Part shown: piece by piece, positions 1 through 64,000 of the stretch | Numbering within the stretch: the stretch's first letter is position 1 | Layout: each line of letters opens with the position of its first letter | Translations under genes and position numbers: made by a program | Sequence record: OQ427096.1 | Direction: 5' to 3' (one strand) | Length of the DNA stretch: 64,000 nt | The notes under the pieces: model-generated | Told to the model about the DNA's origin: nothing | What the model saw: the letters and a program-made list of their open reading frames with translations, nothing else | The model's database searches: none

Positions 1-39
1 ATAAAAACCCCGTCATATTGAGGAAGTCAGGTGTAAGGC

Positions 40-2358
40 ATGGGCAGAAAAGAAATCAACGTAACAAAGAGAAACGGCAAGCGTGAGCCGTATGATGTGG
101 CAAAGATTCAACGCCAGATCGAATACGCATGTGATGGGATTGCTAATGTATCGCAGTCCATGATTGAACTCTCGATGAACCTCGAGTTGTTTGACGGGAT
201 CAAGACATCTGACATTGATGAGCTGGCTATCCGAGCAGCCGTGAACCTGATCCTCAGCGAAGAGGGTCACACCAACTACCAATACGTTGCAGGTCGTCTG
301 GCATCATACGCTCTCCGCAAGGAAGTCTATGGTCAGTATGAAGTGCCTTCGCTGTTCTCGATTGTGAAGAAGAACGTAGCCAAGGGCCTCTACTCGGATG
401 AACTGCTGACCTGGTACTCGGAAGATGAGTGGAACCTCATTGAGACCTTTGTTGACCACACCAAGGATGAACGCTTGTCTCATGCTGCAATTCAGCAGTT
501 GGTAGACAAGTATCTGGTTCGCAATCGCTCCACAAAGGAATACGTTGAGACCCCTCAGATTCGCTACATCGTAGCTGCGGCAACGGCAATGCACGCTGAG
601 CCTGCAAAGCAGCGCATGAAGCGAATCAACGAATACTACAAGCAGGCTTCCAATGGCGAATTCACCCTCCCAACTCCTGTCCTTGCCGGTCTTGGCACAC
701 CAACTAAGCAGTTCTCAAGCTGTGTCCTACTTCGTTCTGACGACACTCTCGACTCTATCTTCGCTACTGGCGAGATGGTGGCAAAGTATTCGGCAAAGCG
801 AGCTGGTATTGGGCTTGAAATCGGTCGTCTTCGCCCCGCCGGTGCACCTATCCGCGGAGGCGAGATTGCTCATACAGGCTTGACCCTCTTCATCAAGAAG
901 TGGTTCAGTGATATGCGTAGCTGCTCGCAGGGTGGCATCCGCAATTCGTCTGCGACACTCACCTACCCGATTTGGCACTACGAGTTTGAGGAACTGATCG
1001 TTCTGAAGAACAACCAGGGTACAGAAGAGAATCGTGTTCGTCACTTTGACTACTCAGTTGTCACCTGCAAGTATCTATGGAATCGTTTCCGTAATCAGGA
1101 GATGATGACCTTCTTCGATCCGAATGAAGTTCCTGACCTGTACGAAGCATACTACCGTGATCAGGCTGAGTTTGTTCGTCTCTACGAGAAGTATGAGAAG
1201 CAGGATGGACTGCGCAAGCGCCAGCTCAATGCAGCAGATGCCTTCGGTGCATTCCTCACTGAACGCTCAGACACCGGTCGCATCTTCGAGGTCTACATCG
1301 ACAACGTGATTGATCAGGGTCCGGTAGATTCCCAGACATGGCCTATCTATCAGTCAAACCTGTGTCAGGAAATCTTGCTACCTACGCGTCCGTTCCAGCG
1401 TTTGGAAGATGAAGAAGGTCGTATCGCACTCTGCACTCTGGGTTCGATCGTGCTGGGCAAGTTCAAGAAGCCTCAGGATATGCGAGGCGCATGCCGTACT
1501 CTGGTTCGCAGCCTCGACAACTTGCTGTCCTATCAGATCTTCCTGTCACCACAGGCTGCGAATGCAAATGAAGACTTCCGTCCTCTGGGCATTGGCATCA
1601 CTGACCTTGCACACTGGCACGCTCAACGTGGCTACACCTACGGTCAGCCTGAAGCACTTGCTGAGTTTGCAAAGTGGATGGAGCACATTCACTACTATTG
1701 CATCGAGGCTTCGATTGAACTAGCCGAAGAGCGTGGACCGTGTAAGGAATGGAAGAACACTTCGTATGCAGAAGGCATTCTGCCTATCGACAAGCGTTCA
1801 CCAAACCTGGATGAAGTCCACAAGATTGAGTTGACTCTGGACTTCGATGCTCTACGTGAGCGTGTTAAAGTTTCGGGCATCCGTAATGGCCTCCTGCAGG
1901 CAACGGCGCCAGTTGAAAGCTCGTCGGTTGTGGTTGATTCGTCGAATGGTATGGCTCTGCCTAAGGCACTGATCTCTACCAAGGAATCCAAGGGTAGCTC
2001 GCTCGTACAGGTTGTCCCGGAATACGAGAAGCTCAAGGATCGCTATGAACCACTTCTCATGTGGAATCAGCGAGACTGCGTTGGATACCTGATGACGGCT
2101 GCTGTGAATCAGGCGTTCACAGATCAGGCACTGAGTACAGACACCTTCTACAATCCTGCGTTCTTTGAAGGCAACAAGATTCCGGCAACATTGGTTGCTA
2201 AGAACATCATGAACTTCCATCGCTGGGGCGGAAAGACTTTGTACTACAGTCTGATGAACAAGCGCGGATCGAAGGATGGTCTGGAGGAAGTGAAGGTAGA
2301 AACAGTCGTTGAGGAGGTCATTGCAGATGGAGAAGACTGCCCAGCATGTACTCTCTGA
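40..2358 (+). CDS. nrdA: Ribonucleoside-diphosphate reductase class Ia alpha subunit
   Basis: N-terminal ATP cone (VTKRNG), NLCQE active-site motif, APVESSS, KTLYY, C-terminal CPAC. Confidence 0.98.
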   Translation: MGRKEINVTKRNGKREPYDVAKIQRQIEYACDGIANVSQSMIELSMNLELFDGIKTSDIDELAIRAAVNLILSEEGHTNYQYVAGRLASYALRKEVYGQYEVPSLFSIVKKNVAKGLYSDELLTWYSEDEWNLIETFVDHTKDERLSHAAIQQLVDKYLVRNRSTKEYVETPQIRYIVAAATAMHAEPAKQRMKRINEYYKQASNGEFTLPTPVLAGLGTPTKQFSSCVLLRSDDTLDSIFATGEMVAKYSAKRAGIGLEIGRLRPAGAPIRGGEIAHTGLTLFIKKWFSDMRSCSQGGIRNSSATLTYPIWHYEFEELIVLKNNQGTEENRVRHFDYSVVTCKYLWNRFRNQEMMTFFDPNEVPDLYEAYYRDQAEFVRLYEKYEKQDGLRKRQLNAADAFGAFLTERSDTGRIFEVYIDNVIDQGPVDSQTWPIYQSNLCQEILLPTRPFQRLEDEEGRIALCTLGSIVLGKFKKPQDMRGACRTLVRSLDNLLSYQIFLSPQAANANEDFRPLGIGITDLAHWHAQRGYTYGQPEALAEFAKWMEHIHYYCIEASIELAEERGPCKEWKNTSYAEGILPIDKRSPNLDEVHKIELTLDFDALRERVKVSGIRNGLLQATAPVESSSVVVDSSNGMALPKALISTKESKGSSLVQVVPEYEKLKDRYEPLLMWNQRDCVGYLMTAAVNQAFTDQALSTDTFYNPAFFEGNKIPATLVAKNIMNFHRWGGKTLYYSLMNKRGSKDGLEEVKVETVVEEVIADGEDCPACTL

Positions 2359-2506
2359 GATCGATTGGTCTACAGTAAGCATTGGATGTCCTATTCCAGG
2401 TGGCGCACGCCCCTGGACTCAGGAGGAAAGAGATAGGCTTCAAGAGGCGATGAAACAGATCATCGCCCGTGAGGCAGAAATGAGAGCTCGTGGAGAGATT
2501 GAATGA
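2327..2506 (+). CDS. Hypothetical protein (59 aa)
   Basis: GAGGAGG RBS at 2311-2317 before ATG 2327; stop overlaps nrdB start. Confidence 0.55.
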   Translation: MEKTAQHVLSEIDWSTVSIGCPIPGGARPWTQEERDRLQEAMKQIIAREAEMRARGEIE

Positions 2507-3591
2507 GTCAGTTTGATATCAGTACAGAAACCAACTACCTTGACCGCAAGATGTTCCTGGATGGTACTGTTACCATGCAGCGCTTCGACAAGGTGAAGTA
2601 TCCGAAGATCCAGCAGTATGAGAAAGTCCAGCGTGGATTCTTCTGGGTGCCTGAGGAAATTGACGTCACCAAGGATCGTCAGGACATGAAGGCTGCATCT
2701 CCGGCAGGTCGACATGCCTTCACCAGCAACTTGCTGCGACAGACGACGCTTGACAGTGAACAAGGACGCGCACCGCTGCAGATTTTCGGACCGGTTGTGT
2801 CTCTACCTGAAATGGAAGCCCTCCTGTCTATCTGGGGCTTCTTTGAGACAAACCTGCACTCCAACAGCTACAGCCATATCATCCGCGGTGTCTATCCGAA
2901 CCCAGGCGAAATCTTTGATCAGGTTCATCAGAACCAGGAGATCATTGATATGGCAGCAAGCATTGGTCGCTACTACGGACGCCTTGATGACTTGAACGTT
3001 CGTAAGGCGCGCGGAGAGAATGTAGACATCATCGAGCACAAGAAGGCGATCTGGATGGCTCTGCACGCATCCTACGCGCTGGAAGCAATTCGCTTCATGG
3101 TGAGCTTCGCCACATCCTTCGCAATGATGGAGAACAAACTCTTCATCGGCAACGGTACGATCATCGGAATGATCCTGCAGGACGAACTTCTGCATAAGGA
3201 ATGGACTGCCTACATCCTGAATCAGGTGTGCAAGGAAGATCCTGACTTCGCAATGATCCGCGATGAAATGGCGGAAGAAGTCTATGCGATGTATGAAGAG
3301 GTCATCCAGGAAGAAAAGAACTGGGCTGTGTATCTCTTCAAGGAAGGTCCAATCATTGGCCTCAACGTGAAGATCCTCCACTACTTCGTAGACTGGACTG
3401 CTAAGGAATGTCTCGAGGCGGTTGGCATCAAGTACCGTGGTGAGGCTCCTAAGTCGCATCCGATTCCGTGGTTCTTGAAGCATGTGAAGCAGGAGACGAA
3501 GCAGACTGCTCTGCAGGAACTGGAATCCACCGACTATGTGATTGGATCACTGACGAGCACTATTGACTATGGCGACCTGCCCGTACTGTAA
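2503..3591 (+). CDS. nrdB: Ribonucleoside-diphosphate reductase beta subunit
   Basis: FFWVPEE, di-iron ligands (ETNLH, LEAIRF, DELLH), C-terminal Tyr. Confidence 0.97.
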   Translation: MSQFDISTETNYLDRKMFLDGTVTMQRFDKVKYPKIQQYEKVQRGFFWVPEEIDVTKDRQDMKAASPAGRHAFTSNLLRQTTLDSEQGRAPLQIFGPVVSLPEMEALLSIWGFFETNLHSNSYSHIIRGVYPNPGEIFDQVHQNQEIIDMAASIGRYYGRLDDLNVRKARGENVDIIEHKKAIWMALHASYALEAIRFMVSFATSFAMMENKLFIGNGTIIGMILQDELLHKEWTAYILNQVCKEDPDFAMIRDEMAEEVYAMYEEVIQEEKNWAVYLFKEGPIIGLNVKILHYFVDWTAKECLEAVGIKYRGEAPKSHPIPWFLKHVKQETKQTALQELESTDYVIGSLTSTIDYGDLPVL

Positions 3592-3958
3592 GAAGGAAGC
3601 AACACTCGAGACGGGCGAAACGATCTACCCACACCGACCTGACCTCTACACGCTCTACTTCTGGGCGTGTATGAAGTGTAAGGCGTGGGTAGGTTGTCAT
3701 GGAACGTCTCAGGTACCAATGGGAAGACTGGCCAATGCCGCTTCCCGTAAGCTAAAGTCCAAGGCACATAGCTTCTTCGATCCCATCTGGAAAACTGGCT
3801 ACATGACACGCACACGCGCGTATGCTTGGCTTCAAGGAATGACAGGGCTCTCAGCAGATGACTGTCACATGGGAATGATGGATGATGAAATGCTGAGGAA
3901 GGTGGCAAAGATGTGCAGACAATTTTTACTTGAAACAGGAATTAGAAACGATGTATGA
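3569..3958 (+). CDS. Zinc-finger protein (DUF3268-like)
   Basis: CPYC..CMKC..VGCH..PMGRLAN..KAHSFFDPIW pattern. Confidence 0.8.
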   Translation: MATCPYCKKEATLETGETIYPHRPDLYTLYFWACMKCKAWVGCHGTSQVPMGRLANAASRKLKSKAHSFFDPIWKTGYMTRTRAYAWLQGMTGLSADDCHMGMMDDEMLRKVAKMCRQFLLETGIRNDV

Positions 3959-4175
3959 GATCTACTCGAAGGACGCTTGTCCGAACTGTGTCACCGCTGC
4001 CTCACTCGCAGAGTCAAAGGGCATTGAATTCAAAGTCTTGAAGCTGGACAAAGACTACACCCGTGAAGACCTCTTCTCGAAGGCCCCTTCGGCTCGGGCT
4101 GTTCCTCAGGTCTTTAAGGATGGTGTCCTGATTGGTGATCTGGCGGCGTTTCGTCAGCACCTTGTAAGTGTCTGA
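3951..4175 (+). CDS. Glutaredoxin
   Basis: YSKDACPNC, VPQVF, IG motifs; adjacent to nrdAB. Confidence 0.93.
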   Translation: MYEIYSKDACPNCVTAASLAESKGIEFKVLKLDKDYTREDLFSKAPSARAVPQVFKDGVLIGDLAAFRQHLVSV

Positions 4176-4179
4176 TTCT
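4164..4179 (+). repeat. Dispersed motif GTAAGTGTCTGATTC (copy 1 of 4)
   Basis: Identical 15-mer at 4164, 7195, 7241, 49453. Confidence 0.9.
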
Positions 4180-4352
4180 TGGAAAACTGACCCGAACTGA
4201 CTCTAACAGAGTCAGAAATTGACTCGTTCTTAACATCTGCGCCGTTTGGTTCAGATTGGACTAAGAACGGGTCAATTTCTTGTCAGAGCCTCGTGAAGAG
4301 AGCCTCAGAACCCTTGATAAGTCTAGCAATGAAAAAGAAATGAAGATTCAGG

Positions 4353-4381
4353 TTGTGCCTTAACGCTACCTTCATTAACAT
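4353..4381 (+). promoter_or_regulatory. Sigma70-type early promoter
   Basis: TTGTGC-N17-TAACAT upstream of ORF 4453. Confidence 0.6.
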
Positions 4382-4452
4382 TCGATTGTGGTCAGCGACA
4401 GGGCTCAGAAAGGCCAGTCGGACTGATCGAGGGGTTCCAACATGGGGACAAC

Positions 4453-5547
4453 ATGAAGACACAGAAAGACGCGATCAGGCGCGAGCTGTTAGATCGTGCG
4501 ACAGGTAAAGGTAGAGAGCCGACGTGGGACTTGGACGTCGAGCCGACCAAACTGGAACTGGTCAAAGCACTCAACTTCTACTCGGCGAGTTCGACGCCGG
4601 AGACACTCAAGAAATATGCTATTACGTGGGCGAGAAAGAACGCCCCGGAACGCCTTGGGGTTGTAGAAGCCCAACCCGATTTCAAGTTCCAGACTTTCGG
4701 TGCGCTTATGCGTATTGAAAGCCGCGGAATGAAGCTTCCAAAGGCAGAGAAGAATTCGATTGCGAAATTTGTGAACGAACTTAATATGCCTTTCACCGAA
4801 CCGAAACAAATTAAGCCGAGGAAGAAAAAGATGTCGACCGAAAACGTGAACTACCGCAACTTCTGCGACGCCCTGGACAAGGCCACCGAAGCGGCGGAGT
4901 TCGTCAAGCCCGATCTGACCGTTGATCCGAAACATTCGACGGCGTCGGTGATCGAAACCTGTCAGCGCGAGCTGGAAGCGATCAAGGAAGACGGCGACAT
5001 CTATCCGAAGCACATGACGCAGTGGTTCACCTACGTCATGAAGCTGATGAACGGCGGCAAGCTGCCGGAAAAGGCGCCGAAGGAAGTCAAGAAGCGGGTC
5101 GAAACTGTCGTGAACGACAACTCCGACGACGGTGATGACGATTCGACTCCGACTCGTCAGGCACGCGCCCCGCGCACTCCGAAGAAGGTCGCGTCTGCCA
5201 AGGGTCCCAAGACCCCGACTCTCCCGAAGAACGATCCGGTGCCGGCTGCTGACCACGTTCTCAACGGCAAGAAGGTCGCTTTCCTCTTCGACACTCGCTA
5301 CGGCCGCCTGACCCGGATGGTCTCGGATTCGAAGAACGGCTTCGAGATCAAGGGCAAGACCATCCACAACATCGACCACTCCAAGTCGAAGGTCGCTCTG
5401 CTCAAGAACTTCGGCGACGCGATGCAGCCCGGCAAGAACACGACCGACGAACTGGTCGGCTGGATGGGCAAGTGCGTCAAGAAGGGCAACCCGATCTCGG
5501 TGGGCAGCCGACTGGCAGAAGAAGTCCTGGTCCTGGAAGCCGCCTAA
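4453..5547 (+). CDS. Conserved hypothetical protein of large T4-like phages (364 aa)
   Basis: Long ORF with strong C-ending codon bias; ALNFY and FDTRYGRL..GFEIKGKTI segments recall an unnamed myovirus family. Confidence 0.8.
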   Translation: MKTQKDAIRRELLDRATGKGREPTWDLDVEPTKLELVKALNFYSASSTPETLKKYAITWARKNAPERLGVVEAQPDFKFQTFGALMRIESRGMKLPKAEKNSIAKFVNELNMPFTEPKQIKPRKKKMSTENVNYRNFCDALDKATEAAEFVKPDLTVDPKHSTASVIETCQRELEAIKEDGDIYPKHMTQWFTYVMKLMNGGKLPEKAPKEVKKRVETVVNDNSDDGDDDSTPTRQARAPRTPKKVASAKGPKTPTLPKNDPVPAADHVLNGKKVAFLFDTRYGRLTRMVSDSKNGFEIKGKTIHNIDHSKSKVALLKNFGDAMQPGKNTTDELVGWMGKCVKKGNPISVGSRLAEEVLVLEAA

Positions 5548-5556
5548 GGCACAACG

Positions 5557-5585
5557 GCCCTAGGGAGAAATCTCTAGGGCTTTTT
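5557..5585 (+). terminator. Rho-independent terminator
   Basis: GCCCTAGGGA-GAAA-TCTCTAGGGC followed by TTTTT. Confidence 0.9.
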
Positions 5586-5603
5586 CATTGGTCGGAGATC
5601 GTC

Positions 5604-5798
5604 ATGACCTGCATCTGCAACAAGACTACCCGTGATATGACCTACGCCGAGTTCGTTGCCTGGGCACACGAGTACGTCACTGAGAAGTTTCTGGTCGGTG
5701 GTCTCAAGGCCATGCGCGACGCCATGGAAATGGTCGTACAGCAGCAGACCATGAACCACATGCACAACAAGGGACATTTCCCGAAGGCGGACAAATGA
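5604..5798 (+). CDS. Hypothetical protein
   Basis: GGAG RBS, coupled to next ORF. Confidence 0.65.
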   Translation: MTCICNKTTRDMTYAEFVAWAHEYVTEKFLVGGLKAMRDAMEMVVQQQTMNHMHNKGHFPKADK

Positions 5799-6244
5799 GC
5801 ATCCGTAGTTGGTGGAAGAAAAACGTCACCGAACCCCGTCGACGGAGGAAGTTCTTCAACCTTCGAGCTCGGCATGGCTCGTCCACTCGATACCACTTCC
5901 TGATGGTCAAGGAAGCCCTCGAAGATCTCCTGTACCGTTTGGATTCCACCGGAACTGTGTCTCACCCCGAAGCCGGAATCTGTTTCAACGCAGGCTTCCA
6001 GATTGGTGGGGATTGGCGTGATGCCGGTGAGACCTTCCTCAGCCTGGCAGAAATGTTCAACTCTGAGGTTCGAGGTCTCAAGAAAAAGTTCACGTTCTTC
6101 ACCGACAATTTCCCGTTCGAAGACGTCGACGCCCTCGATGGGTTTTCTCTGAACAAGTGGGTTGGTGAGTCCCTGAAGGTCCGGCGTGCCTGTATCGAAT
6201 GGATCCTCGACAACATCGAGAAGCATCAACTGCACCGGGGTTAA
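5795..6244 (+). CDS. Hypothetical protein
   Basis: ATGA overlap, phage-like codon usage. Confidence 0.7.
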   Translation: MSIRSWWKKNVTEPRRRRKFFNLRARHGSSTRYHFLMVKEALEDLLYRLDSTGTVSHPEAGICFNAGFQIGGDWRDAGETFLSLAEMFNSEVRGLKKKFTFFTDNFPFEDVDALDGFSLNKWVGESLKVRRACIEWILDNIEKHQLHRG

Positions 6245-6274
6245 ATATCTCGACACATCAATCGAGAACGAAAC

Positions 6275-6784
6275 GTGGCCAAGGTACCCTACGACAAGGC
6301 GAAGAAAATTCTGACCACTCTGTACCAAACGGGAGGACAGGTTTCTCGTGATCCGGTAGGTCAGACCACGCCACCGAAGGGATCAACCGTACCGAAGTCC
6401 GTCATCCAAGCGGCAACGCCAGAAAACAATCTGAGGGTGACGAAGCAGCCACGCAGGAATGTGATCATCATCACACCCTTCATGGCGGAAGATCCGGCTT
6501 TGGCAGAGAAGATGAAGAGGTACGCTGCTCGAGCGACTAAGGACTCGTTGAATAAGAACGAAGCCCCGCTCGCATCACACCTGTTCTACTACTCAGTCTT
6601 GAACGAAAAGGATCCGATTGAACGAGACATTGGCCTCCAATCTCAGCTGAGTTGGCTCAAGGTTGCAGACGTGGTAGCCGTGTATGTAGACTTCTCCGTA
6701 ACACCTGCAATGAAAGTGGCGATCGACAACGCTCGCCTCCTACAGAAAAAGATCGAATTCCGAACAATTGGAGCAGTGGCATGA
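6275..6784 (+). CDS. DUF4406/nucleoside deoxyribosyltransferase-like protein
   Basis: IITPF..YA..A..DSL..NEAPLASHLFY..WL..AD.VAVYVD...TPAM..AI pattern. Confidence 0.7.
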   Translation: MAKVPYDKAKKILTTLYQTGGQVSRDPVGQTTPPKGSTVPKSVIQAATPENNLRVTKQPRRNVIIITPFMAEDPALAEKMKRYAARATKDSLNKNEAPLASHLFYYSVLNEKDPIERDIGLQSQLSWLKVADVVAVYVDFSVTPAMKVAIDNARLLQKKIEFRTIGAVA

Positions 6785-7080
6785 TTCGTGATTACACCAA
6801 CTTCCCGCACCGCGCAGGCGATGTCTATCGACTGGGTGAGTCGAACCTGTACTACATCCTGTCCATTGTCGAAGGCGACTCGGTCAATGACGACTGGCTC
6901 AAGTATGCCCTGATCAGCCTCGACGGCAACCGTTGGTGCGAGCCTATCGCACTTGACCGTTCTAATGAACGCCCTGCTGACGGTCTGACGGAAGAAGAGT
7001 TCACCACCCTTGTCAGCGCAGAGGACCGAGAAGCTTTCGTCAAGGCTTCGGGCAGGCTGGTTTTCGCCTCGCTCCACTGA
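6781..7080 (+). CDS. Hypothetical protein
   Basis: ATGA overlap with upstream stop. Confidence 0.7.
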   Translation: MIRDYTNFPHRAGDVYRLGESNLYYILSIVEGDSVNDDWLKYALISLDGNRWCEPIALDRSNERPADGLTEEEFTTLVSAEDREAFVKASGRLVFASLH

Positions 7081-7129
7081 CAGTCCAATTCGGACCAATG
7101 CTGGCCAATACTAGCATGTGAAGGTCAGC

Positions 7130-7184
7130 GTGAAATCTGACAGTCTCCGCAGCCCTATGACCGTCAGACTTGTTCAGATTTCAC
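7130..7184. repeat. 11-bp perfect inverted repeat
   Basis: GTGAAATCTGA (7130-7140) / TCAGATTTCAC (7174-7184). Confidence 0.9.
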
Positions 7185-7192
7185 CGGGTCTG

Positions 7193-7264
7193 ACGTAAGT
7201 GTCTGATTCTATTGGGGTTCTGGTTGTGAAGGGGTACCACGTAAGTGTCTGATTCTATTGGGGT
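7193..7264 (+). repeat. 26-bp direct repeat x2 containing the GTAAGTGTCTGATTC motif
   Basis: ACGTAAGTGTCTGATTCTATTGGGGT at 7193-7218 and 7239-7264. Confidence 0.95.
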
Positions 7265-7328
7265 CGTCACACATGAAGGTAGCGTTTAAAGCTCGTGACG
7301 GGCTGACAACGAAACTTTAACGAGTCTC

Positions 7329-7356
7329 TTCACAAGACCCGGAGTTCTGATACAGT
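7329..7356 (+). promoter_or_regulatory. Sigma70-type promoter
   Basis: TTCACA-N16-TACAGT with TG extension. Confidence 0.5.
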
Positions 7357-7435
7357 GTCTGACAATGATGTAGAGAGGACGTGATCACCTGTAGCATGAG
7401 TCTTGTCCTATTCCGGACTCTGTTGAGGAAATATC

Positions 7436-7723
7436 ATGGCTCTTTATGCAATCAAGCACATCCCTACCAATCGCTTCTACACTCCAAACACCTCGGGTGC
7501 TTTCCGCACCGGACGCAACTGGAGAAAGGGAAAAGGTGTATTGTTTACGGACAAGGCTGACGCGGTGAATGAAGTGGTAAGCCTGATCAACAAGCATCGT
7601 AACGGTGAAGAGCAGCTTCGCATTCGTACCTATGGCGGATACGATGTTGCACGCGCCGAGGATGCAGTTGGTGATGGATACATTCGTGATCGCGATTTCA
7701 GCGTAGTTGACGTGAACGTTTAA
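7436..7723 (+). CDS. Hypothetical protein
   Basis: GAGGA RBS, ORF 95 aa. Confidence 0.75.
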   Translation: MALYAIKHIPTNRFYTPNTSGAFRTGRNWRKGKGVLFTDKADAVNEVVSLINKHRNGEEQLRIRTYGGYDVARAEDAVGDGYIRDRDFSVVDVNV

Positions 7724-7783
7724 GTTTCCTCCGTGTGGCGCACTGGCCAAGGATGGCCACCTATTCTATTCCTTGAGAACACG

Positions 7784-9073
7784 ATGACAATTCTTTCGAT
7801 CCTCAATCAACTGGCTGCGACTTCGAGCCGCCTGGCCAAAGATGCAATTCTCAAGGACAACGCGTCCAATGAGACGCTCAAGCGAGTGTTCAAGCTCGCA
7901 TACGACAAGAAGATCCTCTTCTGGACTCGTACTATCCCAGATGAAGCCAGCTGGTCTGACGATCCTCCCTTCATCAATCTTGACGGTGCACTCGACCAGA
8001 TCGAGAAGAACATCTGCACACGCAAATTCACAGGCAATGCAGCTGCTGGCTTCCTGGCAAGCATGTTCTCCCAGCTCGATCGCGACGATGCAACGGTTCT
8101 CAAGCGAGTCATCCTGGGTGACCTGCGTGTCGGCGGAACTCGCGAAACGGCAAACCGTTGCTGGCCTGGCCTGATCGCGAAGCCATCCTTCATGCTCTGC
8201 TCGGCAGACTACGACGAAGAAGAGATCGGCTTCCCGGCGATCAGTCAGACCAAGGAAGACGGCGCCCGTTGTCGTCTGGAATGGGATGGCGAGACCGCAA
8301 CCCTGACCAGCCGTGCAGACAACGAAATTACGCATCATGCGACGTTCAACGATTGGGCGTCAAAGCACCTACAGCCCGGCGATAGCCTAGACGGTGAGCT
8401 GGTGTGTTTCCGTGACGGTAAGCGTTTGAGTCGTAAGGACTCCAACGGCTTTGTGAACAAGGCCATCAAGGGCACCATCAGTCCTGAGGAAGCAGAAATG
8501 CTGACCCTGGTTGCATGGGACCTTGAAGACAAGACTCTGCCCTACAACGAGCGTTTCGCCAAGGTCCAGTCTTTCGAAGGCAAGGTGCAGGCGATCGAGT
8601 CTCGTATCGTCCATTCGTATGAAGAAGCTCTGGCTCACTTCAAGGAAGCTCGTCGCGCTGGTCTGGAAGGCACCATCCTGAAGAAGTATGATGCTCTGTG
8701 GGAAGGCAAGCGTGTCAAGTTCCAGGCAAAGTTCAAGGCTGAGATCGAAGCAGAATTCCGTGTCGTTGGCTTTGACTATGGCAAGAAGGGGACCAAGAAC
8801 GAGAAGCGAGTTGGCGCACTCAAGGTCCAGTCCGAATGCGGGCAGGTTGCATGTGACGTTGGCATCTTCAAGGACTTCCCTGACACGATCCGCGATGACA
8901 TGCTGACGGATCTGCCGACCATCATCACTGTGCGATACAACGAGCGCATCACGTCTCGTGGTCGCGATACGCAGTCTCTGTTCCTGCCGCGCATGATTTC
9001 GATCCGCCTGGACAAGAACACCGCTGACACTCTGGATGACCTGATCAAGATCGAAGCGGCAACTCTGGAATGA
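7784..9073 (+). CDS. lig: ATP-dependent DNA ligase (T4 gp30-like)
   Basis: Motif I KEDGAR, EGTILK, FKAE, C-terminal OB fold SLFLPRM; start at MTILSIL. Confidence 0.95.
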   Translation: MTILSILNQLAATSSRLAKDAILKDNASNETLKRVFKLAYDKKILFWTRTIPDEASWSDDPPFINLDGALDQIEKNICTRKFTGNAAAGFLASMFSQLDRDDATVLKRVILGDLRVGGTRETANRCWPGLIAKPSFMLCSADYDEEEIGFPAISQTKEDGARCRLEWDGETATLTSRADNEITHHATFNDWASKHLQPGDSLDGELVCFRDGKRLSRKDSNGFVNKAIKGTISPEEAEMLTLVAWDLEDKTLPYNERFAKVQSFEGKVQAIESRIVHSYEEALAHFKEARRAGLEGTILKKYDALWEGKRVKFQAKFKAEIEAEFRVVGFDYGKKGTKNEKRVGALKVQSECGQVACDVGIFKDFPDTIRDDMLTDLPTIITVRYNERITSRGRDTQSLFLPRMISIRLDKNTADTLDDLIKIEAATLE

Positions 9074-9441
9074 TTGAGTCTTCCGTACAGACAAGAGAAG
9101 GCGATACTATCGGTTTCGCCTATGAGATTCGTCACGGTGAGGATTTCGATCCTCGCTGTGGCGTGTGTACCCAGTACACGGAATACGTGAACAAGATTCT
9201 CGGCGAGTGGCTGCCTGAGGCATTCATCGTTGAGGCAGATTGGTTGAACACGAATAGTTCTTCCGGTCTCAACATGCGCAAGATGTTGATCATCAAGAGT
9301 GGTCCTGAGCCGGTGCTGGAACGACTTCTGTTCTGGCTCACTTCCAACTTTGATGAGACTATCAAACTCGCATCAATTGATTCGATTGTGTTCCGTGAAC
9401 TAAGCACACAGAATGAGTACTCCTATACCATTCAGTATTGA
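9070..9441 (+). CDS. Hypothetical protein
   Basis: ATGA overlap with ligase. Confidence 0.65.
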   Translation: MIESSVQTREGDTIGFAYEIRHGEDFDPRCGVCTQYTEYVNKILGEWLPEAFIVEADWLNTNSSSGLNMRKMLIIKSGPEPVLERLLFWLTSNFDETIKLASIDSIVFRELSTQNEYSYTIQY

Positions 9442-9471
9442 CGCTGTAACCCATCAACCAATGGAGTCGTA

Positions 9472-9741
9472 ATGAGCATTACCTTTGAGCAGTTTGAAAA
9501 GCAGATTGAACCCATCCACAGCGCTTATTGTGCCAAGTACAATGAGCTTGCTGTTCTGCGACGCGAGTTCCAGAAGCTGGCAAATCAGATCAGCCTCGAC
9601 AATGTCGAAGATGAAGATGAGCGCGATGACCTGCATGAAGAAGTAAGCGACCGTCTTGCCGACCTGACCTACGATTTCGATCTGCAATGGGATGGTTTCG
9701 AGCAGGGTAACATCAACTTCTGGGTTCCGAGTACTTGCTAA
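9472..9741 (+). CDS. Acidic protein, W-x-P-S-x-C C-terminal family (1)
   Basis: Ends FWVPSTC*; coiled-coil N-terminus, D/E-rich middle. Confidence 0.85.
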   Translation: MSITFEQFEKQIEPIHSAYCAKYNELAVLRREFQKLANQISLDNVEDEDERDDLHEEVSDRLADLTYDFDLQWDGFEQGNINFWVPSTC

Positions 9742-9992
9742 TGACCACTGAAACCAAAACCTCTTTTGAAGCGTTCCATGAACAAGCCACGGACCTCTAT
9801 AGCCGCCTGGCCTTGATCGATCAGCTGTTCAAGGAAGCTGATGCTCTTGTCAGGAACGTCGATCGTTCTTCATTCACTGACGAGCAGCTCGATGAAGCCT
9901 ATGAATTGGCTCATGAAATTGGATACGCTGCCGGCTGGCAGTTTGACAGTTTCGGTGAAAATGGCGGCTACTGGCAGCCTTCGACCTGCTAA
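9741..9992 (+). CDS. Acidic protein, W-x-P-S-x-C family (2)
   Basis: Ends YWQPSTC*; TAATG coupling. Confidence 0.85.
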   Translation: MTTETKTSFEAFHEQATDLYSRLALIDQLFKEADALVRNVDRSSFTDEQLDEAYELAHEIGYAAGWQFDSFGENGGYWQPSTC

Positions 9993-10009
9993 TCATTCAA
10001 CCAAAGGAA

Positions 10010-10300
10010 ATGACAATGAGCAATCTTGATCTTGTGAACGCCGCCATTGAAGCCGGCAAGCCCCTGTACGACGAATACTACAAGCTGCGCAACGTTGCAG
10101 ACCAGAAGCTGCAGGAAATCCTGGGTCTGGTAGAGTCTCTCAAGCTGGACCCTGAGGACAAGGATGATGAAGAAGAGATCATCGAGATCATCACTGACCT
10201 GGGTAGCCGCTTTGGTCATGCGTGGGAAGGTCATTGGGACGTCGGCGGTCAATGGGACGTTGGTGACGAAATCCAGTACTGGGAACCGAGCACCTGCTAA
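10010..10300 (+). CDS. Acidic protein, W-x-P-S-x-C family (3)
   Basis: Ends YWEPSTC*. Confidence 0.85.
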   Translation: MTMSNLDLVNAAIEAGKPLYDEYYKLRNVADQKLQEILGLVESLKLDPEDKDDEEEIIEIITDLGSRFGHAWEGHWDVGGQWDVGDEIQYWEPSTC

Positions 10301-10605
10301 TGAGCAAGAATGAAGAATTGATGAAGGAACTTTATGAGCGGACAAAACCGCTCAGGAAAGAGTTTGACACACTCAAGTTCGCTCTGGATAAGAAGCGTTA
10401 TGAGATCGCAGGTCTCATCAACACTCTCGAATTCGAGGAGATCTCTGAGGATGATGAAGAAGCTTACGAGTCTCTGATTGACAACATCGACAGCTTCATG
10501 AGCTCCTTGGACCTGACTTGGACTGGCGGACGCTATTTCGAGTGGGGCGACAAGGATTGGAACCCAGGTGAAGAAATTCACTACTGGGAACCGAGTAACT
10601 GCTGA
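10300..10605 (+). CDS. Acidic protein, W-x-P-S-x-C family (4)
   Basis: Ends YWEPSNC*; TAATG coupling. Confidence 0.85.
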   Translation: MSKNEELMKELYERTKPLRKEFDTLKFALDKKRYEIAGLINTLEFEEISEDDEEAYESLIDNIDSFMSSLDLTWTGGRYFEWGDKDWNPGEEIHYWEPSNC

Positions 10606-11087
10606 TGCACGTAATCAAGGCACCTGTTCGTATTCGCGGTCTACCGCAGCGACCAACTGTCTTTCTGGCTGGGTCCATTGATATGGGCTCAGCTGTTGAA
10701 TGGCAGACTCGCCTTGAACGCGAACTAGAATACTTCCCAGGCACGATCTACAATCCTCGTCGTGATGACTGGGACAGTTCGTGGCAGCAGACAGATAGTG
10801 ATCCTCAGTTCCGAAGCCAGGTTGATTGGGAGCTTGATTTCATCGAGCACTCCAACCATGTTTTCATGTTCATCTCTAAGGACAGCAAGGCTCCGATTTC
10901 TCTTTTGGAGTTTGGCTACATCGTTGGTGGTGAACAGAACCCGGACAAGCTATTCATCTGTGTCGAGGAAGGCTTCTATCGCCGCGGTAATATTGAAGTT
11001 GTCTGTCGTAGACAAGACATCAAGCTATACAGTAACCTCGACGAGGCAATCGAGGCATTCAAAATCAAACTGGCAAGTGATCTATGA
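10605..11087 (+). CDS. Nucleoside 2-deoxyribosyltransferase-like protein (Nuc_deoxyri_tr2 type)
   Basis: VFLAGSI..WQ..NPRRDDW..QVDWEL..APISLLEFG. Confidence 0.9.
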   Translation: MHVIKAPVRIRGLPQRPTVFLAGSIDMGSAVEWQTRLERELEYFPGTIYNPRRDDWDSSWQQTDSDPQFRSQVDWELDFIEHSNHVFMFISKDSKAPISLLEFGYIVGGEQNPDKLFICVEEGFYRRGNIEVVCRRQDIKLYSNLDEAIEAFKIKLASDL

Positions 11088-11536
11088 CTGAATTGTTCTA
11101 TCCCTCGAATCTCTCCAAGCCTATGCCTGTATTCCTTGGCGGTAGCACTGCAAAGGGCGACTGGCAGAAGAAGGTTGTGGCTGCATTCGAAGACACGCAT
11201 ATTCCCTTCATCAACACCAGTCGCCCTGATTGGGACGTCGTTGAACCGAACCGTGAACAAAAGAACGAACACATTGCGTGGGAATTCAATTGGCAGAAGC
11301 GAGTGCTCAATCACTTCATCTGCATCCCAGCAGATGCGAAGTCTCCTACAGTGATGCTGGAACTGGGACTTGCGATTTCGTGTCATGGTAACGCTGTGGT
11401 GTTCATTGATCCGGAGTACTCGCATTTCCACAATGCTCGTATCGCTTGTGAGACCTATGGTGTTCGTGTGTTCACCGACTTCGATGAAGCGGTAGAAAAG
11501 TTAAAGGACTTGTTCCTAACTTCTCGCCTATTCTGA
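11084..11536 (+). CDS. Second nucleoside 2-deoxyribosyltransferase-like paralog
   Basis: VFLGGS..WQ..RPDW..WEF..SPTVMLELG. Confidence 0.8.
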   Translation: MTELFYPSNLSKPMPVFLGGSTAKGDWQKKVVAAFEDTHIPFINTSRPDWDVVEPNREQKNEHIAWEFNWQKRVLNHFICIPADAKSPTVMLELGLAISCHGNAVVFIDPEYSHFHNARIACETYGVRVFTDFDEAVEKLKDLFLTSRLF

Positions 11537-11558
11537 GAAAAACGGCATAAATACTCAT

Positions 11559-11678
11559 ATGAAAACAATTCTCCTCACATCGAAAAATTGGCATCAGGTT
11601 GCAGCTCTAGCTGTCAAGCCCGCCGACGAACGATATGTGGCTGGATTTGATTTGAATACTGGGTACGGAATGAGTTGA
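11559..11678 (+). CDS. Small hypothetical protein (39 aa)
   Basis: ORF between CATAAATA (11546-11553) and a strong terminator. Confidence 0.45.
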   Translation: MKTILLTSKNWHQVAALAVKPADERYVAGFDLNTGYGMS

Positions 11679-11706
11679 AAGATTGATTTTCAACTTGGCT
11701 TTCTGG

Positions 11707-11737
11707 ACCCAGGAACTGAAAAGTTTCTGGGTTTTTA
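11707..11737 (+). terminator. Rho-independent terminator
   Basis: ACCCAGGAACT-GAAA-AGTTTCTGGGT followed by TTTT. Confidence 0.85.
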
Positions 11738-11950
11738 CTTAGTGGTGCGAAAAGGTTGATAAGAAAGGCTGTCCATGTAGCATATGGTTTCAGGACTTTT
11801 AAACATTGACGCGCCGAGGAGCTTATGTGAAGAACTTGTACTTGACGGTAACAAACTTTCTGTTAGGCTTTGGCACGTTGCAGCCGTTTTGGGCGACGAG
11901 TTACCTACTGATGAAGTTAGGAACCGTTTCAGGAAACATGTAAGAAAAGG

Positions 11951-11978
11951 TTGTGTAGAAAACAGTTTGATGTAAACT
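11951..11978 (+). promoter_or_regulatory. Promoter of the tRNA operon
   Basis: TTGTGT-N16-TAAACT; near-identical block repeated at 13849. Confidence 0.7.
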
Positions 11979-12051
11979 ACGCAACATGAAGTAACAGGCG
12001 CGCAGCAACGAAGCTGACGCGACGTTCTTTAAAAACAAAGATTCAAGTTAT

Positions 12052-12127
12052 ACGTCGTTAGTTCAATTGGCAGAACACCAGCCTCCAAAGCTGGGTGTTG
12101 AGGGTTCGAGTCCTTCACGGCGTGCCA
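12052..12127 (+). tRNA. tRNA-Trp(CCA)
   Basis: Cloverleaf, loop CT-CCA-AA, encoded CCA. Confidence 0.95.
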
Positions 12128-12135
12128 AGTTTTAT

Positions 12136-12211
12136 GTCTGGGTAGCAAAACGGCAAATGCGCTGGCCTGCAAAGCCATGAGGTGCGAGTTCGATTCTCGC
12201 CTCAGACTCCA
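12136..12211 (+). tRNA. tRNA-Cys(GCA)
   Basis: Cloverleaf, U73, CCA. Confidence 0.93.
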
Positions 12212-12221
12212 AGTTTTATAT

Positions 12222-12299
12222 CTGTGTGTAGCTCAGTCTGGTTAGAGTACTCGCTTTGGAAGCGAGTGGTCGTTGGTTCGAATCCAACCACGCAGACCA
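12222..12299 (+). tRNA. tRNA-Pro(TGG)
   Basis: Cloverleaf, C1-G72, A73. Confidence 0.95.
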
Positions 12300-12307
12300 A
12301 GTTTTAT

Positions 12308-12401
12308 CCCGTTGTATCCCCAGACGCTACGAACGTCTACAAAGGTAACTGGAGTGGTGTCAAAAGCACTGATGCAGGTTCGAATCCTGTCGACGGGTCC
12401 A
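12308..12401 (+). tRNA. Non-canonical tRNA-Arg(ACG)-like RNA, rearranged D/anticodon region
   Basis: Acceptor CCCGTTG/CGACGGG+T+CCA and T-arm GGTTCGAATCC intact; AGACG-CTACGAA-CGTCT hairpin follows the acceptor directly. Confidence 0.7.
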
Positions 12402-12496
12402 AACAGTTCTCGGACTTAAACCGAGTGGTGGAGGATAAACTGAGAAATCAGTGAATCCCTTGACGAGATGGAGTCATTAACTCGATCGAGAATTTT

Positions 12497-12571
12497 GGGC
12501 TGCTCGTATAATGAGTATTACACCTGCCTTGCACGCAGGGAATCGGAGTTTGATTCTCCGGCGGTCCACCA
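12497..12571 (+). tRNA. tRNA-Ala(TGC), atypical
   Basis: G3-U70, loop CT-TGC-AC, T-loop TTTGATT. Confidence 0.85.
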
Positions 12572-12577
12572 AAACTT

Positions 12578-12653
12578 GGGGCCTTAGCTCAGATGGGAGA
12601 GCAGGTGCTTTGCAAGCATCAGGTCATCGGTTCGATCCCGATAGGCTCCACCA
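12578..12653 (+). tRNA. tRNA-Ala(TGC)
   Basis: Canonical, G3-U70. Confidence 0.96.
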
Positions 12654-12664
12654 AGTTTAGATAT

Positions 12665-12749
12665 GCCCTGTTGGTGGAATTGGTAGACACGCATCCTTGA
12701 GGTGGATGTGCTGAAAGGCGTGAGGGTTCGAGTCCCTTGCAGGGTACCA
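12665..12749 (+). tRNA. tRNA-Leu(GAG)
   Basis: Type II cloverleaf. Confidence 0.95.
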
Positions 12750-12776
12750 AACAAGACTGTTCAATCAGTCGAACGA

Positions 12777-12855
12777 GTTGGAAGGTCGGGTTCGAATCCC
12801 GAAGTGATGACGTCCGGATTAGGTCATCATTTGGTGTAGTGGGCAGCACGCCGAT
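12777..12855 (+). ncRNA. Circularly permuted tRNA-like module (Y RNA/YrlA-like)
   Basis: Order is T-arm (TCGGG-TTCGAAT-CCCGA), loop-closed 9-bp acceptor-like stem, D-arm, closing stem GTTGG/CCGAT. Confidence 0.6.
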
Positions 12856-13063
12856 ACATTAAAAGGTTGCGCAGAAGTGTGCTTCATTTAGACTGTGAAC
12901 ACAGTCAGGCAAGTCGATCAAAAGACGCGCCGACAAGCCCGAAGCGAGTTCTTCGGCTAAGAAGGAAAGACATCGTTTCCTACTTGTAACGACAAGTCCT
13001 TAGAGGATGAAGTCTCCGTTAGTCGGACGCCTGAGAGTGGCGAAAAGGATTCTTCGGTATTTC

Positions 13064-13137
13064 GGGTTGCAAGCATTAAGGTGATGCAGGAGGCTTTTAA
13101 CCTTCAGAACAGGGATCGTTACCCTGGCGACCCACCA
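13064..13137 (+). tRNA. tRNA-Lys(TTT)
   Basis: Loop CT-TTT-AA; T-loop ATCGTTA. Confidence 0.88.
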
Positions 13138-13145
13138 AGTTTTAA

Positions 13146-13221
13146 GCCCCGTTGGCTCAATTGGCAGAGCAGCTGTTTTGTAATCAGCAGGTTGGGAGTT
13201 CGAGTCTCTCACGGGGCACCA
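13146..13221 (+). tRNA. tRNA-Thr(TGT)
   Basis: Cloverleaf, CCA. Confidence 0.93.
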
Positions 13222-13229
13222 AGTTTTAA

Positions 13230-13303
13230 GCGGGTATGGTATAGTGGTTGTGCCCTAGCCTTCCAAGCTAGAGAGACGAGTTCGATCCTCGTTACCCGCT
13301 CCA
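13230..13303 (+). tRNA. tRNA-Gly(TCC)
   Basis: Cloverleaf, U73. Confidence 0.95.
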
Positions 13304-13314
13304 AGTTTTACGAT

Positions 13315-13392
13315 GCATCTGTCTGCTAATTGGAATAGGCAACGATCCTTTCAAGTTCGGGAATGCGGGTTCGAGTCCCGTCAGATGCTCCA
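13315..13392 (+). tRNA. tRNA-Glu(TTC), atypical
   Basis: Loop CT-TTC-AA, one stem mismatch, U73. Confidence 0.82.
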
Positions 13393-13398
13393 AGTTTT

Positions 13399-13473
13399 GC
13401 TCCACTCGTCTAGTGGCTAGGATGACACCCTTTCAAGGTGTAGAAGAGGGATCGAAACCCTCGTGGAGTGCCA
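13399..13473 (+). tRNA. tRNA-Glu(TTC)
   Basis: Cloverleaf, G73. Confidence 0.93.
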
Positions 13474-13479
13474 AATTAT

Positions 13480-13556
13480 GCGTCTGTAGCTCAACAGGAT
13501 AGAGCATCCGGCTTCTACCCGGATGGCTGAGGGTTCGAGTCCTTCCAGGCGCGCCA
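13480..13556 (+). tRNA. tRNA-Arg(TCT)
   Basis: Cloverleaf, CCA. Confidence 0.95.
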
Positions 13557-13566
13557 AGTTTCAAAT

Positions 13567-13652
13567 GGATAGGTGGGCGAGTGGTTTATGCCAGCAGACT
13601 GTAAATCTGCCGCTTAATTGCATCGTTGGTTCGAATCCAACCCTATCCACCA
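13567..13652 (+). tRNA. tRNA-Tyr(GTA)
   Basis: Canonical type II. Confidence 0.96.
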
Positions 13653-13659
13653 AGTTTAT

Positions 13660-13750
13660 GTGTCTGCTGTCGGGTTGGAGGACGGCACCGGGCTGTAACC
13701 CCGGATCCTCAAAAGGGACGTAGTAGGTTCGAATCCTACCAGGCACACCA
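13660..13750 (+). tRNA. tRNA-Tyr(GTA), atypical D-arm
   Basis: No U8; extended D-stem CTGTC/GACGG; long variable arm. Confidence 0.8.
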
Positions 13751-13758
13751 AGTTATAT

Positions 13759-13834
13759 GGTTCCTTAGCTCAGTTGGTAGAGCAACGCTTTTACAAGGCG
13801 AAGGTCGTGGGTTCAAGTCCCTCAGGAACTACCA
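13759..13834 (+). tRNA. tRNA-Val(TAC)
   Basis: Cloverleaf, CCA. Confidence 0.92.
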
Positions 13835-13848
13835 AACGTTGAAACAGG

Positions 13849-13876
13849 TTGTGTAGAAAACAGCTTGGTATACAAT
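13849..13876 (+). promoter_or_regulatory. Promoter of the large ncRNA
   Basis: TTGTGT-N16-TACAAT; paralog of the 11951 block. Confidence 0.75.
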
Positions 13877-13884
13877 AAGCAACA

Positions 13885-14795
13885 TGAAGCAACGTCCAGA
13901 CCACTGAAGAGTCGCCGGGACGATAAACAAAGGCACGAAACGTCGAGAGGCACAAAACATTAGCCTCGTGAGACGTCTGGTCTAGCAACTCAATTGTCGA
14001 AAGGCGATTGTTTAGGAATACGGTACAGTGATGTGCCTAATGGATTAAACGCCCACAAGCGGTCCGCCAGAGATGGTTCCTCTAGAACAAGTCGACATAG
14101 TGCAGCCGAAAGGTTGGCGTCTAGTATCCCTAGGCGATATGTGGAGGCTCAGTGAGACACGAGATTCAGGTCCAATGCCGAATGGTGAGGATTTGATCGT
14201 TTAGCGACGGTAGTGTTTCGGCTTAGCGGCAACTGACTCCAAGGACATTGAATCGGCAGGTACGTAGTTCAAGCCTTAGCGGGTAAGGGCGAGTATCAGG
14301 TCAGACGGACTAATGTTCGTACTGTATCACTCGGACGTAGGCTTAGCGGCTGAAACGAGAGGAGGTCGGGTAAGAAGCTGTCGCCCAAAAGGCTATGGAC
14401 TTACGAACCTGCTCGACCTTAGTGGGCTTTCAACTTTGACGGTTAATCAAAACTACGAAAAACGCAAAGTCAGGTTCGGTCGTAAGTGAAAGTGGCTTAA
14501 TCGTTGACACGAAAGTGAATCAACGCAATTTGAGGCTCGCAAGGCTGATGATTGTCTATCAGGAAGTGCACCTAAGAGGAAGCCCCTCTGAATGGCTCGC
14601 AAGGTCAAGGGAAACGGGAAGGTAGAGTAGCTTACGATGACAGAGGAAACGCCACCTCTTTAAACTAGGCAGCCATGACGGTTAACAATGATGCATCGAA
14701 AGATGGTTGTTGTGGAAAAGTTGGGAAGGGCTCCGCAAGAGCTGATAATCCAAACGAATGAATCGTCTCGTCAGACTGTATTCTCAGGTCGACAC
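13885..14795 (+). ncRNA. Large structured ncRNA, GOLLD-like
   Basis: ~0.9 kb without a convincing ORF inside a tRNA array; long helix 14399-14411/14471-14487; repeated CTTAGCGG and GGCTCGCAAGG hairpins; 3' GTATTCTCAG. Confidence 0.7.
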
Positions 14796-14858
14796 TTTGT
14801 TTCAAGGAGTTGTATTCCTCAAACGCTTCAATTGAAGTTTTTGCGAAATGCAATTTTT

Positions 14859-14936
14859 GGTCCCATAGTTTACGATTGGTTAGAACTCCCGCCTCTCAAG
14901 CGGAAGAATCGGGTTCGACTCCCGATGGGACTGCCA
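14859..14936 (+). tRNA. tRNA-Glu(CTC)
   Basis: Cloverleaf, G73. Confidence 0.93.
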
Positions 14937-14944
14937 AGTTTTAT

Positions 14945-15148
14945 ACGCGTGTAGCTCAGTGGCGACGATAAGTTCAAAGACGGTAGGCATACTGTCACGC
15001 AGAGCGAGTCGAGGATTGGCGATACGACTGTGACGATACGAAGGTGGAGCTCGAGATCCTAGCTCCGACAATAACGGTACGGTCAACATTCGAGAGCGCC
15101 GGGTAGATAACCCGGAGGTCAGTGGTTCGATTCCATTTTCGCGTACCA
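14945..15148 (+). tRNA. tRNA-Ile(GAT)-like RNA with ~125-nt insertion in the D-loop
   Basis: D-stem GCTC (14954-57)/GAGC (15094-97) separated by 136 nt; anticodon arm CCGGG-TAGATAA-CCCGG; T-arm; ACCA. Confidence 0.72.
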
Positions 15149-15176
15149 TATAAGTAGAGTAGTACAAAAGTTTTAT

Positions 15177-15253
15177 CCGGGTTTAGCTCAGTCTGGCAGA
15201 GCACGCCGTTTGGGGCGGTGAGGTCGTAGGTTCGAACCCTGCAACCCGGACCA
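15177..15253 (+). tRNA. tRNA-Pro(TGG), second copy
   Basis: Cloverleaf, C1-G72, A73. Confidence 0.93.
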
Positions 15254-15267
15254 ATTAGAGAAGTGTT

Positions 15268-15507
15268 ATGGAAACTTTAGAAACGAAAGTGACACGTCTA
15301 GGCAATGGGCTTTATGGATGCAGGATCATCAGGTCAGCTGACAAGAAGCCAATTGTTGAATTAAGAGTTGAAAAGTCTCAGATTAGGAATGCTATGTTTG
15401 ATATGCTCCGAACTCTAGACAAGCTGGGATATGATAGTCCTATGGCACATGCTTCGCGACATCGCGGTAAGGCTTGTGTCACAGACTCGAAATATATCTG
15501 GCATTGA
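15268..15507 (+). CDS. Hypothetical protein within tRNA array
   Basis: ORF fills the gap between two tRNAs. Confidence 0.7.
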   Translation: METLETKVTRLGNGLYGCRIIRSADKKPIVELRVEKSQIRNAMFDMLRTLDKLGYDSPMAHASRHRGKACVTDSKYIWH

Positions 15508-15512
15508 TTTAT

Positions 15513-15598
15513 TCTGGACGCGCCTAATGGGGAGGCACCGGGCTGTTAACCCGGCGATAGAAATATCCGACACGGTTCGATTCCGTGGTCCAGAGCCA
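15513..15598 (+). tRNA. tRNA-Asn(GTT) with long variable arm
   Basis: Loop CT-GTT-AA; GATA-GAAA-TATC extra arm; G73. Confidence 0.85.
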
Positions 15599-15604
15599 AG
15601 ATAT

Positions 15605-15680
15605 GGATTACAGGCCAACTGGTGTAGGCATGCAGCTGTTAACTGCAGATTGTTGAGTTCGATTCTCAAGTAGTCCTCCA
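15605..15680 (+). tRNA. tRNA-Asn(GTT), U73
   Basis: Cloverleaf with atypical discriminator. Confidence 0.85.
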
Positions 15681-15688
15681 AAACAAAC

Positions 15689-15763
15689 GGTCTATTAGTC
15701 TATGGGTTAAGATGCTGGCCTGTCACGCCGGCGTAACGAGTTCGAGCCTCGTATAGACCGCCA
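15689..15763 (+). tRNA. tRNA-Asp(GTC)
   Basis: Cloverleaf, G73. Confidence 0.93.
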
Positions 15764-15770
15764 AACAAAT

Positions 15771-15850
15771 CGGGATAGGGACTGCTAGGTGTGGTCGCCG
15801 GACTGTCAATCCGGAGAGTCAGACGGATTCGAATTCCGTTATCCCGACCA
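15771..15850 (+). tRNA. tRNA-Asp(GTC), atypical (C1-G72, A73)
   Basis: Loop CT-GTC-AA; Pro-like acceptor end. Confidence 0.82.
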
Positions 15851-15857
15851 AGTCAGT

Positions 15858-15930
15858 GGCGTCCTCTTCGGAGATAGTGAAGTGAGGTAAAGTACTCAAT
15901 GCTCACGGAACGAATAATCAGACGCCTCCA
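15858..15930 (+). ncRNA. CCA-terminated mini-RNA 1
   Basis: GGCGTC/GACGCC stem + T + CCA; internal hairpins; no T-loop. Confidence 0.5.
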
Positions 15931-15943
15931 AAATTGAGAATGA

Positions 15944-16017
15944 TGCGCGGTCGTATAACGGCAGTATACTGGGCTCATAACCCGGAGATGGAGGTTCGAT
16001 TCCTCCCTGCGCTACCA
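15944..16017 (+). tRNA. Initiator tRNA-fMet(CAT)
   Basis: 1:72 mismatch, three G-C pairs in anticodon stem. Confidence 0.9.
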
Positions 16018-16042
16018 AATGGTCAGGCTCATGACCTAACTC

Positions 16043-16100
16043 TGTGAGTATGATAAGCTTTCATGAGGCTGTCGGGACTTAACTGTTCAACTCACAACCA
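16043..16100 (+). ncRNA. CCA-terminated mini-RNA 2
   Basis: Perfect 7-bp TGTGAGT/ACTCACA + A + CCA; 58 nt. Confidence 0.55.
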
Positions 16101-16106
16101 ATCAAC

Positions 16107-16182
16107 GGGTCCGAAGCTCAAATGGCAGAGCAACTGGTTCTTACCCAGTAGGAAGTCGGTTCGATCCCGACCGGACCCACCA
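16107..16182 (+). tRNA. tRNA-Lys(CTT)
   Basis: Cloverleaf, CCA. Confidence 0.93.
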
Positions 16183-16188
16183 AACTAT

Positions 16189-16228
16189 GCGCTCGAGCAG
16201 CCGAAAGGAAGTAGCCGAGGGCGCACCA
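16189..16228 (+). ncRNA. CCA-terminated mini-RNA 3 (40-nt minihelix)
   Basis: GCGCTC/GGGCGC + A + CCA, capped by CC-GAAA-GG. Confidence 0.5.
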
Positions 16229-16234
16229 AACAAT

Positions 16235-16323
16235 GGACTCGTTCCCGTAGTTGGTCGAACGGAGCGGACTCTTAATCCGACGGCGAAAGCCCATCGCAGG
16301 TTCGAATCCTGCCGGGTCCACCA
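16235..16323 (+). tRNA. tRNA-Lys(CTT) with long variable arm
   Basis: Loop CT-CTT-AA; GGC-GAAA-GCC extra arm; Tyr/Leu-like D-arm. Confidence 0.85.
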
Positions 16324-16336
16324 AAATGAGATAGAT

Positions 16337-16615
16337 ATGCCGAAGTACAATTTCAAGTGTAGCGAATGTGAGCACCGCGGTGATGTCTGGACCGGCGATA
16401 CTGAAAAGGTCGACGTGGACTACAAAGACGTAGAGTGCCCTGGTTGTGGAAAAAAGACCTACAACTATGCTCCTTGGGATTCAGGTGCTACATCTCAGTC
16501 ATGGGGCCATGTGAAGCCTACAACGCTAGGAAGGCAGAAGGCTCCTCAGGATTTTAGAAACTTCCTGACACAGATTAAGAAGGCACATCCAGGTTCAACA
16601 ATCCGCGATCATTGA
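16337..16615 (+). CDS. FmdB-like zinc-ribbon protein
   Basis: MPKYNFKCSEC..CPGCG. Confidence 0.8.
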   Translation: MPKYNFKCSECEHRGDVWTGDTEKVDVDYKDVECPGCGKKTYNYAPWDSGATSQSWGHVKPTTLGRQKAPQDFRNFLTQIKKAHPGSTIRDH

Positions 16616-16631
16616 TCAAAAAGGTGTTGCG

Positions 16632-16841
16632 ATGTACGTGTATCAAACTTATTATGACTACACCGAAACATATTGTCATCCGAATCCTGAGCAATGGTCG
16701 GAAGAAAGGAAAGTTCTGTGTACTACTCTAGACGAGAGCTTGGCGCAAGAAGTTGCAGCCAAGCACAACGCTGAGAGCAAGGCACACAGGTGGTATAAAG
16801 AATATGCGAGAGTTGAGAAGTTTGAATTGACCTCGCGATAA
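16632..16841 (+). CDS. Hypothetical protein
   Basis: AAGG RBS, ORF 69 aa. Confidence 0.65.
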   Translation: MYVYQTYYDYTETYCHPNPEQWSEERKVLCTTLDESLAQEVAAKHNAESKAHRWYKEYARVEKFELTSR

Positions 16842-16849
16842 AGAATCGC

Positions 16850-16924
16850 TGTTCAGTAGCTCAGTTGGTAGAGCGGCTGCCATTTAGGGCGGCAGGTCGT
16901 GGGTTCGAGACCCACTTGGACGTT
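16850..16924 (+). pseudogene. tRNA-like element with 8-nt anticodon loop, no encoded CCA
   Basis: Canonical D- and T-arms; loop CATTTAGG; wobble-rich acceptor. Confidence 0.65.
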
Positions 16925-17002
16925 AAGCGCTAGGGCGAATTTAAAGTACTCACATACTAGTCCGAGACAGTATCGCCCGGATCCTATAATTGTCAGCAGG
17001 TA

Positions 17003-17482
17003 ATGGTCATGCAGAAGAAAATTGACGTGAAAGCAGTCGAGGCGTTCATGCAGACGCAGAGCCCTGAGACAAAAGTTTATCTTGGAGCAGACTCCGAGAA
17101 GGTAAAAATCAATGGTAAGATGTACGCGGATTACACCGTCGTCATCGTTGTTCACATTGATGGTTGTAAGGGTTGTAAGGTATTCGCCGAGACAACTCGT
17201 GAGGAAGACTACGATAAGGACCCTTCAAAGCCGTTCACTCGGATGATGAAGGAAGCTGAAAAGGTAGCCGAGCTTCACGATCGTTTCAAGGACACCTTCT
17301 ACGACTTCGAGGTTAGTATTCACCTCGACATCAACCCGAAGAAGACGGCAGGTTCAAGTATCGCAATGGAAGCGGCACGTGGTTACGTCAAGGCGATGAC
17401 CATGGTTGATCCTCACTTGAAGCCTGTAGCATTTGCTGGTTCTTATGCTGCGGATCGCGCTAAAGAACTTGGTATGTGCTAA
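17003..17482 (+). CDS. RNase H-like protein, YkuK family
   Basis: VYLGADS..RMMKEAE..IHLDINP..KP.AFAGSYAAD. Confidence 0.88.
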   Translation: MVMQKKIDVKAVEAFMQTQSPETKVYLGADSEKVKINGKMYADYTVVIVVHIDGCKGCKVFAETTREEDYDKDPSKPFTRMMKEAEKVAELHDRFKDTFYDFEVSIHLDINPKKTAGSSIAMEAARGYVKAMTMVDPHLKPVAFAGSYAADRAKELGMC

Positions 17483-17489
17483 GAGATAT

Positions 17490-17575
17490 GCCCCTGTAGG
17501 CGAATTGGTATAGCTACTGGCCTTAGAAGCCAGCGCCGAAAGGCATTGACGGTTCGAGTCCGTCCAGGGGTACCA
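17490..17575 (+). tRNA. tRNA-Leu(TAG)
   Basis: Type II cloverleaf. Confidence 0.95.
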
Positions 17576-17582
17576 AATATGT

Positions 17583-17658
17583 GTCGGAGTAGCTCAGTTG
17601 GTAGAGCGGTAGCTTGAAAAGTTACGCGTCGCAGGTTCGATTCCTGTCTCCGATACCA
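17583..17658 (+). tRNA. tRNA-Phe(GAA)
   Basis: Canonical. Confidence 0.95.
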
Positions 17659-17661
17659 AAA

Positions 17662-17697
17662 CACCGTCACTCAGGTCCCTCGGTGCAAAATAAGGGA
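17662..17697 (+). ncRNA. H-type pseudoknot 1
   Basis: S1 CACCG/CGGTG, S2 TCCCT/AGGGA, no L2, A-rich L3. Confidence 0.55.
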
Positions 17698-17721
17698 ATA
17701 CTCAGGAGAGGAGATTGTAGT

Positions 17722-17907
17722 ATGAAGTTGCCTTCGCGTTTTCAAATCGGTGATAAGGTTCTCGCTGGTCGTCTTGATGGTGGGAGCAAAGGTGAAGTAA
17801 TTGGTGTACACTTCAACCGATACAAAGTATCGTATGATGTGGTCGACGAGTTGACCCAACGTACAAAGAAGCACCTCAGTGAACGGGTTCATCCTGTCAC
17901 AGAGTAA
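17722..17907 (+). CDS. Small SH3-like hypothetical protein
   Basis: GGAG RBS; FQIGDKV..GEVIGV. Confidence 0.7.
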   Translation: MKLPSRFQIGDKVLAGRLDGGSKGEVIGVHFNRYKVSYDVVDELTQRTKKHLSERVHPVTE

Positions 17908-17927
17908 ATACAGATATAAGACAATTT

Positions 17928-18002
17928 GCATCGTTAGCTGAGATGGATTAGCGCTTGCCTGAAGAGCTCGAGAGGTTGGTTCGATACCAACACGATGCAC
18001 CA
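17928..18002 (+). tRNA. tRNA-Phe(GAA), atypical
   Basis: Two mismatches in anticodon stem; CCA. Confidence 0.78.
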
Positions 18003-18017
18003 AACAAAGGAACGTGA

Positions 18018-18266
18018 ATGAGCTTTAAGCCGGTTAATACTTTCGTCATCGTAAAGCGTAGGGAAGAAGATACAACGAGTCAGGGAGGCATCATCATCTC
18101 TGGATCAGTTGATCATAACCTCTTCACTGTTGTGGCCAAGAATGATCTTGTGACATTCGTTGAGCCCGGTGATACGGTAGTAATCAACATTCGCGAAGCA
18201 GCTGAAATCGACGATGTACATTACGCAGTTGATGCAAAGCACATCTTCACCAAGGTTTCTAAGTAA
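18018..18266 (+). CDS. groES: Co-chaperonin GroES-like (gp31-like)
   Basis: FKPVNTFVIVKR..T.SQGGIII..VEPGDTV. Confidence 0.8.
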   Translation: MSFKPVNTFVIVKRREEDTTSQGGIIISGSVDHNLFTVVAKNDLVTFVEPGDTVVINIREAAEIDDVHYAVDAKHIFTKVSK

Positions 18267-18275
18267 GACAGTTTT

Positions 18276-18352
18276 GCCCAGGTGACGGAATTGGTATACG
18301 TACTGTCCTCAGAAGGCAGGTTTTGAGGGTTCGAGTCCCTCTCTGGGTACCA
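18276..18352 (+). tRNA. tRNA-Leu(CAG), short variable loop
   Basis: Leu-type D-loop, 5-nt variable region, A73. Confidence 0.88.
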
Positions 18353-18362
18353 AAGTTTCAGT

Positions 18363-18440
18363 GTTCCACGTGTCGGAATTGGTAGACGAGCCAGACTGTG
18401 AATCTGGAGTTTGCGGGTTCGAGCCCCGTCGTGGTCCCCA
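18363..18440 (+). tRNA. tRNA-His(GTG)
   Basis: G-1:C73; mismatches at pairs 1-2. Confidence 0.85.
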
Positions 18441-18449
18441 AAGTTGATC

Positions 18450-18476
18450 AGGTGATTCGCCACCTTAGAGTGCGAA
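18450..18476 (+). ncRNA. H-type pseudoknot 2
   Basis: S1 AGGTG/CACCT, 1-nt L1, S2 TTCGC/GCGAA. Confidence 0.6.
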
Positions 18477-18486
18477 ATTGAAATAT

Positions 18487-18561
18487 TGCCTGTTAGCTCA
18501 GTGGTAGAGCAATCGCCCGATAAGCGATAGGTCGTCAGTTCGATCCTGACACGGGCAACCA
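18487..18561 (+). tRNA. tRNA-Ile(GAT), C33
   Basis: Loop CC-GAT-AA. Confidence 0.92.
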
Positions 18562-18565
18562 ATAA

Positions 18566-18639
18566 GCCTTCATAGCTCAAAGGTAGAGCACTCGCCCGAT
18601 AAGCGATAGACCTAGGATCGTTACCTAGTGAAGGCACCA
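18566..18639 (+). tRNA. tRNA-Ile(GAT), C33, second copy
   Basis: Loop CC-GAT-AA; T-loop ATCGTTA. Confidence 0.88.
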
Positions 18640-18641
18640 AA

Positions 18642-18832
18642 CCGTTGACGAAACAGCGTAAGGGCGCTAAAGTAGTACGCAACAAGGTATTCTAGTTGGA
18701 GCCTTGCAAAGAGCCGGACTGTTAAAGGTTGCGGCGAGACTAGATTGGTAGCTTAATTAGCTTACGGTGCATCATATGTTGCTAGGGTATGATGACTCAG
18801 AAGCCTTCGGGAACCCTTAACTTAGCTACAAA
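18642..18832 (+). ncRNA. Putative structured ncRNA
   Basis: TCTAGT/ACTAGA, GTAGCT/AGCTAC and CATCATA/TATGATG helices; no ORF. Confidence 0.45.
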
Positions 18833-18838
18833 TTCTAT

Positions 18839-18916
18839 AGCCCAGTCGTTTAGTTGGTCCAAGACGCCGTCCTTTGAAGTCGGTCATCGTAGGTTCGAAT
18901 CCTACCTGGGTTGCCA
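18839..18916 (+). tRNA. tRNA-Gln(TTG)
   Basis: Cloverleaf, G73. Confidence 0.92.
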
Positions 18917-18923
18917 AGTTTGA

Positions 18924-18997
18924 TGCCTCTTAGTTCAATGGTAGAATGTCGCTCTCTGAAAGCGAAGACAACGGATCGATACCGTTAGAGGCTGCCA
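18924..18997 (+). tRNA. tRNA-Gln(CTG)
   Basis: Cloverleaf, G73. Confidence 0.92.
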
Positions 18998-19002
18998 AAT
19001 AT

Positions 19003-19295
19003 GGGACTGTGCCGGATAGCTCCCGGACATTATGATGTGAGTAGGTTAGCCTGACTAGGGTGTTTGGTGCATCAGGCACCATCTGAAAGACTAATCCAAA
19101 GTTGATTGATGCAGGTCCCGCCAGATGCAAAAGTAAGACTAGCCGTTCAAGTCGGTAAGCACATGGTGTGCACCATGCCGCGTTAGGTGTGGAGGAGGCG
19201 TTCGAATCGTCGGTGGTTGCCAGGCCCCTATAGACACTGCTTGCAAGAGGGATTTAAAGTAACCAAATGAGGTCGCTCCTCGCGGAACAGTTCCC
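19003..19295 (+). ncRNA. Putative ~290-nt ncRNA containing a tRNA-like domain (19137-19222)
   Basis: Ends GGGACTGT/ACAGTTCCC pair; internal D-loop, fully paired CATGGT-GTGC-ACCATG arm, TTCGAAT loop, GCCA. Confidence 0.45.
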
Positions 19296-19310
19296 TCGGT
19301 ACTATTCTAT

Positions 19311-19422
19311 GAAGGTTGTAGCTCAAAGGTAGAGCGCCGGGTGTCGGACCCGGGTCAAAGAGTATGAAGTTCGCGCGAACTGTCTGCTCAGGTGCAGGAG
19401 TCGAAGCCTGCCAGCCTTCCCA
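19311..19422 (+). tRNA. Non-canonical tRNA (TCG) with ~40-nt variable arm
   Basis: Acceptor AAGGTTG/CAGCCTT, G-1:C73, loop TG-TCG-GA, 8-nt T-loop, CCA. Confidence 0.65.
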
Positions 19423-19442
19423 CTAATTGATAATTAGAGACG

Positions 19443-19727
19443 ATGAGACAGTTTAACCTTCGAGGTAAGAAGACATATCGTCCTGGCTGTGGTTGTTGCG
19501 TTGTTGAAAACTTCAAGCCAGAAATCATTGACAAGATTCACGCATACGAAATGCGTAATCCAGATGAATTCGCTCTCACAGCAGACGATTTCGATTGTGT
19601 AGAAGATTTTCTCATTTATATTGATGTTCCCGTTGACCAAGTTTGTTATGATAGTTCACACTGCGCTCCCTTCGAAGGCAAGGAAGAAAGCCAAGAAGAA
19701 GGTTGTACCGACAAGGACGCCAGTTAA
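19443..19727 (+). CDS. Hypothetical protein (CGCC motif)
   Basis: ORF after the tRNA-like element; overlaps next ORF by 80 nt. Confidence 0.5.
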   Translation: MRQFNLRGKKTYRPGCGCCVVENFKPEIIDKIHAYEMRNPDEFALTADDFDCVEDFLIYIDVPVDQVCYDSSHCAPFEGKEESQEEGCTDKDAS

Positions 19728-19971
19728 GAAGTTCGTTGAAAAGAAACGACAGTTCATTCCCAAGATCCCCGTTTACCGTGCAGCAGGAACCGAGCACATC
19801 CGATCCCATGGATTGGAGAAGGTGCCGCCTAAACTGGAACGTCCAATCGTGTATCATGGTGATATGGCTGAACGTGAAGCGGCTGCTCAAGATCAAATTG
19901 AGTACCGCGAGCATTTGGTTAGAAACGCTTTCCGTAACGGGAAGGTATCGGCATGCTACATTTCAGGATGA
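19648..19971 (+). CDS. Basic hypothetical protein
   Basis: MIVHTALPSKARKK; lysine-rich. Confidence 0.65.
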   Translation: MIVHTALPSKARKKAKKKVVPTRTPVKKFVEKKRQFIPKIPVYRAAGTEHIRSHGLEKVPPKLERPIVYHGDMAEREAAAQDQIEYREHLVRNAFRNGKVSACYISG

Positions 19972-19974
19972 CCT

Positions 19975-20205
19975 ATGAATACTGTGATTGAAAAGACTGA
20001 CAAGGGTGTGATCAAAGGCGCGGTGTTCATCGTCGCCGGCGATAGGCATTGGGTTGAGGGTAATGTCTACGGCAACCCCAACTTCAAGGATGGCACCTAT
20101 ATCCACACGTCCAAGATTGTTGCAGTTCGTGGACGCCGCATTGAAACCCTGAACTCGTTCTACACTTGCGAGTTCCACGTTGATGGACCTGTTCGCCTAT
20201 GGTAA
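19975..20205 (+). CDS. Hypothetical protein
   Basis: GNVYGNPNFKDGTYIHTSKIV..IETLNSFY, common phage motif. Confidence 0.75.
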   Translation: MNTVIEKTDKGVIKGAVFIVAGDRHWVEGNVYGNPNFKDGTYIHTSKIVAVRGRRIETLNSFYTCEFHVDGPVRLW

Positions 20206-20519
20206 CCCAAGTTCGTATTCTGATTGATGAGTGTGGTGCACCTCTGGATTCCATTGTTGAAGTGACCGAAATCTTGGATGATGGTCACATCATGTATACC
20301 TGGGAAGACATCACCTTCATGGCTTCACCGGAAGCCTGGGCATTGCATTATCCGGATTCTGCATATGGATATGATTCTCAGAGCGCTGGCACAGACATCA
20401 ACTACGAGATTTTGAGAAACGCCGCTGAGCAATTCTTGGTGTTTGTTGAGGAAGAAAAACTCGACGAAGCTGCCATTGATTACTTCTACGACGTGTTCAA
20501 GGAAACTCTCGGTAAGTAG
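20199..20519 (+). CDS. Acidic hypothetical protein
   Basis: Coupled ORF. Confidence 0.7.
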   Translation: MVTQVRILIDECGAPLDSIVEVTEILDDGHIMYTWEDITFMASPEAWALHYPDSAYGYDSQSAGTDINYEILRNAAEQFLVFVEEEKLDEAAIDYFYDVFKETLGK

Positions 20520-20526
20520 AAATATT

Positions 20527-20618
20527 GGAGCGTAACTCAGCCAGGTGGCTGACGCTGTTTGCTAAACAGTTGGGACCCTATGAACGGGTCTGGGGATCGA
20601 GACCTCTGCGCTCCGCCA
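20527..20618 (+). tRNA. tRNA-Ser(GCT)
   Basis: Type II, G73. Confidence 0.93.
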
Positions 20619-20632
20619 ATTTGGATTTGATC

Positions 20633-21151
20633 ATGAAAATCGTGCTGCTTGATCTTGAGCAAACTGTGATCGACGACTGGGAGCACATGAACCTGCTTCC
20701 AGGAAACCTCGATAAGATTCGCTGGGCAATTCAGCACACTGGCTGTAAGCTGGGATTGATGTCCTGGGCTGTATGGAATGAGGTGGACAAAGAGACGTTC
20801 AAGAAGCGCCTGCAAGGTCCACTCGAAGAAGTGCTTGGTATGAAGTTCTCCGAAGATCTTATCTTCTCCATGCACGACTTCTCAGACATAATTCTTAAGC
20901 GACGTCGGAAATGGCTTAGCCGTGATGATATGTTCGACCTGTTTGGCAAGGAAGAGTGTCTACTCCAGCTGCTGAGGCTTGAACACTTCGGAAAGAATGC
21001 TCGCGTTACTCTGATTGATGACGTGGTTGATCACAACATGGAATTCACCAAAGGCGCTTCCAAGGTGCGTTTCATCAACGTGACCAATCCTCAGTACAAG
21101 CATTGGAATATCAATGAAACTGTCCATGACTATGGCAGTTGGAGAGAATGA
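20633..21151 (+). CDS. HAD-superfamily-like protein
   Basis: KIVLLDLEQTVID (DxDxT-like) and LIDD. Confidence 0.6.
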   Translation: MKIVLLDLEQTVIDDWEHMNLLPGNLDKIRWAIQHTGCKLGLMSWAVWNEVDKETFKKRLQGPLEEVLGMKFSEDLIFSMHDFSDIILKRRRKWLSRDDMFDLFGKEECLLQLLRLEHFGKNARVTLIDDVVDHNMEFTKGASKVRFINVTNPQYKHWNINETVHDYGSWRE

Positions 21152-21510
21152 TGGAAGAACTTGCTCCTCAGAAAGGCAATATGCCTGACAGCTTCATCCT
21201 CGTTCGTACATCTGCAGGCGTTCATGTGCTTGGTGGTTGGAGCGGTGGCTATCTCTACGGCGATAGCTGGCGTCTCAGCACTGCATTGAAGCGCGTAGTT
21301 GAGTACGATGGTGATTGGGTAGTTGTTGAAACAAGATCAGGTTCGACCTATGCCCTACCGACACAAGCAGCCATTCGCCGTTATACTTTGACTGTGACGA
21401 CTTCGGGCGTGTTTAACTCGTTCGACCGTCAGGCAAAGGAACAAGGAATCCTCTTTGAAGCGATTCCGGAATCCGAATTCAACGATGTAATCAACCAACT
21501 GGAAAATTGA
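21148..21510 (+). CDS. Conserved phage hypothetical protein
   Basis: VLGGWSGGYLYGDSWRLS..SGSTY. Confidence 0.8.
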   Translation: MMEELAPQKGNMPDSFILVRTSAGVHVLGGWSGGYLYGDSWRLSTALKRVVEYDGDWVVVETRSGSTYALPTQAAIRRYTLTVTTSGVFNSFDRQAKEQGILFEAIPESEFNDVINQLEN

Positions 21511-21512
21511 TC

Positions 21513-21737
21513 ATGAGCAATGCTAAGCTGCAACGTCTGGAAGAAGAGCTGTATGAAAAGCTGCGCGAGATTCAGGATGTCGCTGTAGAGACGAACACCC
21601 CGTTCTCTTTCTCCATCAACTACCATACCTATGATGTGTTCCTCCCGGATCATGAAGATGAAGACATGGTAGAATATCTCAAGGAAGAAGTTGGTGTTGA
21701 AGTTGGTGATTGGGTCAGCTCTAGCGATCGTTGCTAA
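21513..21737 (+). CDS. Acidic protein, W-x-S-S..C family (5)
   Basis: Ends GDWVSSSDRC*. Confidence 0.8.
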   Translation: MSNAKLQRLEEELYEKLREIQDVAVETNTPFSFSINYHTYDVFLPDHEDEDMVEYLKEEVGVEVGDWVSSSDRC

Positions 21738-22213
21738 TGAGAATTGACACTGACCTCTATGAGTTGGTGGAAGGTAGACCAGACGCAGCTTCCATGCTCG
21801 TCTGGGCTGCATCACTGCTCGGGCTAAACGACGTTCCTGAGTCCGAGGAAGTTGAAGCTGCAATTGGTATCTTTGAGGATGCTCGAGAGCAGATCATCGA
21901 GAAACGTGCTAAGGATCGTTTGACCGATATCGTTCGCTACATTGTCCCTCCTCAGTACGATAAAAAATGGGACAAGCGCACGTCGAAGCATCCTGACATT
22001 CCTCGTAATTGGTGGAATGGAGCATTCGTAAAATCGTTTGGCTGGACCAAAGATAGCTTCATTGTTGAAGTTAGTTCCTACGTCGGCAACAACGAGTATG
22101 ATGGGACAACGATTGAGATTCCTCAACATCTCGCTGACGTAAAGAACTTCAATTGGAACCTGCAAGATAAGATTCCTCTTATTGACGCATTCCTAAAAGC
22201 AGCCAACCGCTAA
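21737..22213 (+). CDS. Hypothetical protein
   Basis: TAATG coupling. Confidence 0.7.
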   Translation: MRIDTDLYELVEGRPDAASMLVWAASLLGLNDVPESEEVEAAIGIFEDAREQIIEKRAKDRLTDIVRYIVPPQYDKKWDKRTSKHPDIPRNWWNGAFVKSFGWTKDSFIVEVSSYVGNNEYDGTTIEIPQHLADVKNFNWNLQDKIPLIDAFLKAANR

Positions 22214-22224
22214 ATATCACGTAA

Positions 22225-22313
22225 GGATTGTTAACCAACCGGGGAGTTGGCACCGCTTCGAAAGCGGTAGGTGCCCGAAAGGGCATGGGGATCGAGACCT
22301 CAGCAATCCGCCA
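22225..22313 (+). tRNA. tRNA-Ser(CGA)
   Basis: Type II, G73. Confidence 0.93.
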
Positions 22314-22319
22314 AACAAT

Positions 22320-22406
22320 GGACAGTAAACTAGCCGGGGAGCTAGCGCCGACTTGAAATCGGTAGGCACGTAATGGTGTGGGGATCGAAACCTCTGCTGT
22401 CCGCCA
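22320..22406 (+). tRNA. tRNA-Ser(TGA)
   Basis: Type II, G73. Confidence 0.93.
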
Positions 22407-22420
22407 AACAAGGAAAGATT

Positions 22421-22825
22421 ATGAGTCGTAGTGGACCGATTGAAGCTGTAGAGTACAGAGGTGTCAAGCCTGGTGATCGCTGCATTGTGATGACCACGTC
22501 TACTGGACGTTCGAAGATGCACGCTGGAACCTACCTTGGTCAACGCAAGGGAAATTGTGTCGTCGAGCTTGATTATATCAAGACCATCTTTGTGAATGCC
22601 GAAGGCAAGCATTACGATTGGAATGCTGAGTATAAGCAAAATCCATATCCGAGAGCTCGTTGGAATACTCCTGAGTATCATGCGGAACAGGAACGCTACA
22701 ATTTGAAGAAGAAAGAGCTTCAAGCTGGCTATGAGTACAAGAAGGTCCCGTCTACTCGCCGCTCGACTCTTCAGAACAACAATGTCTATCCTGCGGATAT
22801 GGCACTGAAAGATTTCAAGCTGTAA
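22421..22825 (+). CDS. Hypothetical protein
   Basis: AGGA RBS directly after tRNA. Confidence 0.75.
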   Translation: MSRSGPIEAVEYRGVKPGDRCIVMTTSTGRSKMHAGTYLGQRKGNCVVELDYIKTIFVNAEGKHYDWNAEYKQNPYPRARWNTPEYHAEQERYNLKKKELQAGYEYKKVPSTRRSTLQNNNVYPADMALKDFKL

Positions 22826-22836
22826 ATAGAACATAT

Positions 22837-22923
22837 GGACAGTAATCTGGCTTGGTAGTCAGCACCGCTTGGAAAGCGGTTGGTACCGAAAGGTATGGGA
22901 TTCGATTTCTCTGCTGTCCGCCA
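22837..22923 (+). tRNA. tRNA-Ser(GGA)
   Basis: Type II, G73. Confidence 0.93.
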
Positions 22924-22936
22924 AATAAGGCGAACG

Positions 22937-23131
22937 ATGATTTACGTTGTATTTGATGATACGTATCGCGGTGCACACAAACCATTTCATTCAATTGAGG
23001 CAACTCAAGAGGATGCAGATAGGGTAGTGCATGATTTGAGAGAAACAAGCACATCAACATGTGCAAGAACACTGATCAAATGGAAGGCATTTGAGTTTGG
23101 TCAGACGTTTGAACTACCTAAGCCCTTATAG
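22937..23131 (+). CDS. Hypothetical protein overlapping tRNA-Thr 5' end
   Basis: AAGG RBS; stop TAG lies inside the tRNA. Confidence 0.6.
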   Translation: MIYVVFDDTYRGAHKPFHSIEATQEDADRVVHDLRETSTSTCARTLIKWKAFEFGQTFELPKPL

Positions 23132-23196
23132 CACAGTGGCAGTGCACCTCATTGGTAATGAGGAGGTCGTCGGTTCGATCCCGACTAAGGGCACCA
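23122..23196 (+). tRNA. tRNA-Thr(GGT)
   Basis: Cloverleaf, CCA. Confidence 0.95.
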
Positions 23197-23260
23197 AATA
23201 AAGGAAATGGATATGACTGATACGACAAGCTTCACCGCTGTTGGCGAAGGTTAAAAATCT

Positions 23261-23337
23261 GCGGGTATAATTCAGTCTGGTAGAATGCTTGCTTGCCATG
23301 CAAGTCGTCGCGAGTTCGAATCTCGCTACCCGCTCCA
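23261..23337 (+). tRNA. tRNA-Gly(GCC)
   Basis: Cloverleaf, U73. Confidence 0.95.
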
Positions 23338-23343
23338 GATGTC

Positions 23344-23380
23344 AAAAGCCAGGGCTTTAATCGGTCCTGGCTTTTTCTTT
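23344..23380 (+). terminator. Terminator closing the tRNA island
   Basis: AAAAGCCAGGGC..GTCCTGGCTTTTT. Confidence 0.85.
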
Positions 23381-23416
23381 GGTTGAATAGAAACAGTCTA
23401 CCTATAGGATAAAGCA

Positions 23417-23893
23417 ATGAACAGACACGACGTGAAAGACCAGCTCGAAGACCTGTGGTTCGATGTGCGCCATTGGTTCAAGAACCTCCGCCTGGAAATC
23501 GACACTCGAATCAACCCACGTCAGAAGTGGTTGACGAAAGAAATCGGTCGCCGTTTCGTCGACAAAGACTACATCATCGAGACGACCATCTTCGAAAGCA
23601 TGATCCACTTCTGGGAAGAGGACGATGGAGAAAGGTCGACCCGCTACCAGTTCGAGCACTACGAAGGACCGTGCGGTGGTAAGGCGCTCAAGCCCGAAGA
23701 CCAAGAAGCCTACGTATACCTACGTAAGCTGTACGCTGACCTGGACAAGTGCTACCGTTGGGCTAAGACGCGTAAGGGCTTCTGGGCAGACTGCTACACC
23801 AACTACAAGCCGGAAAACGAGAAAAAACTCGAAGCCGAAGACACGTACTATATGAACGAAATCATCCGTCTCCGTAAGCACATGTGGACCTAA
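23417..23893 (+). CDS. Hypothetical protein
   Basis: ORF with biased codons; TTGAAT-N16-TAGGAT upstream. Confidence 0.8.
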   Translation: MNRHDVKDQLEDLWFDVRHWFKNLRLEIDTRINPRQKWLTKEIGRRFVDKDYIIETTIFESMIHFWEEDDGERSTRYQFEHYEGPCGGKALKPEDQEAYVYLRKLYADLDKCYRWAKTRKGFWADCYTNYKPENEKKLEAEDTYYMNEIIRLRKHMWT

Positions 23894-24217
23894 ATGTACG
23901 GAATCCCTGAAAACTACCGGCGGGTGGCAGAATCTTTCTATCGCCCGCATGGTTGCACCTTAGATTTTTCTCAAAAGGCATTGCTGCAAGCTTTCGAGAA
24001 AGAAACCTACGGCGTTGACCACGACATGTCGAAGAACGGCTGGGCTTTTGGCAAGAAAGCCTTCGACATCACTGTCGCAAGTTGGCGCGAAGATCTTGCA
24101 GAAGGTCTTTTCTGCAAGTATGACTACCTCCGAGACTATGAAGAAGATTCGTTCGAGTATGATTTCATCTGGAACGTGATCAAGAATTTTTCTTCGGCAA
24201 GGCTGTTCACTTACTGA
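23894..24217 (+). CDS. Hypothetical protein
   Basis: Adjacent ORF. Confidence 0.7.
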   Translation: MYGIPENYRRVAESFYRPHGCTLDFSQKALLQAFEKETYGVDHDMSKNGWAFGKKAFDITVASWREDLAEGLFCKYDYLRDYEEDSFEYDFIWNVIKNFSSARLFTY

Positions 24218-24219
24218 TC

Positions 24220-24248
24220 TTGTTCTATCCAGGCATCCTGCATATCAT
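24220..24248 (+). promoter_or_regulatory. Sigma70-type early promoter
   Basis: TTGTTC-N17-TATCAT. Confidence 0.7.
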
Positions 24249-24279
24249 AATTGTGTAGCACTTATACACCTTTGAGGAA

Positions 24280-24549
24280 ATGATAATGAGCAACGAAGTT
24301 TGCGTGAAGTTCCCGGCGCACCTGGTGCAGACCGTCCACGACGGCTACCTGTACGATCGTAATTCGCGCCAGCTGTTCTCGTTCAAGTCTGGCAAGTTGA
24401 AGCCGATCAAGCAGGTCGGTTGCTACCAGGCAAAGAAGTCGTACGGTGAAGATGGCTGGGCTGTCTCCGTCAGCGGTAAGAAGAAGTTCATGGCCAAGAA
24501 GGAGCTCCAGTCTCTGTATCCGACGGAGTATCAGGTTCCGTTTGCATGA
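24280..24549 (+). CDS. Hypothetical protein, paralog of 25413
   Basis: GY....QL.S.K..G.LKP.K..VS..GKK..Y.VP shared. Confidence 0.8.
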   Translation: MIMSNEVCVKFPAHLVQTVHDGYLYDRNSRQLFSFKSGKLKPIKQVGCYQAKKSYGEDGWAVSVSGKKKFMAKKELQSLYPTEYQVPFA

Positions 24550-24836
24550 GCTTCGTTATCCTCTACTGGGCAGGCGTCATCGTCACCGGTGGTGCCTGCA
24601 TTTTCGGACTCTACCAGATTTGGAAGACGAAGACCTACACGCCAATCGGTTTCGAGCATGATGCACCAGCGACGCTGGGTTCTTTCCTTCTCCGGATCTT
24701 CCTGGCAATGCTCGCCACCTTTGTACCAATCATCAATTCCTCACTCGCCATCATGATTGTATTCTTGGCAGCCTACATCGCGATCGCGGAAAAGTTTGGT
24801 GACAGGATTCTCAAAGTCCTCCGGAGACCTCTGTGA
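24546..24836 (+). CDS. Membrane protein (T.G..P..N family)
   Basis: 2-3 hydrophobic helices. Confidence 0.75.
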   Translation: MSFVILYWAGVIVTGGACIFGLYQIWKTKTYTPIGFEHDAPATLGSFLLRIFLAMLATFVPIINSSLAIMIVFLAAYIAIAEKFGDRILKVLRRPL

Positions 24837-25126
24837 TGGCAGCTTTCATCATCTTCATGCTTTTCTATGGCGGTCCTGCCTTGATTGTTGGAATTCCTGG
24901 ATTCCTCAATGTTCGAGCGATGATCAAGGACAAGGTGTTCCAGGACTGGATCGACCATTACGAAAAACGGACAACTCGTGGCGATGTTCTGGGCAGAGCT
25001 TCCCTTCTTGTTCTTTTGACTTTCTTGCCAGTTTTCAACATTGGCTTTGCACTTTTCGTTGTAATAGGATGGCTTCACGCTGCCTGGTACAAATTCTTCG
25101 GTGAATGGTCAAGGACACCTGTATAA
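24833..25126 (+). CDS. Membrane protein (T.G..P..N family)
   Basis: TRGDVL..LPVFN. Confidence 0.75.
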   Translation: MMAAFIIFMLFYGGPALIVGIPGFLNVRAMIKDKVFQDWIDHYEKRTTRGDVLGRASLLVLLTFLPVFNIGFALFVVIGWLHAAWYKFFGEWSRTPV

Positions 25127-25416
25127 TGGAAGCGATTATCTTTCTGATTGTCTACCTCATCTCGATTCCGTTTCCTGCCTATATGGCTTGGAAAGAAGTT
25201 GATGAGGTCCGCACATCAAAGCGAATCAAAGGCATCCATAACTTCTTCTATCGCGATGCCACGCGGTGGGATTTGATCTGGACAGGCATATGGTGTGGCT
25301 TTGTTGCGATGCTGCCACTGGTCAACACTGCGCTCACCATTGGTGGAGCTTTGGTTTGGTTCTTTGAGAAGCTTTGGGCAACCAAATTCATTGCATGGAT
25401 GAAAACTCCGCTATGA
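25126..25416 (+). CDS. Membrane protein (T.G..P..N family)
   Basis: TRWDL..LPLVN. Confidence 0.75.
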   Translation: MEAIIFLIVYLISIPFPAYMAWKEVDEVRTSKRIKGIHNFFYRDATRWDLIWTGIWCGFVAMLPLVNTALTIGGALVWFFEKLWATKFIAWMKTPL

Positions 25417-25694
25417 GCATGAACACAATTCCAACGGAACTGATCGCGGTTCCGAATTACGATGGCTACTTCTGGCATCCGGGCGAAGAGCAGTTGTACT
25501 CGCTCAAGGTGACCGGAACGCTTAAGCCGATGAAGTATCATGGTGCGAGATATGTGCCAAAGCTGTATCGGCAAATTCCTGCATCGTATTCCGTATCGCG
25601 TGCTGGCAAGAAATCAATTCTGACCAAGGAAACGCTGCGGAAAATCACACAACAGAAATACGAGGTGCCTTATGAAAGTCGGAGTCGCATCTGA
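25413..25694 (+). CDS. Hypothetical protein, paralog of 24280
   Basis: IAVPNYDGYFW..LYSLKVTGTLKPMK. Confidence 0.8.
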   Translation: MSMNTIPTELIAVPNYDGYFWHPGEEQLYSLKVTGTLKPMKYHGARYVPKLYRQIPASYSVSRAGKKSILTKETLRKITQQKYEVPYESRSRI

Positions 25695-26448
25695 TCTCCA
25701 TCTAGATTTTGCGGATATGAACCCCGAGTTCTTCCAGTGGCGCGGCGACCTGCTGCTTCTCGCTGGTGACCTCGGTGAGGAAGATTATCTGCGGAAGCAT
25801 GGTGCTGAGTTCTTCGATGGCGTCTCCAAGATGGCGGAGCAGGTCTTCGTCATCTCAGGCAACCACGAGTTTTACGGCTCTGAGCTGGATGTAGCGGAAG
25901 ACCACCTGGACGTCTATCTGGAGCAGTGGAAGAACATCATCCCGCTCCGAAATGAGGTGAAGTCGTTTGGTCACCTTGACGTCTTTGGTGGCACTCTGTG
26001 GACTGATTATCACGGTAGTCCTATCGCGGAAATGGCTGCCTTCATGGGTTTGAATGACTTCAAGCAAATTCGCATCAAGAAGGCAGGTTACCGAAAGATC
26101 ACGCCGCGCGATATCCTGATCGAGCATATGAAGGGAAAGAACAAGCTGCTGGACTTCCTTGAGAAGCCTAGTGGTGGAATCAAGTTGGTGATGACTCATC
26201 ATGCGCCTTCGATGCAGTCTGTGCCGAACCGTTTTCGTGCTGATTACGATTTGAACAAAGCGTATTGCAATCACTTTGATGCGCTGATCGAGTCTTTCCC
26301 TGATCTCAGTTATTGGGTTCACGGTCATACGCACGATTACATCAACTATACTATCGGTCAGACGGAAGTGATCTGCAATCCGCGCGGCTACCCAGCTGAG
26401 CGACCAGCACATCTTCCGCCATATCAACCAAGGGATATTTTGCTATGA
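25672..26448 (+). CDS. Calcineurin-like metallophosphoesterase
   Basis: SDLH, AGD, GNHE, THH, HGHTH. Confidence 0.93.
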   Translation: MKVGVASDLHLDFADMNPEFFQWRGDLLLLAGDLGEEDYLRKHGAEFFDGVSKMAEQVFVISGNHEFYGSELDVAEDHLDVYLEQWKNIIPLRNEVKSFGHLDVFGGTLWTDYHGSPIAEMAAFMGLNDFKQIRIKKAGYRKITPRDILIEHMKGKNKLLDFLEKPSGGIKLVMTHHAPSMQSVPNRFRADYDLNKAYCNHFDALIESFPDLSYWVHGHTHDYINYTIGQTEVICNPRGYPAERPAHLPPYQPRDILL

Positions 26449-26831
26449 ACATTTTTATGGGGTCCTGGTCTGACCGTGAGGATATGATCGCAGATTTCTG
26501 CCACTATGATGGCGAAGGTCGCGAGCGCGTCAAAAACTATCTCGATGACGCACAGATCATCCTTGCATACTACGAAAGCTCTGGGTACGAAGGCGATGCG
26601 TTCGTTCTCTTCCGCAAGTGGGGCAAGTACTACGAAGTAAGCGGCGGTCACTGTTCCTGCTATGGTCTTGAAGGTCAGTTCGAGCCGGAGGAAACTACGC
26701 TTGAAGCAATCGTGCACCGTTTGGAGCATGGTGATCTGGGGCGTGAGTATTCCTGGAACAAATCTGAAAAGGGTGCGAACAAGTTCGCGGATGAACTGGA
26801 AGAAGCAATCATGAGGCTGGAGAAGATCTAA
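26445..26831 (+). CDS. Conserved phage hypothetical protein
   Basis: YEGDAFVLF..YEVSGGHCSCYGLEGQF.PE. Confidence 0.8.
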   Translation: MNIFMGSWSDREDMIADFCHYDGEGRERVKNYLDDAQIILAYYESSGYEGDAFVLFRKWGKYYEVSGGHCSCYGLEGQFEPEETTLEAIVHRLEHGDLGREYSWNKSEKGANKFADELEEAIMRLEKI

Positions 26832-26980
26832 TGAGCATCGTCGAACAATTCGCTCACCTCTGCGTGTGGGCAGGCACGGATAACTACCGTTGGAAGATGA
26901 AGCAGGTCGGCTGGACTGGTTGGTCTGTCGACGGTCTCAAGGAAAAGCCTGCCGCTGAGGAAGGCTACGAGAAGGAGTAA
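26831..26980 (+). CDS. Small hypothetical protein (49 aa)
   Basis: TAATG coupling; fills gap. Confidence 0.55.
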   Translation: MSIVEQFAHLCVWAGTDNYRWKMKQVGWTGWSVDGLKEKPAAEEGYEKE

Positions 26981-26982
26981 CT

Positions 26983-27978
26983 ATGGGCGGCAACGCTTTT
27001 GATAAGGCAGAGCGCCTTACACCGCAGTTCTACAAAGATGTCGTAGACGATATCAAGTGGCTCCTTCGGAACATCATGGGGTATGGCTCCGGCTTCTCTA
27101 TTCCGCATTCTGTGCGGAACAAGGAAAGCTACGGCGACGTCGATGTTCTGGTGGCAAGCTCACAGATGCAAGCTGCACTCAAACAGATGAAGAACGGCTT
27201 CAATGTCGTTGGTGAAATCTCAAATGGTTGCGGCTACAATCTCCTCGTTCACACTGATGGACAGTACGTTCAGATCGATTTGAACAAAACCAAGGATGAG
27301 GACATGGAATTTGCGTTCCATTACTTCTCTTGGAATGACCTGGGAAACCTGATCGGTCGTATCGCGCATCGTCAAGGTCTGAAACATGGTCACGACGGTC
27401 TGTGGTATGTGCATCGCGATGGTGACCATCAGCTGGGTGAGATTCTGCTGACCAAGGACTACGACACTGCGCTGTGTCATCTTGGATTTGACGTCAACGA
27501 TTTCCGTGCAGGCTTTGATTCCTTCGAACAGATGTTTGATTGGGTCGAGCGTTGCAAGTATTTCGAGCCGAGCGCATTCCCTCTTGAGCATCGTAACCAT
27601 CAAGCTCGCGTTCGTGATGCGAAGAGGAAGGTGTACAATCTGTTCCTTGAGCGACTCGCCTTCGATGGAGACTACGTTCCTTCGGACAAGGAAAAGCACC
27701 TCGAGCGCCACAAAGACAAATGGCCCCACCTGAGAAGCGAGATCCTGTTCCTGAATTGTCAGAATGCTGTTCGCAAGGAAGTCAAGGCTAAGCTCAACGG
27801 TAACATCGTTCGCGAGCTGACAGGTCTTGACGGAAAGGAACTAGGCGAGCTAATGCAGATTGTGAAGAGGATGCTGCCTGAGGACAAGGTATACAGCATG
27901 TTCCCAGCTGAGATTGAGGAAGGGGTCATGGATGCTTTTGAACGTTACAAGGTAGAGAAGAATGCGACTAATTCTTGA
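26983..27978 (+). CDS. Nucleotidyltransferase (pol-beta-like, MGGNAF family)
   Basis: SYGDVDVLV, QIDL; family recurrent in large phages. Confidence 0.75.
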   Translation: MGGNAFDKAERLTPQFYKDVVDDIKWLLRNIMGYGSGFSIPHSVRNKESYGDVDVLVASSQMQAALKQMKNGFNVVGEISNGCGYNLLVHTDGQYVQIDLNKTKDEDMEFAFHYFSWNDLGNLIGRIAHRQGLKHGHDGLWYVHRDGDHQLGEILLTKDYDTALCHLGFDVNDFRAGFDSFEQMFDWVERCKYFEPSAFPLEHRNHQARVRDAKRKVYNLFLERLAFDGDYVPSDKEKHLERHKDKWPHLRSEILFLNCQNAVRKEVKAKLNGNIVRELTGLDGKELGELMQIVKRMLPEDKVYSMFPAEIEEGVMDAFERYKVEKNATNS

Positions 27979-28294
27979 TTGGACCAATGGCGAGTATGAT
28001 GACACTCGCACCTGGGTTGAACCGGTAGAGTTTGAATCGAAGGAAGTCTTCTTTGAAAAGCTCGAGGCTAAGAAGATCGAGTACAAGGAAAATCGTGACA
28101 AGCAGATCTCTGTCCGTGAGAAATATGTGCGGAAAGAAATCAGCTATGACGAATACTTCGAGCAACTGGACAAGCTCGACTCTGTGAATATCGTCGATGA
28201 CAAGGGGCGCGAGTTCTTCCTTGGTGATATGATTTACATGGGTCACTGGGATCCAATTACTGTCTACACCGTTGATGAATGGTACGGAGATTGA
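27962..28294 (+). CDS. Hypothetical protein
   Basis: Overlapping start, acidic. Confidence 0.7.
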   Translation: MRLILDWTNGEYDDTRTWVEPVEFESKEVFFEKLEAKKIEYKENRDKQISVREKYVRKEISYDEYFEQLDKLDSVNIVDDKGREFFLGDMIYMGHWDPITVYTVDEWYGD

Positions 28295-28295
28295 T

Positions 28296-28541
28296 ATGAA
28301 AGAGAAGTCGAAGGAAAAGCTGAAATACTACGCTGTGTCTGCAAAGACGGAATCGGGGGATGACTATCTGTTCCTGCTCAAGGCAAAGAATGCTCTGGAT
28401 GTAGCCAACCAGTTCTCGGTGGCTATGGATGAAGAGCTCGGCTACGTCTACTACAACGCTGTCGAAGCCGAAGACCCTGAGGATGCCAAGGCTGCTAAGA
28501 AGGCCATCAATCGTGCAATCGAAAATGCAGAGATTGACTGA
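28296..28541 (+). CDS. Hypothetical protein
   Basis: GGAG RBS. Confidence 0.7.
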   Translation: MKEKSKEKLKYYAVSAKTESGDDYLFLLKAKNALDVANQFSVAMDEELGYVYYNAVEAEDPEDAKAAKKAINRAIENAEID

Positions 28542-28683
28542 GGCACTCAAAGAGTTTGCCTATGATATGCTCTATGGTGTTGGCTGCATCATAGAGCTTC
28601 TAATCGACTGTGCAATTGGTATCTGGGAAGACTGCGTACGCAAAGGGTAAATACTGTGGATACATCACACAGGACATTTTCCA

Positions 28684-29334
28684 ATGCCACTAAGTTTCTT
28701 CCCCGATGCCGTTCCTACCGCGATCGGCTGGGCACATCCACTGACCGGCGAACAGCTGACGGCAGGTGCTATTCCAGCATCTCAGCTTGATGGCGATACC
28801 CCGGTTGATTTCTACAAGCCAAATGCTAAGGCCAAGTCTTTCCTTGACCCAGCTGGTTCAACACGTAACCTGATCAACCATGTTGCTCACGGAAAGCGAG
28901 TTGAGTTTGCAGTTCACTCCCTCGACAAGATTGCCTCAGTGGCATGGACGTTCGGGGGTGCAGCTGTTGCTAGCGTGAACGTTACAGCAGGTGGTTCTGG
29001 CTATACCGGCGCGCCTACCGTAACCTTTGCAGCACCGCCTGCAGGAGGTGTGCGTGCTACCGGTACTGCGGTTCTAACCGGAGCAGCCGTCACTGGTGTT
29101 ACGATCACGAACCCAGGTTCTGGCTACACTGCTGCACCAGCAATTACGTTTGCCGGTGGTGCAGGTACAGGTGCTGCGGCTACCGCTGTTCTTGCTGCCA
29201 ACGCAGCTGTTGCAGGTGGTGCTGTCCAGCAGAAGGTCTTCCCTGCAGGTACGCACAGTGTCAAGGCTGTTGTTTCGTATGTCGGTGGCACTCCAGCCAA
29301 CGTCACGTTGAACACTTCGGTCACCGTAGCCTAA
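28684..29334 (+). CDS. Putative virion structural/decoration protein
   Basis: Two GSGYT.AP.[VI]TF repeats, A/G/T-rich; TAAATA upstream, terminator downstream. Confidence 0.7.
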   Translation: MPLSFFPDAVPTAIGWAHPLTGEQLTAGAIPASQLDGDTPVDFYKPNAKAKSFLDPAGSTRNLINHVAHGKRVEFAVHSLDKIASVAWTFGGAAVASVNVTAGGSGYTGAPTVTFAAPPAGGVRATGTAVLTGAAVTGVTITNPGSGYTAAPAITFAGGAGTGAAATAVLAANAAVAGGAVQQKVFPAGTHSVKAVVSYVGGTPANVTLNTSVTVA

Positions 29335-29341
29335 TAGAAAG

Positions 29342-29378
29342 AACCCGTAGCGGCGAAAGCTTCTACGGGTTTTTCTTT
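29342..29378 (+). terminator. Rho-independent terminator
   Basis: AACCCGTAG..GC-GAAA-GC..CTACGGGTT followed by TTT. Confidence 0.85.
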
Positions 29379-29414
29379 GGTGTTGTTTCGTCATTGATGT
29401 TATATCATATAGTC

Positions 29415-29966
29415 ATGAACACATTCTTTATTTCTGATACGCACTTCACCCACGGAAATCTGATGAAGCATTACCCTAATGGGCGTAATCGTTTCGCAGA
29501 CGTGGATGAACTCGATGAACACATGATCACCGAGTGGAATGCTCGCATTGGTCGAAAGGACCGCGTGTATCACGTTGGTGACTTCGGCGGATGGGACATT
29601 GAAAAGTCCACCAAGGTTCTTCGTCGCCTCAATGGCCAGAAGTTCTTGGTTCCGGGCAACCACGACAAGAAGCACATCAAGGACGAGAAGTTCCGTTCTC
29701 AGTGGTCGATGATCTATCCCTATTCGTATGCTGAGATCAGCTGCGAAGGTCAGCCGATTGTGCTGTGTCACTTCCCGATCTGGGAATGGATGCAGATCCA
29801 TCGAGGCTGGTGGCATATCCATGGGCACGTCCACGGCAAGCCGACTGGTATTCCTGGCAAGATTCTCGACGTTGGAGTCGATGGCCACAACCTGTTACCA
29901 TGGTCGTGGGAAGAAGTAGTTGAACACATGGCAAACCGCCCAACAAGGACACATCATGAGCACTGA
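29415..29966 (+). CDS. Metallophosphoesterase
   Basis: SDTHF, VGDF, GNHD, CHFP, HGHVH. Confidence 0.93.
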   Translation: MNTFFISDTHFTHGNLMKHYPNGRNRFADVDELDEHMITEWNARIGRKDRVYHVGDFGGWDIEKSTKVLRRLNGQKFLVPGNHDKKHIKDEKFRSQWSMIYPYSYAEISCEGQPIVLCHFPIWEWMQIHRGWWHIHGHVHGKPTGIPGKILDVGVDGHNLLPWSWEEVVEHMANRPTRTHHEH

Positions 29967-30408
29967 AATCGAACTGCTGTTTGAAAAGCTTGACCAGATG
30001 GGCATGCGCCTGGGTGGTCTCACTCTGGGTGACAATCCTGAAAATGCTGAGAAGGTAGCTCGCGAACTGCGACTAAGCCTGGAACGTCTTGAGGATGTTG
30101 GTCTCGAAGAAATTACCGACTTCGACTGCACTGGCGAACCGACTCAGGAAAAGATTGATCGTGACCGGCGTGCTCTTGCTCGTATGCAGAAGCGAGCTGA
30201 CGACATCAAGGCCAAGACCCGCGATCTCAAGCGTGAGCTGGGCGAGGACCTGATGAAATATGCTGAAGAAAATCTTCGCCCCTATTCCTATGGCAAGGCA
30301 GGCATTGAAGATGCCGTAGACAAAATCGTCAACACTGCCAACCTCAATGATTACGATTATGAGGACGGCTATAGTGGTTTCTGGCTTCCTTCCAACTTCG
30401 GCTGCTAA
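29956..30408 (+). CDS. Coiled-coil protein, W-x-P-S..C family (6)
   Basis: Ends GFWLPSNFGC*. Confidence 0.75.
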   Translation: MSTEIELLFEKLDQMGMRLGGLTLGDNPENAEKVARELRLSLERLEDVGLEEITDFDCTGEPTQEKIDRDRRALARMQKRADDIKAKTRDLKRELGEDLMKYAEENLRPYSYGKAGIEDAVDKIVNTANLNDYDYEDGYSGFWLPSNFGC

Positions 30409-30419
30409 AGGAGAATCAA

Positions 30420-30641
30420 ATGCCTTACTCGATTCCTATGTATGAAAGTGAACGCGGCTGGGGTGGTAAGATTGATGGCTATGCTGGTCCGTTTCCAACC
30501 TACGAGGAGGCCAAGGATTTCAAGAAGGCCTACAATCGTAAGTACAATAACGAAGCCCGTGCTCCTGACTACTACATCATGGCAATGGATCCGGTAGAAA
30601 CCACACCGACTATGAAGCATGACTACCGATCAACTGTCTGA
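30420..30641 (+). CDS. Conserved phage hypothetical protein
   Basis: ESERGWG..YN...APDYY. Confidence 0.8.
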   Translation: MPYSIPMYESERGWGGKIDGYAGPFPTYEEAKDFKKAYNRKYNNEARAPDYYIMAMDPVETTPTMKHDYRSTV

Positions 30642-30795
30642 GCATGTCGTACTAGACAAAGCTTGGTTCAATCGGTTAGTTGAGTTCATCGGTCCTGGCG
30701 CCCTCACCTACATGGCAAGAAACATGCCTGAGGGCGTCGTTACCGTCCCATTGGATATTGATCTATCGAAAGTTAGATCATAGTCTAAGCAACTG

Positions 30796-30825
30796 TGGAC
30801 ACCGACTTTCTGATTCCTGTATAAT
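30796..30825 (+). promoter_or_regulatory. Sigma70-type promoter for topoisomerase
   Basis: TGGACA-N18-TATAAT with TG extension. Confidence 0.65.
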
Positions 30826-30882
30826 GCTTTGGTAGCACGATTCATTAAAAGAAACTTCAAATAGAAAGAAAAAGTAGAAGGC

Positions 30883-32745
30883 ATGAAAACAATCGAAAAG
30901 CAGTTTAGAAAACTGTCAGAGGTGGAACACGTTCTGCTTCGTCCTGGTCGGTACATCGGGAGCATTACGTCCCACACTTCTGTGGAACATTGTCCGACTT
31001 CGGGAAAGATGGAGCAGCGTGAGCTGACTTTCAATCCTGGCTTCCTCAAGCTGTTCGATGAAGTTGTCTCTAACTCTGTCGATCATTCGAAGCGCCCGGA
31101 AGGCAAGAATCTCGATACCATCAAGGTTGATATCGATCACTCCACCGGTGAGATCTCTATCTACGACAATGGTGGTATTCCTGTCATCAAGCACAAGGAG
31201 TACAATCAGTACGTTCCTGAGATGATCTTCGAGCTTCGTTCGGGTAGCAACTTCAATGATGCTGACGAGTCGATGCTCACTGGTCAGAATGGTGAAGGTG
31301 CTGCACTGACGAATATCTTCTCCAAGAAGTTCACTGTTGAGACTTGTGACGGCAAGTACAAGTTCAAGATGGAGTTCTCGGACAATTCTCAGACTCGCTC
31401 GACACCTGTGGTTCGACCAGGTTCGGGTGGCTTCACAAAGATCACCTATCAGCCTGACTTTGAAAAGCTGGGCATGAAGGGCATTGATGAAGGGAACATT
31501 GCAGTTCTCGTCAATCGTGTCTATGAGATTGCAGCTACGAATTCTCACCTCAAGGTGTATCTCAATGGTAGTCGCATCACGTTGAAGTCCTTCAAGGATT
31601 ACATCGAGATGTTCACACCTGAGTATGCCTATGACGAAAACGAACACTGGAAGATCGGTATTGCCAGTGCTGAGGATGGGTTCGCTCATATCTCGTTCGT
31701 CAATGGCACTCGCACAAAGACTGGTGGTAGCCATATCGACTATGTGGCCAATCAGATTTGTACGGAACTTCGTGCTCATATCAAGAAGAAGCACAAGATC
31801 GACGTCAAGCCTTCGGAGTTGAAGCAGCACTTCCGACTGTTCATTGATGCTCAGATCGTCAATCCTCGCTATTCGTCTCAGACGAAGGAAGACCTGATCA
31901 CTGAGGTGAAGGACTTCAAGACGAGCTGGACCATTGATCAGAAGTTCGTCAACAAGATCATCAAGTCGACGATCATTCAGTCGGTGCTTGATTGGGCAGC
32001 TGCAAAGGCTCATCAAGAAGAGATGCGCGAGCTCCGTAAGCTCAACAAGGCAACGGACAAGGCTAACCTCAAGCATATTGCGAAGTTCAACGATGCGACT
32101 GAAAAGAAGAATCGTCATTTGACTTCGCTGTTCCTGGCTGAGGGTGACTCGGCAGCAGGTCCTCTGCGCGGTGCTCGTAATCCGAAGCTGCATGGAATCT
32201 TTGCTCTGCGTGGTCGACCAATCAATGTGTCGGCAGCACCTCTGGCAAAGGTCAAGGAGAACGATCAGTTCGAGAATGCACGAATTGTCGTTGGGTTGAA
32301 GTACGGCGAAGCTCCGGACTTGAACAATCTAAACTTCGGACGTATCATTGTGGCATCGGACGCTGACCAGTTCGGTCACTCCATTGCTGGTCTGGTAGTA
32401 AACATGTACTACCGACTGTGGCCAGACCTTGTCAAGAAAGGCAAGATCTATCGTCTCGTCACTCCTGTAGTCACTGTTGACTACAAGAAGCAGGATCTCG
32501 AATTCTTCTCGATGGAAGAGTTTGAGGCATGGCGTCTTAAGCATCAGAACGAGAAATACAGCTACAAGTTCTTGAAGGGACTTGGCTCGTCGTCTCCGAA
32601 GCAGTGGAAGAAGTACATGGACAATCTGGATCGTTATCTGGTGCAGTTCACGTTCGACGACTCGGCAAAGGAAACGATGGACCTCTGCTTCTTGAAGGAA
32701 GCTGGTTTCACCGACAAACGTAAGGCATGGTTGGATCTGGAATGA
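30883..32745 (+). CDS. Type II DNA topoisomerase large subunit (gp39+gp60 fused)
   Basis: EHVLLRP..YIG, GQNGEG, EGDSA, DAD, KGLG. Confidence 0.96.
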   Translation: MKTIEKQFRKLSEVEHVLLRPGRYIGSITSHTSVEHCPTSGKMEQRELTFNPGFLKLFDEVVSNSVDHSKRPEGKNLDTIKVDIDHSTGEISIYDNGGIPVIKHKEYNQYVPEMIFELRSGSNFNDADESMLTGQNGEGAALTNIFSKKFTVETCDGKYKFKMEFSDNSQTRSTPVVRPGSGGFTKITYQPDFEKLGMKGIDEGNIAVLVNRVYEIAATNSHLKVYLNGSRITLKSFKDYIEMFTPEYAYDENEHWKIGIASAEDGFAHISFVNGTRTKTGGSHIDYVANQICTELRAHIKKKHKIDVKPSELKQHFRLFIDAQIVNPRYSSQTKEDLITEVKDFKTSWTIDQKFVNKIIKSTIIQSVLDWAAAKAHQEEMRELRKLNKATDKANLKHIAKFNDATEKKNRHLTSLFLAEGDSAAGPLRGARNPKLHGIFALRGRPINVSAAPLAKVKENDQFENARIVVGLKYGEAPDLNNLNFGRIIVASDADQFGHSIAGLVVNMYYRLWPDLVKKGKIYRLVTPVVTVDYKKQDLEFFSMEEFEAWRLKHQNEKYSYKFLKGLGSSSPKQWKKYMDNLDRYLVQFTFDDSAKETMDLCFLKEAGFTDKRKAWLDLE

Positions 32746-34106
32746 GATTTTTCGAAGACGATAGCAATTTTGAAACGACCCCGGCGAATCAGTCGGGGGT
32801 CACCAAGCTGCGAGTGAAGGACTTCCTCGATCGAGACTTCAAATCATTCTCGGAATACGATTGTCAGATCAACATTCCGAACATGATTGATGGTTTCAAG
32901 ATCAGTCAGCGCAAGGCAGCCTATGTCATCAACCGAACGAACAAACTCAACACCGTTGAGCGATATTCGGCACAGGTGGCATCAGAAACTGCATACCATC
33001 ATGGTGCAGGCAATCTGGAAGGCGTCATCGTTGGTATGGCGCAGAACTTCCCGACCTCGAACAATGTCAATTGGTTCGTTCCAGATGGCACGTTCGGTAA
33101 CATCCTTGACCACAAGGCTTCGTCTGGACGATACATCTCGGTTGAAGGCTCTCCCAACTTCCGAAAGTGGTTCAGTAAGGACGACGACCTGATCCTCGAA
33201 TACGAGTTTGAGGACGGTGAACAGATTGAGCCGACGTTCTTCATTCCTAAGGTTCCGACAATTCTGTTCAATGGTTCGTCGGGCATTGGTACCGGTTACT
33301 CGAGCACGATTCTGAACTACAACCCTGACGACGTCGTGCGCAATGTGCTGCAGGTCGTCAACGGAAAGAAGCAGACCAAGCTGGTTCCTTGGTATCGTGG
33401 TTGGACTGGTGATATCTCGAAGGCTGATGGACAGACGACTTTCCGTGGCAAGTTTGAGCGTGTCAACACCACGACCATTCTGATCACTGAGCTTCCGGTT
33501 GGTGTTGAGCAGGAGAAGTATCAGTCGCACCTGTCGAAGCTTATTGATAAGGGCTGGATCAAAGACTATGACGATGACTCGACGGAAGAGGCTGGTTGGA
33601 AGATCACTCTCTACACGACTCGCGAATGGCTCAAGGCACAAACCGACGAAGACCTGATGGTCAAATTGGGCTTGATCTCTCGTGAGTCTGAGAACATCGT
33701 TGTCTGGGATCACAAGGGCAAGATCAAGACCTTCGACAATCCTGAGCAGTTGGTTGAGTATTTCGTTGAGGCTCGTCTGGAGTTCTACGAGAAGCGTCGT
33801 CAGAAGCTGATCGAGGCAACGTCTGAGAAAATTCGTTGGTTGAGTGAGCGCATGCGCTTCATTCTTTTCTATCTGGACAACTCAGCTACCTTCAAGAACT
33901 TGAAGAAGGATGCCTTGGTAGAACTGTTGCAGAAAAACAAGTTTGCCGACTACGATCGCCTGTTGCAGATGCCTATCTGGAACTTGACGAAAGATAAGAT
34001 CGAAGAACTTTCGAAGGCAACGGACAACGAAAAGTCTACCCTGGTTGCCCTCGAAAAAGATACGGCGAAGGACATGTACGTTCGAGAGCTGAAGGAAATC
34101 AAGTAG
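32742..34106 (+). CDS. Type II DNA topoisomerase medium subunit (gp52)
   Basis: IPNMIDGFKISQRK, YHHG, SGRY active-site Tyr, GIGTG. Confidence 0.96.
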   Translation: MRFFEDDSNFETTPANQSGVTKLRVKDFLDRDFKSFSEYDCQINIPNMIDGFKISQRKAAYVINRTNKLNTVERYSAQVASETAYHHGAGNLEGVIVGMAQNFPTSNNVNWFVPDGTFGNILDHKASSGRYISVEGSPNFRKWFSKDDDLILEYEFEDGEQIEPTFFIPKVPTILFNGSSGIGTGYSSTILNYNPDDVVRNVLQVVNGKKQTKLVPWYRGWTGDISKADGQTTFRGKFERVNTTTILITELPVGVEQEKYQSHLSKLIDKGWIKDYDDDSTEEAGWKITLYTTREWLKAQTDEDLMVKLGLISRESENIVVWDHKGKIKTFDNPEQLVEYFVEARLEFYEKRRQKLIEATSEKIRWLSERMRFILFYLDNSATFKNLKKDALVELLQKNKFADYDRLLQMPIWNLTKDKIEELSKATDNEKSTLVALEKDTAKDMYVRELKEIK

Positions 34107-34110
34107 GAAC

Positions 34111-34139
34111 TTGTTCTTTCTACATCGAAACAATATCAT
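34111..34139 (+). promoter_or_regulatory. Sigma70-type early promoter
   Basis: TTGTTC-N17-TATCAT. Confidence 0.7.
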
Positions 34140-34166
34140 AGTTTTACGGTAACCAAACAGGACTTT

Positions 34167-34490
34167 GTGATGATGATCAGGTTGGACGGCGCGAAGGTTG
34201 CATTGATCTCCGCTGCCGTCGCTCGTGTTGCAGGTAGTGAAGCCCACAAGTTCGTCATTGACGAGCATCTGCGGGCGATTTCCTCCGCCGTTGGCGCCGA
34301 AGGCGTCTCGGTGTATGACCTGGGCAAGCGGAACGAAAAGACTCGCTTCATTCGTTTCGACTTCCCGCAGGGTGAACAGATCGAAATCGAAGTCGGTCCG
34401 CAGCCTGAGTTCGTGAACCATGACAATCGCCCCGAAGGCGATGATGACACCCCGGGCGGCACGCCTGTTGCGATGCGGATGGCAGCATGA
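34167..34490 (+). CDS. Hypothetical protein
   Basis: AGGA RBS; follows promoter. Confidence 0.65.
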   Translation: MMMIRLDGAKVALISAAVARVAGSEAHKFVIDEHLRAISSAVGAEGVSVYDLGKRNEKTRFIRFDFPQGEQIEIEVGPQPEFVNHDNRPEGDDDTPGGTPVAMRMAA

Positions 34491-34762
34491 TCGAGATCAT
34501 CTTTGGGTGGGCGCTTCCTGCGCTCATCCTTCTCATCGTAGGTGGGTACTTCACCTGGAAGAAAGCGAAGGAAGACATTCTGTACTACGACTGTCTTACT
34601 CGCGGGACGCTGCTGAGAATCCCGTTGGTTCTTATCGCCGCTGCGTTTCCGGGCATCAACTGGGTGGCTATCCTCTTCATCGTAGCCTGGGCACTCGCTG
34701 TGTATGAACGCCAAATATCTGACTTCTTCAGAGAGCCTGTCTGCGGAAGGAAGAAGAAATGA
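34487..34762 (+). CDS. Membrane protein (T.G..P..N family)
   Basis: TRGTLL..FPGIN. Confidence 0.75.
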   Translation: MIEIIFGWALPALILLIVGGYFTWKKAKEDILYYDCLTRGTLLRIPLVLIAAAFPGINWVAILFIVAWALAVYERQISDFFREPVCGRKKK

Positions 34763-35061
34763 GCATCTTTCTGTTCGCACTCTGGGCATTCGGAAGTCTC
34801 TTCTGTCTCGCCTACCTGACCAGCGTAGCTAAAGACCACATCAAGCACTACGATTTGACGGTTGGCGACCTGGGCTTCTTCGGAGTGATGTGCTTGTTGG
34901 CGGTCATCCCGGTGTTTAACTTGCTGGCAGGATTCGTTATCTTTGCCGAGTGGGTTGAGGTCACCTTCGGACCCAAAGCAAAGCGCATCATCGATTTCAT
35001 CTCCAACCACCCGATATGGGACAAGGTAATCTTTGTCTCGAAAGAATCCAACAAGAGGTAA
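34759..35061 (+). CDS. Membrane protein (T.G..P..N family)
   Basis: TVGDL..IPVFN. Confidence 0.75.
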   Translation: MSIFLFALWAFGSLFCLAYLTSVAKDHIKHYDLTVGDLGFFGVMCLLAVIPVFNLLAGFVIFAEWVEVTFGPKAKRIIDFISNHPIWDKVIFVSKESNKR

Positions 35062-35068
35062 TACCGAA

Positions 35069-35284
35069 ATGGCTGTGAAAGAAAAGAAGGACACCAAGAC
35101 CTACGTTGGTGCACGCATCTCCACCAAGCAGTTCAAGCGCTACCTGGCCACTGCTCCGACGCCGGAAGCGAAGCGCGCCATCAAGTCTCTGTACCTGAGC
35201 GAGCCGGTCAAGTTCTACAGCAAGGCTGACCTGGCTGCTGAGAACGAAGGTGTCGAAACCGACCTGCCGGTCAAGGCGAAGTAA
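35069..35284 (+). CDS. Small basic hypothetical protein
   Basis: GAGG RBS; strong codon bias. Confidence 0.75.
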   Translation: MAVKEKKDTKTYVGARISTKQFKRYLATAPTPEAKRAIKSLYLSEPVKFYSKADLAAENEGVETDLPVKAK

Positions 35285-35287
35285 GAA

Positions 35288-35581
35288 ATGGCCATCTCCA
35301 AGAAGCGCATCGCTTTCTGGACTGTGGCACTGGCCTTCGGGGTAGCAATTTCGCTACCCCTGGGCGCTAACGCAGAACAGCCGACCCAGCCGAAGCCGGT
35401 TCCGTCGTATGTCCAGGCCAACGTGAATCAGTTCAAGTTCACGCAGATTCCTGATCCGTCGACCAAGGGCGAGACTTCGGTCATCCGTTTCGTCGACTAC
35501 GAACTGCGCAAGGTATGCTACATCCAGAAGATGTATGTCTACCATGGTGGCGGTCCGGCAATGAGCTGCCTGCCGCTATGA
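35288..35581 (+). CDS. Secreted protein (CY..SC family)
   Basis: Signal peptide; VCY..AMSCL. Confidence 0.75.
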   Translation: MAISKKRIAFWTVALAFGVAISLPLGANAEQPTQPKPVPSYVQANVNQFKFTQIPDPSTKGETSVIRFVDYELRKVCYIQKMYVYHGGGPAMSCLPL

Positions 35582-35934
35582 AGAAGATTCTTCTCGCAGT
35601 TGCGCTGATGATGCCTCTGTCTGCAATGGCACAGAACATCATCATGGATACGAACACTCAGATGCTGACCCAGTCGATGATGGCGTCTGCAAATGAGCCG
35701 AGCCGACCGAAGCCGACGGCGCACACCTTCTACAAAGAGCGCGTGCCAGGCAAGCCCGAAGAAGGTTTCATCCCGGTCACAAGAAATGCACCTGCTGTAA
35801 ACTATGTGCAGGATAAGGTAAGGGTCGAAGGCAAGACGATCTACATGCTGGATGATAGGGCTAAGGGCATCAAGTGCTACTTCATCACCTATTTCAGCGT
35901 GCGTGAACCTGCAATCTCCTGTGTGAAGTACTAA
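35578..35934 (+). CDS. Secreted protein (CY..SC family)
   Basis: Signal peptide; KCY..AISCV. Confidence 0.75.
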   Translation: MKKILLAVALMMPLSAMAQNIIMDTNTQMLTQSMMASANEPSRPKPTAHTFYKERVPGKPEEGFIPVTRNAPAVNYVQDKVRVEGKTIYMLDDRAKGIKCYFITYFSVREPAISCVKY

Positions 35935-35955
35935 CTCAACTCTGGAAAATATATC

Positions 35956-36402
35956 ATGAACCGTGAACGTCTGATCTACATCGCTGAGTGGCTGGAAGCT
36001 GGCGCTCCGCATAAGGGCAAAGTGAAGGGCTTCGACATTTCCGTCGGTGTGCAGGCGCTCAAGAGCGATGCACCTTCCTGTGGTACCACCTGCTGCATTG
36101 CCGGTGCGGCTACGCAGTTCTTCAACGACGAAGATGGCGAGCTGGCCAACGCCGCTTTTGGCTTCAGCGAGTGGCAGGAAGATGATGCCACCAATGAAGC
36201 CGAGTGGGATGCGGTCTTCTATGAAGCGCAGGACCTGCTGGAGCTGGATCATAAGACCGCAGTCGACCTTTTCATTCCGGTCGGTGCAACCGGTATCTAC
36301 GCTGAAGGCACCAACTGGTCGGATTTCAACGACCCCTACAAGACCGCACGCGTCATCCGCAATCTGCTGGAGACCGGCAAGGTCGACTGGAGCATCGAAT
36401 AA
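35956..36402 (+). CDS. Conserved phage hypothetical protein
   Basis: CGTTCCIAGAA motif. Confidence 0.8.
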   Translation: MNRERLIYIAEWLEAGAPHKGKVKGFDISVGVQALKSDAPSCGTTCCIAGAATQFFNDEDGELANAAFGFSEWQEDDATNEAEWDAVFYEAQDLLELDHKTAVDLFIPVGATGIYAEGTNWSDFNDPYKTARVIRNLLETGKVDWSIE

Positions 36403-37289
36403 TGAAGGCAACTCTGACCATCGGTGTGTCTGCCTCGGGTAAGACCACCTGGGCGCTGTCTCAGCCGGGCGAAGTGCTGAGCCGCGACAACTACCGTTGG
36501 TCCATCATGGAAGAGAAGGGCATCTCGCCTTCCTGGACCAACTGGAAGTGGAAGTGGGAAAATCTGGTCACTGAACGCGTCGATGCCGACCTGGCACTGT
36601 GCGCGGCTCAGGGTAAGGATATCATCATCGCCGATACGAACTTGAACGAGAACGTTCGTGGCGCGATGGCTGCCAAGCTGGAAGCTCTGGGTTACACCGT
36701 CGAATACAAGTTCTTCGATGTGACTTGGGATGAAGCTGTTCGTCGCGACAACGAGCGTGCGCATGGTGTCGGCTATTCTGTGCTGCAGAAGCAGCATCAG
36801 CAGTTCCTGGACAACCATGTTGGTCGTCTCGCCGCAGACGCTGACAAGGGGACTCGTAAGGCTGCCATCGTCGACATTGATGGAACCGTGGCTCTGATGG
36901 AAGGCGTTCGTGGACCGTTCGAGTGGCACAAGGTGCACCTGGACAAGCCGCATACTCCGATCATCGATATGGTCAAGGGTCTGATGGCAGCTGGGTACTT
37001 CATCCTGTTCACCTCTGGTCGCAGTGATGAGTGCTTCGACCTGACCGAGAACTGGCTGCAGAGCGTCTTCGCCCCCGATGGCTACTGGCACGGCGACTGT
37101 CGTTTGCTGATGCGCGAAGCTTCGGATCAGCGTAAGGACACGATCGTGAAGGAAGAGATCTACATGCGCCATATCCACTACAACTACGACGTGCAGATCG
37201 TTCTGGATGACCGTCCGAGCGTGTGCCGTATGTGGCGTGACCTGGGTCTGAACGTCGTGCAGGTCGGCAATCCCTACATCGAGTTCTAA
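36402..37289 (+). CDS. pseT: Polynucleotide 5'-kinase/3'-phosphatase
   Basis: P-loop GVSASGKTT, SRD, DTN; HAD DIDGT, SGR, DDR. Confidence 0.95.
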   Translation: MKATLTIGVSASGKTTWALSQPGEVLSRDNYRWSIMEEKGISPSWTNWKWKWENLVTERVDADLALCAAQGKDIIIADTNLNENVRGAMAAKLEALGYTVEYKFFDVTWDEAVRRDNERAHGVGYSVLQKQHQQFLDNHVGRLAADADKGTRKAAIVDIDGTVALMEGVRGPFEWHKVHLDKPHTPIIDMVKGLMAAGYFILFTSGRSDECFDLTENWLQSVFAPDGYWHGDCRLLMREASDQRKDTIVKEEIYMRHIHYNYDVQIVLDDRPSVCRMWRDLGLNVVQVGNPYIEF

Positions 37290-37290
37290 G

Positions 37291-37599
37291 ATGACGGACG
37301 CCGAAATCTATAAGGCGGTAATGGCGGAGCTCAAGGCAGCTCCGTTCATTACAACCAATCGTGCACTCACGACAACGAAATTTGCAACGTTCAAATTCAA
37401 GAAGCGTTCGAGTGGGTACTACCTCAACGTTGACTTGCATTCTTGGCCTTCGGAGCACGAGCGAGTACGCAAAGAGTTCAACTCATGGCTTTATAAGAAG
37501 CTGAAACCCTATGGTTGGGTTCCCTACACCACTTCCGGTGGCTGTGGCGAGTGGACCTACCGACTTGATGGAGGAATAGAATTTGACTTCGGACCTTAA
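37291..37599 (+). CDS. Hypothetical protein
   Basis: Adjacent ORF. Confidence 0.7.
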   Translation: MTDAEIYKAVMAELKAAPFITTNRALTTTKFATFKFKKRSSGYYLNVDLHSWPSEHERVRKEFNSWLYKKLKPYGWVPYTTSGGCGEWTYRLDGGIEFDFGP

Positions 37600-37801
37600 A
37601 ATCGAATCAATCAAAACCGTTTACTCTGCTCTGAACATTCCTTTCCCGGAAGGTCAGGATACTCACCTGTATGGTGTGCTGAATGATCTCTGGGAAACGG
37701 CTACTACGACCGTTGACGTCGAAGCAGTAAGGCAGCAGTCTTGGCAGGAAGGATATGATGACGCACGCGAAGATCATGCGTGGGACAGTTCAAGCTGTTG
37801 A
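37583..37801 (+). CDS. Acidic protein, W-x-S-S-S-C family (7)
   Basis: TTG start after GGAGG; ends HAWDSSSC*. Confidence 0.72.
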   Translation: MTSDLKIESIKTVYSALNIPFPEGQDTHLYGVLNDLWETATTTVDVEAVRQQSWQEGYDDAREDHAWDSSSC

Positions 37802-37830
37802 TTGACCTATCCAGGTCAAAGATGTAGACT
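37802..37830 (+). promoter_or_regulatory. Sigma70-type promoter with palindrome over -35
   Basis: TTGACC-N17-TAGACT; TTGACCT-N4-AGGTCAA. Confidence 0.75.
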
Positions 37831-37877
37831 GTGAGTGTGGTAGCGGTAACACTTTATTATTGGAGTACGTGATTTAG

Positions 37878-38867
37878 ATGGCACACGAAATTACTGAACG
37901 TGCAGACGGCACGAGTGAAATGGCGTTTACCGGTCCTCGCAGCGCAGTTTGGCACGGACTTGGTCAGCAGGTTGATGAAAATGCTTCCTTCGATGATTGG
38001 AAGCGCATGGCAGGTTTGGATTGGGAAGTACACGAATCCACCGTCGATTACACCGCAGTGAGTGCAAAGGGTAAGCCTGAGAAGCATTCGATTCCGGACA
38101 AGCGAGTTCTGTTCCGTTCGGACAACAAGGAAGCTCTGGGTATTGTCTCGAATGACTTCAAGATCGTGCAGCCTGATCAGGTCATTGAGTTCTTCCGAGA
38201 CCTTGTTGAACTGCATGGCTTCAAACTGAGTACTGCTGGATCGCTCTTCGGTGGTCGTCGTTTCTGGGCACTTGCAGATGTTGGCAAGAGCGAGAACGTT
38301 ATCGACAAGGATCAGATTGACGGACATCTACTGCTGACAACGGCTGTGGATGGAACGATGTCGACCCAAGCGCGTTTCACCTCAACCCGAGTGGTTTGCA
38401 ACAACACTCTGACGATTGCTCTGCAAGGTGCAAGCTCTCGCCCTGTAATTCGTGTGACTCATAAGAAGGACTTTGATCCGACTCAGGTCAAGATCGATCT
38501 CAAGCTCATCGACAAGGGCTGGGCTGACTTCATGACCAATATGCGGAAGCTGGCAAACAAGAAGATGTCTGCTCGTCAGACTCGAGAGTTCTTCGAAGAG
38601 CAGCTGTACAATCCAGAACGTCGTGCAGACGAACAGACCTGGGGCGTGAACCGCGAAGTGACGCGTTTGACCGATCTGGCTCTGGGTGGTAGTGGGTCCG
38701 GTTACTCCAAGGGCACGGCGTACGGTACGCTGTGTGCGATTACGGAGCACTTTACACACGGTTCCGGCAAGCGTGATCCGTCTCGCCAGTTCTGGGATGC
38801 TTATGTCGGTCATGGTGACTCGAAGAAGCAAGACATGTATCGCAATCTGTTGAAGGTTGCAGCCTAA
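37878..38867 (+). CDS. DUF932/TIGR03299-family protein
   Basis: MAHE..WHGLG..LFRSD..VSND[FY]K.VQP..AGSL.GG..RVVCNNT. Confidence 0.9.
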   Translation: MAHEITERADGTSEMAFTGPRSAVWHGLGQQVDENASFDDWKRMAGLDWEVHESTVDYTAVSAKGKPEKHSIPDKRVLFRSDNKEALGIVSNDFKIVQPDQVIEFFRDLVELHGFKLSTAGSLFGGRRFWALADVGKSENVIDKDQIDGHLLLTTAVDGTMSTQARFTSTRVVCNNTLTIALQGASSRPVIRVTHKKDFDPTQVKIDLKLIDKGWADFMTNMRKLANKKMSARQTREFFEEQLYNPERRADEQTWGVNREVTRLTDLALGGSGSGYSKGTAYGTLCAITEHFTHGSGKRDPSRQFWDAYVGHGDSKKQDMYRNLLKVAA

Positions 38868-38877
38868 GGAGAAAGTA

Positions 38878-39123
38878 GTGAGCGAAGTAAAGAATGTTTC
38901 TGTAAGGTTTGGTGTACCTTTCCTGCCTCTGTTGACACTGCTGTTCATCGGTCTTAAGCTGGGTGAGATCGGTGTCGTCGCAGGCTGGTCTTGGTGGTTG
39001 GTCTGGGCGCCGCTGTGGGTTCCTGTAGCACTCGTGCTGGGTATCTGGGGTCTGATCATTGGCCTGGGTGCAACGGTTGTTGTTGGTTCCTATCTCTATC
39101 GTAAAGCCAAAGGAAAGAAGTAA
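38878..39123 (+). CDS. Membrane protein
   Basis: LLTLLFIGLKL..WSWWLVWAPLW. Confidence 0.8.
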   Translation: MSEVKNVSVRFGVPFLPLLTLLFIGLKLGEIGVVAGWSWWLVWAPLWVPVALVLGIWGLIIGLGATVVVGSYLYRKAKGKK

Positions 39124-39126
39124 TCC

Positions 39127-39924
39127 ATGAAGAAGTTCTTTGTAGCAATTCTGATGGCTGCTGTTCTGGCCACCACTGGTTGTTCTGTGGTTTCGCCTGA
39201 TCCTGGTCAGGAAGCTGTTCTGGTCGCCAAGCCAATGATCTTCGGCACCGGTGGCGTGCTGGATGAAACCGTCAAGCCTGGACGCGAGTTTGTGGCATTG
39301 ACCACAGATGCGATCTATGTGGACGTGACTCCGCAGAACATCCCTGTGAACTTCGACGACCTGTCTAGCAAGGACAACATCCTTCTTGACTTCGAGACGA
39401 ACATCCAGCTGCAGGTCAAGAACGCATCGCAGCTCTACAAGACCAAGGGTCCTGAATGGTTCAAGAACAACATCCAGGCTAACTACCGAGCCATTGTTCG
39501 CGATGCTGTCAAGACCAAGGACATGAATGAGCTGATGTCTGGCCAAAAGACGGCTCAGGAAGTCGATGCCGACGTGACTGAGAAGCTGGTTGCACTGGTC
39601 AAGGAAAAGCTGGGTGACAATGTCGTGGTGATGGATGTCTCTCTGGGACGTGCCAAGCCCAACCCGGATGTTCTGCAGCAGATGAACCTGACAGCTGCCG
39701 AGCAGCAGCGCGCCAAGACGATGGTGCAGGCAGAATTGGCTGAACAGGCTCGAAAGCAGCAACAGATTGCTAAGGCAGACGCAGACAACGCATATCGAGA
39801 CAAGATGTTTCTTTCTCCAGAGCAGTACCTTCGTCTCCAGATTGCCAACATCCAAGCCGATGCCTGTAAGGCAAGCAAGAGCTGTATCGTAGCGCCGCCT
39901 GGCACTTCGGTGCTCGTGCAGTAA
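39127..39924 (+). CDS. SPFH/band 7 family lipoprotein
   Basis: Lipobox LATTGC; V.PGQEAV; coiled-coil EQQR..AEL..ADAD. Confidence 0.88.
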   Translation: MKKFFVAILMAAVLATTGCSVVSPDPGQEAVLVAKPMIFGTGGVLDETVKPGREFVALTTDAIYVDVTPQNIPVNFDDLSSKDNILLDFETNIQLQVKNASQLYKTKGPEWFKNNIQANYRAIVRDAVKTKDMNELMSGQKTAQEVDADVTEKLVALVKEKLGDNVVVMDVSLGRAKPNPDVLQQMNLTAAEQQRAKTMVQAELAEQARKQQQIAKADADNAYRDKMFLSPEQYLRLQIANIQADACKASKSCIVAPPGTSVLVQ

Positions 39925-39944
39925 GAAAACTTTCTGCAAGTAGG

Positions 39945-39971
39945 AGAAGCCACAGAAATGTGGCTTTTCTT
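39945..39971 (+). terminator. Rho-independent terminator
   Basis: AGAAGCCACA-GAAA-TGTGGCTTTTCT. Confidence 0.85.
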
Positions 39972-40005
39972 GCGTCAATCGAGAACTTTCTGGCCTACGA
40001 AAAGG

Positions 40006-40034
40006 TTGTTCCAGAAGTGCCTGATCTGTAGACT
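40006..40034 (+). promoter_or_regulatory. Sigma70-type early promoter
   Basis: TTGTTC-N17-TAGACT with TG extension. Confidence 0.72.
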
Positions 40035-40086
40035 GTGTGAGTGGTAAACAGTTCCGAAAAAACAAATCACTCCAAGAGGTTCCGAA

Positions 40087-40326
40087 ATGTCTGAGTATGT
40101 CGTCGTTCCGCAGGTCAAGGGTCTTTCGAAGGTGCCGGCTTATGTTGGCAACCGTGTCGATGGCTACCAGACTGTCTACCTGACCGTCGGAACCAAGGTG
40201 ACCAACGTCTCGAAGTTCCCCTATGAACTGAAGAAGTTCTACGGCACGATCGACGGCGTGGTCCACGTCCTCTGGAAGGACTCGATCAAGCGCGCCCCGC
40301 GTGTCAAGAAGGGAGAAGAAGAATGA
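40087..40326 (+). CDS. Hypothetical protein
   Basis: GAGG RBS. Confidence 0.75.
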   Translation: MSEYVVVPQVKGLSKVPAYVGNRVDGYQTVYLTVGTKVTNVSKFPYELKKFYGTIDGVVHVLWKDSIKRAPRVKKGEEE

Positions 40327-40616
40327 ACCGCTGGTGCAGGTTCTTCGCCACCCTCGGTCTCGGTCTGGCCATTGCAGGCGGGTTGACTGGATGCTTCGAG
40401 CATTCACCTCCACAAGAAGCCAGCTATACCCAGAACGGCATCCAGGTCGAGAAGCTTTTTGTCAAGGACGGATGCACGGTTTACCGATTCCTTGACGGCA
40501 ACATTCGCTACGTCTACTACGCAGACTGCTCGAAGTCTGCGACGGTGAGTTACTCCGAGAACTGCGGTAAGAGCTGCGAGCGTCCCGTCGTGAATACTTC
40601 TTCCAAGGAACAGTGA
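40323..40616 (+). CDS. Putative lipoprotein (DUF4884-like)
   Basis: LTGC lipobox; VEKLF.KDGC.VYRF.D. Confidence 0.72.
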   Translation: MNRWCRFFATLGLGLAIAGGLTGCFEHSPPQEASYTQNGIQVEKLFVKDGCTVYRFLDGNIRYVYYADCSKSATVSYSENCGKSCERPVVNTSSKEQ

Positions 40617-41014
40617 TGCGAACCTACCATAAAGACGGCACCCAGGCAGCACCGGACGAGATTTTCGTCTTCGGCAGTAACCTCGCCGGTCGGCATGGTG
40701 CAGGTGCAGCAAAAGCCGCCCTACATCACTACGGTGCGAAGTACGGCGAAGGCATCGGCGAGCAAGGTCGGTCGTACGCAATTCCGACCAAGGATGAACA
40801 CATCCAGACCCTGCCGATCGAACTGATCAAGCCGCACATCGACGAATTCATTCGTCAGGCTGGTCATCTCTTCAACACCCGAAAGTATTTCGTTACTCGA
40901 ATCGGTTGTGGCCTCGCAGGCTATACCGACGAGCAGATCGCTCCTCTGTTCCGCGAAGCGCCGTACAGCAATATGAGCTTCCCGGAAGAGTGGAAACCCT
41001 ATCTCGAGGACTGA
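40613..41014 (+). CDS. Macrodomain-like (A1-type) protein
   Basis: IFVFGSNLAGRHGAGAA..SYAIPTK..VTRIGCGLAG. Confidence 0.7.
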   Translation: MMRTYHKDGTQAAPDEIFVFGSNLAGRHGAGAAKAALHHYGAKYGEGIGEQGRSYAIPTKDEHIQTLPIELIKPHIDEFIRQAGHLFNTRKYFVTRIGCGLAGYTDEQIAPLFREAPYSNMSFPEEWKPYLED

Positions 41015-41022
41015 GAACTGTT

Positions 41023-41277
41023 ATGCAGAAGTTGATGCGCGAAGGAATCATCATTGACACCAAGCGTCGGCAGGAGGGCAATCTCTCCATCCAGGTTCCG
41101 CCTGTACCGTCAGCTGAAGAACGTTACGGTGACTACTGCGCCAAACTGGCAGCACGTGGTTTGACCCCGAAGGTAAACAGCTTCCCCTGGGCGTGGAAGG
41201 GCAAGAAGAAGCCCAAGACGTTCCTCAGCAAGAAGCCTAAGATGCGCAAGCGTCGCATGGAGACGGTACCGGTATGA
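41023..41277 (+). CDS. Basic hypothetical protein
   Basis: K/R-rich ORF. Confidence 0.6.
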   Translation: MQKLMREGIIIDTKRRQEGNLSIQVPPVPSAEERYGDYCAKLAARGLTPKVNSFPWAWKGKKKPKTFLSKKPKMRKRRMETVPV

Positions 41278-41450
41278 CCAAAGAAGAAATCATTCAAAAG
41301 TTGGGACGTGCGGCTGCAATCGATATCATCCTGCAGCGCGAACTAACCGAAGAGCAACTCCAGCTCGTTCTCGAGGTTATCGAAATCTCGATGGACCTGG
41401 CAGAGGCGAACACCCTCAAGGCAATTGAACTCCGGAACGCAGCGCAATGA
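41274..41450 (+). CDS. Hypothetical protein (58 aa)
   Basis: ATGA overlaps at both ends. Confidence 0.6.
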   Translation: MTKEEIIQKLGRAAAIDIILQRELTEEQLQLVLEVIEISMDLAEANTLKAIELRNAAQ

Positions 41451-41725
41451 TCGAGCACAAGAAAGATATCTTCTTCAAAGGCATCATGATCTTTGCGGTC
41501 ATGGTGTGTCATTCTGACCAAGAGACATATACTGAAGGCATGGTGTACCGCGATGGTTATATGGCTGCGGCTCGGAAGTTCTACGAGAACTTCGGCTACA
41601 TGACCGCCAAGGAAACCCGTGACCTGTTCAGCACTGACACTCCGGTCTGGCCTGAATGGATGACGGAAGTTTTCATGGAAGTGGAGCGCCGAGTTTTCGA
41701 CACCACCATCTGGGACAAGCAATGA
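41447..41725 (+). CDS. Hypothetical protein
   Basis: Coupled ORF. Confidence 0.65.
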   Translation: MIEHKKDIFFKGIMIFAVMVCHSDQETYTEGMVYRDGYMAAARKFYENFGYMTAKETRDLFSTDTPVWPEWMTEVFMEVERRVFDTTIWDKQ

Positions 41726-41961
41726 AAAAGATTCTCTCAATCGCTCTTCTGGCTCTGAGCCTCACAGCATGTTCGCGCCAGGAACTTCCGAGCCCGCCAG
41801 AAGCTGCAACGGCAGCAGCAGGCGAAACCGTCACCTCGCCTTGGACGAACAAATCGTTCGAGCATCGTGTCGAAGCCTTCTCGAAGCCAGACAAGTACGG
41901 CGTGGTTTGTTACCACTATCTGTACGGTGACCAATCCCTCTCTTGCATCAAGGTGCAGTGA
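41722..41961 (+). CDS. Lipoprotein (CY..SC family)
   Basis: LTAC lipobox; VVCY..SLSCI. Confidence 0.78.
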   Translation: MKKILSIALLALSLTACSRQELPSPPEAATAAAGETVTSPWTNKSFEHRVEAFSKPDKYGVVCYHYLYGDQSLSCIKVQ

Positions 41962-42353
41962 TGAACCAGCAAGAAGCTCTTGAGAAATTGATCGAAGCCG
42001 CCGACCATGCCTACAAGGTCTTTCTGAGTCTGGCAGAACGCGGTGAATATCCGCAGGAGCTTCTTCCCTGGGACGGCGAAGGCAAAGACAGTCCGTTGTT
42101 CATGGGCCACCAAGGTCTGATGTTCTTGATCAACGCGATCAAGGATGCTAAGGCTGTAAAGCAGCCTCAGGCTTTCGTTGCAGACATGAAAACTTCCGGC
42201 GGCATGGAATACTACGTCATGTTGGGCACGCCAGAGCGGAATGATTCGCTCTTCATGTTCAAGAGCCGTAGCCGAGCAGAGTTCACTGCCGCCGAAGTCA
42301 ACTATTCATTGGGCATTGGCCCGCAGCCCGACGTACTGGATTACGAAGAATGA
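41961..42353 (+). CDS. Hypothetical protein
   Basis: TGATG coupling. Confidence 0.7.
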   Translation: MNQQEALEKLIEAADHAYKVFLSLAERGEYPQELLPWDGEGKDSPLFMGHQGLMFLINAIKDAKAVKQPQAFVADMKTSGGMEYYVMLGTPERNDSLFMFKSRSRAEFTAAEVNYSLGIGPQPDVLDYEE

Positions 42354-42562
42354 GATTCGATATCACCACTCGCCAGCCCTACAGCTACCGAACCCGAAAG
42401 GTAGGTTTCTTCTGGGATACCTACGACATCGTCTACGATGAAACCGTGATCCGCGAAGTGAAAGACGAGAGTCTTGCGCGAGAAGTAGTCGTGCTTCTCA
42501 ACTGCGCCTATCGCGAGGGTCACATCCAAGCTCAGATGGAGGCGATGGTCGATGCATATTGA
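42350..42562 (+). CDS. Hypothetical protein
   Basis: Coupled ORF. Confidence 0.65.
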   Translation: MRFDITTRQPYSYRTRKVGFFWDTYDIVYDETVIREVKDESLAREVVVLLNCAYREGHIQAQMEAMVDAY

Positions 42563-42723
42563 TCTTGACAAGCCGATGACTGAGCTCACCGTACGAGAAT
42601 ACGCCTGGCTGTTAGCATGGCAGGCTAAGCAAGTGACGGGAATGCCTACAGGTGAAAGGGTGCGGTGGATGGCAGATGTGGCCATCGCAGACCTGGAAGA
42701 TTCTATCGAAAAGAGATGAAATA

Positions 42724-42909
42724 ATGGACACGACCTTCTATCAAGAAGCTATCGACGCACTTGGCAACACCGAGCCGGAAGGCTTCGATGGTTGCTCAGG
42801 CGTTGGTTTCATCGACGGTTGTAAGCGGATGGGCTGCCACAACGAAGCTGACGAGGCCAAGTTGGTTGCCTTCCGAAAGGCAGCAATCGAGCAAAAATTC
42901 GTAGGCTGA
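42724..42909 (+). CDS. Hypothetical protein
   Basis: Short ORF. Confidence 0.6.
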   Translation: MDTTFYQEAIDALGNTEPEGFDGCSGVGFIDGCKRMGCHNEADEAKLVAFRKAAIEQKFVG

Positions 42910-42964
42910 GAAAGCCAAACACCGCTGTATAATGCTTCGACACACTTTGAAAAGGTAATTGATC

Positions 42965-43375
42965 ATGACCTACGCCGCACAAGCTGCTACCGAACTGCTG
43001 GACGCTCTGCATCACGCCCACCTGCTGGAAACTCGTCAGCGAGTTTACGAATCGATTGCGGATCTGCGCTATGCAGCACGCCACGAAGTCGAAGTGATGC
43101 TGCCGACTCTGAAGGCTGAGATCAAGCGCATCGGCAAGGCGCTGGAAGATGCTCGCGAGCGCGGTCTGAACCATGGCGACGTGATCTACGATGAGCTGGT
43201 TCGTACCATCCGTGAAGTGAACCACGCTCGTGCTCACAACCGTCAGCGCATCAAGGACCTGGCACTGGATCAGGCAATCAACAAGGCTGCTCTGGCAGAA
43301 CTCAATCGTGAGATTTCCTACTTCGAGGCTGAGGGTCTCGAACTGGAAGTCGAGCAGATCATCAACTACCACTGA
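42965..43375 (+). CDS. Coiled-coil hypothetical protein
   Basis: TGTATAAT at 42926-42933 upstream; strong codon bias. Confidence 0.78.
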   Translation: MTYAAQAATELLDALHHAHLLETRQRVYESIADLRYAARHEVEVMLPTLKAEIKRIGKALEDARERGLNHGDVIYDELVRTIREVNHARAHNRQRIKDLALDQAINKAALAELNREISYFEAEGLELEVEQIINYH

Positions 43376-43385
43376 GGAACAAGAC

Positions 43386-43565
43386 ATGTTCGGATCTCTT
43401 CTCAAGGCAGCCGTAGGCGTTGCCGTTTCACCCATCAAGGTAGCAGCAGACGTCGTCACCCTGGGTGGCGCGATCACCGACCGTCGTGAGCCGTACACCG
43501 TCACTGCTGTTCGTGAAGTCATGGAGAACCTGGAAAACGCTACCAAGCCGGATCCGCTGCGGTGA
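43386..43565 (+). CDS. Conserved small phage protein
   Basis: MFGSLLKAAVGVAVSP..AADVVTLGG. Confidence 0.75.
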   Translation: MFGSLLKAAVGVAVSPIKVAADVVTLGGAITDRREPYTVTAVREVMENLENATKPDPLR

Positions 43566-43924
43566 CCGCCTCTATCTGGGCTAGCAAGCCGCATCGCGAA
43601 GACCTCTACGCTGACTGTCTCGACCACTGGGGTGCACCTGCCCAGACCGATATGCTCGTCGAGGAACTTGCTGAGCTAATCGTCGCGGTACAGAAGTACA
43701 CCAAGCGGAAGGCCACCTACGACAACTTCGATCACATGGCTGAGGAAATGGCTGATGTGATTTTGATGATCGAAGAGATGGCATTCCATTTCAATCAGGA
43801 AGGTCACGCAGAAGCGAACAAGCCGTTTACCGAAATGGTCGCGGGTTGGATGGCTTTCAAGTGCAACCGAACTGAGCAGCGTCTGGCAGAATCCATCGCA
43901 CGTCGGTATCCGGAAATCGAATGA
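43562..43924 (+). CDS. MazG-like NTP pyrophosphohydrolase
   Basis: EELAEL..EEMADV. Confidence 0.82.
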   Translation: MTASIWASKPHREDLYADCLDHWGAPAQTDMLVEELAELIVAVQKYTKRKATYDNFDHMAEEMADVILMIEEMAFHFNQEGHAEANKPFTEMVAGWMAFKCNRTEQRLAESIARRYPEIE

Positions 43925-44115
43925 ACGCACTCATGGTGACATATTTCGTCGAGAACGGTATGGGCTACCTCTTTGAGCAGCCCTCCGAGATCGCTCGTCC
44001 TTTGGCTTGCTCAATGACAGGCAAGCCGATGGCATGGCCTTTCAGGGTGGACAAGAGCTTTGTCCGAGAAGACGGATATGTCCCTGTGCTTCTGCAAGAG
44101 GCAGCAAACGCATGA
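43921..44115 (+). CDS. Hypothetical protein
   Basis: Coupled ORF. Confidence 0.55.
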   Translation: MNALMVTYFVENGMGYLFEQPSEIARPLACSMTGKPMAWPFRVDKSFVREDGYVPVLLQEAANA

Positions 44116-44654
44116 TCAATCGATATAAGCTCGACGTCCTGTTGACGGATGAAGAGGAAGACAAGCTCTGGGAAATGAAGAAGAACAACGACCCGCTGTA
44201 TGGTCGTCGTATCAGCGAATATTTCCATGTGGTTGAACACAATCGCGGAATGCAGTTTGCCATTGATCGTCTCAACGAAGCCTACGCCAACGACTTTGTT
44301 GATGAGTTTGGCATTGACTTCCTGGATGGCAGCGAGTACGCGTTCGTCACCGACAACCATGACCTGGCATCGGAACTGATTCGCATCCTCGAGCTGGACT
44401 TCATCTACGACTTCAAGGCTGACGTCTTCATCTTTGATATCTGGGCTTGCCACGAAGCATGGCTGTCCTATCTGTACGAGCGATTCAAGGGTCGTGTTCG
44501 CGGAAACATGCGAGCGGGTGATGTGGCAGAACGGTATGTACGAGAAGGCTATGGCATCTATCAATCGAGCCAGTCTTATCGTATCATGATCGGCGAGAAT
44601 GTTGCTATTCCGTCGTTCCTGAGCCAATTCAAGAGCCGCTTCCTGAGAATCTAA
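44112..44654 (+). CDS. Acidic hypothetical protein
   Basis: Coupled ORF. Confidence 0.75.
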   Translation: MINRYKLDVLLTDEEEDKLWEMKKNNDPLYGRRISEYFHVVEHNRGMQFAIDRLNEAYANDFVDEFGIDFLDGSEYAFVTDNHDLASELIRILELDFIYDFKADVFIFDIWACHEAWLSYLYERFKGRVRGNMRAGDVAERYVREGYGIYQSSQSYRIMIGENVAIPSFLSQFKSRFLRI

Positions 44655-44655
44655 A

Positions 44656-44946
44656 ATGAACCTTATCCACTGGGCTGACCAACACCTCGACTATCGTTGT
44701 TCCTTCATGCCAACGATGCTCAACATCAATGGCGAAACTGAGACTGCTACCATTCGGCTTAAGAGTCGGCAGCTGTGTCAGGGATCGAGAATGGTAACCA
44801 TTGTGCGAGAGTCCGGTGAGGTTATTGAAGTGTACCTGGATGACCTTGAGCCGATGACCGAAAGCCTGTATTATTTTGATACGCCTGACGGTGTGTCGGG
44901 TTCGTTGCTCATTCCATTCCCTCAAGAGACCGATGACGGATGCTAA
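44656..44946 (+). CDS. Hypothetical protein
   Basis: Adjacent ORF. Confidence 0.6.
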   Translation: MNLIHWADQHLDYRCSFMPTMLNINGETETATIRLKSRQLCQGSRMVTIVRESGEVIEVYLDDLEPMTESLYYFDTPDGVSGSLLIPFPQETDDGC

Positions 44947-45263
44947 CTGCAGAAAAAGCAAGGCTAGTTCTCACTGTCCATCTGGCACTTGAAAAGCTGG
45001 ACAAAGAAGTTCGTAAGGCTGCGGTCGAGGGTAAGAATTCTCTGATCGTTTGGGAAGGCCAAGTTACGCATATGGAGCACAGTCTTAAGCCTGTAGCAAC
45101 ACCTTTTCATACTATGATGATCGAAGAACTCGTCAGCCTTGGATATAAGGCTGTCTGGGGACAAGTCTCAGAATATGATAACGCAAAAGGCTTTGGTTCC
45201 TGGGGAGACGATGAGCATACGGCACCTAAGTCAGCAGCGTTTTCAATCAAGATTAGCTGGTAA
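44940..45263 (+). CDS. Hypothetical protein
   Basis: AA..G..L..LGY..I.W small phage domain. Confidence 0.7.
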   Translation: MLTAEKARLVLTVHLALEKLDKEVRKAAVEGKNSLIVWEGQVTHMEHSLKPVATPFHTMMIEELVSLGYKAVWGQVSEYDNAKGFGSWGDDEHTAPKSAAFSIKISW

Positions 45264-45275
45264 CCGGAGAACACT

Positions 45276-46247
45276 TTGACAATTTCTGCAAAAATCATTG
45301 CCGACTCGATCGACCCGAACGGTCGTCGAATCACAACCTACGAACTGGAATACCCACGCTTCATCCATTCGGAGTTCATGACCCATCGTCTGTTCTCTCG
45401 CAATGCTGCATCGAGCCGTGCAATTCCGATCGACAAGGCAATTCGCCTGATCCTGGAAGATACTGCTGCACCGAGCCATTGGGGCAAGAATCAGCCAGGC
45501 ATGTCTGCAAAGGAAGAGCAAGATGAGCCTATCCAGCTGACCAAGGGAACGCGCTATTCGATTAGCCGCCTGGGTGCATGGAATTGGGCACGTGACCGCG
45601 CTGTTGAAGCTGCGACTGCCTTCGCTGATGCCAAGTATCACAAGCAGATCATCAACCGTTTGCTCGAACCGTTCTCTCATATCAAGGTCGTTGTGACCGC
45701 AACTGAGTACGACAATTTCTTCTGGCTGCGAAACCATGCTGATGCTCAGCCCGAGATCAAGATTCTCGCTGAGAAGATGCTCGAGGCTCGCTCAAAATCC
45801 TTCCCGAAGCTGCTGCGCCCAGGAGACTGGCACGTTCCTTACTACAAAGGCGGTCATTGGTTTGCAAGTGGATATGCTCGTGGCAAGGAACTCGAGGAAG
45901 TCGATGACAAGCGCGGCGGAAGCACTCTGAAGGAAGCACTGGCTATCTCTTCGTCTTGCTGTGCTCAGGTGTCGTATCGTGTGCTGGATGACTCGCTTGA
46001 AAAGGCTCAGGACATCTTCCGTCGTCTGATTGATGCAAAGCCGGTTCACGCTTCGCCGTTTGAGCATCAGGCAACCCCGATGAAAACTCTGTACGATGAG
46101 ACTGAAGGTCCTGTCTACAACTGGGATGAAGGCGTAACTCACATTGACCGCTACAACAATGGTTGGTCAGGAAATTTCCGTGGCTGGATTCAGCATCGCC
46201 AGCTGATCGAAGACAACGTCTGTTGGGACTATCATGAGCATCAGTAG
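45276..46247 (+). CDS. thyX: Flavin-dependent thymidylate synthase
   Basis: PRFIHSEFMTHRLFSRNAASSRAIP, HASPFEH. Confidence 0.93.
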   Translation: MTISAKIIADSIDPNGRRITTYELEYPRFIHSEFMTHRLFSRNAASSRAIPIDKAIRLILEDTAAPSHWGKNQPGMSAKEEQDEPIQLTKGTRYSISRLGAWNWARDRAVEAATAFADAKYHKQIINRLLEPFSHIKVVVTATEYDNFFWLRNHADAQPEIKILAEKMLEARSKSFPKLLRPGDWHVPYYKGGHWFASGYARGKELEEVDDKRGGSTLKEALAISSSCCAQVSYRVLDDSLEKAQDIFRRLIDAKPVHASPFEHQATPMKTLYDETEGPVYNWDEGVTHIDRYNNGWSGNFRGWIQHRQLIEDNVCWDYHEHQ

Positions 46248-46515
46248 TGGAACTATCGTCGTAGAAACACCTGAGTCTATCCGTTGGGACCGAACCATCC
46301 GCAATTGGCGTTGGTGGTCGGTCCTTCCGATGGTGGTGCCTGCAGCATTGATCATGTTTGTCCTCTATCCGCTGCACTATGTTCTGTGGCCAATCGGACA
46401 ATGGATCTGTACCCTGTCCAACAAGCTATACTACTTCAAGCCTCCGAAGTGGGTCAAGCGATTAATGGATTGGGCGATGAAGAAATATCCGGAGGAAACA
46501 GATGAAGAGCATTGA
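46234..46515 (+). CDS. Membrane protein
   Basis: Single hydrophobic stretch. Confidence 0.6.
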   Translation: MSISSGTIVVETPESIRWDRTIRNWRWWSVLPMVVPAALIMFVLYPLHYVLWPIGQWICTLSNKLYYFKPPKWVKRLMDWAMKKYPEETDEEH

Positions 46516-46717
46516 AGGCAAGTACACTCTACCTAACGGCGAAGTTCTTGATGTGCATCTGAACATCAGCGTTGGAGTCAACACCTGGGTCGATGGCGCA
46601 TGGTGTGGCTTCAACGAAGTGTCTCCCGAAGACTTCGCATTCTGCATGGAAGAGATGGCGAAGGAAGGAAAGATCATTTTTGAGCCCAAGCATAATGGAA
46701 ATCCAGACAGTAATTGA
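46502..46717 (+). CDS. Hypothetical protein
   Basis: GGAGG RBS. Confidence 0.65.
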   Translation: MKSIEGKYTLPNGEVLDVHLNISVGVNTWVDGAWCGFNEVSPEDFAFCMEEMAKEGKIIFEPKHNGNPDSN

Positions 46718-47036
46718 CGACATGAAAGCCATGGCATCTAAGTGGGATGCCATTGGTGCAGGCTTCCAGGCAATTCCGATTCATACGTGGATCGGAATGC
46801 TTGAGCAGTATCAGAAGGAACAGAATCCGCCTGAACCTATCACTGAGCAAAAGATTGATGATTGGCATCTGCCTATCGTAGGTTCGGACACCTGCCTGAC
46901 TATCAAAGGTCAGAGTCGTTGGTTCCGTTGCACAGCTGACGATTGCGGTGCGAACGTCTTCTCTAAGACGCGCGATCCGAATTACTATGTCTGCAATGGT
47001 TGCAACGCTGGATACGAGACGAGCAAAGGACTATGA
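46695..47036 (+). CDS. Zinc-ribbon hypothetical protein
   Basis: FRC..DCGANVF..YVCNGC. Confidence 0.7.
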   Translation: MEIQTVIDDMKAMASKWDAIGAGFQAIPIHTWIGMLEQYQKEQNPPEPITEQKIDDWHLPIVGSDTCLTIKGQSRWFRCTADDCGANVFSKTRDPNYYVCNGCNAGYETSKGL

Positions 47037-47410
47037 AGAAGATTACTTCGCACAAGGAAGTCAGGTGTAAGACTCCTCAGGAACTGTCTGACCTGATTGC
47101 TAGCCTTGCTGGCTCCGAATGGTCACTAGCAGCATTCCCTTCTACCTTTCTTGATGGCACTGCTCAAGTTTCACTCGTGAAGATCGATCTTGTTGAATAC
47201 AAGTTCACAGACACAGAGATGCTCGACTGGATGGAACGGAACGAGGCGATCTTTAGCAGCACCCACGACAACACCTTCATGGTTTCTATGAGGATGCGCA
47301 AAAGCAAGAAGTATGGTGCTTTGGCGTGTGGTTTAACTGCTCGTGCAGCTTTGGAGAAGGCCATGATCAACATCAAAGGCCATCAACACATTTTCGAGGA
47401 TGAGAGATGA
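47033..47410 (+). CDS. Hypothetical protein
   Basis: Coupled ORF. Confidence 0.65.
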   Translation: MKKITSHKEVRCKTPQELSDLIASLAGSEWSLAAFPSTFLDGTAQVSLVKIDLVEYKFTDTEMLDWMERNEAIFSSTHDNTFMVSMRMRKSKKYGALACGLTARAALEKAMINIKGHQHIFEDER

Positions 47411-47682
47411 CAGTCTATGTCGATAGCATGAGAGCGCAATATGGAAGAATGATCATGTGTCACATGCTAGCCGACACCGATGAAGAGTTGCATGCCATGG
47501 CAGACGCGATTGGCGTGCAACGAAAGTGGCATCAGAAAGCTGGCACCGTCCATAGCCACTACGACATTGCTCTTTCGAAGAGAGCATTGGCGGTCCAGCA
47601 CGGCGCTGTCGAGGTAGATCTTCGTCAGGTTGCCTATATAATACGTGGTAAACGCCAACGCCTAAAAGGTGACACACCATGA
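47407..47682 (+). CDS. DUF4031 family protein
   Basis: VYVD..MCHMLADT.EELHAMA..IG..WHQ..HYDI. Confidence 0.9.
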   Translation: MTVYVDSMRAQYGRMIMCHMLADTDEELHAMADAIGVQRKWHQKAGTVHSHYDIALSKRALAVQHGAVEVDLRQVAYIIRGKRQRLKGDTP

Positions 47683-47951
47683 AGAAGTTTCTGATCGCAC
47701 TGATGCTGGTTCTTTCGTTGGGTGGCTGTGTGAGCCGCGAAGAGTACATCGCAGAACAAGAAAGCAAAACCACGAACGACCAGTGCCTGAGAAATCAGAT
47801 TTTCCAGCAGTGTCTGGCGACCATTCCTCCGGGACCGCAGAAGACTGTCTACAACGACTGGAACGAAGTTGTCTCGGAGTGCTCATCTGTTGCCTACTAT
47901 CAGTCGCTCCGTGTTCGTAGCCAGGTGAAGCCAGAATGTCGAGCACAATGA
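47679..47951 (+). CDS. Putative lipoprotein
   Basis: LGGC lipobox; paired Cys. Confidence 0.75.
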   Translation: MKKFLIALMLVLSLGGCVSREEYIAEQESKTTNDQCLRNQIFQQCLATIPPGPQKTVYNDWNEVVSECSSVAYYQSLRVRSQVKPECRAQ

Positions 47952-48166
47952 GAGACATCCAATCCGAAGGGCGCATCGAGAAGGCAGCACGATACAAGTG
48001 CGAACTTCTCGGTCTTGATCCAGATGAAGCGCTCTGGCTCGAAGATGGTCGGAGCAAGAAGGAAAAGCGTTGGATGCGAGTTGCGCGTGAGATCGAAAAC
48101 TTCCGTCTCAACCTTCAAATTGTATCAATGTTCCTTGGCGACGAAGTGACCGATCCTGTATCATAA
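47948..48166 (+). CDS. Hypothetical protein
   Basis: Coupled ORF. Confidence 0.6.
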   Translation: MRDIQSEGRIEKAARYKCELLGLDPDEALWLEDGRSKKEKRWMRVAREIENFRLNLQIVSMFLGDEVTDPVS

Positions 48167-48196
48167 GTAATGTAGATTCACATCGAGGCATGTTCA

Positions 48197-48703
48197 ATGA
48201 GTAAGCGTTTCGTTTCAACAAAAGAATACAAGGAGCTCGCTCCGGTTGCATATCGCCAGTGGCGCGACCAAGGCAACTGTAATCTGATCCACGGCTACGC
48301 GCTGTCGTTCTATTTCGAGTTCGAGTCGGACAATCTGGACTCTCGTAACTGGGTGGTTGACTACGGCGGTCTGCGTCCGCTGAAGGACTTCCTGGAAGAG
48401 TACTTCGACCACTGCTATCTCCTGGCACAAGATGAGCCGCACTATGATGCGATCAAGAAGCTGGGTGACCTGGGTCTGATGAAGATCACCGAAGTCGAAG
48501 CAACTGGCTGCGAAGCGATTGCAGATTTCCTCTACAAGTACATCAACACTGGCTTCCTTCGCGAGATCGGTGCACCTGCAGACGTTTGGTGTCGTTGTGT
48601 TCAAGTCCGCGAGACGGAAAAGAACATGGCGATGCGACTTGGCCATCAAGAGGACAACGAAGACCTGACCGTCGACCTGTCTAAATATCGCAGAGACGGC
48701 TGA
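48197..48703 (+). CDS. queD: 6-carboxy-5,6,7,8-tetrahydropterin synthase
   Basis: YRQW...CNLIHGY..WVVDYGGL..FDH..TGCE..V.ET..N.A. Confidence 0.88.
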   Translation: MSKRFVSTKEYKELAPVAYRQWRDQGNCNLIHGYALSFYFEFESDNLDSRNWVVDYGGLRPLKDFLEEYFDHCYLLAQDEPHYDAIKKLGDLGLMKITEVEATGCEAIADFLYKYINTGFLREIGAPADVWCRCVQVRETEKNMAMRLGHQEDNEDLTVDLSKYRRDG

Positions 48704-48717
48704 TCACGGTGTAGGCA

Positions 48718-49434
48718 ATGGCATCACAACCCGCGCATCCAGAGCAACGTAAGATCCTTACGAAGTTCTGTGAACAAGAACTTGTACGTCAGCGGGACTA
48801 TCTGATCAAGAAGTATAAGCTGAGAGACTACAATCCTCAGCTTTTCTTCAATTGGAAAAGGAATGCAGTCCACAGTTGGGGCGGATCACTCGAGGATGAT
48901 ATACCATTCCTCATGCTGATGCCTCATGAGATTTGGCAGCACGTCGGCAAGACAGGAAAGTACATCTTCAATGAGTACGAGTTCCTGCATGACAAGCCTG
49001 GCATCGGAATGGGCAGGGCGAACTGGAAGCAGCACATCTCATGGACCATGGCTCACGAATTGGCTCACACCATTTGTGAGATTGAGCGCTTCGCAAAGAA
49101 AGCTAAGAAAGTCTTCCCGGGACAGACTGCAACTGAGCATGATGGTCATGGACCCTTGTGGCAGTCTGTCTACTATGATCTCCGTGTACATCACTGCCGC
49201 GAGGAATTCTATCCTGTTGAGGAGATTGACTTCTCAAACGAGGTCCACTACTCGCATCACAGGGAAAAGGGTGAGCACCGCTTTGTCTTCTACAAGGGGA
49301 ACAAGCCATTCGCATGGTTTGTCCGCACTGAAGGGGTCTTCTGGCAGACCACGTCCCGCTGGCGGAAAGCGGGCAGGGCCAGAAACGGGGCCAGAACCCC
49401 TCGAGAACTGACCAGAAATCTCCAGAATTCGTGA
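48718..49434 (+). CDS. SprT-like zinc metalloprotease
   Basis: HELAH plus downstream HGPLW. Confidence 0.65.
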   Translation: MASQPAHPEQRKILTKFCEQELVRQRDYLIKKYKLRDYNPQLFFNWKRNAVHSWGGSLEDDIPFLMLMPHEIWQHVGKTGKYIFNEYEFLHDKPGIGMGRANWKQHISWTMAHELAHTICEIERFAKKAKKVFPGQTATEHDGHGPLWQSVYYDLRVHHCREEFYPVEEIDFSNEVHYSHHREKGEHRFVFYKGNKPFAWFVRTEGVFWQTTSRWRKAGRARNGARTPRELTRNLQNS

Positions 49435-49440
49435 CTTTTT

Positions 49441-49502
49441 GTCCTGAGAGTTGTAAGTGTCTGATTCGTAAGGTTGTCCTCAGGACAGAAAGAACTTAAT
49501 AT
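49441..49502 (+). promoter_or_regulatory. Promoter with GTAAGTGTCTGATTC motif inside an inverted repeat
   Basis: GTCCTGAG/CTCAGGAC flank the motif at 49453; TTGTCC-N17-TAATAT. Confidence 0.7.
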
Positions 49503-49548
49503 GTGGTTGTGGGACAAACACTCCTCAACAAACACAAAGGACACGAAG

Positions 49549-49995
49549 ATGAGCAAGTTGACCAAGACCCAGAATGAAGCCGTCGCCGGTGCCGTGAAGG
49601 CAGTCACTGGCTTCAAGATGGGAGCGGAGACTTCCGGGGTGCAGCATGTGGAAGCCGGCAACATCACCAGCCGTAGCGGTCGTAAGTGGAAGACCAGCAT
49701 CGCCTTCACCAACGACGGCGGCAAGCTCAAGGCGGACCTGACCTTCTCCGAAGTCGGCGCCAAGACCGAGACCACCTACTCCAGCGAGAACGCTGCCGGA
49801 GAGAAGCTGCGCGAATTCATCAAGTACCGTGGTCGCCGCCTCTGCCTGAAGGGCGCGGACATCCAGCGCATCCTTCGCTTCTTCAACTCCATCGTCCCGA
49901 CCGGCGAAGCCGCGAAGCCGGCGACCAAGAAGACGACCAAGGCTACCAAGCCGAAGGCTACCACCGAAGCTGTCGCCGAAACCGCCGAAGCCTGA
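49549..49995 (+). CDS. Early protein with K/T/A-rich C-terminal tail
   Basis: AAKPATKKTTKATKPK; strong codon bias. Confidence 0.8.
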   Translation: MSKLTKTQNEAVAGAVKAVTGFKMGAETSGVQHVEAGNITSRSGRKWKTSIAFTNDGGKLKADLTFSEVGAKTETTYSSENAAGEKLREFIKYRGRRLCLKGADIQRILRFFNSIVPTGEAAKPATKKTTKATKPKATTEAVAETAEA

Positions 49996-50041
49996 GCCCT
50001 ACGGGGCGGCGCAAGTCGCCCCACCTTTCGGAGAACGAACA

Positions 50042-50257
50042 ATGCCCCGTCGTATCAGTCTACTCCCGCAGCAGGCACTGGATTTCGCTCAGCTCCCGAT
50101 GATCGTCTCAGGCGATGACGAGCTGGTCGAGAAGGCTCTCCTGGTAAAGAAGAGCGATCTACCTGGCGCCTACGCATACGTCACAGTCACCATGGTGACG
50201 CGTGTTGCGGGGAAGACCGAGGACATCCGGGTCTGCGTTCGTAAGGAAGTCGAATAA
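50042..50257 (+). CDS. Hypothetical protein
   Basis: GGAG RBS. Confidence 0.65.
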   Translation: MPRRISLLPQQALDFAQLPMIVSGDDELVEKALLVKKSDLPGAYAYVTVTMVTRVAGKTEDIRVCVRKEVE

Positions 50258-50604
50258 TGAAGATCGTGATCCAAGTCCTCGATGGTGGCTGGCAGGACCA
50301 GTCCGAACACGACACTGTCGAGGACGCAGAGAAGATGATGGACGTGGTACAGGGAGGCGATCCCGATGCCTACGTCCGCATGGTGCAGTTCGTTCCGCGC
50401 TTCTTCGCCGAGTACCAGAAGCCGATCGAATGTTCGGGAGGAACCCGAACCTACACGCACATTCTCTACGTAGCCGAGTACCCTGCGGACAGGAGCATCA
50501 AGTCCTGCAAGGCGCACTTCCGGTCTCAGGTCCGCAAGTTGCCTGAGTTCAATGATCCGACGTTCAAAATCCGTCACGAGTACGTCAACCCTCTGTCGTA
50601 TTGA
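50257..50604 (+). CDS. Hypothetical protein
   Basis: TAATG coupling. Confidence 0.7.
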   Translation: MKIVIQVLDGGWQDQSEHDTVEDAEKMMDVVQGGDPDAYVRMVQFVPRFFAEYQKPIECSGGTRTYTHILYVAEYPADRSIKSCKAHFRSQVRKLPEFNDPTFKIRHEYVNPLSY

Positions 50605-50622
50605 GGTAACCTGGAGATCGTC

Positions 50623-51102
50623 ATGAACATCTTCGTCACGCACCTGAGTCCGGTTCTAGCTGCACGGAACTTGGACAACCTGCGTCTGAACAAGATGGTG
50701 GTCGAAACCGCGCAGTTACTCTGCACCGCGCATCACATGAAACAAGGCAGCCGGGCTAAGGTTCTCTACAAGCCCACGCACAAGAATCACCCCTGCGCCA
50801 TCTGGGTTCGCCAGAGCAACGGCAACTACAATTGGGCTTATCGACACTTCGCCGCTCTGGCTGCAGAATTTGAAAGCCGCAACGGCAAAGTCCACAAGAC
50901 CTGGGCAGATTTGAAGGACGTGCTCGAGAACGCCCCGAAGGGCATCAAGGATGTCGTCCGCACTCCGTTTCCGAACTGCACGCCGCACAAGGACATGGAG
51001 CTGATCGAAGCCTACCGCCTGACCATGACCGAGAAGTGGCAAGCGGATGTCGAAGCTGGTCGTACGCCAAAGTGGGGTGAGAGATTGACACCACCGTTCT
51101 GA
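50623..51102 (+). CDS. Pyrimidine-dimer DNA glycosylase family protein (DenV-like)
   Basis: MNIF..KMVVETAQLL..YKPTHKNHPC.IW..S..NY.W. Confidence 0.88.
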   Translation: MNIFVTHLSPVLAARNLDNLRLNKMVVETAQLLCTAHHMKQGSRAKVLYKPTHKNHPCAIWVRQSNGNYNWAYRHFAALAAEFESRNGKVHKTWADLKDVLENAPKGIKDVVRTPFPNCTPHKDMELIEAYRLTMTEKWQADVEAGRTPKWGERLTPPF

Positions 51103-51128
51103 TCGAACGCCAACTAGAAACTTTCTAA

Positions 51129-51182
51129 AAGCGCCAGAGCGAAAGCCTGGCGCTTGACCTATCTATGGTGCCCGCATATCAT
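51129..51182 (+). promoter_or_regulatory. Terminator hairpin overlapping a sigma70 promoter
   Basis: AAGCGCCAG..GAAA..CTGGCGCTT, then TTGACC-N17-TATCAT. Confidence 0.72.
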
Positions 51183-51188
51183 AACGGC

Positions 51189-51434
51189 ATGGAGACATTA
51201 TTTTGGTTGGCAGTTACATTCTTGGGGCCACTTGTACTGGCCTTCCCGCCAGCATTGAAGAGGCTGGTGAACTACTACCGTTGGTCGAAAACTGTCTATG
51301 TTGAGGACCTGATTGGATATCTCTTCCGAACCCTTTGGCCAACTCTGATCCCGGCTATTGGATGGTTCGTTATGCCAGGACTCTACTTCGAAGAGTTCGT
51401 TGAACCGATTCTCAAAATCAAACTCAAGGGTTGA
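51189..51434 (+). CDS. Membrane protein (distant T.G..P family)
   Basis: Two hydrophobic helices; VEDL..LIP. Confidence 0.65.
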   Translation: METLFWLAVTFLGPLVLAFPPALKRLVNYYRWSKTVYVEDLIGYLFRTLWPTLIPAIGWFVMPGLYFEEFVEPILKIKLKG

Positions 51435-51436
51435 TC

Positions 51437-51808
51437 ATGTGGCCATTCAGTAGTCGCAAGGATGCGCAAATTCGTTCTCTTCATCTGGACCTGGCAAAGA
51501 AAGAAGGTGAGTTGTCCAAAGCACTGAAATCACATCTCGAAACTCTCGACAAGTACGAGAAGGGACTCAACTCCCAGATCGCGCTGCTTGAAGTGGTGAG
51601 TCGGTGGTCCAGACAACTAGACCGAGATAAGAGCATGAGTGAGACTGATCAAGGCTTGTTGAAAGTTGTACTGGAAGATTTCTCCAAGGCAATATCTGAG
51701 CATTGTCAGCACAAGAAATGGGTCAAGACTGATCGACCCGATCCAATGTTCCCAGGCGACTGGTATCACCAGTGTGAAGTCTGTGGCAAATTCGACTATG
51801 AGGTCTAA
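51437..51808 (+). CDS. Hypothetical protein with C-terminal Zn ribbon
   Basis: CQH..CEVC. Confidence 0.7.
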   Translation: MWPFSSRKDAQIRSLHLDLAKKEGELSKALKSHLETLDKYEKGLNSQIALLEVVSRWSRQLDRDKSMSETDQGLLKVVLEDFSKAISEHCQHKKWVKTDRPDPMFPGDWYHQCEVCGKFDYEV

Positions 51809-51817
51809 GGAAGAAAT

Positions 51818-52984
51818 ATGCGTAAGCTCGTAACCCTGCGTACTGTCGCAGAAATTGTTCCCATCGAAGGCGCGGATGCCATTGAAGTGGCGGTCGTCGA
51901 CGGCTGGAGCTGTGTGGTCAAGAAGGGTGAATTCAAGGAAGGCGATAAGGCCATCTATTTCGAGATCGATTCGATCCTGCCATACGGTGACGAACGTTTT
52001 GCCTTCTTGATGGCCCGTGGCTGCAAGATGCAGCCGACTGAGGATGGTGGTCTGCTCGAAGGTCATCGCCTGCGCACTATCAAGCTGCGCGGTCAGGTGT
52101 CTCAGGGTCTGCTGATCAAGCCAGATGTTGCTTTCTCTGACCCGACTCTCTACCTTCGTGGTATCAATGTCGCCGAAGGTCCGTTCCTTGACTACCGGCA
52201 TTCGGTTGAAGGCGAACTGAAGCGCATCTACTTCAACGACGAAGAGAACAATGACCTGTCGGATGTCTTCGGCGTCAAGAAGTATGAGAAGCCTATCCCG
52301 GCACAGCTCGCAGGAATGATTGCAGGCAACTACCCTGTGTGGCTGCCGAAAACGGATCAGGATCGAATTCAGAACTGCTTCGGTCGTGCACCTGAGGGCA
52401 AGTACCACGCCGAAGAGAAGTTCGAAGGCTCCTCAATGACCATCTACCATGATGGTGAGAAGCTTGGTGTGACCAGCCGAAACCTGGACCTCAAGCTGGA
52501 ACAGGAAGGCAACACCTTCATCGACGTCGCCAAGGCAAGTGGCATCTTTGATGCACTCACTGCGTGGATTGCTCGCTTCAATCAGGATGACTTCATTCCT
52601 CGCATTGCTATTCGTGGCGAGCTGATCGGTCCTGGCGTTCAGGGCAACATCTATGGACTGACGGCACATCGTTTCATGATCTACGATGTCTTTGCTCATG
52701 ACCATTACCTGACGCCTCTGGGTCGACATGTCTTCCTGGAAGAGTTCATCAAGCCGTTCGCAGGAAAGAATGTAGGCTATGTCCATACTCTGTTCACGAT
52801 GACTCGAGGCGAATACGCTACGAAGGAATCGTACAAGGAGTTCCTGGGCAAGGCAACAGGCAAGAGCATTCTTGCGGACACGCTGCGCGAGGGAATCGTC
52901 TACAAGTCAGACATCCAGCACCGCGGTGACGTGTTCTCGTTCAAGGCGATCAGCCCTGAATACCTGCTGGGCGAAAAGGAATGA
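51818..52984 (+). CDS. RNA ligase (DRB0094 family)
   Basis: N-terminal OB domain (PIEGADAIE..LRGQVSQGL), PKTDQDR, EKFEGSS, GEL, REGIV, SFKAIS. Confidence 0.93.
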   Translation: MRKLVTLRTVAEIVPIEGADAIEVAVVDGWSCVVKKGEFKEGDKAIYFEIDSILPYGDERFAFLMARGCKMQPTEDGGLLEGHRLRTIKLRGQVSQGLLIKPDVAFSDPTLYLRGINVAEGPFLDYRHSVEGELKRIYFNDEENNDLSDVFGVKKYEKPIPAQLAGMIAGNYPVWLPKTDQDRIQNCFGRAPEGKYHAEEKFEGSSMTIYHDGEKLGVTSRNLDLKLEQEGNTFIDVAKASGIFDALTAWIARFNQDDFIPRIAIRGELIGPGVQGNIYGLTAHRFMIYDVFAHDHYLTPLGRHVFLEEFIKPFAGKNVGYVHTLFTMTRGEYATKESYKEFLGKATGKSILADTLREGIVYKSDIQHRGDVFSFKAISPEYLLGEKE

Positions 52985-53145
52985 ACGAGCTTGTCGCATC
53001 TCTTATCCTCGGTGTCATCGGCTTTGTAGTCGGTGGCATCATTGGCACTATCTGGTTCACAGGATTCTTTCCTGCTGCACTGATTGGTCTAATCGTCGGG
53101 TTCTGTATCCTGTGGTGCCCGTGTATCTTAATGCATCTGGACTGA
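52981..53145 (+). CDS. Small membrane protein (54 aa)
   Basis: Entirely hydrophobic; ATGA overlap. Confidence 0.6.
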   Translation: MNELVASLILGVIGFVVGGIIGTIWFTGFFPAALIGLIVGFCILWCPCILMHLD

Positions 53146-53149
53146 AACC

Positions 53150-53602
53150 ATGGCTGATATCTTTCAAAGGGAAGTGATCGATTCGTTCCGCGGCGACCAC
53201 GAATTCCTCTCTAACTTCTATCGTGAGATGATGGAATACGATGGACATGTTTGGGCGACTGCGGAACACGCCTACCAAGCATCGAAATGTGCCAAACAGG
53301 ATGAGTATGATCTGTTCCTGAATCCTATGCTCACTGCAGGTCAAGCAAAGCGCATGGGTAGGCATGTGGACATCTGGAAGAACTGGGACTCAATCAAGGT
53401 GTCGGTGATGGTCAAAGTCATCGACGCCAAGTTCGAGGAAGGTACGCCGTTGGCAAAGAAGTTGCTTGACACGGGCGATGCAATCCTCATCGAAGGCAAT
53501 ACCTGGGGCGACAAGTTCTGGGGACAGTGCGACGGCGAAGGCCTCAACTACCTCGGAAACATTCTGATGCGGCGACGCGACAATCTGAGACTAAAACGAT
53601 GA
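53150..53602 (+). CDS. NADAR (YbiA-like) protein
   Basis: FLSNFY..EHAYQASK..AKRMGR..LLDTG..EGN.WGD.FWG..N.LG.ILM. Confidence 0.93.
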   Translation: MADIFQREVIDSFRGDHEFLSNFYREMMEYDGHVWATAEHAYQASKCAKQDEYDLFLNPMLTAGQAKRMGRHVDIWKNWDSIKVSVMVKVIDAKFEEGTPLAKKLLDTGDAILIEGNTWGDKFWGQCDGEGLNYLGNILMRRRDNLRLKR

Positions 53603-53790
53603 CCACAACGATCCATCACAATTTCGTCACCCACAAAGATGTGTGGCGCAAGGCAATTGAACTGGCGATTGAGAATTCGCCACCAAGGGATTATGATCAA
53701 GATGACGCTGGGTTCTGGCGCCATGAGCTCAAGGCGTTTGATGAAGCTTATGCTCAGCTCGAAACTCAGGACCTGATCCTGCTTCCGTAA
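53599..53790 (+). CDS. Hypothetical protein
   Basis: Coupled ORF. Confidence 0.65.
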   Translation: MTTTIHHNFVTHKDVWRKAIELAIENSPPRDYDQDDAGFWRHELKAFDEAYAQLETQDLILLP

Positions 53791-53818
53791 TACCACACGC
53801 CAACTCAAGGAGTTTGAA

Positions 53819-54013
53819 ATGGCAATTGAAGTGATCGGCAAAGACCCAGCGCAGTATCGTGAGACGACCTGTAGGAATTGTGCTTCGATTCTTCGTTTCG
53901 TTCTTGCTGACGTACAGAAGAAGCAGGTGAGCGATTACACCGGCGATACAGACACGGTCTATTACGTTCCTTGCCCTTGCTGTAGCAACCAAGTTAGCAC
54001 CCGAGGCTACTAA
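53819..54013 (+). CDS. Zinc-ribbon protein
   Basis: CRNC..CPCC. Confidence 0.75.
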   Translation: MAIEVIGKDPAQYRETTCRNCASILRFVLADVQKKQVSDYTGDTDTVYYVPCPCCSNQVSTRGY

Positions 54014-54237
54014 TGAGACTACTCTGCCGTCTAGGCATTCACAAATGGGGACAGTGGTCCAACCGTTGGTACAAGAAGTACATCATGCTTGACCCGTGGG
54101 ACTTTGAATGGACTGAATATCGAGTTCACAGAAGTCTGAAATGTTCAGAGTGTAATCATCAGAAAGATAAGTTTGTCGAGACCCTGACAGAAGTAGGGTC
54201 TGCGCTTAAAGGAACGAATCAGCCTACTTGGGACTGA
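54013..54237 (+). CDS. Hypothetical protein
   Basis: CRLGIHKW..CSEC. Confidence 0.7.
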   Translation: MRLLCRLGIHKWGQWSNRWYKKYIMLDPWDFEWTEYRVHRSLKCSECNHQKDKFVETLTEVGSALKGTNQPTWD

Positions 54238-54602
54238 TTCGCTGTTCCTAGTGCGGCAGCAAGTTCTGCCTTTGATGAGTCCAATGCGGTTGCGAGCTTC
54301 TCGAGCAGCTGTGTCAGCATCGTGTTTTGAATTCGGAGTTGCTGTTCTTTGGACAGCAGCTCTTTCACCTTTTCCAAACACTGGTCTGCCTCAGCGCCGA
54401 TCTTCATAAGCTCAGCTTCCATGTCCGCTTTCTCCTTGCGGGCATCGTCTCTTTGCTTGATCAGGTCCTCGATCAAGTTTCCTTCTGCACGGTCACGGAC
54501 CAGCTCTAGCTTATCGCGGGCGAGGCGACGCAAGAACATCGTCGCTCCACCTAGCGCGGCTACGACTGATCCGCCAATGATTGCAGGGGTGATTGGTTCC
54601 AT
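54219..54602 (-). CDS. N-terminal TM + coiled-coil protein (possible lysis-related)
   Basis: IIGGSVVAALGGATMFL then long heptad region; TAATG-coupled to 54853 ORF. Confidence 0.72.
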   Translation of the reverse strand: MEPITPAIIGGSVVAALGGATMFLRRLARDKLELVRDRAEGNLIEDLIKQRDDARKEKADMEAELMKIGAEADQCLEKVKELLSKEQQLRIQNTMLTQLLEKLATALDSSKAELAAALGTANQSQVG

Positions 54603-54853
54603 TACTTTAGGATCAGGTTGAGGACAATTCTCTTCCAGGCAGGAAGGTCTTTTTCTTCGTGCCACTGTCTATGGCTAACGAGGTCGCCTTTTGGAAATCC
54701 TGTTTCGATCACCGTATCAATGCGTCGGTTGATGGCTTCAATTGAGTTTCTTGCGTCATCAAGACGCTTCTCGAAGCTTTCGATCGACACCTGGACTTCT
54801 TGCACGATGATAAGGATCTGAGCCAGTAGGCTTTCGGATGCAGCTTGGTCCAT
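54602..54853 (-). CDS. Coiled-coil hypothetical protein
   Basis: Directly downstream of a minus-strand TATAAATA. Confidence 0.72.
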   Translation of the reverse strand: MDQAASESLLAQILIIVQEVQVSIESFEKRLDDARNSIEAINRRIDTVIETGFPKGDLVSHRQWHEEKDLPAWKRIVLNLILK

Positions 54854-54884
54854 GGTAGTCTTTAAGGGCGGATGGGTATCGCGA

Positions 54885-54892
54885 TATTTATA
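54885..54892 (-). promoter_or_regulatory. T4-type late promoter
   Basis: Exact TATAAATA on minus strand. Confidence 0.8.
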
Positions 54893-54938
54893 GAGAAACT
54901 TTACTGAACCGTTATATGCAGAGGTCGTGAAGGAAGTC

Positions 54939-54946
54939 TATAAATA
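54939..54946 (+). promoter_or_regulatory. T4-type late promoter
   Basis: Exact TATAAATA. Confidence 0.8.
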
Positions 54947-54977
54947 TCGAGGATATCGAATTGATAAGGATCGAGCC

Positions 54978-55514
54978 TTGATTAACCTAGACCAACTCTA
55001 TGCTCGCACCCCGGTCACTACTTTCACCGGCGCCGAGATTATCGCGGTCCAGAAGGATGGCGTGACGGGTGCATCTGTTCTGTCGACATTGAAGAACTTT
55101 CTGAAAAGCGGATTTGTTGCCAACGATGTGAGTGATGCAACGACTGTAGGCAAGCAGTTGATGAAGGTTGCATCCGTTTCGGCGGCAAAGACTCTCCTTG
55201 AAGTGCCTGAGCCAACTCCGGAGCCTTTGGCTCCTGTTTCACTGACTGCAAGCACTACCCTTGCAAAGACACACGCCAATCGCCGTGTCTTTGTGAAAGC
55301 AGCTGCAACCCTCACCACCAATGCAGCTGTAATCGCTGATACTGACACGTTCACCATCTACAATCTTCATACGGCTGCGGTAACGCTGACTCCGAAGAGT
55401 GGTGAAACTTTCCGCGTCAAAGGCACAGGATCAGCATCGACCTTTAGCATTCCTGCGAACACGAGTGTGCGAGTTTTCCTAATCGACGCCACCACTTGGT
55501 TCATCGAGAATTGA
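54978..55514 (+). CDS. Putative virion/tail-associated protein
   Basis: TTG start after AAGGA, downstream of late promoter; beta-rich T/A/V composition. Confidence 0.7.
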   Translation: MINLDQLYARTPVTTFTGAEIIAVQKDGVTGASVLSTLKNFLKSGFVANDVSDATTVGKQLMKVASVSAAKTLLEVPEPTPEPLAPVSLTASTTLAKTHANRRVFVKAAATLTTNAAVIADTDTFTIYNLHTAAVTLTPKSGETFRVKGTGSASTFSIPANTSVRVFLIDATTWFIEN

Positions 55515-55517
55515 TAG

Positions 55518-56156
55518 ATGGATGACCTAATTTCTCTTCCCGTAGTAACAGATGACTTCGACGGACAGACAGCTGCCCTCGACCAAGCCATCCGTGAGGC
55601 TGCGGTTGCATTCAATTTCAGCTATTTGGCAGACGCTCCTACATTTGAGCAGCTCTACCATGTTCCTGATCTTGTCTACAAACTTGTCGAACACTACACG
55701 ATGCGAGGCTTCATCTGCACCTACGATGGTGAGGCAGGTAAGCTAAAGATCGCATGGGATCACCCAAATATGTCCTGGCTCGAGGCGAGGGAAATTACTC
55801 GTGCGATCCCGGAAATGATCCCAAACCTCGGCATTGCCTTCCGTGCTGGTCTGCTCTATCTCTGCATGACCAACGGTACCGACCTGCGCGCCGAATCCGA
55901 CTTCACCCTGCAGACTAAGCTCGGAAAGGAAATCAAGGCTGCTGCTACTCTGGGCAACCTACAGCTTTCCTTCGGCTTCCCATCTGTGCCAGCTCCAGCT
56001 GTTCAGAACCTCTTTGCTCCTACCTTCCAGGTATTGGAAGACCAAGGCTTTGAGATCACCTACAGCGCAAATGCTAACATCTTCCTTTTGAAGTGGGGCA
56101 CAAGCATGGCATTGAACTTTGTATCTGGGCAAACACTCGAGGTTGTGCTGTCTTGA
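55518..56156 (+). CDS. Hypothetical protein with internal duplication
   Basis: Two AA..F..L...GF..Y....I.W-like halves. Confidence 0.75.
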   Translation: MDDLISLPVVTDDFDGQTAALDQAIREAAVAFNFSYLADAPTFEQLYHVPDLVYKLVEHYTMRGFICTYDGEAGKLKIAWDHPNMSWLEAREITRAIPEMIPNLGIAFRAGLLYLCMTNGTDLRAESDFTLQTKLGKEIKAAATLGNLQLSFGFPSVPAPAVQNLFAPTFQVLEDQGFEITYSANANIFLLKWGTSMALNFVSGQTLEVVLS

Positions 56157-56821
56157 AAGGTCTCGTAATCGGCAAGCCACACTCTGGCAACGTCTGCATT
56201 AGGTACCGTGAGGATGCGTCTTCGACGGACTTCCTGCCACTACAACCAAACCCGTCTGAGCCACCTATCGTCATTCCTATCGAAGGAACTGGCGATATGT
56301 TCCGTGCGATCTACGACAAGGATGCTAACGGTGTAGTTGACACAGCCGATGAAGTTCCTGTCTCGCACATTCCTGGCCTTCAGGATACCATCAACGACAT
56401 CTACAACCAAATTGGTTCAGGTGGCGGTGGTGGAGGAAACTCACAGGTCATCTTCGTAACCAACACAGGTGGCGAGACGTTCCTACCTGGCATGCCTGTC
56501 TGTAAGGTCGGTAGTTCCTACCTGCGTGCTCGCTCCACTGGTCCAAGACAGACATGCCTTGGCCTTGCTGTTGATGCGTCAAACCCAGGTGAACAGCTAA
56601 AGATTCAGCAGGCAGGTCTATTCACTCTGTCTCCTGAAAATTGGGACTTGGTTACCAATCAGGTTGGTGGCCTTGGCACGACGATGTTCTATTACGTGAA
56701 CATGGATTCGCAATTGACCATGACTCCGCCTACCGACTTCCCTGAGTACCTTGTAAAGGTCGGATACGCCTTAAATAATACTGACTTCCTGATTGACCTT
56801 GACTTGTCAATCAAACTATAA
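56153..56821 (+). CDS. Putative virion structural protein
   Basis: YDKDANGVVD; C-terminal domain paralogous to that of the 56831 gene. Confidence 0.72.
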   Translation: MKGLVIGKPHSGNVCIRYREDASSTDFLPLQPNPSEPPIVIPIEGTGDMFRAIYDKDANGVVDTADEVPVSHIPGLQDTINDIYNQIGSGGGGGGNSQVIFVTNTGGETFLPGMPVCKVGSSYLRARSTGPRQTCLGLAVDASNPGEQLKIQQAGLFTLSPENWDLVTNQVGGLGTTMFYYVNMDSQLTMTPPTDFPEYLVKVGYALNNTDFLIDLDLSIKL

Positions 56822-56830
56822 GAGACGGAC

Positions 56831-58567
56831 ATGGCAGACTTCAAACCCCTTAAGCTAGGCTCTAACAACGAGCTGACTCGCTTCCAGACCGGAGACAGCG
56901 TCGGCATTGACGCCGGTGGTACCGGTTCTACTACTGCGGCTGGCGCCCGTACAGCCCTTGGCCTTGCCATCGGTACGGATATCCAGGAACACAGTGACAA
57001 ACTTGACACGCTCGCAGCACTAGCTGGCACCGGATTCCTGGTTCAGGACGGCGCGAATGGTTGGCTTGCGCGTACCGTAGCGACGGCCTCTACAACTCGA
57101 CTGACTGTTACCAATGCGAACGGCGTTGCAGGCAATCCAACGTTCGACCTCGCCACAGTCACCGACAGTGGTACAGGTACTTTCAAGAAGGTAACGGTTG
57201 ACGGATACGGACGCGTAACTGGCACTTCTAACGTAACGACAGCAGACATCACAGCGCTCGTTGACTCGACCTATCTGAAGCTGTCAGGAGGATCGCTCAC
57301 AGGTTTCCTGACGCTGCATGCTGATCCTACGAATGCGATGCACGCGGTCACCAAGCAGTACGTTGATACTGTGATGGCGTCTGGTGGTATTCCTCCGTTC
57401 GCTCCTGCAAAGGTTCGTACCACAGCTAACATCACCCTAAGCGGTGCACAGACAATCGACGGCGTTTCGGTTGTCGCAGGTGATCGTGTTCTTGTTGCAC
57501 AACAGACTACTGCTTCCCAGAACGGTGTCTATGTCGTTGCGGCAGGTGCATGGACACGCGCAACAGACGCGGATCAGACTGCTGAGTTCTCTCCTGCACG
57601 TCAGGTATTTGTCCAGCAGGGTACACTCTATGGCTTCACCACATGGGGCGTTGGTAACACGACTGCTCCTGTCATCGGCACTGATGCAATCACATTCGTG
57701 CAGGTTGGTGGTGCTGCTCAATACACTGCAGGTAACGGTCTCAGTCTCACAGGTACACAGTTCTCTGCGGTGGGCGTTTCAGGACAGATCACTGTCACTG
57801 GTAGCGGCATTGGCCTTGCAACTTCGGGTGCAACGGCTGGTACCTACACCAAGGTAACGGTTGATACCTACGGTCGTGTCACTGCAGGCGCGACAGCTAC
57901 TCCAGCTGACATTGGCGCTCAGGCTTCTTCGACTAACCTCACCGCGCTGTCTGCCTACAACACAAACGGCTTCCTTGTACAGTCTGCGGCTGGCACATTC
58001 GTTGGTCGCTCAATTGCTGTGGCTTCGACTACCCGTCTGACCATCACCAATGGTAACGGAGTATCTGGTAACCCAACACTTGATCTGGCTACCACAGGCG
58101 TTACAGCAGGTACCTACAACAGCGTGACCGTTGACGTCTATGGTCGTGTCACTGCAGGTACTTCGACTGCTTCGGATCAGGTTGTAACCTCGCTGACAAA
58201 CGGCAACGCAGGTGCGATCGTCATTGGTCGTGCAGTCTACATCTCCGGCGCCAACACATGTGATGTGGCAAACGCCAACAACTATGGCACGGCAAGCGTC
58301 ATTGGTATCGCAACCTCGGTGACAACCGCATCAGGTGCAGCAGTGAACGTTGCTGTTTCCGGTGTCGTCACTGCAACAACTGCTCAGTGGGATGTGGTAA
58401 CAGGTCAGTCTGGTGGTTTGACCACAGGTGCCAAGTACTACCTCTCCAACACAACCTCAGGTGCATTGACCACAACTGCTCCAGTTACAGGCATCCTGGC
58501 TCCGGTTGGTATCGCTGTGAGCACAACCAAGCTGGCTCTGCGCCTCGAGCGAGTTGTTGTTCTCTGA
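56831..58567 (+). CDS. Fibre-like virion structural protein
   Basis: TLSGAQTIDGV..GDRVLV..Q..NGVY module; three VTVD.YGRVT repeats. Confidence 0.85.
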   Translation: MADFKPLKLGSNNELTRFQTGDSVGIDAGGTGSTTAAGARTALGLAIGTDIQEHSDKLDTLAALAGTGFLVQDGANGWLARTVATASTTRLTVTNANGVAGNPTFDLATVTDSGTGTFKKVTVDGYGRVTGTSNVTTADITALVDSTYLKLSGGSLTGFLTLHADPTNAMHAVTKQYVDTVMASGGIPPFAPAKVRTTANITLSGAQTIDGVSVVAGDRVLVAQQTTASQNGVYVVAAGAWTRATDADQTAEFSPARQVFVQQGTLYGFTTWGVGNTTAPVIGTDAITFVQVGGAAQYTAGNGLSLTGTQFSAVGVSGQITVTGSGIGLATSGATAGTYTKVTVDTYGRVTAGATATPADIGAQASSTNLTALSAYNTNGFLVQSAAGTFVGRSIAVASTTRLTITNGNGVSGNPTLDLATTGVTAGTYNSVTVDVYGRVTAGTSTASDQVVTSLTNGNAGAIVIGRAVYISGANTCDVANANNYGTASVIGIATSVTTASGAAVNVAVSGVVTATTAQWDVVTGQSGGLTTGAKYYLSNTTSGALTTTAPVTGILAPVGIAVSTTKLALRLERVVVL

Positions 58568-58590
58568 TACACAATCAAACATCGGTTGAT

Positions 58591-58622
58591 AAGGAAAAGG
58601 AGCCTAGTGCTCCTTTTCCTTT
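58591..58622. terminator. Bidirectional terminator
   Basis: AAGGAAAAGGAGC-CTAGT-GCTCCTTTTCCTT; AATAAATA late-promoter-like site follows. Confidence 0.85.
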
Positions 58623-58654
58623 GAATAAATATCGCTGTATTACAGGACAGAATA

Positions 58655-61600
58655 ATGGCCTCCATCAAGCCTCTTTATATCAATGCAGCAGGACTCGAGG
58701 CTCAGGCAGCTTCGGGCGACACAGTACCGGTTGATTACGGCGGCACCGGTCTTTCCTCTCTGACTGCAAACAGCTATCTTCGTGCGGTGTCAAGCTCAGC
58801 CTTTGAGCTCCGCACACCTGCTCAGGTTCTTGCTGACATTGGTGCGCTGTCTACCACAGGCACTGCTGCTTCGGCGACTATCCTTGCGACTGCGCGCACC
58901 ATCAACGGAACGAGCTTCAACGGCTCAGCCAACATCACAACCTCAACTTGGGGTACCGCTCGTACCTTGACGATTGGCTCGACGGGAAAGTCGGTAAACG
59001 GTTCTGCCAACGTGGCATGGAGCCTGACTGAAATTGGTGCTGCGCCCACTGTTCATACGCATGTATCTGCAGACATTACTGACCTGCAGACACAGCTAAG
59101 TGGTCGAGTTCAGCGCGGCACTCTTCAGTTGAATCCGGATGGTACAGCACCTGCCACATTCTTCAACGAAGTCTCTGACACTCTCGCACTCAAATATTCT
59201 AACAACTCTACAGGTTCCACAGGATACCCAACCGAGTTTGGTGCAACCCTGTCTGTGATCATGGAAAAGCAGTCAACACGTTCGTTTGACCTGCATATGC
59301 CAACCAACTCGGCTAATAACCTCTACTTCCGAGGCTATTCGTCGGCAGGTACACCAACTGATTGGAAGACCATTGGTGCCCTGCAGAATACCAACACCTG
59401 GACTGCAAAGCAGACTTTCGCCGGTGGTGTGAATATGGCCAACGACGTACTCCTTGAGTACGGTTCGGGCGGCGCAACAATCCGCGGCTCGTCCACAGGA
59501 TCAATTATCCTGGCATCAGGTGCCGCTGCAGGTGCAGGTATTCGCCTCCGCCCAAACGGTGACACCAGCCTCACTGGTCAGGTTGCCATTGACACTGATG
59601 GTATCGTAGTCGCAACTGGATTCAGCGGTCCTTTGACTGGCAATGCTACAACGGCTACCACGCTTGCTACTGCGCGCACAATCAACGGCACATCCTTTAA
59701 CGGATCAGCTAACATCACTACCGCTAACTGGGGTACCGCTCGTACTCTAACCATCGGTGGCACAGGAAAGAGTGTCAATGGCTCAGCCAACGTAGCTTGG
59801 ACCCTTGCTGAGATTGGTGCGGCGTCTGCTGACGACATGCTTTTGATCGGTGGCGACAACCAAATCGGTAACGGTAACTTCTACACAGGCACGGCTGCAG
59901 GTTGGTCGGGTGGCAGTGGTAGCATCGGAAGCGGAACTGCTGTTCGTTCTATCGTTGATAGCACTCTTGCGAGTACGGGTAAGGCATATCGAATGGATAT
60001 TGCCAATTTCCCTACCACAGGTTACATTGAAATCATCTCCAACACCAACGTCAAGATTGCTCGTGTTCAGGGCGGCGAAAGAGCTGTCGTCGCAGCATAC
60101 GCTCGTGGATCGGCAGGCGTTCGTGTCTTCCTACAAATCCGTTGGAATGATGAAACAGGCGCAGCTATCTCCTACACGGGTACACCTAACAATTCATCTT
60201 ACCTAACGTCCGAGACCTGGACAAAGTACACCTACAGTGCTACGGCACCTGCCAATGCTGTATCTGCAAACCTTTATGTCCGAGTCTATGGCAACACGGC
60301 AGCTGATCAATGGTTCGAGACGAGCCATATCTCAATGCAGGTTGGCAATGTAAGCACAGGCTATGCACCGTCCATTGATGAGCTGAGAAACGATTTCAAC
60401 AACCTGATTACCACTCCAAATGTCTGGAATCAATTGCAGACATTCAACGGAGGTTGGACTCTACCAAACAACAAATTCGGATTGATCGGTACCGGTGGCG
60501 GATCGATCCGAGGAACTGACACAGGTAGCGTTGTACTGTCTTCGGGCACAGGTGGCAGCGGTTTCATCTACGTTCGTCCTAACGGTGATACCAGCACCTC
60601 ATTCCAGACAGTGTTCTATGCCACAGGCAATGTGGACATGCCAACCGTTCGTGCAGGTGCATCTACTCCTAATGCCGCTGGCGCTGTAATGCTTGAACTT
60701 GTGTCTGAGCGCTCATGGCAGTTCCGTCAGCGCAACACAGGTGCGACAACTCAGCTAGAACTGTTTGATTTGACAGGAGCTAAGGACTTTGTCCTGTCCA
60801 ACACATCAAACACGAACGTCATTGTGATGAACCCGACCAACAGTTCGATCAGTGCAACGACGTTCACTGGAGCGTTGACTGGTAACGCAACAACTGCAAC
60901 AACTCTTGCAACTGCTCGTACAATCAATGGTACATCGTTCAATGGTTCGGCGAACATCACTACATCTTTGTGGGGTACTGCTCGCAACATCACAATCGGT
61001 TCGACAACTAAGAGCGTCAACGGTTCGGCTAACGTGTCTTGGACCCTGGCTGAGATTGGTGCGGTAGACGCATCAGGCTTTGTCAAGAAGGTCGGCGACA
61101 CTATGAGCGGTGACCTCACCGTTTCTGCGAATGTCAGTGGCCAGATGGTTCGTGCAGGTTTCTCTGCCGACCTTGCATTTGCTCAGGTCAGAACCCTTGG
61201 TGACGGTTCGAGTATCGTTTGGTGGGAATCTATCCTGAAGAGCTCAGGCGGACCGGGCGGCGAGTCTTGGTACCGTGCAAAGTCTCACGTATGGACGAAC
61301 GATCAGGGTAACATCAGTGCTACTCTGGACACATCAGGCACCTTTACCGCATACAATGTTCTTGCCGCAAAAAGTTTCTCTGTCACAGATGCAACCGCAA
61401 CAAGCTCGATCCAAGGCAACCTGTCTATCAACGATAGCCTAAACGCCAAGGGTGTGATGTATTTCGGTGGTAAGGTTGCTAACACCGGCAACAAGATCCG
61501 TATCCTAAACCCTGACACATCTACCTCTGTGAGAATTGACGCTGTAACTGCAGACGCATCTGCATTTGCACAGATGAACTTCTATGCATCACAGTTCACA

Positions 61601-62770
61601 TTCATCACCGGACGCGTTGGATTCAACGCTCACCTCAACTCTACAGCCACTGCAGCTGTTATTTCTGCTCAGAATGGCGGCACAGTATACCTGAGACCGA
61701 ATGGTGCCGATAACTCAAACCAAGAAGTCACCGTAGGCACCGACGGTACACTGAATGTCTCTGGTAGTATCCGCCTTGGGGGTAACGGTCGTAACATTCG
61801 TTTGTATGATAACAACGTAGACACTGCGTGCGTTGACATTGGTTCGGGTATTGGTACAGGTACTGACCGAGGTGGCTATGTCATCAACCGAAACGCTGGC
61901 GGTGAACTATCTCTTTGGGCTCGTAACGGTGGTGTCCAGCTGCGCCTCGGTCTTAGAGACGGTGTCGCAGGTGCTGTAGCACAGCTCAACGTTCCTATGC
62001 TCTTCTCTGCACCAGCTATGGATCCTGGAAACGCTGCAACCTGGTCGATCCTAACCACCGGTTCCTACGGTGGTGGCGTTGGTATGCGCGACAATGCGGG
62101 TAGCGGAAACTACTTCGGTGGCATGTATCTCGGCTCTGGGCAGATGTACATCGGTTGTGGTGCACCAAATGAGGCAGGTATTCGTGCTTCGGTTGTGATC
62201 AAGAACGATTACCAATGGTACTTCACAGGTAACACTATCAACATCGAAGGTTCCTCGCCTACTATCCGTGTCTACGATAACGATCAAGGCTACACCAGCT
62301 GGATCCACCACAACGACGGTAACCACGGATTCCTGGCACACAATAGCTTCTCTTGGGCATGTTTCCGTAACTCAGGAAATGATTGGCAGTGCCAGAACAA
62401 CATCATCGCCTACGCATCTGATAGGCGCCTTAAGAAGAACATCGTTGATGCACCGAACGATATCATCGAGCACTTCTTCGAGAATGTCCGCATCCGACAG
62501 TTCGATTGGGATGAAGAGAAGATTGCTCACTATAAGGTAGGCATCAAGGCACGAGTTGGTGAGGTGGGTGCTGTGGCTCAGGAAATGCAGGCGGTCTATT
62601 CTGACGCTGTTGCAGTCAATGAGGCGCACAACCAGATCAAGACCAAAGACAACCCTAATCCTTTGAAGCCAGACTTCTTGACCATTGACTGGACAAAGAC
62701 TGTTCCGCTTCTAATCGCCGAAGTACAGAACCTGCGCCGCAGAGTTGCACAATTGGAGAACCGAGCATGA
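58655..62770 (+). CDS. Tail fibre with C-terminal peptidase S74 auto-chaperone
   Basis: Three TARTINGTSFNGSANI repeats, CBM-like domain, SDRRLKKNI..G.VAQE..PLLI coiled coil. Confidence 0.93.
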   Translation: MASIKPLYINAAGLEAQAASGDTVPVDYGGTGLSSLTANSYLRAVSSSAFELRTPAQVLADIGALSTTGTAASATILATARTINGTSFNGSANITTSTWGTARTLTIGSTGKSVNGSANVAWSLTEIGAAPTVHTHVSADITDLQTQLSGRVQRGTLQLNPDGTAPATFFNEVSDTLALKYSNNSTGSTGYPTEFGATLSVIMEKQSTRSFDLHMPTNSANNLYFRGYSSAGTPTDWKTIGALQNTNTWTAKQTFAGGVNMANDVLLEYGSGGATIRGSSTGSIILASGAAAGAGIRLRPNGDTSLTGQVAIDTDGIVVATGFSGPLTGNATTATTLATARTINGTSFNGSANITTANWGTARTLTIGGTGKSVNGSANVAWTLAEIGAASADDMLLIGGDNQIGNGNFYTGTAAGWSGGSGSIGSGTAVRSIVDSTLASTGKAYRMDIANFPTTGYIEIISNTNVKIARVQGGERAVVAAYARGSAGVRVFLQIRWNDETGAAISYTGTPNNSSYLTSETWTKYTYSATAPANAVSANLYVRVYGNTAADQWFETSHISMQVGNVSTGYAPSIDELRNDFNNLITTPNVWNQLQTFNGGWTLPNNKFGLIGTGGGSIRGTDTGSVVLSSGTGGSGFIYVRPNGDTSTSFQTVFYATGNVDMPTVRAGASTPNAAGAVMLELVSERSWQFRQRNTGATTQLELFDLTGAKDFVLSNTSNTNVIVMNPTNSSISATTFTGALTGNATTATTLATARTINGTSFNGSANITTSLWGTARNITIGSTTKSVNGSANVSWTLAEIGAVDASGFVKKVGDTMSGDLTVSANVSGQMVRAGFSADLAFAQVRTLGDGSSIVWWESILKSSGGPGGESWYRAKSHVWTNDQGNISATLDTSGTFTAYNVLAAKSFSVTDATATSSIQGNLSINDSLNAKGVMYFGGKVANTGNKIRILNPDTSTSVRIDAVTADASAFAQMNFYASQFTFITGRVGFNAHLNSTATAAVISAQNGGTVYLRPNGADNSNQEVTVGTDGTLNVSGSIRLGGNGRNIRLYDNNVDTACVDIGSGIGTGTDRGGYVINRNAGGELSLWARNGGVQLRLGLRDGVAGAVAQLNVPMLFSAPAMDPGNAATWSILTTGSYGGGVGMRDNAGSGNYFGGMYLGSGQMYIGCGAPNEAGIRASVVIKNDYQWYFTGNTINIEGSSPTIRVYDNDQGYTSWIHHNDGNHGFLAHNSFSWACFRNSGNDWQCQNNIIAYASDRRLKKNIVDAPNDIIEHFFENVRIRQFDWDEEKIAHYKVGIKARVGEVGAVAQEMQAVYSDAVAVNEAHNQIKTKDNPNPLKPDFLTIDWTKTVPLLIAEVQNLRRRVAQLENRA

Positions 62771-63168
62771 GCTCACGAGTAATCACAGAAGAAAGCATCA
62801 CCCGTATTCGCGAGACTGTCGCACCTAATATCACTATCCAATGGGATCCAGTAACCAATGGAGGACAGGTAACGTTCTTCATGCAGGATCAGATCACAGA
62901 GAATGGTGTCTACAAAGGCATGCAACCTCATCAAGGACTGCGCCCTAAGGAGAACTCTCTTGATATGAAGGGTGTGCTCATTGTGCCTATGGAAGAGATC
63001 ATGAACTCGACCATTGTGACATCCTCAGGTGAAACGCCTGGTTATGTGCTGATGGTTCTTATCAAGGCATACTTTGAGCAGGTATTCACGGATCGTCTCA
63101 ACAATCAGGACGCTGCGGACGCACTCAAGGGCGGTACAATTCCTGTCGAAGAGAAGGCGAGCCTCTAA
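62767..63168 (+). CDS. Hypothetical protein (fibre-associated)
   Basis: ATGA overlap with tail fibre. Confidence 0.7.
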   Translation: MSSRVITEESITRIRETVAPNITIQWDPVTNGGQVTFFMQDQITENGVYKGMQPHQGLRPKENSLDMKGVLIVPMEEIMNSTIVTSSGETPGYVLMVLIKAYFEQVFTDRLNNQDAADALKGGTIPVEEKASL

Positions 63169-63644
63169 TGCCAATTCCAGGTTCGGGTGCAATCTCATTT
63201 GCAGATCTAAGAAACGAGTTTGGCGGTGGTAACCCTGTAAGAATCTCAGACTACTTCCGCGGCGGTCCGCGAGTTCCAAACACAGGAACAAACGCAGGCG
63301 TACCAACAAGTGGAATCGTCTATCTGTCGCAGTATCGAAATGCGAGTGCATCTACACCACTGACTGCATCGGTTCCGGATATCAACGCATCGCGTCTCCC
63401 AAACGGTTCGGCTACACGTTCAACAACAGTGACTGCATCTGGTGGTACAGGTTCCTACAGCCTCACCAATGCTGTTCTTTTGTCAGGTAGTGCAACAGTT
63501 TCCCGAAGTGGCATGTCTGTCAACGTGACAGCATCTGCTACCAACGCTGAGAGAAACGGTTCGGTTCGCGTAACCATCTCAGATGGTGCAACCACTATCA
63601 CTCGCGACTTCAACTTCTACATGCAATTCGGTACGCCGCTCTAA
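63168..63644 (+). CDS. Putative fibre-tip/adhesin protein
   Basis: P.SGAISF.D..EFGG..P..SDYFRGG N-terminus typical of fibre-adjacent genes. Confidence 0.7.
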   Translation: MPIPGSGAISFADLRNEFGGGNPVRISDYFRGGPRVPNTGTNAGVPTSGIVYLSQYRNASASTPLTASVPDINASRLPNGSATRSTTVTASGGTGSYSLTNAVLLSGSATVSRSGMSVNVTASATNAERNGSVRVTISDGATTITRDFNFYMQFGTPL

Positions 63645-63693
63645 GCCTGTAAATAATGGACAACGTAATGATACATTGCCCGGAGTTTACCCA

Positions 63694-64000
63694 ATGAAGT
63701 TTGCCGCATTCCAAAACCCAGCTGTTTTTGATCTTCTGAACCGCCTATTCGTGGCTCAGGTGCCTGTCAAGGTCGCCTACAAGCTCAGCAAGATCCAGAA
63801 GGCTGTGACCGTTGAGTCGGAACGTTACCAAGACCTGCGCATGAAGATCGTGTCCAAGTTTGGTACCAAGGACGAGAACGGTGAGCTCATCGTCGACGAG
63901 GCAGGCAATGCCAAGATCGAGGATGCAGCCCTGAATGACCTCATCGAAGAGATGAAGGAACTACACGACATTGACGTTACGCTAGAGAACAAGATCAAGC
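63694..64000 (+). CDS. DUF1617-like protein (partial, runs off window)
   Basis: P.KVAYKLSK...Y..R..IV.K.G.KDENG; TAAATA at 63650. Confidence 0.7.
   Translation, partial: MKFAAFQNPAVFDLLNRLFVAQVPVKVAYKLSKIQKAVTVESERYQDLRMKIVSKFGTKDENGELIVDEAGNAKIEDAALNDLIEEMKELHDIDVTLENKIK

Follow-up and report, generated by a model that had tools for sequence, protein, structure and literature searches.

We found that a group of small, acidic proteins encoded by Xanthomonas phage X1 ends in a common C-terminal tail, and that genes for proteins with this tail lie, in hundreds of large phages of several lineages that include the laboratory phage RB69, next to a gene for one enzyme-like protein with the Pfam domains DUF7277 and DUF7275. 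We give about an even chance to the reading that the tail proteins and the DUF7277+DUF7275 protein form a two-component module, in which the tail would be the common handle for its partner. The sequence analyzed (the window) was the 64,000-nucleotide stretch spanning bases 124001-188000 of the X1 record, OQ427096; positions given below are those of the window unless the record is named. We propose to define the class as open reading frames (ORFs) ending in Trp-x-x-Ser-x(1 or 3)-Cys plus zero to three residues. Tail subtypes differ in having one or three residues from Ser to Cys, and Pro, Ser, or Ala ahead of the Ser. So defined, it includes 11 genes of the X1 genome, seven in the window and four just upstream of it.

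The seven ORFs pointed out by the sequence-only reading all correspond to annotated coding sequences of the record, all on the plus strand, and the C-termini quoted for them, W-x-[PS]-S-x(1-3)-C-stop, were confirmed throughout. Four of the genes form a tandem array: gene 1 (9472..9741, 89 aa, net charge -14) ends in FWVPSTC-stop, gene 2 (9741..9992, 83 aa, -11) in YWQPSTC-stop, gene 3 (10016..10300, 94 aa, -16) in YWEPSTC-stop, and gene 4 (10300..10605, 101 aa, -14) in YWEPSNC-stop. The dispersed members are located at 21513..21737 (74 aa, -13, WVSSSDRC-stop), 29956..30408 (150 aa, -12, FWLPSNFGC-stop), and 37583..37801 (72 aa, -10, WDSSSC-stop). As had been claimed, all seven proteins were acidic (net charge -10 to -16, pI 4.1-4.5), and the terminal Cys was the sole Cys in five of them. 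Stop and start codons overlapped (TAATG or TGATG) from array gene 1 to gene 2, from gene 3 to gene 4, and from gene 4 to the first of two NDT-like genes, and a 23-nt spacer carrying a separate ribosome-binding site stood between genes 2 and 3. In a promoter and terminator scan of positions 7000-12200, sites were no more numerous than in shuffled sequence. The gene at 29956-30408 overlapped the end of a metallophosphatase gene, and the gene at 37583-37801 sat two genes downstream of a polynucleotide kinase gene. The X1 tail genes were located in regions dense in small hypothetical genes.

The pattern W..S.{1,3}C was found at the end of 7 of the 579 plus-strand ORFs of the window and none of the 630 minus-strand ORFs, with only two internal occurrences in 28,449 residues. 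Since a background of about 2e-4 per ORF predicts about 0.25 hits against the seven observed (P about 1e-8), chance was excluded as the source of the tail pattern. Both AGY and TCN codons encoded the conserved tail Ser within the array. Among 178 relatives, the tail Ser was encoded by TCN in 120 and AGY in 58, the tail Cys by TGC in 138 and TGT in 40, and the stop after the tail was TAA in 117, TGA in 54, and TAG in 7. This mixed usage of Ser, Cys, and stop codons argues that selection on the tail acts at the protein level and not at the DNA level. The Cys-stop end was also considered as an overlapping ribosome-binding site or start, and was rejected as such because only 23 of the 178 tails overlapped a downstream ATG and codon usage was mixed.

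The tail was retained in the phage BUDD orthologs of all 11 X1 members while the bodies diverged. The strict tail was present in 170 IMG/VR members from the best 80 of 225 loci; 94% of these were net negative, their median length was 87 aa, 91 of the 170 contained a single Cys, and some members carried a second, internal Trp..Ser..Cys unit. The statement that Cys is always the last residue failed in a minority of relatives: the BUDD ortholog of array gene 4 ended in Cys-Tyr, and about 13 of about 185 IMG/VR members (about 7%; best 80 of 225 loci) had one to three residues after the Cys. Two IMG/VR ORFs and ZZ1p0083 lacked the Cys in the tail.

The bodies behaved differently within and between subfamilies. 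Only the tail had been thought to be conserved; this held between subfamilies but not within the array, whose four genes are true paralogs with 24-29% identity across their full length. When the array family was compared with the canonical family using hhalign, 14 tail columns alone were aligned (82% probability), and nothing was aligned with the tail removed. As judged by these comparisons, the bodies of different subfamilies are without detectable homology, and the tail is their sole common element. Array and canonical subfamilies were found together in one array beside a DUF7275 gene on a metagenomic contig (L023), and metagenomic contigs carried tandem arrays of two to four tail genes. An array-type profile search added 25 further representatives (50%-identity clusters), every one of them with a W-x-x-S-x-C-stop end; run against X1, the array profile did not detect the other X1 members. 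The gene at 21513-21737 matched the profile of IMG/VR members adjoining DUF7275 genes. With a profile of 115 IMG/VR members, array gene 2 reached no better than E 0.09 and the gene at 37583 no better than E 0.24, and no family hits were obtained for the gene at 29956-30408, for which the tail was the only link to the class. Searches by tblastn with array gene 4 recovered X1 and BUDD alone, word-indexed protein searches returned close relatives only, and scanning IMG/VR with the back-translated array alignment produced 13 pattern matches, none of them confirmed. A tblastn hit in Acinetobacter phage TPWB-05 lay within a 727-aa protein and was discarded as a chance match.

Part of the class is already grouped in the PHROGs catalogue. 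The phrog_899 profile matched the gene at 21513-21737 (E 1.3e-6, profile positions 150-221 of 221) and two X1 genes outside the window, 118549 (E 2e-4) and 118739 (E 0.03); all three proteins aligned to the last ~75 positions, up to the profile end. It scored 71 bits for PPSC2 orf81, 54 bits for WJJ54713 of AB1I1M-1, and 45 bits for ZZ1p0083. No match at E <= 1 was seen for the four array genes, 29956-30408, or 37583-37801, and PPSC2 orf79 bears the tail yet falls in phrog_23943. The function of phrog_899 is catalogued as unknown (PHROGs v4), and its entry mentions neither the tail nor a partner. The earlier view that no family could be named was therefore too strong for the members within phrog_899, although no function is attached to that family and the other members do not match it. 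The broader claim of an undescribed family agreed with our searches of Pfam, NCBIfam, PADLOC, the PDB (by sequence), and Foldseek, in which no characterized family was matched. When the tail proteins were scanned against Pfam, NCBIfam, and PADLOC, no hit rose above noise. The family profile, searched against PDB sequences, picked up designed or coiled-coil helical proteins only, a result that we attribute to composition. Nothing relevant was found in the literature on the PHROG and Pfam identifiers, the RB69 ORF names, or the tail module, and the X1 genome paper does not discuss the tail genes.

The candidate partner gene of X1 lies at 116670-117617 of the record, some 6.4 kb ahead of the window. 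A single DUF7277+DUF7275 gene is present in X1 and in BUDD, and in both phages it is immediately followed by four tail genes. The X1 protein matched DUF7277 (PF23942, E 2e-14) and DUF7275 (PF23940, E 1.5e-65), both catalogued solely as domains of unknown function, and we found no papers mentioning either. The protein corresponds to phrog_2141 (~310 aa), and its gene was present in 733 of 50,697 phage records. Across nine homologues, 27-45% identical to the X1 protein, 36 columns were invariant. DUF7277 carried a nucleotidyltransferase-like G-S...D-x-D motif that was invariant in nine diverse homologues, and 66 of 74 full-length homologues from IMG/VR had G[SG]..D-x-D; DUF7275 carried an invariant His-Asp..His, a Cys, and several charged residues. 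The putative nucleotidyltransferase label is based on this short motif, the labels of some GenBank annotators, and one weak Pfam hint; the protein matched no nucleotidyltransferase family or structure significantly, and single-sequence and profile searches of the PDB returned zero hits.

Tail genes were found next to the partner gene in X1 and BUDD, PPSC2, AB1I1M-1, ZZ1, RB69, phiWec179, Mx1, and the L023 contig, so that the pairing extends over RB69, Phapecoctavirus, Otagovirus, Acinetobacter T4-like phages, and Myxococcus phage Mx1. Both Pfam domains were detected in the neighbors of the tail genes of PPSC2, AB1I1M-1, ZZ1, and L023, while those of RB69, phiWec179, and Mx1 were identified as partner homologues by tblastn and alignment. 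The RB69 gene is RB69ORF134c. Neighborhoods were then compared in the best-scoring 80 of 225 IMG/VR loci, a sample that includes related phages and hence represents fewer than 80 independent lineages. At least one tail ORF was present in 73 of these 80 loci, with one to six same-strand ORFs each. Tail ORFs made up 178 of 7,273 ORFs on the strand of the partner gene versus 2 of 9,447 on the opposite strand (best 80 of 225 loci); most ended 0-1.5 kb upstream of the partner gene, and many within 25 nt. Two of the seven tail-less loci in this sample had no upstream flank at all and one had a variant tail; four IMG/VR loci and Bacillus phage G carried the partner without a recognizable tail gene. 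The same arrangement was seen in four of five hits from bacterial-genome bins. DUF7275 was present in 79 of the 80 neighborhoods and the small proteins in 65, with the next commonest family in 8, and a third conserved gene family around the partner was not found in this sample (best 80 of 225). Because only two gene families were conserved, inherited synteny fails to explain the pairing. The window's seven genes share a genome with the single DUF7275 gene of X1 but are not adjacent to it, lying 15-45 kb away, and no DUF7275 gene was found within the few kb available on two array-type contigs (L019 and L025). The sequence-only reading had predicted one shared partner; gene neighborhoods provided a strong candidate for it in the DUF7277+DUF7275 protein, and not in the neighboring NDT-like genes.

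The AlphaFold2 model of the array gene 3 protein (pLDDT 91.8) contained helices at 3-40 and 52-65, with the tail Tyr-Trp (residues 88-89) bridged to residues 69-70. The last four residues were less confident than the core, which is consistent with an exposed C-terminus. For a canonical member (P0016), modeled from a shallow alignment, only an N-terminal helix was confident. The helical bodies claimed earlier were thus supported by prediction for the array gene 3 protein and the P0016 N-terminus. In the array-type model the tail is predicted not to be simply a free peptide, with its Trp packed against the helical hairpin. Foldseek searches of the PDB and BFVD with an array-protein model (pLDDT ~92) yielded nothing at E <= 0.001. 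The packing of Tyr-Trp in a confident model would suit a tail with an intrinsic structural or metal-binding role: the N-terminal helix would oligomerize and gather two to four terminal Cys residues into a disulfide, Zn, or Fe-S site, the Trp would belong to the fold, and DUF7275 would be co-regulated or indirectly connected. The internal second Trp..Ser..Cys copy of some members points the same way, and the single Cys of 91 of 170 members, which could not make a site alone, might do so in an oligomer. We consider this explanation improbable, as it does not account for the tracking of one enzyme-like gene across unrelated phages, nor for the same tail on bodies without detectable homology.

We give a similarly small chance to the possibility that the tail proteins are ordinary diverged paralogs without a shared partner, with the tail as their slowest-evolving remnant and the adjacency to DUF7275 reflecting a common hypervariable early-gene region. 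The full-length paralogy of the four array genes agrees with this, as do a single BLAST-linked cluster taking in 146 neighborhood ORFs and the density of small hypothetical genes around the tail genes. Against it, other families in these hypervariable regions reached at most 8 of 80 loci, compared with 65-79 for the pair (best 80 of 225). Moreover, the tail is near-invariant although the bodies have diverged past profile-profile detection, and the same-strand, tight, often overlapping placement is typical of operonic partners.

A third explanation, which we regard as very unlikely, is that the genes encode RiPP-like precursors, the helical body being the leader and the Trp..Ser..Cys end a core released after cross-linking or decarboxylation (lanthionine- or AviCys-like). 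AviCys formation in epidermin-type lanthipeptides uses a terminal Cys that follows a Ser or Thr, an arrangement that the tails resemble, and tandem precursor-like genes do stand beside one enzyme-like gene. Conservation is nevertheless the reverse of that in RiPP arrays, with a variable body and a constant "core", and in some 7% of members the protein continues past the Cys. No dehydratase, cyclase, HFCD-type decarboxylase, radical-SAM enzyme, protease, or exporter was conserved nearby (best 80 of 225 loci) or annotated near the X1 genes, and the array-type protein is predicted to be a compact domain that includes the tail Trp.

The array has its own neighbors in X1. An ATP-dependent DNA ligase gene (7784..9073, plus strand) is followed by a gene for a 123-aa C-x-x-C protein (9070..9441, plus strand), which stands between the ligase and the array. 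Homologues of the C-x-x-C protein held the same slot in three metagenomic contigs (L019, L025, and L028), and the block of ligase, C-x-x-C protein, and tail-gene array recurred in contigs whose ligases were ~50% identical to that of X1. Downstream, the NDT-like genes at 10605..11087 (PF15891, E 9e-29, 100.4 bits) and 11084..11536 (PF15891, E 4e-14, 53.2 bits; cut-off 30 for both), also on the plus strand, overlap by 4 bases. The proposed translational coupling of the array to these genes was upheld, in that the stop of array gene 4 and the start of the first NDT-like gene overlap, as do the two NDT-like genes themselves. The association was seen only in X1 and BUDD; no NDT gene was found near the tail genes of PPSC2, RB69, phiWec179, Mx1, or the Acinetobacter phages. 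It can hardly be credited that the tail docks the acidic proteins on the two NDT-like enzymes, even with the gene 4 overlap conserved in BUDD, given that the NDT homologues of DLP_6 and RsoM2USA have zero tail genes within 6 kb, that the other tail-gene loci examined all had no NDT-like gene, and that 7 of the 11 X1 members are nowhere near the NDT genes. Judged from gene order, the NDT-like genes are neighbors outside the conserved module rather than its functional context, and their coupling to the array appears local.

We return to the module of tail proteins and the DUF7277+DUF7275 protein, against which it must be set that adjacency of genes can come from co-regulation alone. Its members would be a class of small (median ~87 aa), strongly acidic, mostly helical phage proteins marked by the C-terminal tail. 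From the motif and its linkage we infer a physical interaction, in which the tail would fit the DUF7275 protein as a common handle, either as a substrate whose invariant Ser or Cys is modified or as a ligand of a conserved pocket of the enzyme. The fast-diverging acidic bodies would be the variable working parts, each with its own target, for which host proteins of nucleic-acid handling or defense are the most plausible candidates. The four-gene array may be a derived subfamily that, in the X1 clade, came to lie beside the DNA ligase gene. A more specific version, which we put forward tentatively and consider rather unlikely as it stands, is that the tail serves as recognition and acceptor site for an undescribed post-translational modification by the DUF7277+DUF7275 protein, which would arm diversifying acidic effectors against host defense or nucleic-acid enzymes. 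Nucleotidylylation of the invariant Ser or a reaction on the terminal Cys are examples of chemistry that might be used.

No known kind of system matched the proposed module, and its component families are already catalogued as uncharacterized. In HEPN-MNT modules, a minimal nucleotidyltransferase AMPylates its partner protein. By analogy, a protein with a possible Pol-beta-like motif is here genetically paired with small partners that offer a hydroxyl residue as a possible nucleotidylylation site. Unlike that system, there was no Pfam, NCBIfam, or PADLOC match to MNT, NTP_transf_2, or HEPN, and the partners are multiple, acidic, tail-defined, and phage-encoded. The tail also resembles hub-recruiting C-terminal tails, such as the acidic SSB C-terminal tip and clamp-binding tails, in being a short motif at the extreme C-terminus with an aromatic anchor on unrelated proteins. 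It differs from them in sequence, in the reversed roles of many tail carriers and one presumed reader, and in a Trp that is predicted to be partly buried in the array-type model. The proteins are like the acidic anti-restriction DNA mimics Ocr, Arn, and ArdA in being small, very acidic (pI ~4.1-4.5), helical, and encoded in the early region. Neither Foldseek nor a search of PDB sequences using the family profile returned a sequence or fold match to these mimics, and we know of no mimic of this type that carries the tail.

Small early genes without an assigned function are numerous in large lytic phages. Our analysis brought more than 200 such small genes from many phage lineages into one class, with a six-to-eight-residue tail and a single enzyme-like partner. 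As the module is present in tractable phages (RB69, Phapecoctavirus, Otagovirus), any action of DUF7275 on or with the tail can be tested directly. A tail that proved to be a tag for modification or docking would give two Pfam DUFs and two PHROGs a function and would reveal a new principle for deploying variable families of phage effectors. Should the modification reading be true, it would amount to a phage-specific system of one enzyme and many tagged effectors, found in over 700 sequenced phages, RB69 included.

All seven open reading frames (ORFs) that the sequence-only reading listed as ending in Trp-x-x-Ser-x(1-3)-Cys (the tail) were present on the + strand of Xanthomonas phage X1 (OQ427096.1), a 200-kb T4-like myovirus with nucleotide-metabolism and 7-deazaguanine-pathway genes. 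They are annotated as hypothetical proteins, with four in an array (9472-9741, 9741-9992, 10016-10300, and 10300-10605) and three dispersed (21513-21737, 29956-30408, and 37583-37801). The quoted tails agreed with the translated ORFs, and all seven proteins were acidic as claimed (net charge -10 to -16, pI 4.1-4.5). Among window ORFs of at least 30 aa, the tail pattern terminated 7 of 579 on the + strand versus 0 of 630 on the - strand, and window ORFs contained it internally twice in 28,449 residues; the number of ORF-end matches expected by chance is well below one. The conserved Ser was encoded by AGY in some genes and TCN in others, and therefore the protein, not the DNA, is under constraint. 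Stepwise scanning of the remainder of the X1 record (record position minus 124000 gives window position) revealed four more members outside the window, at record 117607-117852 (19607-19852 of locus L007), 117852-118043, 118549-118728, and 118739-118963, each with Ala preceding Ser in the tail. Phage BUDD (ON758385.1), an 88% match over window bases 9000-12000, had orthologs of 11 of the 11 X1 members, with the tail retained and the bodies drifting.

Scans of the tail proteins against Pfam, NCBIfam, and PADLOC gave no family match. The earlier view that no family could be named held for these collections but not for PHROGs, in which three X1 members, including that at 21513-21737, matched the last ~75 positions of phrog_899, catalogued without function. 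With a 59-aa X1 member as query, tblastn gave hits in T4-like Acinetobacter phages and in Pseudomonas phage PPSC2, which has five tail-bearing genes inside 4 kb, several scoring well against phrog_899. A profile built from window sequences and their relatives was searched against 1.84 billion representatives (E ≤ 0.001), and 25 of its 31 matches were new, 87-119 aa long, and of the same architecture as the array proteins. Trp-x-x-Ser-x-Cys-stop terminated all 25, and tandem arrays of 2-4 tail genes recurred on their contigs. The 170 strict members from IMG/VR had a median length of 87 aa; 94% were net negative (median charge -8) and 54% had a single Cys, compared with five of the seven window members in which the terminal Cys was the sole one. 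Ser-Cys spacing was three residues in 70% and one residue in 29%, the invariant Ser was preceded by Ser (48%), Pro (18%), or Ala (13%), and Trp was preceded by Gly in 37%. Cys was said to be always last; this was true of the seven window members, but one BUDD ortholog terminates Cys-Tyr and, beyond the strict set, ~13 IMG/VR members have 1-3 residues past Cys. Two more lack Cys, as does ZZ1p0083, a clear homologue whose final residue is Ser. The X1 genome paper did not mention the tail genes, and no description of a module pairing them with DUF7275 came up when the literature was searched by identifier or descriptive wording.

That pairing was evident from gene neighbourhoods. Among the best-scoring 80 of 225 IMG/VR loci with a DUF7275 gene, related phages included, 73 carried at least one same-strand tail ORF (1-6 copies per locus), and tail ORFs made up 178 of 7,273 ORFs on the DUF7275 strand versus 2 of 9,447 on the opposite strand. 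They ended mostly within 1.5 kb upstream of the DUF7275 gene, many ≤25 nt from its start. Seven loci yielded no member; two of these lacked an upstream flank and one had a variant tail. When neighbouring ORFs of these 80 loci were clustered, the DUF7275 protein was found in 79, the small proteins in 65, and the next family in 8; with just two conserved families, conserved synteny does not account for the pairing. A scan of 185,579 bacterial and archaeal genomes with a single peptide pattern matched only five loci, in metagenome bins or isolates, four of them with upstream tail ORFs; judged by that scan, the module looks phage-specific.

The X1 partner candidate is a 315-aa DUF7277+DUF7275 protein (phrog_2141, catalogued without function), at whose final codons the second tail-gene cluster starts. 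The same protein is encoded by the large genes adjoining tail genes in PPSC2, AB1I1M-1, and ZZ1, and on contig L023 four tail genes, one of array type, come after its homologue. By tblastn it was present in 733 of 50,697 phage records, RB69, Phapecoctavirus, Mx1, and Aeromonas and Vibrio phages among them, with Bacillus phage G and actinophages as more distant matches. Tail ORFs lay near the gene in RB69 (three, upstream of ORF134c), phiWec179 (three), and Mx1 (one). The strict pattern was not found near the DUF7275 gene of phage G; directly upstream of that homologue, gp204 (4610-4963 of locus L032) is a very acidic protein of 117 aa ending Ser-Ser-Ser-Trp, which may represent the tail in a rearranged, Gram-positive form. 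Nine homologues, 27-45% identical to the X1 protein, shared 36 invariant columns, including N-terminal G-S and D-x-D, a His-Asp..His group, Cys, and several Arg, Glu, and Lys; the N-terminal motif recurred in 66 of 74 full-length IMG/VR homologues. Sequence comparison with solved structures and named families gave no match. A 43-aa antisense ORF with the tail pattern lies within the DUF7275 gene (record 116813-116944, - strand; L007:18813-18944) and is kept in BUDD; we attribute the pattern there to chance and its retention to the overlap with a conserved gene. On L023, a metagenomic phage contig, the DUF7275 gene and its four-gene tail array have a Gad2-family (PF26128) gene (1660-2574) ~1.8 kb upstream. 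In X1, NAD+ salvage genes (NadV, NMNAT, NAD synthase) stand between the gene for a 1,395-aa protein annotated ADP-ribosyltransferase (record 95507-99694, outside the window) and the DUF7275 cluster, and Acinetobacter phage tail-gene loci likewise adjoin NAD-salvage genes.

Ordinary paralogy alone could explain the shared tail, and array proteins 1-4 are indeed paralogous over their full length (24-29% identity), so the claim that only the tail is conserved fails within the array. Between subfamilies it stood: hhalign of the array against the canonical family aligned 14 columns, which are the tail (probability 82%), and nothing once the tail was removed. An array-built profile did not detect the other X1 members, and one from 115 IMG/VR members found 21513, 118549, and 118739 significantly, with the array genes and 37583 only marginal. 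Since the bodies of the two subfamilies could not be aligned, and the pair is kept in 65-79 of the 80 best IMG/VR loci, we consider paralogy alone improbable. Equally improbable is that the tail is an intrinsic structural or metal element. AlphaFold2 modelled array protein 3 (37-sequence alignment; pLDDT 91.8, pTM 0.72) as two helices, a long one at 3-40 and another at 52-65, with an acidic loop between them; the tail Tyr-Trp was bridged to residues 69-70, which speaks for such a structural role, and the final four residues were at lower confidence; Foldseek found no similar fold in PDB or BFVD. For a canonical member, a shallow alignment yielded an N-terminal helix only. The Trp..Ser..Cys unit occurs twice, internally and terminally, in X1 record 117607-117852, IMG/VR loci L081 and L101, and genome bin L114, and therefore does not strictly need a free C-terminus. 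RiPP-like processing of the tail proteins is more doubtful still. The comparisons between subfamilies establish that the tail is modular in nature.

The translational coupling of the array into the downstream gene pair was borne out by stop/start overlaps, one of them with the first gene (10605-11087); with 11084-11536 it forms two overlapping paralogous PF15891 nucleoside 2-deoxyribosyltransferase (NDT)-like genes, both phrog_30579. Partnership of the tail proteins with these enzymes is very unlikely, because the NDT homologues of Stenotrophomonas DLP_6 and Ralstonia RsoM2USA have no nearby tail genes; of the one shared partner proposed earlier, the DUF7277+DUF7275 protein is the candidate and the NDT link is not conserved. 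Further NDT homologues occur in Caulobacter and Brevundimonas jumbo phages and Lak megaphages. Upstream, the order DNA ligase, small C-x-x-C protein, tail-gene array recurs on contigs with ligases ~50% identical to that of X1 and is clade-level synteny. ARAGORN called 37 tRNA genes at 12052-23337, several duplicated and one (16850-16923) with an aberrant two-base anticodon; the first three past the array and NDT genes, tRNA-Trp, tRNA-Cys, and tRNA-Pro, correspond to residues of the array tail, probably by coincidence. The 150-aa tail protein is directly followed by a 73-aa gene (30420-30641) matching phrog_19073 (E 7e-10) and phrog_14410, both without function. Annotations for 7-deazaguanine genes (48197-48703 and record 69405-75509, outside the window) comprise 6-pyruvoyl-tetrahydropterin synthase (QueD), GTP cyclohydrolase I, QueE-like, and queuine tRNA-ribosyltransferase, and suggest 7-deazaguanine modification of phage DNA.

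Together, our results established that the tail defines a widely distributed class of small acidic phage proteins, tightly and specifically coupled genetically to one conserved enzyme-like protein. The tail would be the feature by which the DUF7277+DUF7275 protein recognises them, so that the partner may modify the tail proteins or be regulated by them, and the variable acidic bodies would act as effectors.

Follow-up and report, generated by a model that had tools for sequence, protein, structure and literature searches.

D-armless mitochondrial tRNA-Ser(AGY) is the case described by the extended anticodon stem model, and circularly permuted and split tRNA genes (Cyanidioschyzon, Nanoarchaeum) carry their segments out of the standard order and yield a mature tRNA that is a normal cloverleaf after processing. 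For bacterial systems, one report (PMC11551756) states that all tRNAs are cloverleaves. Here, we analyzed a window of 64,000 nucleotides from Xanthomonas phage X1 (OQ427096.1), in which a rewired tRNA-like element occupies positions 12308–12401, inside an array of 37 tRNAs. The observation is real, and all of the sequence features given in the preliminary description were confirmed at their coordinates; type A and its sister type, type B, are groups of relatives of the element.

12308–12314, + strand: 5′ strand of the acceptor stem (tRNA positions 1–7), CCCGTTG, pairing with CGACGGG at 12391–12397 over 7 bp, one of them G.U
12315–12316, + strand: U8 and A9 (TA), invariant in type A, with TA imposed in the free-linker scan
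12317–12319, + strand: positions 10–12 (TCC), predicted 5′ strand of the D-stem substitute, with pairs T10-G47 (12354), C11-G38 (12345) and C12-G37 (12344) from covariation
12320–12321, + strand: C13 and C14, unpaired, forming the 5′ half of the internal loop that separates the D-stem substitute from the anticodon stem (12317–12321 reads TCCCC)
12322–12338, + strand: anticodon arm AGACG-CTACGAA-CGTCT, a perfect hairpin, with loop CUACGAA at 12327–12333 and anticodon ACG at 12329–12331
12339–12343, + strand: ACAAA, 3′ side of the internal loop, varying in relatives (AGTAA, AGAAA, CCAAA, others); 12339–12353 as a whole is ACAAAGGTAACTGGA
12344–12345, + strand: G37 and G38, predicted partners of C12 and C11 from covariation
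12346–12353, + strand: D-loop-like bulge UAACUGGA (U39–A46), in which A12347 corresponds to A14, A12348 to R15, G12351/G12352 to G18/G19 and A12353 to A20
12354, + strand: G47, predicted partner of T10 from covariation, directly after the D-loop-like bulge and closing the nested helix
12355–12371, + strand: predicted optional variable arm TGGTGT-CAAAA-GCACTG, with compensatory changes in BUDD and in a metagenomic allele
12372–12373, + strand: A65 and U66, the latter corresponding to Y48, the Levitt partner of A15 (A12348), with A..T in 97 of 98 type-A members
12374–12390, + strand: T arm GCAGG-TTCGAAT-CCTGT, from sequence and family covariation
12391–12401, + strand: acceptor 3′ strand CGACGGG, discriminator U73 and encoded CCA (T + CCA at 12398–12401)

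Compared with the canonical tRNA-Arg(ACG) of Stenotrophomonas phage DLP_6 (KU682439.2 112740–112813), the element has the same CUACGAA loop, a 7-bp acceptor stem, a 5-bp T stem with a TTCGAxT loop, an encoded CCA and U8, and both possess a D-loop-type A-R-Y-N-G-G-A with A20, and R15/Y48. The acceptor stem, the T stem with its T-loop consensus, the discriminator with CCA and the 5-bp/7-nt anticodon arm are those of a canonical tRNA. The arms do not follow the cloverleaf sequence of acceptor, D, anticodon, variable and T. In the element the anticodon arm precedes the D-loop sequence and begins at position 15, as against 27 in a normal tRNA, a D hairpin is lacking, the partners of positions 10–12 flank the D-loop-like bulge, and only 7 nt or a variable arm separates the nested helix from the T stem. 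Unlike in permuted and split tRNA genes, both ends are those of a normal tRNA and it is the interior that is rearranged, and the non-cloverleaf order must therefore persist in the mature RNA.

The resemblance to D-armless mitochondrial tRNA-Ser(AGY) (PMC9427863, on human mitochondrial tRNA structure) extends to the lack of a D hairpin, the short acceptor connector, the lengthened anticodon helix and the conserved acceptor/T domain. The phage family differs in keeping the full D-loop-like sequence (A14, R15, G18G19, A20) as a bulge, together with R15-Y48, and therefore probably retains elbow and core contacts that are absent in the mitochondrial tRNA. This D-loop-like octamer, retained 3′ of the anticodon arm, sets the element apart from the D-armless mitochondrial type, and the family occurs in bacterial viruses with a putative Arg or Ile identity, whereas the mitochondrial tRNA is specific for Ser. 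As in class II tRNAs (Leu, Ser, bacterial Tyr), the X1 hairpin at 12355–12371, which has a 4–6-bp stem and a small loop of unconstrained sequence, occupies the stretch from the final D-stem-type pair to Y48. Arg, however, belongs to the class I identities, and the variable arm is optional in the phage family.

Relatives were sought by pattern scans in which the anticodon was left free, and by a free-linker scan in which the linker was freed and the CTACGAA loop was fixed. Genuine relatives emerged from the anticodon-free scans, in bacterial genomes and metagenomes as well as in viral contigs; the free-linker scan matched at least 120 viral contigs, with all tRNA hallmarks carried by 111 of the 114 new matches listed, and a descriptor scan gave 154 distinct elements. 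The sources are viral contigs (>120), metagenomes, genomes of Alphaproteobacteria, Bradyrhizobium, and four cultured phages: X1 and BUDD on Xanthomonas, DLP_6 and RAS14 on Stenotrophomonas. Blastn against GenBank phages returned close relatives only, which leads to an underestimate of host range among phages in culture. The element is most likely one member of a large family, not annotated before, that resides in tRNA arrays of phages and mobile elements.

Covariation scores in the family were 0.71–0.86, against 0.19–0.27 for shuffles (0 of 500 reached the observed values) and at most 0.14 for slid controls. All seven acceptor pairs are 99–100% paired, with double changes, and the anticodon stem shows 100% pairing, each of its five pairs having double changes. 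CCA is encoded in all 98 type-A members, in which the discriminator is U (64), G (25), A (7) or C (2). The UAACUGGA motif was fixed by the type-A scans, and the invariance of TAAC-N-GGA and CTACGAA is partly imposed by the search; in type B, which supports the motif independently of the type-A scan, GG never varies, nor does the TA before it, and GG is followed by A except in the Ile member (GGT). A covariance model built on 45 relatives, with X1, BUDD, DLP_6 and RAS14 left out, scored the X1 element at 67.2 bits (E 7e-18) and the best canonical tRNA in the window at 32.7 bits, which places the element well outside what chance would produce. The preliminary description placed the ACG hairpin inside the D-arm and named a lack of conservation in homologs as refuting it; the arrangement proved to be conserved in some 150 distinct relatives, with covariation in all helices, and the ACG hairpin lies 5′ of the D-loop-like sequence, nested in the pairing that replaces the D-stem. 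The wiring has been kept through compensatory mutations in more than 150 relatives, and therefore looks like that of a working non-cloverleaf tRNA.

The anticodons found match an Arg identity. In the descriptor scan, the 139 members with GGA carry ACG (104), TCT (24), TCG (7) or CCT (4), all of them Arg anticodons, while the 8 members with GGT carry the Ile-type anticodons TAT, GAT or CAT and have discriminator A. The bacterial identity sets, taken from Table 1 of PMC9976931, are A20, C35 and U/G36 for Arg and U20, A73, A37 and A38 for Ile, and the GGA/GGT split matches the identity elements A20 (Arg) and U20 (Ile). The Arg set A20, C35, U/G36 is present in X1, where A12353 is position 20 by analogy. 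The anticodon arm has a 5-bp stem and a 7-nt loop with U33 and a purine at 37 (A37); the loop, identical to that of the canonical DLP_6 tRNA-Arg(ACG), contains U33-A34-C35-G36 as in TadA substrates. TadA requires only the anticodon arm. Which loop decodes, left unclear at first, is answered in favor of the ACG loop, which has U33 and A37 and, among its relatives of the GGA group, carries only Arg anticodons despite search patterns free of any anticodon.

The element starts 8 nt past the CCA of tRNA-Pro, after the spacer AGTTTTAT, which also follows tRNA-Trp and tRNA-Cys, in keeping with the regular array spacing, and across the family it always sits among ordinary tRNAs. The X1 array covers all 20 amino acids, with UCU as its only canonical Arg tRNA, and CGT, CGC and CGA make up 75% of the Arg codons in the window. 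In the neighborhood of the 174 loci that carry an ACG element, canonical Arg tRNAs comprised TCT (48), CCT (25), CCG (24), TCG (7) and ACG (2), so that the ACG element is predicted to fill a gap in the Arg tRNA set; it is not always the sole ACG tRNA, as DLP_6 also carries a canonical tRNA-Arg(ACG), as do 2 of the 174 loci. Among public RNA runs no infection transcriptome was found, the matches being contigs from wastewater libraries (probably DNA) and one 165-nt contig of depth 29 from a transcriptomic run, which covers 12321–12485 and is weak evidence for expression, as it may be DNA or an unprocessed precursor.

On these comparisons the X1 element is most likely a functional tRNA-Arg(ACG) gene of non-cloverleaf form, decoding CGU, CGC and CGA. 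It would be co-transcribed with the rest of the array, after which RNase P and 3′ processing would trim the transcript. Pairs 10-47, 11-38 and 12-37, the internal loop and the 5-bp anticodon stem would stack in about 10 layers, like the canonical D-stem, position 26 and anticodon stem, while the bulge would make the U8-A14, A15-U48 and G18G19-T-loop contacts, and the L shape would therefore be kept with a different strand connectivity. The nucleotides for U8-A14, R15-Y48 and G18G19/T-loop contacts are all present, their invariance in type A being partly imposed by the scan, and we infer a three-dimensional arrangement with a bulged D-loop. Host ArgRS would charge the element via A20 (A12353) and C35/G36, host TadA would turn A34 into inosine, and the inosine-bearing element would then read CGU, CGC and CGA, the bulk of the phage Arg codons. 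We speculate that use of this scaffold may reflect resistance to host enzymes that attack or recognize the canonical tRNA body. In its broadest form, which we offer tentatively as one possibility, the proposal is of a natural class of non-cloverleaf adaptors in bacterial translation, with the anticodon arm threaded into the D-arm and the L shape rebuilt; this class would have become established for Arg, with Ile following secondarily, as a structural counter-defense, keeping synthetase recognition (position 20 and anticodon) while hiding from or resisting host factors that read the junction of D-stem and anticodon stem, such as tRNA-targeting defense nucleases.

A mimic that does not decode, acting as a decoy, sponge or regulator on a host anticodon nuclease, TadA or ArgRS, is in our estimate unlikely. 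It would undergo tRNA-like processing and present the anticodon stem-loop of a tRNA-Arg. Such an RNA would explain the identity of the anticodon loop with the canonical Arg-ACG loop, and a non-redundant role is hinted at by the presence in DLP_6 of both a canonical Arg-ACG tRNA and the element. X1 also encodes a polynucleotide kinase, an enzyme typical of phages that fight tRNA nucleases, and this too fits a mimic. Phage tRNAs are known to counter tRNA-targeting defenses, as described in PMC10264068, PMC11464382 and PMC12445682, which lends the mimic further plausibility. However, a decoy for a nuclease or TadA needs no covarying 7-bp acceptor stem, encoded CCA, conserved T loop or A20/U20 switch that tracks the anticodon, and it needs no full set of Arg isoacceptors (ACG, TCG, TCT, CCT) on one scaffold. 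A canonical Arg-ACG tRNA is missing from 172 of the 174 neighboring arrays, which fits replacement better than addition.

Another reading is an Arg-charged adaptor working outside the ribosome, for example one that supplies aminoacyl groups to a phage transferase acting on protein, a cell-wall precursor or DNA, with the rewired body tying it specifically to that enzyme. ArgRS identity elements are indeed kept on an unusual body, and a viral enzyme is reported to carry out tRNA-dependent DNA hypermodification (PMC13219725). We nevertheless consider this improbable: no candidate transferase linked to the element was found, the neighbors are always ordinary tRNAs, the anticodon arm retains the complete decoding form (U33, R37, 5-bp stem), and several Arg anticodons with an Ile group on one scaffold look like a decoding set.

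In the proposed functional non-cloverleaf tRNA, a nested helix stands in place of the D-stem. Comparative analysis shows positions 10, 11 and 12 paired with G47, G38 and G37, and UAACUGGA therefore bulges from the 3′ strand of this helix, which runs on across a small internal loop into the anticodon stem. In an alignment of 46 relatives, pair 10-47 takes the forms UA, AU, GC, CG and UG, 11-38 the forms CG, GC and UA, and 12-37 the forms CG, GC and AU. Across the 98 type-A members, 11-38 is CG in 92, GC in 3 and UA in 3, while 12-37 is CG in 94, GC in 2, AU in 1 and A.C in one (L096). Compensatory events at these two pairs are few within type A (some 5–7 independent ones), and much of the weight for them lies in the homology with type B, where the homologous helices are 100% paired with 2–3 pair types each (GC/CG/AU) and R15-Y48 covaries (GC 15, AU 1). 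Positions 13-36 and 14-35 are mostly C.A in relatives. Nearest-neighbor energies disfavor the three nested pairs (–16.3 kcal/mol with them, –23.0 without), the minimum-free-energy fold of X1 (–27.0, z –0.94) differs in structure from the nested model, and RNAalifold on the relatives returned the three main helices only. Two other registers were tried and dropped: N10-N′47 with C11.A46, C12-G45 and C13-G44, in which changes at 11/12 from the free-linker scan proved to be compensated at 38/37 and not in GGA, and C12-G38/C13-G37/Y14-A36, which is worse, with pairing in 89, 87 and 20 of the 98 members, respectively.

The preliminary description had read the same nucleotides as a cloverleaf with arms swapped or inserted, in which a D-stem of TCC (10–12) and GGA (44–46) encloses the ACG hairpin and the hairpin at the normal position is possibly the decoder. 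Its topology stands, with an extra hairpin and a nested anticodon arm, whereas its TCC/GGA pairing falls on covariation, and we now regard this cloverleaf as very improbable. In X1 alone the two strands are complementary, with a fold of –22.1 kcal/mol, and the CC/GG part could form in 92–94 of 98 relatives. Yet 10-46 is unpaired in 42 of 98 relatives (23 of 46 in alignment A4), and among those 46 no compensatory change occurs anywhere in the helix; changes at 11/12 are uncompensated against GGA, with three T11 leaving only a T.G wobble, whereas all of them but one (A.C, L096) are compensated at 38/37. In type B, the linker varies (CGG, CCG, CGA, CAG, CCC) while GGA is constant.

The second hairpin speaks against that cloverleaf as well, for it is absent in most members and lacks the features of an anticodon loop. 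It is found in 23 of 98 type-A members and missing from about three quarters of the family: all 23 long-form members have a hairpin of 3–6 bp here, and members of 78–84 nt have none. Where present, its loop has 4–6 nt of any sequence, without anticodon-loop features. The X1 stem had been drawn as AGTG/CACT; its register is TGGTGT/GCACTG with loop CAAAA, which BUDD and a third allele, from metagenomic contigs, preserve through compensatory changes while disrupting the one first drawn. A hairpin is thus present at the normal anticodon location, as first described, and its role as an anticodon arm is ruled out by its absence in most members and its free loop sequence; the second hairpin (48–64) is an optional variable arm. 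Nor is the element an intron-containing tRNA gene, as no Rfam intron matched it, and deleting either hairpin leaves short-form members without an anticodon arm.

Standard tools pass over the element. ARAGORN calls none of the 174 elements, and RF00005 did not match the X1 element either at the gathering score or, once the clan filter was applied, at E≤10. In a search of 12290–12500 with Rfam 15 at E≤10, the only match was a weak one to tRNA-Sec (RF01852), at 18.2 bits (E 0.26), below the family score of 47 bits; tRNA-Sec has an 8/5 or 9/4 acceptor/T arrangement, a 6-bp D stem and a UCA anticodon, and the X1 element has 7/5 acceptor/T and an ACG anticodon. All four GenBank records of the cultured phages leave it unannotated. 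A decaying pseudogene, or chance hairpins between two tRNA genes, would account for the silence of ARAGORN, Rfam and GenBank annotators and for a fold z-score of only –0.94, but has next to no probability given that over 150 distinct relatives exist, that each helix shows compensatory changes, that CCA is encoded throughout and that the leave-out score is 67 bits.

If the element is charged and decodes, it is a natural and widespread exception to the statement that all tRNAs of bacterial systems are cloverleaves, and would test how much of the tRNA core is needed by the ribosome, EF-Tu, RNase P, ArgRS, IleRS and TadA. Under the same condition, tRNA finders systematically miss the tRNA for the commonest Arg codons, and tRNA complements, codon-adaptation analyses and statements about a ‘missing isoacceptor’ are therefore wrong for many phages and arrays. 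The A20/U20 switch on a common non-canonical scaffold would then be a natural experiment on identity elements, and the scaffold a candidate chassis for orthogonal or nuclease-resistant tRNAs and a lead on the phage-host conflict over tRNAs. Cultured systems for testing are provided by X1 and BUDD on Xanthomonas and by DLP_6 and RAS14 on Stenotrophomonas.

Neither Rfam nor the literature covered, which took in few subscription journals, yielded an account of a tRNA of this kind, and term searches of PMC7609411, PMC8421152 and PMC9976931 found none either. A tRNA of engineered non-canonical fold has been evolved to work in E. coli (PMC11551756); it is artificial and poses the same question, whether bacterial translation takes a non-cloverleaf adaptor, to which the phage family would be a natural counter-example. 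The allo-tRNAs and other 8/4 or 9/3 tRNAs from metagenomes and phages (Mukai et al., 2017, PMC5389517; reviewed in PMC7609411) are likewise natural non-canonical tRNAs found by mining and partly phage-borne. They keep the arm order of the cloverleaf and alter helix lengths only, whereas the element alters the arm order. Separately, X1 carries a candidate 8/4-like tRNA of its own at 22837–22923.

The window corresponds to bases 124001-188000 of Xanthomonas phage X1 (OQ427096.1), with 100% identity across the 2.9 kb compared. The element at 12308-12401, a proposed non-cloverleaf tRNA-Arg(ACG) gene, lies in an array of 37 tRNAs (12052-23337, ARAGORN) in which all 20 amino acids are represented. 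It begins 8 nt past the CCA of tRNA-Pro, and the spacer preceding it, AGTTTTAT, is also found behind tRNA-Trp and tRNA-Cys. ARAGORN made no call at 12308-12401, nor did Rfam at gathering score; at E<=10 the only Rfam match over the element was to tRNA-Sec, at 18.2 bits against a 47-bit threshold. The site carries no annotated feature in the GenBank records of X1, of its closest relative, Xanthomonas phage BUDD (96.7%), or of phages DLP_6 and RAS14. The preliminary description had read the element as a cloverleaf with an ACG hairpin inside the D-arm, and every feature that it listed was found in the X1 sequence.

Features read in the element in X1, and the GOLLD RNA of the same array
12308-12314 and 12391-12397, + strand: acceptor stem, CCCGTTG / CGACGGG
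3' of the acceptor strand, + strand: linker, TA then TCCCC
12322-12338, + strand: anticodon hairpin, AGACG-CTACGAA-CGTCT
Between the ACG hairpin and the second hairpin, + strand: ACAAAGGTAACTGGA
3' end of the element, + strand: T arm, GCAGG-TTCGAAT-CCTGT, then T-CCA
14361-14790, + strand: GOLLD RNA (Rfam RF02032, 179 bits, full length), within the tRNA array between tRNA-Val and tRNA-Glu(CTC)

Blastn placed the element in the cultured phages X1, BUDD, DLP_6 (Stenotrophomonas; long form) and RAS14 (short form). A first pattern scan, CCC-N7-T-NNN-R-N6-ACAAAGGTAAC-N-GGA with the anticodon left free, matched 20 viral, 8 bacterial genome and 43 metagenome contigs, the genome matches including Bradyrhizobium sp. 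BR13661 and several Alphaproteobacteria MAGs. Acceptor stem, T arm and CCA all fitted in about 42 distinct sequences; the remaining matches lacked tRNA features and were plain chance. The second scan, GTA-N10-CTACGAA-N12-TAAC-N-GGA, which freed the linker and the bases 5' of TAAC, reached at least 120 viral contigs, and among the matches listed 111 of 114 new loci were genuine, representing 63 distinct sequences. Because the search patterns fixed TAAC-N-GGA, together with CCC/ACAAAGG or CTACGAA in one scan each, the invariance of these motifs is partly by construction; all covariation claims come from positions left N. A covariance model based on 45 relatives, with X1, BUDD, DLP_6 and RAS14 excluded, scored those four phages at 64-75 bits (E<=5e-17) and the best canonical tRNA at 32.7 bits.

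The main helices were assessed in 42 members. The acceptor stem was 99.3% paired with double changes in 7/7 pairs, the anticodon stem 100% paired with double changes in 5/5, and the T stem 98% paired with double changes in 4/5; the covariation score was 0.731, whereas shuffles gave 0.197 (0/500 reached the observed score) and slid controls no more than 0.133. All three stems looked alike in another sample of 46 members. These results indicate that the acceptor, anticodon and T helices are under selection, and the homolog search proposed in the preliminary description bore out the arrangement, which is kept in relatives. RNAalifold independently returned exactly these three and put the anticodon stem at columns 15-19/27-31, which leaves no D hairpin between it and the acceptor stem.

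What replaces the D stem was resolved by covariation, with bases numbered along the element. The D-stem pairing first suggested, TCC (10-12) with GGA (44-46), did not survive: among 98 distinct sequences of the X1-like relatives (type A), 10-46 was unpaired in 42 and changes at 11 and 12 were uncompensated, and in alignment A4 this helix was 78% paired with no double changes. An intermediate scheme, N10-N'47 plus CC/GG of GGA, was overturned by the free-linker type A scan and by pairing in a sister set of rewired elements (type B). In type A, base 11 paired with the base directly 5' of TAAC in 98/98 sequences (CG 92, GC 3, UA 3), and base 12 with the next base upstream as CG 94, GC 2, AU 1 and A.C 1; the nested helix 10-47, 11-38, 12-37 showed double changes in 3/3 pairs in A4.

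D-stem substitute of the element in X1 (covariation; loop and bulge from the pairing model)
12317/12354, + strand: T10.G47
12318/12345, + strand: C11-G38
12319/12344, + strand: C12-G37
C13 C14 opposite A32-A36, + strand: internal loop
12346-12353, + strand: bulged octamer U39-A46, between the partners of 11 and 10

Type B, found by model R1 at 39-56 bits in the same arrays, where ARAGORN is silent on it, and enlarged by a further scan, has the layout acceptor - TA - N10 N11 - S1S2S3 - (n) - anticodon arm - 2 to 12 nt - S3'S2'S1' - T - A R Y (N) G G A - N11' N10' - TGAAAAY - T arm. In 16 sequences the outer pairs (GC 12 / AU 3 and CG 10 / UA 6), the S helix (CG 16; GC 9 / CG 4 / AU 3; GC 10 / AU 4 / CG 2) and R15-Y48 (GC 15 / AU 1) were 100% paired throughout (covariation score 0.855 versus 0.273). 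The linker varies in type B and GGA is constant; GGA is therefore not the linker's partner, and we read it as the equivalent of G18-G19-A20. Type A itself offers few compensatory events (~5-7 independent); support for the nested helix therefore comes from their agreement with one another and from the homologous type B helix, which covaries richly. Type B tRNA-Arg(TCT/CCT/TCG) loci include L004:458-539(-), L011:7927-8008, L072:3882-3964(-) and L076:895-976(-), among others; in some arrays the type B gene lies between tRNA-Cys and tRNA-Arg(CCT), at the place taken by a canonical tRNA-Arg(TCT) in sister arrays.

The preliminary description left it unclear which loop, if either, decodes. The second hairpin was rejected as decoder, being present in only 23/98 type A members (the 90-96-nt form) with a loop of free sequence. 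In each of these 23, a hairpin of 3-6 bp with a loop of 4-6 nt separates N'47 from the final A-U; type A members of 78-84 nt have ~7 nt there, typically GGAAGAT. In X1 the register is TGGTGT/GCACTG with loop CAAAA, and it is kept through compensatory changes in BUDD and in a third allele from metagenomic contigs (T12358C, T12360C, A12368G). Relative to X1, BUDD has a single acceptor change (G.U to A-U) and five in this hairpin (GTGT-CAAAA-GCAC to GCTC-CAAAA-GAGC), the five amounting to two compensatory double changes plus a G.U to G-C; the rest of the element is identical. The second hairpin is an optional variable arm.

The loop of the ACG hairpin, CUACGAA, carries U33 and A37 and exactly matches that of the annotated canonical tRNA-Arg-ACG of DLP_6, which favors it as the decoding loop. 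A structure descriptor (acceptor stem, T arm, TA at 8-9, early anticodon hairpin, D-loop-like motif) run over all fetched loci gave 154 distinct elements, with about seven evident false positives. Those with Arg anticodons (ACG 104, TCT 24, TCG 7, CCT 4) all had GGA, i.e., A after G18G19, and those with Ile-type anticodons (TAT 4, GAT 2, CAT 2) all had GGT and discriminator A; since the loop was fixed in one scan, ACG is overcounted, and the non-ACG anticodons came from anticodon-free scans or bystander elements. The existence of Ile-type members (L039:4640-4721, L095:2525-2604, and others in L081, L084, L093 and L095; CCA often not encoded) means that the scaffold is not restricted to Arg. 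According to an identity review (PMC9976931), bacterial Arg identity comprises A20, C35, U/G36 and N73 A/G/U, with A20 as the main ArgRS determinant, and Ile identity comprises U20, A73, A37 and A38. The GGA-Arg/GGT-Ile split agrees with these published sets and so points strongly, if indirectly, to RNAs made for aminoacylation, with A12353 acting as A20.

The only canonical Arg tRNA of X1 is UCU, and CGT (31%), CGC (29%) and CGA (14%), the codons that an ICG anticodon reads, together make up 75% of Arg codons in the window ORFs. Across 174 loci with an ACG element (median 14 tRNAs per fetched stretch), ARAGORN called none of the elements, and the canonical Arg tRNAs nearby were TCT 48, CCT 25, CCG 24, TCG 7 and ACG only 2, a scarcity that holds within the fetched +/-5-10 kb rather than genome-wide. 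From this codon demand and this scarcity, the element would usually supply the ACG isoacceptor of its array, not always exclusively; DLP_6 (L212), a case beyond those 2, has an unannotated rewired Arg-ACG at 59-151 and an annotated canonical tRNA-Arg-ACG at 1641-1714, 1.5 kb downstream.

In the proposed and probable three-dimensional arrangement, the 5' strand would lead unbroken from position 10 to the anticodon stem. Pairs 10-47, 11-38 and 12-37, two layers from the internal loop and the five pairs of the anticodon stem would make a stack of about ten layers, as many as canonical tRNA has from 13-22 to 31-39. The octamer bulge would rise so that A14 pairs with U8, A15 with U48 and G18G19 docks on the T loop, presenting A20 to ArgRS in the variable pocket. 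EF-Tu and RNase P recognize chiefly the acceptor/T domain and elbow, TadA the anticodon arm; all of these are intact in the element. Thermodynamic models do not reproduce the arrangement: the three nested pairs cost energy (-16.3 versus -23.0 kcal/mol), and the minimum-free-energy fold of X1 is another structure. Public RNA runs yielded no infection transcriptome. A 165-nt contig (depth 29) from one transcriptomic run covers 12321-12485 and nothing else of 12000-12800, joining the 3' part of the element to the spacer, and is compatible with, though not proof of, a transcribed precursor; pieces of the region in wastewater 'RNA-Seq' libraries are probably DNA.

Phage tRNAs counter tRNA-cleaving defences (PMC10264068, PMC11464382, PMC11555353, PMC12445682). 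Two annotated X1 genes suggest that the phage has RNA repair and 7-deazaguanine pathways.

Annotated X1 genes
36402-37289, + strand: polynucleotide kinase
48197-48703, + strand: 6-pyruvoyl-tetrahydropterin (QueD-like) synthase

As a speculative reading, a body that keeps synthetase recognition and alters the D-stem/anticodon-stem junction could escape tRNA-cleaving enzymes. The element falls outside the canonical cloverleaf family and also differs from the D-armless mitochondrial type. No Rfam 15 family covers it, and full-text searches of an incomplete body of literature, which may miss an earlier description, found no tRNA of this topology; term searches of a non-canonical tRNA review (PMC7609411), a tRNA-array paper (PMC8421152) and the identity review likewise found no mention of it.

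At 22837-22923 (+; 87 nt) the array has a tRNA-like gene without an ARAGORN or Rfam call or a GenBank annotation. Its acceptor stem has 8 bp, its D stem 6 bp (4-nt loop) and its T stem 4 bp; the variable arm is long and CCA is encoded, an 8/4 'allo-tRNA'-like shape (cf. PMC5389517). The anticodon in the loop UUGGAAA is GGA (Ser). Long variable arms also occur in tRNA-Asn(GTT) (15513-15598, +, 86 nt) and tRNA-Lys(CTT) (16235-16323, +, 89 nt), against expectation for class I identities; each adjoins a normal-length copy with the same anticodon, and anticodons are also duplicated for Ala, Glu, Tyr, Asp, Phe and Ile. The tRNA at 16850-16923 (+) has an abnormal anticodon arm (6-bp stem/6-nt loop or 5-bp stem/8-nt loop), a 2-base anticodon per ARAGORN and the label 'tRNA-OTHER' in GenBank. 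The 95-nt spacer 3' of the element (12402-12496, +) is kept in BUDD, folds better than shuffles (z -2.99) and contains the hairpin CTCGG-ACTTAAA-CCGAG. Between tRNA-Pro and the element, BUDD (L002, ~1372-1476) has a 97-nt insertion, absent from X1, that carries a small ORF containing two CxxC motifs (MRSRSCKHCSHVMWDDVRVCPRCGRPNR).

What the first reader, a model, noticed from the sequence alone, without database searches (positions are those of the whole stretch)
15858..16228. Three CCA-terminated mini-RNAs (73, 58 and 40 nt) interleaved with real tRNAs
Seen: each spacer forms a 6-7-bp acceptor stem with a discriminator and encoded CCA (GGCGTC/GACGCC-TCCA; TGTGAGT/ACTCACA-ACCA; GCGCTC/GGGCGC-ACCA) but has no T-loop or cloverleaf, so tRNA finders would miss them. 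Three in 370 nt, placed like the tRNA genes, is unlikely to be chance. Inference: minihelices processed with the operon that act as aminoacyl donors, synthetase/EF-Tu/RelA decoys, or bait for tRNA-targeting toxins. Candidate undescribed RNA class.
Basis: partly seen in the sequence, partly recalled or inferred. Interest (0 to 1): 0.8.

Follow-up and report, generated by a model that had tools for sequence, protein, structure and literature searches.

The report
tRNA-end mimics filling phage tRNA slots
Three short non-tRNA inserts in the tRNA operon of Xanthomonas phage X1 really do end like tRNAs (closing stem, one base, CCA) far more often than chance allows, but the closest relatives lack them, so they look like dispensable passengers built to be cut out by the tRNA-processing enzymes, not a proven new functional RNA class.

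Summary
The window is Xanthomonas phage X1. At 15858-15930, 16043-16100 and 16189-16228, three consecutive inter-tRNA fillers are each closed by a 6-7 bp helix followed by N-CCA. They sit 6-25 nt after the previous tRNA and 6-13 nt before the next. None has a T-arm, and no tRNA finder or Rfam model detects them. Chance gives about 0.2-3% per spacer and about 1e-6 to 1e-8 jointly.

They are not conserved. The closest relatives (a Logan contig, phage BUDD and others) have 5-13 nt tRNA-tRNA junctions at slots B and C. Slot A is empty or holds a different 38-nt filler. The indels are whole units bounded by ACCA. One relative carries a Seg-type homing endonuclease gene in slot A.

A fourth CCA-ended unit (19003-19123) is conserved in the clade, with a compensatory change in its closing stem and a replaced interior. 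An unrelated Klebsiella/Erwinia phage unit shows the same architecture with covariation.

Best reading: these are tRNA-slot passenger units whose ends mimic tRNA ends. RNase P and 3' trimming would then excise them cleanly, as with T4 RNA C and D. The decoy, bait and charging roles are untested and unsupported here. Interest is moderate.

The parts
15858..15930 (+). Mini 1: a 73-nt unit with a 6-bp closing helix GGCGUC/GACGCC, discriminator U and CCA. The interior has a C(UUCG)G hairpin and alternative GUGA/UCAC helices. Leader ...AGUCAGU, with U at -1.
   Evidence: (closing pairs P>=0.98). Absent in BUDD (13-nt junction) and L012/L014 (5 nt). L010 has a different 38-nt filler at this slot.
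16021..16036 (+). Small hairpin GGUCA-GGCUCA-UGACC between tRNA-Met and mini 2. It belongs to the same X1-specific 83-nt insertion.
   Evidence: fold of 16018-16106. The whole insertion is absent in L010 and BUDD.
16043..16100 (+). Mini 2: a 58-nt unit with a 7-bp closing helix UGUGAGU/ACUCACA, discriminator A and CCA. The interior has two short hairpins. One can be drawn as a 4-bp stem with a 7-nt loop UUCAUGA.
   Evidence: closing pairs P 0.8-1.0. ARAGORN -mt does not call it. Absent in L010, BUDD and L012 (6-7 nt junctions).
16189..16228 (+). Mini 3: a 40-nt rod-like hairpin with closing helix GCGCUC/GGGCGC (one G-U), discriminator A, CCA and an internal GAAA tetraloop. A shifted register is isoenergetic.
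   Evidence: Absent in L010 (5-nt junction). The slot holds an unrelated 72-nt stem-closed element in BUDD and L009.
15771..15850 (+). tRNA-Asp(GUC) number 2, the upstream neighbour of slot A.
15944..16017 (+). tRNA-Met(CAU), between slots A and B.
16107..16182 (+). tRNA-Lys(CUU), between slots B and C. It is identical in L010 and L009, where it is not flanked by the minis.
16235..16323 (+). The 89-nt tRNA-Lys(CUU) with a long variable arm, the downstream neighbour of slot C.
   Evidence: (90% identical copy in XacN1).
19003..19123 (+). A fourth unit of the same kind, not in the finding: 121 nt, closing helix GGGACU/GGUCCC, discriminator G, CCA. It starts 5 nt after tRNA-Gln. It is conserved in BUDD and L010 with a compensatory A-U to G-C change in the closing helix, while the central ~60 nt is replaced in L010.
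   Evidence: No Rfam hit.

Best explanation
The three units are strain-specific, non-coding cassettes that occupy tRNA-gene slots in the X1 tRNA operon. Each is a self-contained stem-loop. Its closing helix plus N-CCA copies the features that the host tRNA-maturation machinery reads.

Predicted pathway (inferred, not shown):
- They are co-transcribed with the flanking tRNAs.
- RNase P cuts at their 5' end, using the acceptor-like helix and pairing of the 3' NCCA with the P15 loop. That cut also leaves the upstream tRNA with only a 6-25 nt trailer.
- RNase P cleavage of the next tRNA, followed by 3' exonucleolytic trimming, stops at their CCA.
- This releases discrete RNAs of 73, 58 and 40 nt with tRNA-like ends.

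Selection seems to act on the ends, for clean excision that does not disturb maturation of the neighbours. The interior appears free to vary.

The units come and go by whole-unit gain or loss at the CCA/junction repeats. These arrays are recombination hot spots and can host Seg-type homing endonuclease genes. The units are dispensable for the phage lineage. Whether they began as tRNA genes whose body was replaced, or were captured from elsewhere, is open.
For: Shown:
- Three of three consecutive fillers have helix + NCCA in tRNA-like register and spacing, about 1e-6 by chance.
- They are not tRNAs. They have no significant similarity to 158 tRNAs of the clade.
- The indels against L010 and BUDD are exact units bounded by ACCA...ACCA.
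- A Seg-type GIY-YIG gene occupies slot A in relative L015.
- Unit 19003-19123 keeps its closing helix (one compensatory pair) and GCCA across X1, BUDD and L010, while its interior is replaced. That is the pattern expected if the ends are what matters.
- Across 36 spacers of 30-160 nt in 12 phage loci, 7 have a positioned helix + NCCA against 0.17 expected. One is a T-arm-less unit in Klebsiella and Erwinia phages, with 3 compensatory pairs, 2 of them in the closing helix.

From the literature:
- E. coli RNase P cleaves acceptor/T-stem hairpin model substrates, and the RCCA-P15 pairing is essential in vivo (PMC11143913).
- Small non-tRNA substrates are cleaved in an RCCA-dependent way (PMC12710915 abstract).
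- T4 makes RNA C and RNA D from its tRNA region (PMC3014915; L006).
Against: - No expression or end-mapping data exist.
- Other fillers in relatives lack NCCA, yet those arrays presumably work: BUDD 692-773 and 1854-1933, L015 1586-1655, L010 4016-4060. A tRNA-like end is therefore not obligatory for a filler.
- The BUDD-type slot C element has CCA in BUDD but CCT in L009.
- Predicted interiors are interrupted helices, not a 12-bp coaxial stack, and overall fold z-scores are weak.
- Mini 1 has a pyrimidine discriminator. So do 6 of the array's own tRNAs.
- Three independent insertions within 370 nt in one lineage is an odd coincidence that this account does not explain.
Confidence: 0.5

Rival explanations
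1. Trans-acting tRNA-end decoys or baits. After excision, the CCA-ended minihelices would titrate or distract factors that read tRNA 3' ends or acceptor stems. Candidates are host defence enzymes that modify or cut tRNA 3' ends, aminoacyl-tRNA synthetases, EF-Tu, RelA, or the CCA-adding enzyme. The minihelices might also be charged.
For: - The helix + NCCA architecture is non-random.
- The units cluster around tRNA-Lys, Met and Asp genes, in an array of paired canonical/odd isoacceptors.
- A conserved unit of similar design exists in the clade and in unrelated phages.
- From my own knowledge, not checked here: mini 1's G1-C72, G2-C71, C3-G70 plus U73 resembles a tRNA-Cys acceptor end, and U73 minihelices can be charged by CysRS in vitro.
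Against: - The units are absent from the closest relatives that infect the same host genus.
- No homologues exist elsewhere.
- No covariation can be shown.
- Mini 3's tRNA-like register is not the favoured fold.
- No acceptor-stem identity set was matched by any test here.
Confidence: 0.15
2. Freshly crippled tRNA genes. Each unit would be a former tRNA gene whose body was deleted or replaced in one step, for example by imprecise repair after a homing-endonuclease cut. The two acceptor strands and the CCA survive only because too little time has passed for decay. On this view the units have no function and no selection acts on them.
For: - They occupy tRNA-gene slots, spacing and junction motifs.
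- The arrays contain other odd or degenerate tRNA-like genes.
- A homing endonuclease gene sits in slot A of a relative.
- L010's 38-nt slot A filler shares GGCG...GCC..AAATTGA ends with mini 1 and has CCT instead of CCA, which could be a decayed version.
Against: - No residual D-loop or T-loop sequence remains next to the acceptor strands.
- There is no significant similarity to any of 158 clade tRNAs.
- The tRNA covariance model gives nothing at E<=10.
- MAFFT does not align mini 1 with the L010 filler.
- Relatives show no tRNA at slots B or C that could be the parent.
Confidence: 0.2
3. A DNA-level role. The inserts would be junction-disrupting spacers that protect the tRNA-tRNA junctions from Seg-type homing endonucleases or from recombination. 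Their RNA ends would be tRNA-like only so that the insert is tolerated.
For: - A Seg-type GIY-YIG gene is inserted exactly at slot A in L015.
- segB sits in the T4 tRNA cluster.
- The fillers are strain-specific and confined to junctions.
Against: This is entirely inferential. The endonuclease target site is unknown, and slots B and C have no endonuclease gene in any relative seen.
Confidence: 0.08
4. Extremely reduced decoding tRNAs (armless, like some mitochondrial tRNAs). For example, mini 2 would be a D-armless tRNA with anticodon loop UUCAUGA (CAU).
For: - Mini 2 can be drawn with a 7-bp acceptor, a 4-bp stem with a 7-nt loop carrying U33 and R37, and a 4-bp 3' hairpin.
- The clade conserves a D-armless tRNA-like gene (12308-12401).
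Against: - ARAGORN in mitochondrial mode calls none of the three.
- Minis 1 and 3 have no anticodon-like loop.
- There is no conservation.
- A bacterial ribosome and EF-Tu would not be expected to use them.
Confidence: 0.03
5. Chance hairpins in junk spacers.
For: Fold z-scores are weak. A closing stem alone is not rare (P 0.02-0.3).
Against: The joint probability of stem + N + CCA in all three spacers is about 5e-7 to 2e-8. The survey found 7 observed against 0.17 expected.
Confidence: 0.02

Closest known systems
Bacteriophage T4 RNA C (species 1) and RNA D (species 2), small RNAs of the T4 tRNA region
   Same: They are non-tRNA small RNAs encoded on the same strand inside a phage tRNA cluster, directly abutting tRNA genes. 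rnaD is followed by an encoded ...GCGCACCA end. Their biological role is unknown (PMC3014915). A Seg homing endonuclease gene lies in the same cluster.
   Different: They are 119-139 nt, against 40-73 nt here. rnaC carries a canonical T-arm (CCGGGTTCGAATCCCGG), which the X1 minis lack. The annotated rnaD is not closed by its two ends. There is no significant sequence similarity.
Acceptor/T-stem minihelix and hairpin model substrates of bacterial RNase P
   Same: A helix closed by the 5' and 3' ends, followed by a single-stranded NCCA. This is sufficient for correct cleavage by E. coli RNase P RNA with or without protein (PMC11143913). Mini 3 (40 nt, rod-like, GAAA loop) is close in size to a 35-nt minihelix.
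   Different: Those are laboratory constructs derived from real tRNAs, with a 12-bp coaxial stack and a T-loop. The X1 units are natural, have interrupted interiors and have no T-loop.
tRNA genes and tRNA pseudogenes of phage arrays
   Same: Slot, strand, spacing, -1/+1 nucleotides, discriminator + CCA, and a 6-7 bp acceptor-like helix.
   Different: There is no D-arm, anticodon arm or T-arm. Nothing is detected by the Rfam tRNA model at E<=10 or by ARAGORN in any mode.
Unnamed CCA-ended units found here: X1/BUDD/L010 unit (window 19003-19123) and the Klebsiella KP2025 / Erwinia Hena1 unit
   Same: They occupy a tRNA slot, have a closing helix + NCCA and no T-loop, and are missed by tRNA finders and Rfam.
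   Different: Those are conserved, with compensatory changes in the closing helix, and are longer (92-121 nt). The three minis are singletons.

Membership tests
tRNA (Rfam RF00005) | Acceptor helix with discriminator and 3' CCA | tested here: met
   6, 7 and 6 bp helices followed by TCCA, ACCA and ACCA. For mini 3 this register competes with a shifted one.
tRNA (Rfam RF00005) | T-arm with T-psi-C loop, D-arm and anticodon arm (cloverleaf) scoring with the covariance model | tested here: not met
   No RF00005 hit in the spacers at E<=1 over 12.5 kb, or at E<=10 over 396 nt. ARAGORN standard and pseudogene modes are negative.
Armless / D-replacement or T-replacement tRNAs (mitochondrial type) | Detected by ARAGORN/ARWEN mitochondrial models: acceptor + anticodon arm + one replacement loop | tested here: not met
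   aragorn -mt and -mtmam on 15851-16234 call only the two canonical tRNAs.
T4-type small stable RNAs of a phage tRNA operon (RNA C / RNA D) | Non-tRNA unit encoded inside a phage tRNA cluster, on the same strand, abutting tRNA genes | tested here: met
T4-type small stable RNAs of a phage tRNA operon (RNA C / RNA D) | Sequence or structure homology to rnaC or rnaD | tested here: not met
   Local alignment scores fall within the shuffle distribution (p 0.07-0.77).
T4-type small stable RNAs of a phage tRNA operon (RNA C / RNA D) | Accumulates as a discrete, stable, processed RNA during infection | not testable with these tools
   No RNA data are available for X1.
RNase P hairpin / minihelix substrates | Helix closed by the 5' and 3' ends with a single-stranded 3' RCCA | tested here: met
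   ACCA for minis 2 and 3. Mini 1 has UCCA, a pyrimidine discriminator also used by 6 tRNAs of this array.
RNase P hairpin / minihelix substrates | About 12 bp of coaxially stacked helix below the cleavage site | tested here: inconclusive
   Predicted interiors are short helices separated by internal loops. Mini 3 gives about 10 pairs in a rod. Thermodynamic prediction only.
RNase P hairpin / minihelix substrates | Cleaved by RNase P at position +1 | not testable with these tools
   Needs an in vitro or in vivo assay.

The most novel reading that the evidence does not exclude
Phage tRNA arrays would carry a widespread but unannotated category of CCA-terminated acceptor-stem mimics that lack a T-arm: the X1 minis, X1 unit 19003-19123 and the KP2025/Hena1 unit. 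These would be released by RNase P and act in trans as sponges or baits for enzymes that read tRNA 3' ends, such as host anti-phage enzymes acting on the CCA end, synthetases or the CCA-adding enzyme. Their rapid turnover would reflect an arms race rather than neutrality.
Probability: 0.12. Interest if true: 0.8.

Novelty: new variant of a known kind. Interest (0 to 1): 0.45.

Why it matters
If the units are excised as predicted, phage tRNA operons make more small RNAs than annotation shows. tRNA finders and Rfam miss all of these.

The pattern of constrained tRNA-like ends with a free interior would be a simple natural rule for inserting foreign sequence into a tRNA operon without harming tRNA maturation. 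It also offers a handle on the long-unexplained T4 RNA C and RNA D.

If instead the units act in trans on tRNA-end-reading enzymes, they would be a new kind of phage counter-measure.

For X1 itself, a candidate biocontrol phage, the units appear dispensable and raise no concern.

Tried and rejected
- Rfam at relaxed thresholds on the region, and on relatives' fillers: nothing.
- ARAGORN in pseudogene and mitochondrial modes: nothing.
- blastn of the three spacers against 50,697 phage genomes: only X1 itself.
- Exact-pattern scans of IMG/VR with a mini 1 22-mer, the tRNA-Met 3' end and the tRNA-Lys number 2 anticodon arm: no hits.
- The single metagenome scan, anchored on the tRNA-Met 3' end: one unrelated AT-rich contig.
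- The search for related loci with the downstream Zn-ribbon protein in IMG/VR: one distant locus without the array.
- Promoter and terminator scan: none inside the units.
- Coding potential: only spurious ORFs cross them.
- Parent-tRNA search by local alignment against 158 clade tRNAs: not significant.
- Homology to T4 rnaC and rnaD: not significant.
- Antisense targets within the 64-kb window: none beyond chance.
- Alignment of mini 1 with the L010 slot A filler: no convincing homology.
- Covariation analysis of the three minis: impossible, because no homologues exist.
- Duplicated tRNA 3' ends (integration scars): rejected. The 3' strands of the units differ from those of the upstream tRNAs beyond ACCA.

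Full report
**Source and context.** The window is Xanthomonas phage X1 (OQ427096.1; window position = record position minus 124000). X1 is a 200-kb lytic phage of X. campestris pv. campestris 8004 (PMC13384950). Between 12052 and 23337 the + strand carries a tRNA operon region.
- ARAGORN tRNAs, and 36 of them have an encoded CCA.
- The region also holds a GOLLD RNA (14361-14790, 179 bits) and small ORFs.
- A strong terminator lies at 23344-23375.
- Ordinary tRNA-tRNA gaps are 4-11 nt.

**The observation.** The three fillers between tRNA-Asp number 2, tRNA-Met, tRNA-Lys and tRNA-Lys number 2 are 93, 89 and 52 nt long. Each contains a unit closed by a helix that is followed by one base and CCA:
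- 15858-15930: GGCGUC/GACGCC-U-CCA
- 16043-16100: UGUGAGU/ACUCACA-A-CCA
- 16189-16228: GCGCUC/GGGCGC-A-CCA

Further features:
- The -1/+1 nucleotides are U/G, C/U and U/G. The array's tRNAs prefer U at -1 (26 of 37) and G at +1 (26 of 37).
- The closing pairs are predicted with P>=0.8 for minis 1 and 2, even with 40-90 nt of flanking sequence. For mini 3 the tRNA-like register (-13.3 kcal/mol) competes with a shifted one (-14.0).
- Mini 1 contains a C(UUCG)G hairpin and mini 3 a GAAA tetraloop (sequence).
- None has a T-loop on a T-stem.
- Rfam finds nothing at E<=10. ARAGORN finds nothing in any mode.
- No promoter or terminator consensus lies inside them, and only spurious ORFs cross them.

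**Is it chance?**
- Dinucleotide shuffles of each spacer give stem (>=6 bp, at most one G-U) + N + CCA in 1.7%, 1.6% and 0.2% of trials. With tRNA-like placement the rates are 0.3%, 0.5% and 0.15%.
- Equal-length windows from the rest of the phage give 3%, 2.6% and 0.4%.
- The joint probability is about 5e-7 to 2e-8.
- A closing stem alone is not rare, and overall fold energies are unremarkable. The signal lies in the combination of helix, register, CCA and placement.

**Relatives.** I found relatives through the phage collection and through exact-protein look-ups of the flanking small ORFs:
- BUDD (L002, about 87-91% identity)
- a 20.7-kb Logan contig closest to X1 (L010)
- short contigs L009, L011, L012-L014 and L015

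Slot by slot:
- **Slot A (Asp number 2 to Met):** X1 has mini 1. L010 has a different 38-nt filler (GGCGC...GUGCC, then CCU). BUDD has 13 nt and L012/L014 have 5 nt. L015 has a Seg-type GIY-YIG homing endonuclease gene here (PF19835 29.4 bits, PF01541 25.3 bits, both above cut-off).
- **Slot B (Met to Lys):** only X1 is filled. L010 and BUDD have 6 nt.
- **Slot C (Lys to Lys number 2):** X1 has mini 3 and L010 has 5 nt. BUDD and L009 share an unrelated 72-nt element closed by CUCAAUC/GGUUGAG. It is followed by CCA in BUDD but CCU in L009, where a G-to-A change turns a U-G pair into U-A.

Against L010 the X1 insertions are exact units that begin after the previous CCA and end with their own ACCA. 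The spacers have no homologue in 50,697 phage genomes. The one IMG/VR scan that probed the units themselves, a mini 1 22-mer, found nothing. The other IMG/VR scans and the single JGI metagenome scan used flanking-tRNA anchors and found no X1-like array. Covariation therefore cannot be tested for the three minis.

**Is there a wider category?** Two findings say that CCA-ended non-tRNA units in tRNA slots are real elsewhere.
- X1 has a fourth unit at 19003-19123 (121 nt, GGGACU/GGUCCC-G-CCA, starting 5 nt after tRNA-Gln).
  - It is conserved in BUDD and L010.
  - L010 has GGGGCU/GGCCUC, a compensatory A-U to G-C change plus a G-C to G-U change, and keeps GCCA.
  - The central ~60 nt is replaced in L010.
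- In a survey of 36 spacers of 30-160 nt from 12 phage loci, 7 had a positioned helix + NCCA against 0.17 expected.
  - Three are the X1 minis.
  - Three in Stenotrophomonas phage DLP_6 are odd tRNAs with T-arms that ARAGORN missed.
  - One is a T-arm-less 117-nt unit in Klebsiella phage KP2025. It has homologues in Erwinia phages Hena1 and SNUABM01/55.
  - That unit shows three compensatory pairs, two of them in the closing helix, and keeps ACCA in 4 of 5 sequences. It has no Rfam family.

**Mechanism.**
- Established knowledge: bacterial RNase P recognises the acceptor helix and pairs its P15 GGU with the 3' RCCA. It cleaves acceptor/T-stem hairpin models correctly (PMC11143913), and it cleaves small non-tRNA substrates in an RCCA-dependent way (PMC12710915 abstract).
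- From my own knowledge, not checked here: in E. coli some polycistronic tRNA transcripts are separated by RNase P itself, and 3' exonucleolytic trimming halts at the CCA next to the helix.
- Inference: each mini is cut at +1 by RNase P. That cut also frees the upstream tRNA with a short trailer. The mini is then trimmed to its CCA after RNase P cuts the next tRNA, yielding 73, 58 and 40 nt RNAs.
- The conserved-ends, replaced-interior pattern of unit 19003-19123 fits selection on excision signals rather than on a specific interior.
- The whole-unit indels, and the endonuclease gene in slot A of L015 (as with segB in the T4 cluster), fit cassette turnover at junction repeats.
- I give this 'processing-competent passenger' reading a confidence of 0.5.

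**Rivals.**
- **Trans-acting decoys or baits (0.15).** The architecture allows this and nothing excludes it. But there is no conservation, no matched identity set and no data.
- **Freshly crippled tRNA genes (0.2).** The slot grammar fits, but no residual tRNA sequence is detectable and no parent tRNA is seen in relatives.
- **DNA-level anti-homing spacers (0.08).** Suggested only by the L015 endonuclease gene.
- **Armless decoding tRNAs (0.03).** Mini 2 can be drawn with a UUCAUGA loop, but ARAGORN -mt rejects it.
- **Chance (0.02).**

**Comparison with the known.** The closest precedent is T4 RNA C and RNA D, small RNAs from the T4 tRNA region with unknown roles (PMC3014915).
- rnaD is followed by an encoded ...GCGCACCA end, and rnaC has a canonical T-arm.
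- There is no sequence similarity to the minis.
- The minis behave like natural versions of RNase P minihelix substrates.
- They fail the membership test for tRNA: the cloverleaf and T-arm criteria are not met.
- I therefore rate them a new variant of a known kind (non-tRNA RNAs of phage tRNA operons), not categorically new.

**Verdict.** The processing inference is reasonable but unproven. The functional proposals have no support, and the units are dispensable singletons. Interest is moderate (0.45). The more promising targets for follow-up are the conserved units (19003-19123 and the KP2025/Hena1 unit), where covariation already supports a constrained tRNA-like end.

Noticed in passing
window 14361-14790 (+); also L015 439-878: A GOLLD RNA (RF02032, 179 bits, E 2e-49) lies inside the tRNA array. 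A copy is present in a metagenomic relative (146 bits). GOLLD is known to sit next to tRNA genes in phages and prophages (PMC6582537).
   Followed up: partly
window 19003-19123 (+); L002 ~7210-7332; L010 ~6962-7083: A fourth CCA-terminated non-tRNA unit (121 nt) directly after tRNA-Gln. It is conserved in the clade with a compensatory change in its closing helix, while its central ~60 nt is replaced in L010.
   Followed up: partly
L018 7477-7593 (Klebsiella phage KP2025); L021 349-440 (Erwinia phage Hena1); L023, L024, L022: A conserved 92-117 nt, T-arm-less, ACCA-terminated structured RNA between tRNA genes of Klebsiella and Erwinia phages. It has three compensatory pairs, two of them in the closing helix, and no Rfam family. 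FKP3 has ACTA instead of ACCA.
   Followed up: partly
window 12308-12401 (+); L002 1042-1135; L004 7319-7411: A conserved ~94-nt tRNA-like gene missed by ARAGORN. It has a 7-bp acceptor, TCCA, a canonical T-arm and a stem-loop with loop CUACGAA (anticodon ACG). A 7-nt linker replaces the D-arm, and the variable region is long. The acceptor changes compensatorily between X1/BUDD and DLP_6.
   Followed up: partly
window ~14944-15150 (+); L002 ~3645-3850; L010 ~3111-3314; L011 ~176-375: A tRNA-like gene interrupted by a ~130-nt insertion in the D-loop region. The ends are GCGTGTAGCTCAGTGG ... GAGAGCGCCGGGTAGATAACCCGGAGGTCAGTGGTTCGATTCCATTTTCGCGTACCA. It is conserved in relatives, with a compensatory GGG/CCC to GGA/TCC change in the anticodon-like stem. 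No intron family was detected by Rfam.
   Followed up: no
window 20527-20618, 22225-22313, 22837-22923 (+); 19312-19419: Three Ser-type (long variable arm) tRNA-like genes with anticodon loops GCU, CGA and GGA and an unusual GGGGATCGAGACC-type T-arm. ARAGORN misses all three. Separately, Rfam calls a 108-nt tRNA with an insertion at 19312-19419 (31.7 bits).
   Followed up: no
window 16235-16323, 15513-15598 and the array generally: Isoacceptors come in pairs, one canonical and one odd or long: Lys 76/89 nt, Asn 76/86, Asp 75/80, Tyr 86/91, Glu 75/78. The 89-nt tRNA-Lys(CUU) has a class-II-like long variable arm. It is about 90% identical to a gene in jumbo phage XacN1 and also matches a Mesorhizobium phage and a 634-kb uncultured phage.
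   Followed up: partly
L015 1843-2139 (ENA ERZ22666087 contig): A Seg-type GIY-YIG homing endonuclease gene is inserted immediately after tRNA-Asp number 2, the same slot that holds mini 1 in X1. This parallels segB in the T4 tRNA cluster.
   Followed up: yes
window ~12860-13063 (+); L002 ~1495-1697; L010 ~240-442: A ~200-nt non-coding segment upstream of tRNA-Lys(UUU) with two UUCG-loop hairpins. It is conserved in BUDD and L010. It may be another structured RNA. No Rfam hit.
   Followed up: no
L005 5730-5840 (Xanthomonas phage XacN1): Another interrupted tRNA-like gene, with an insertion around the anticodon region, next to the shared long tRNA-Lys.
   Followed up: no
window 16220-16228 versus T4 rnaD 3' end (L006 ~3053-3061, minus strand): Mini 3 and T4 RNA D share the 9-nt 3' end GGCGCACCA. 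The whole-sequence similarity is not significant (p 0.07), so this is probably coincidence.
   Followed up: yes
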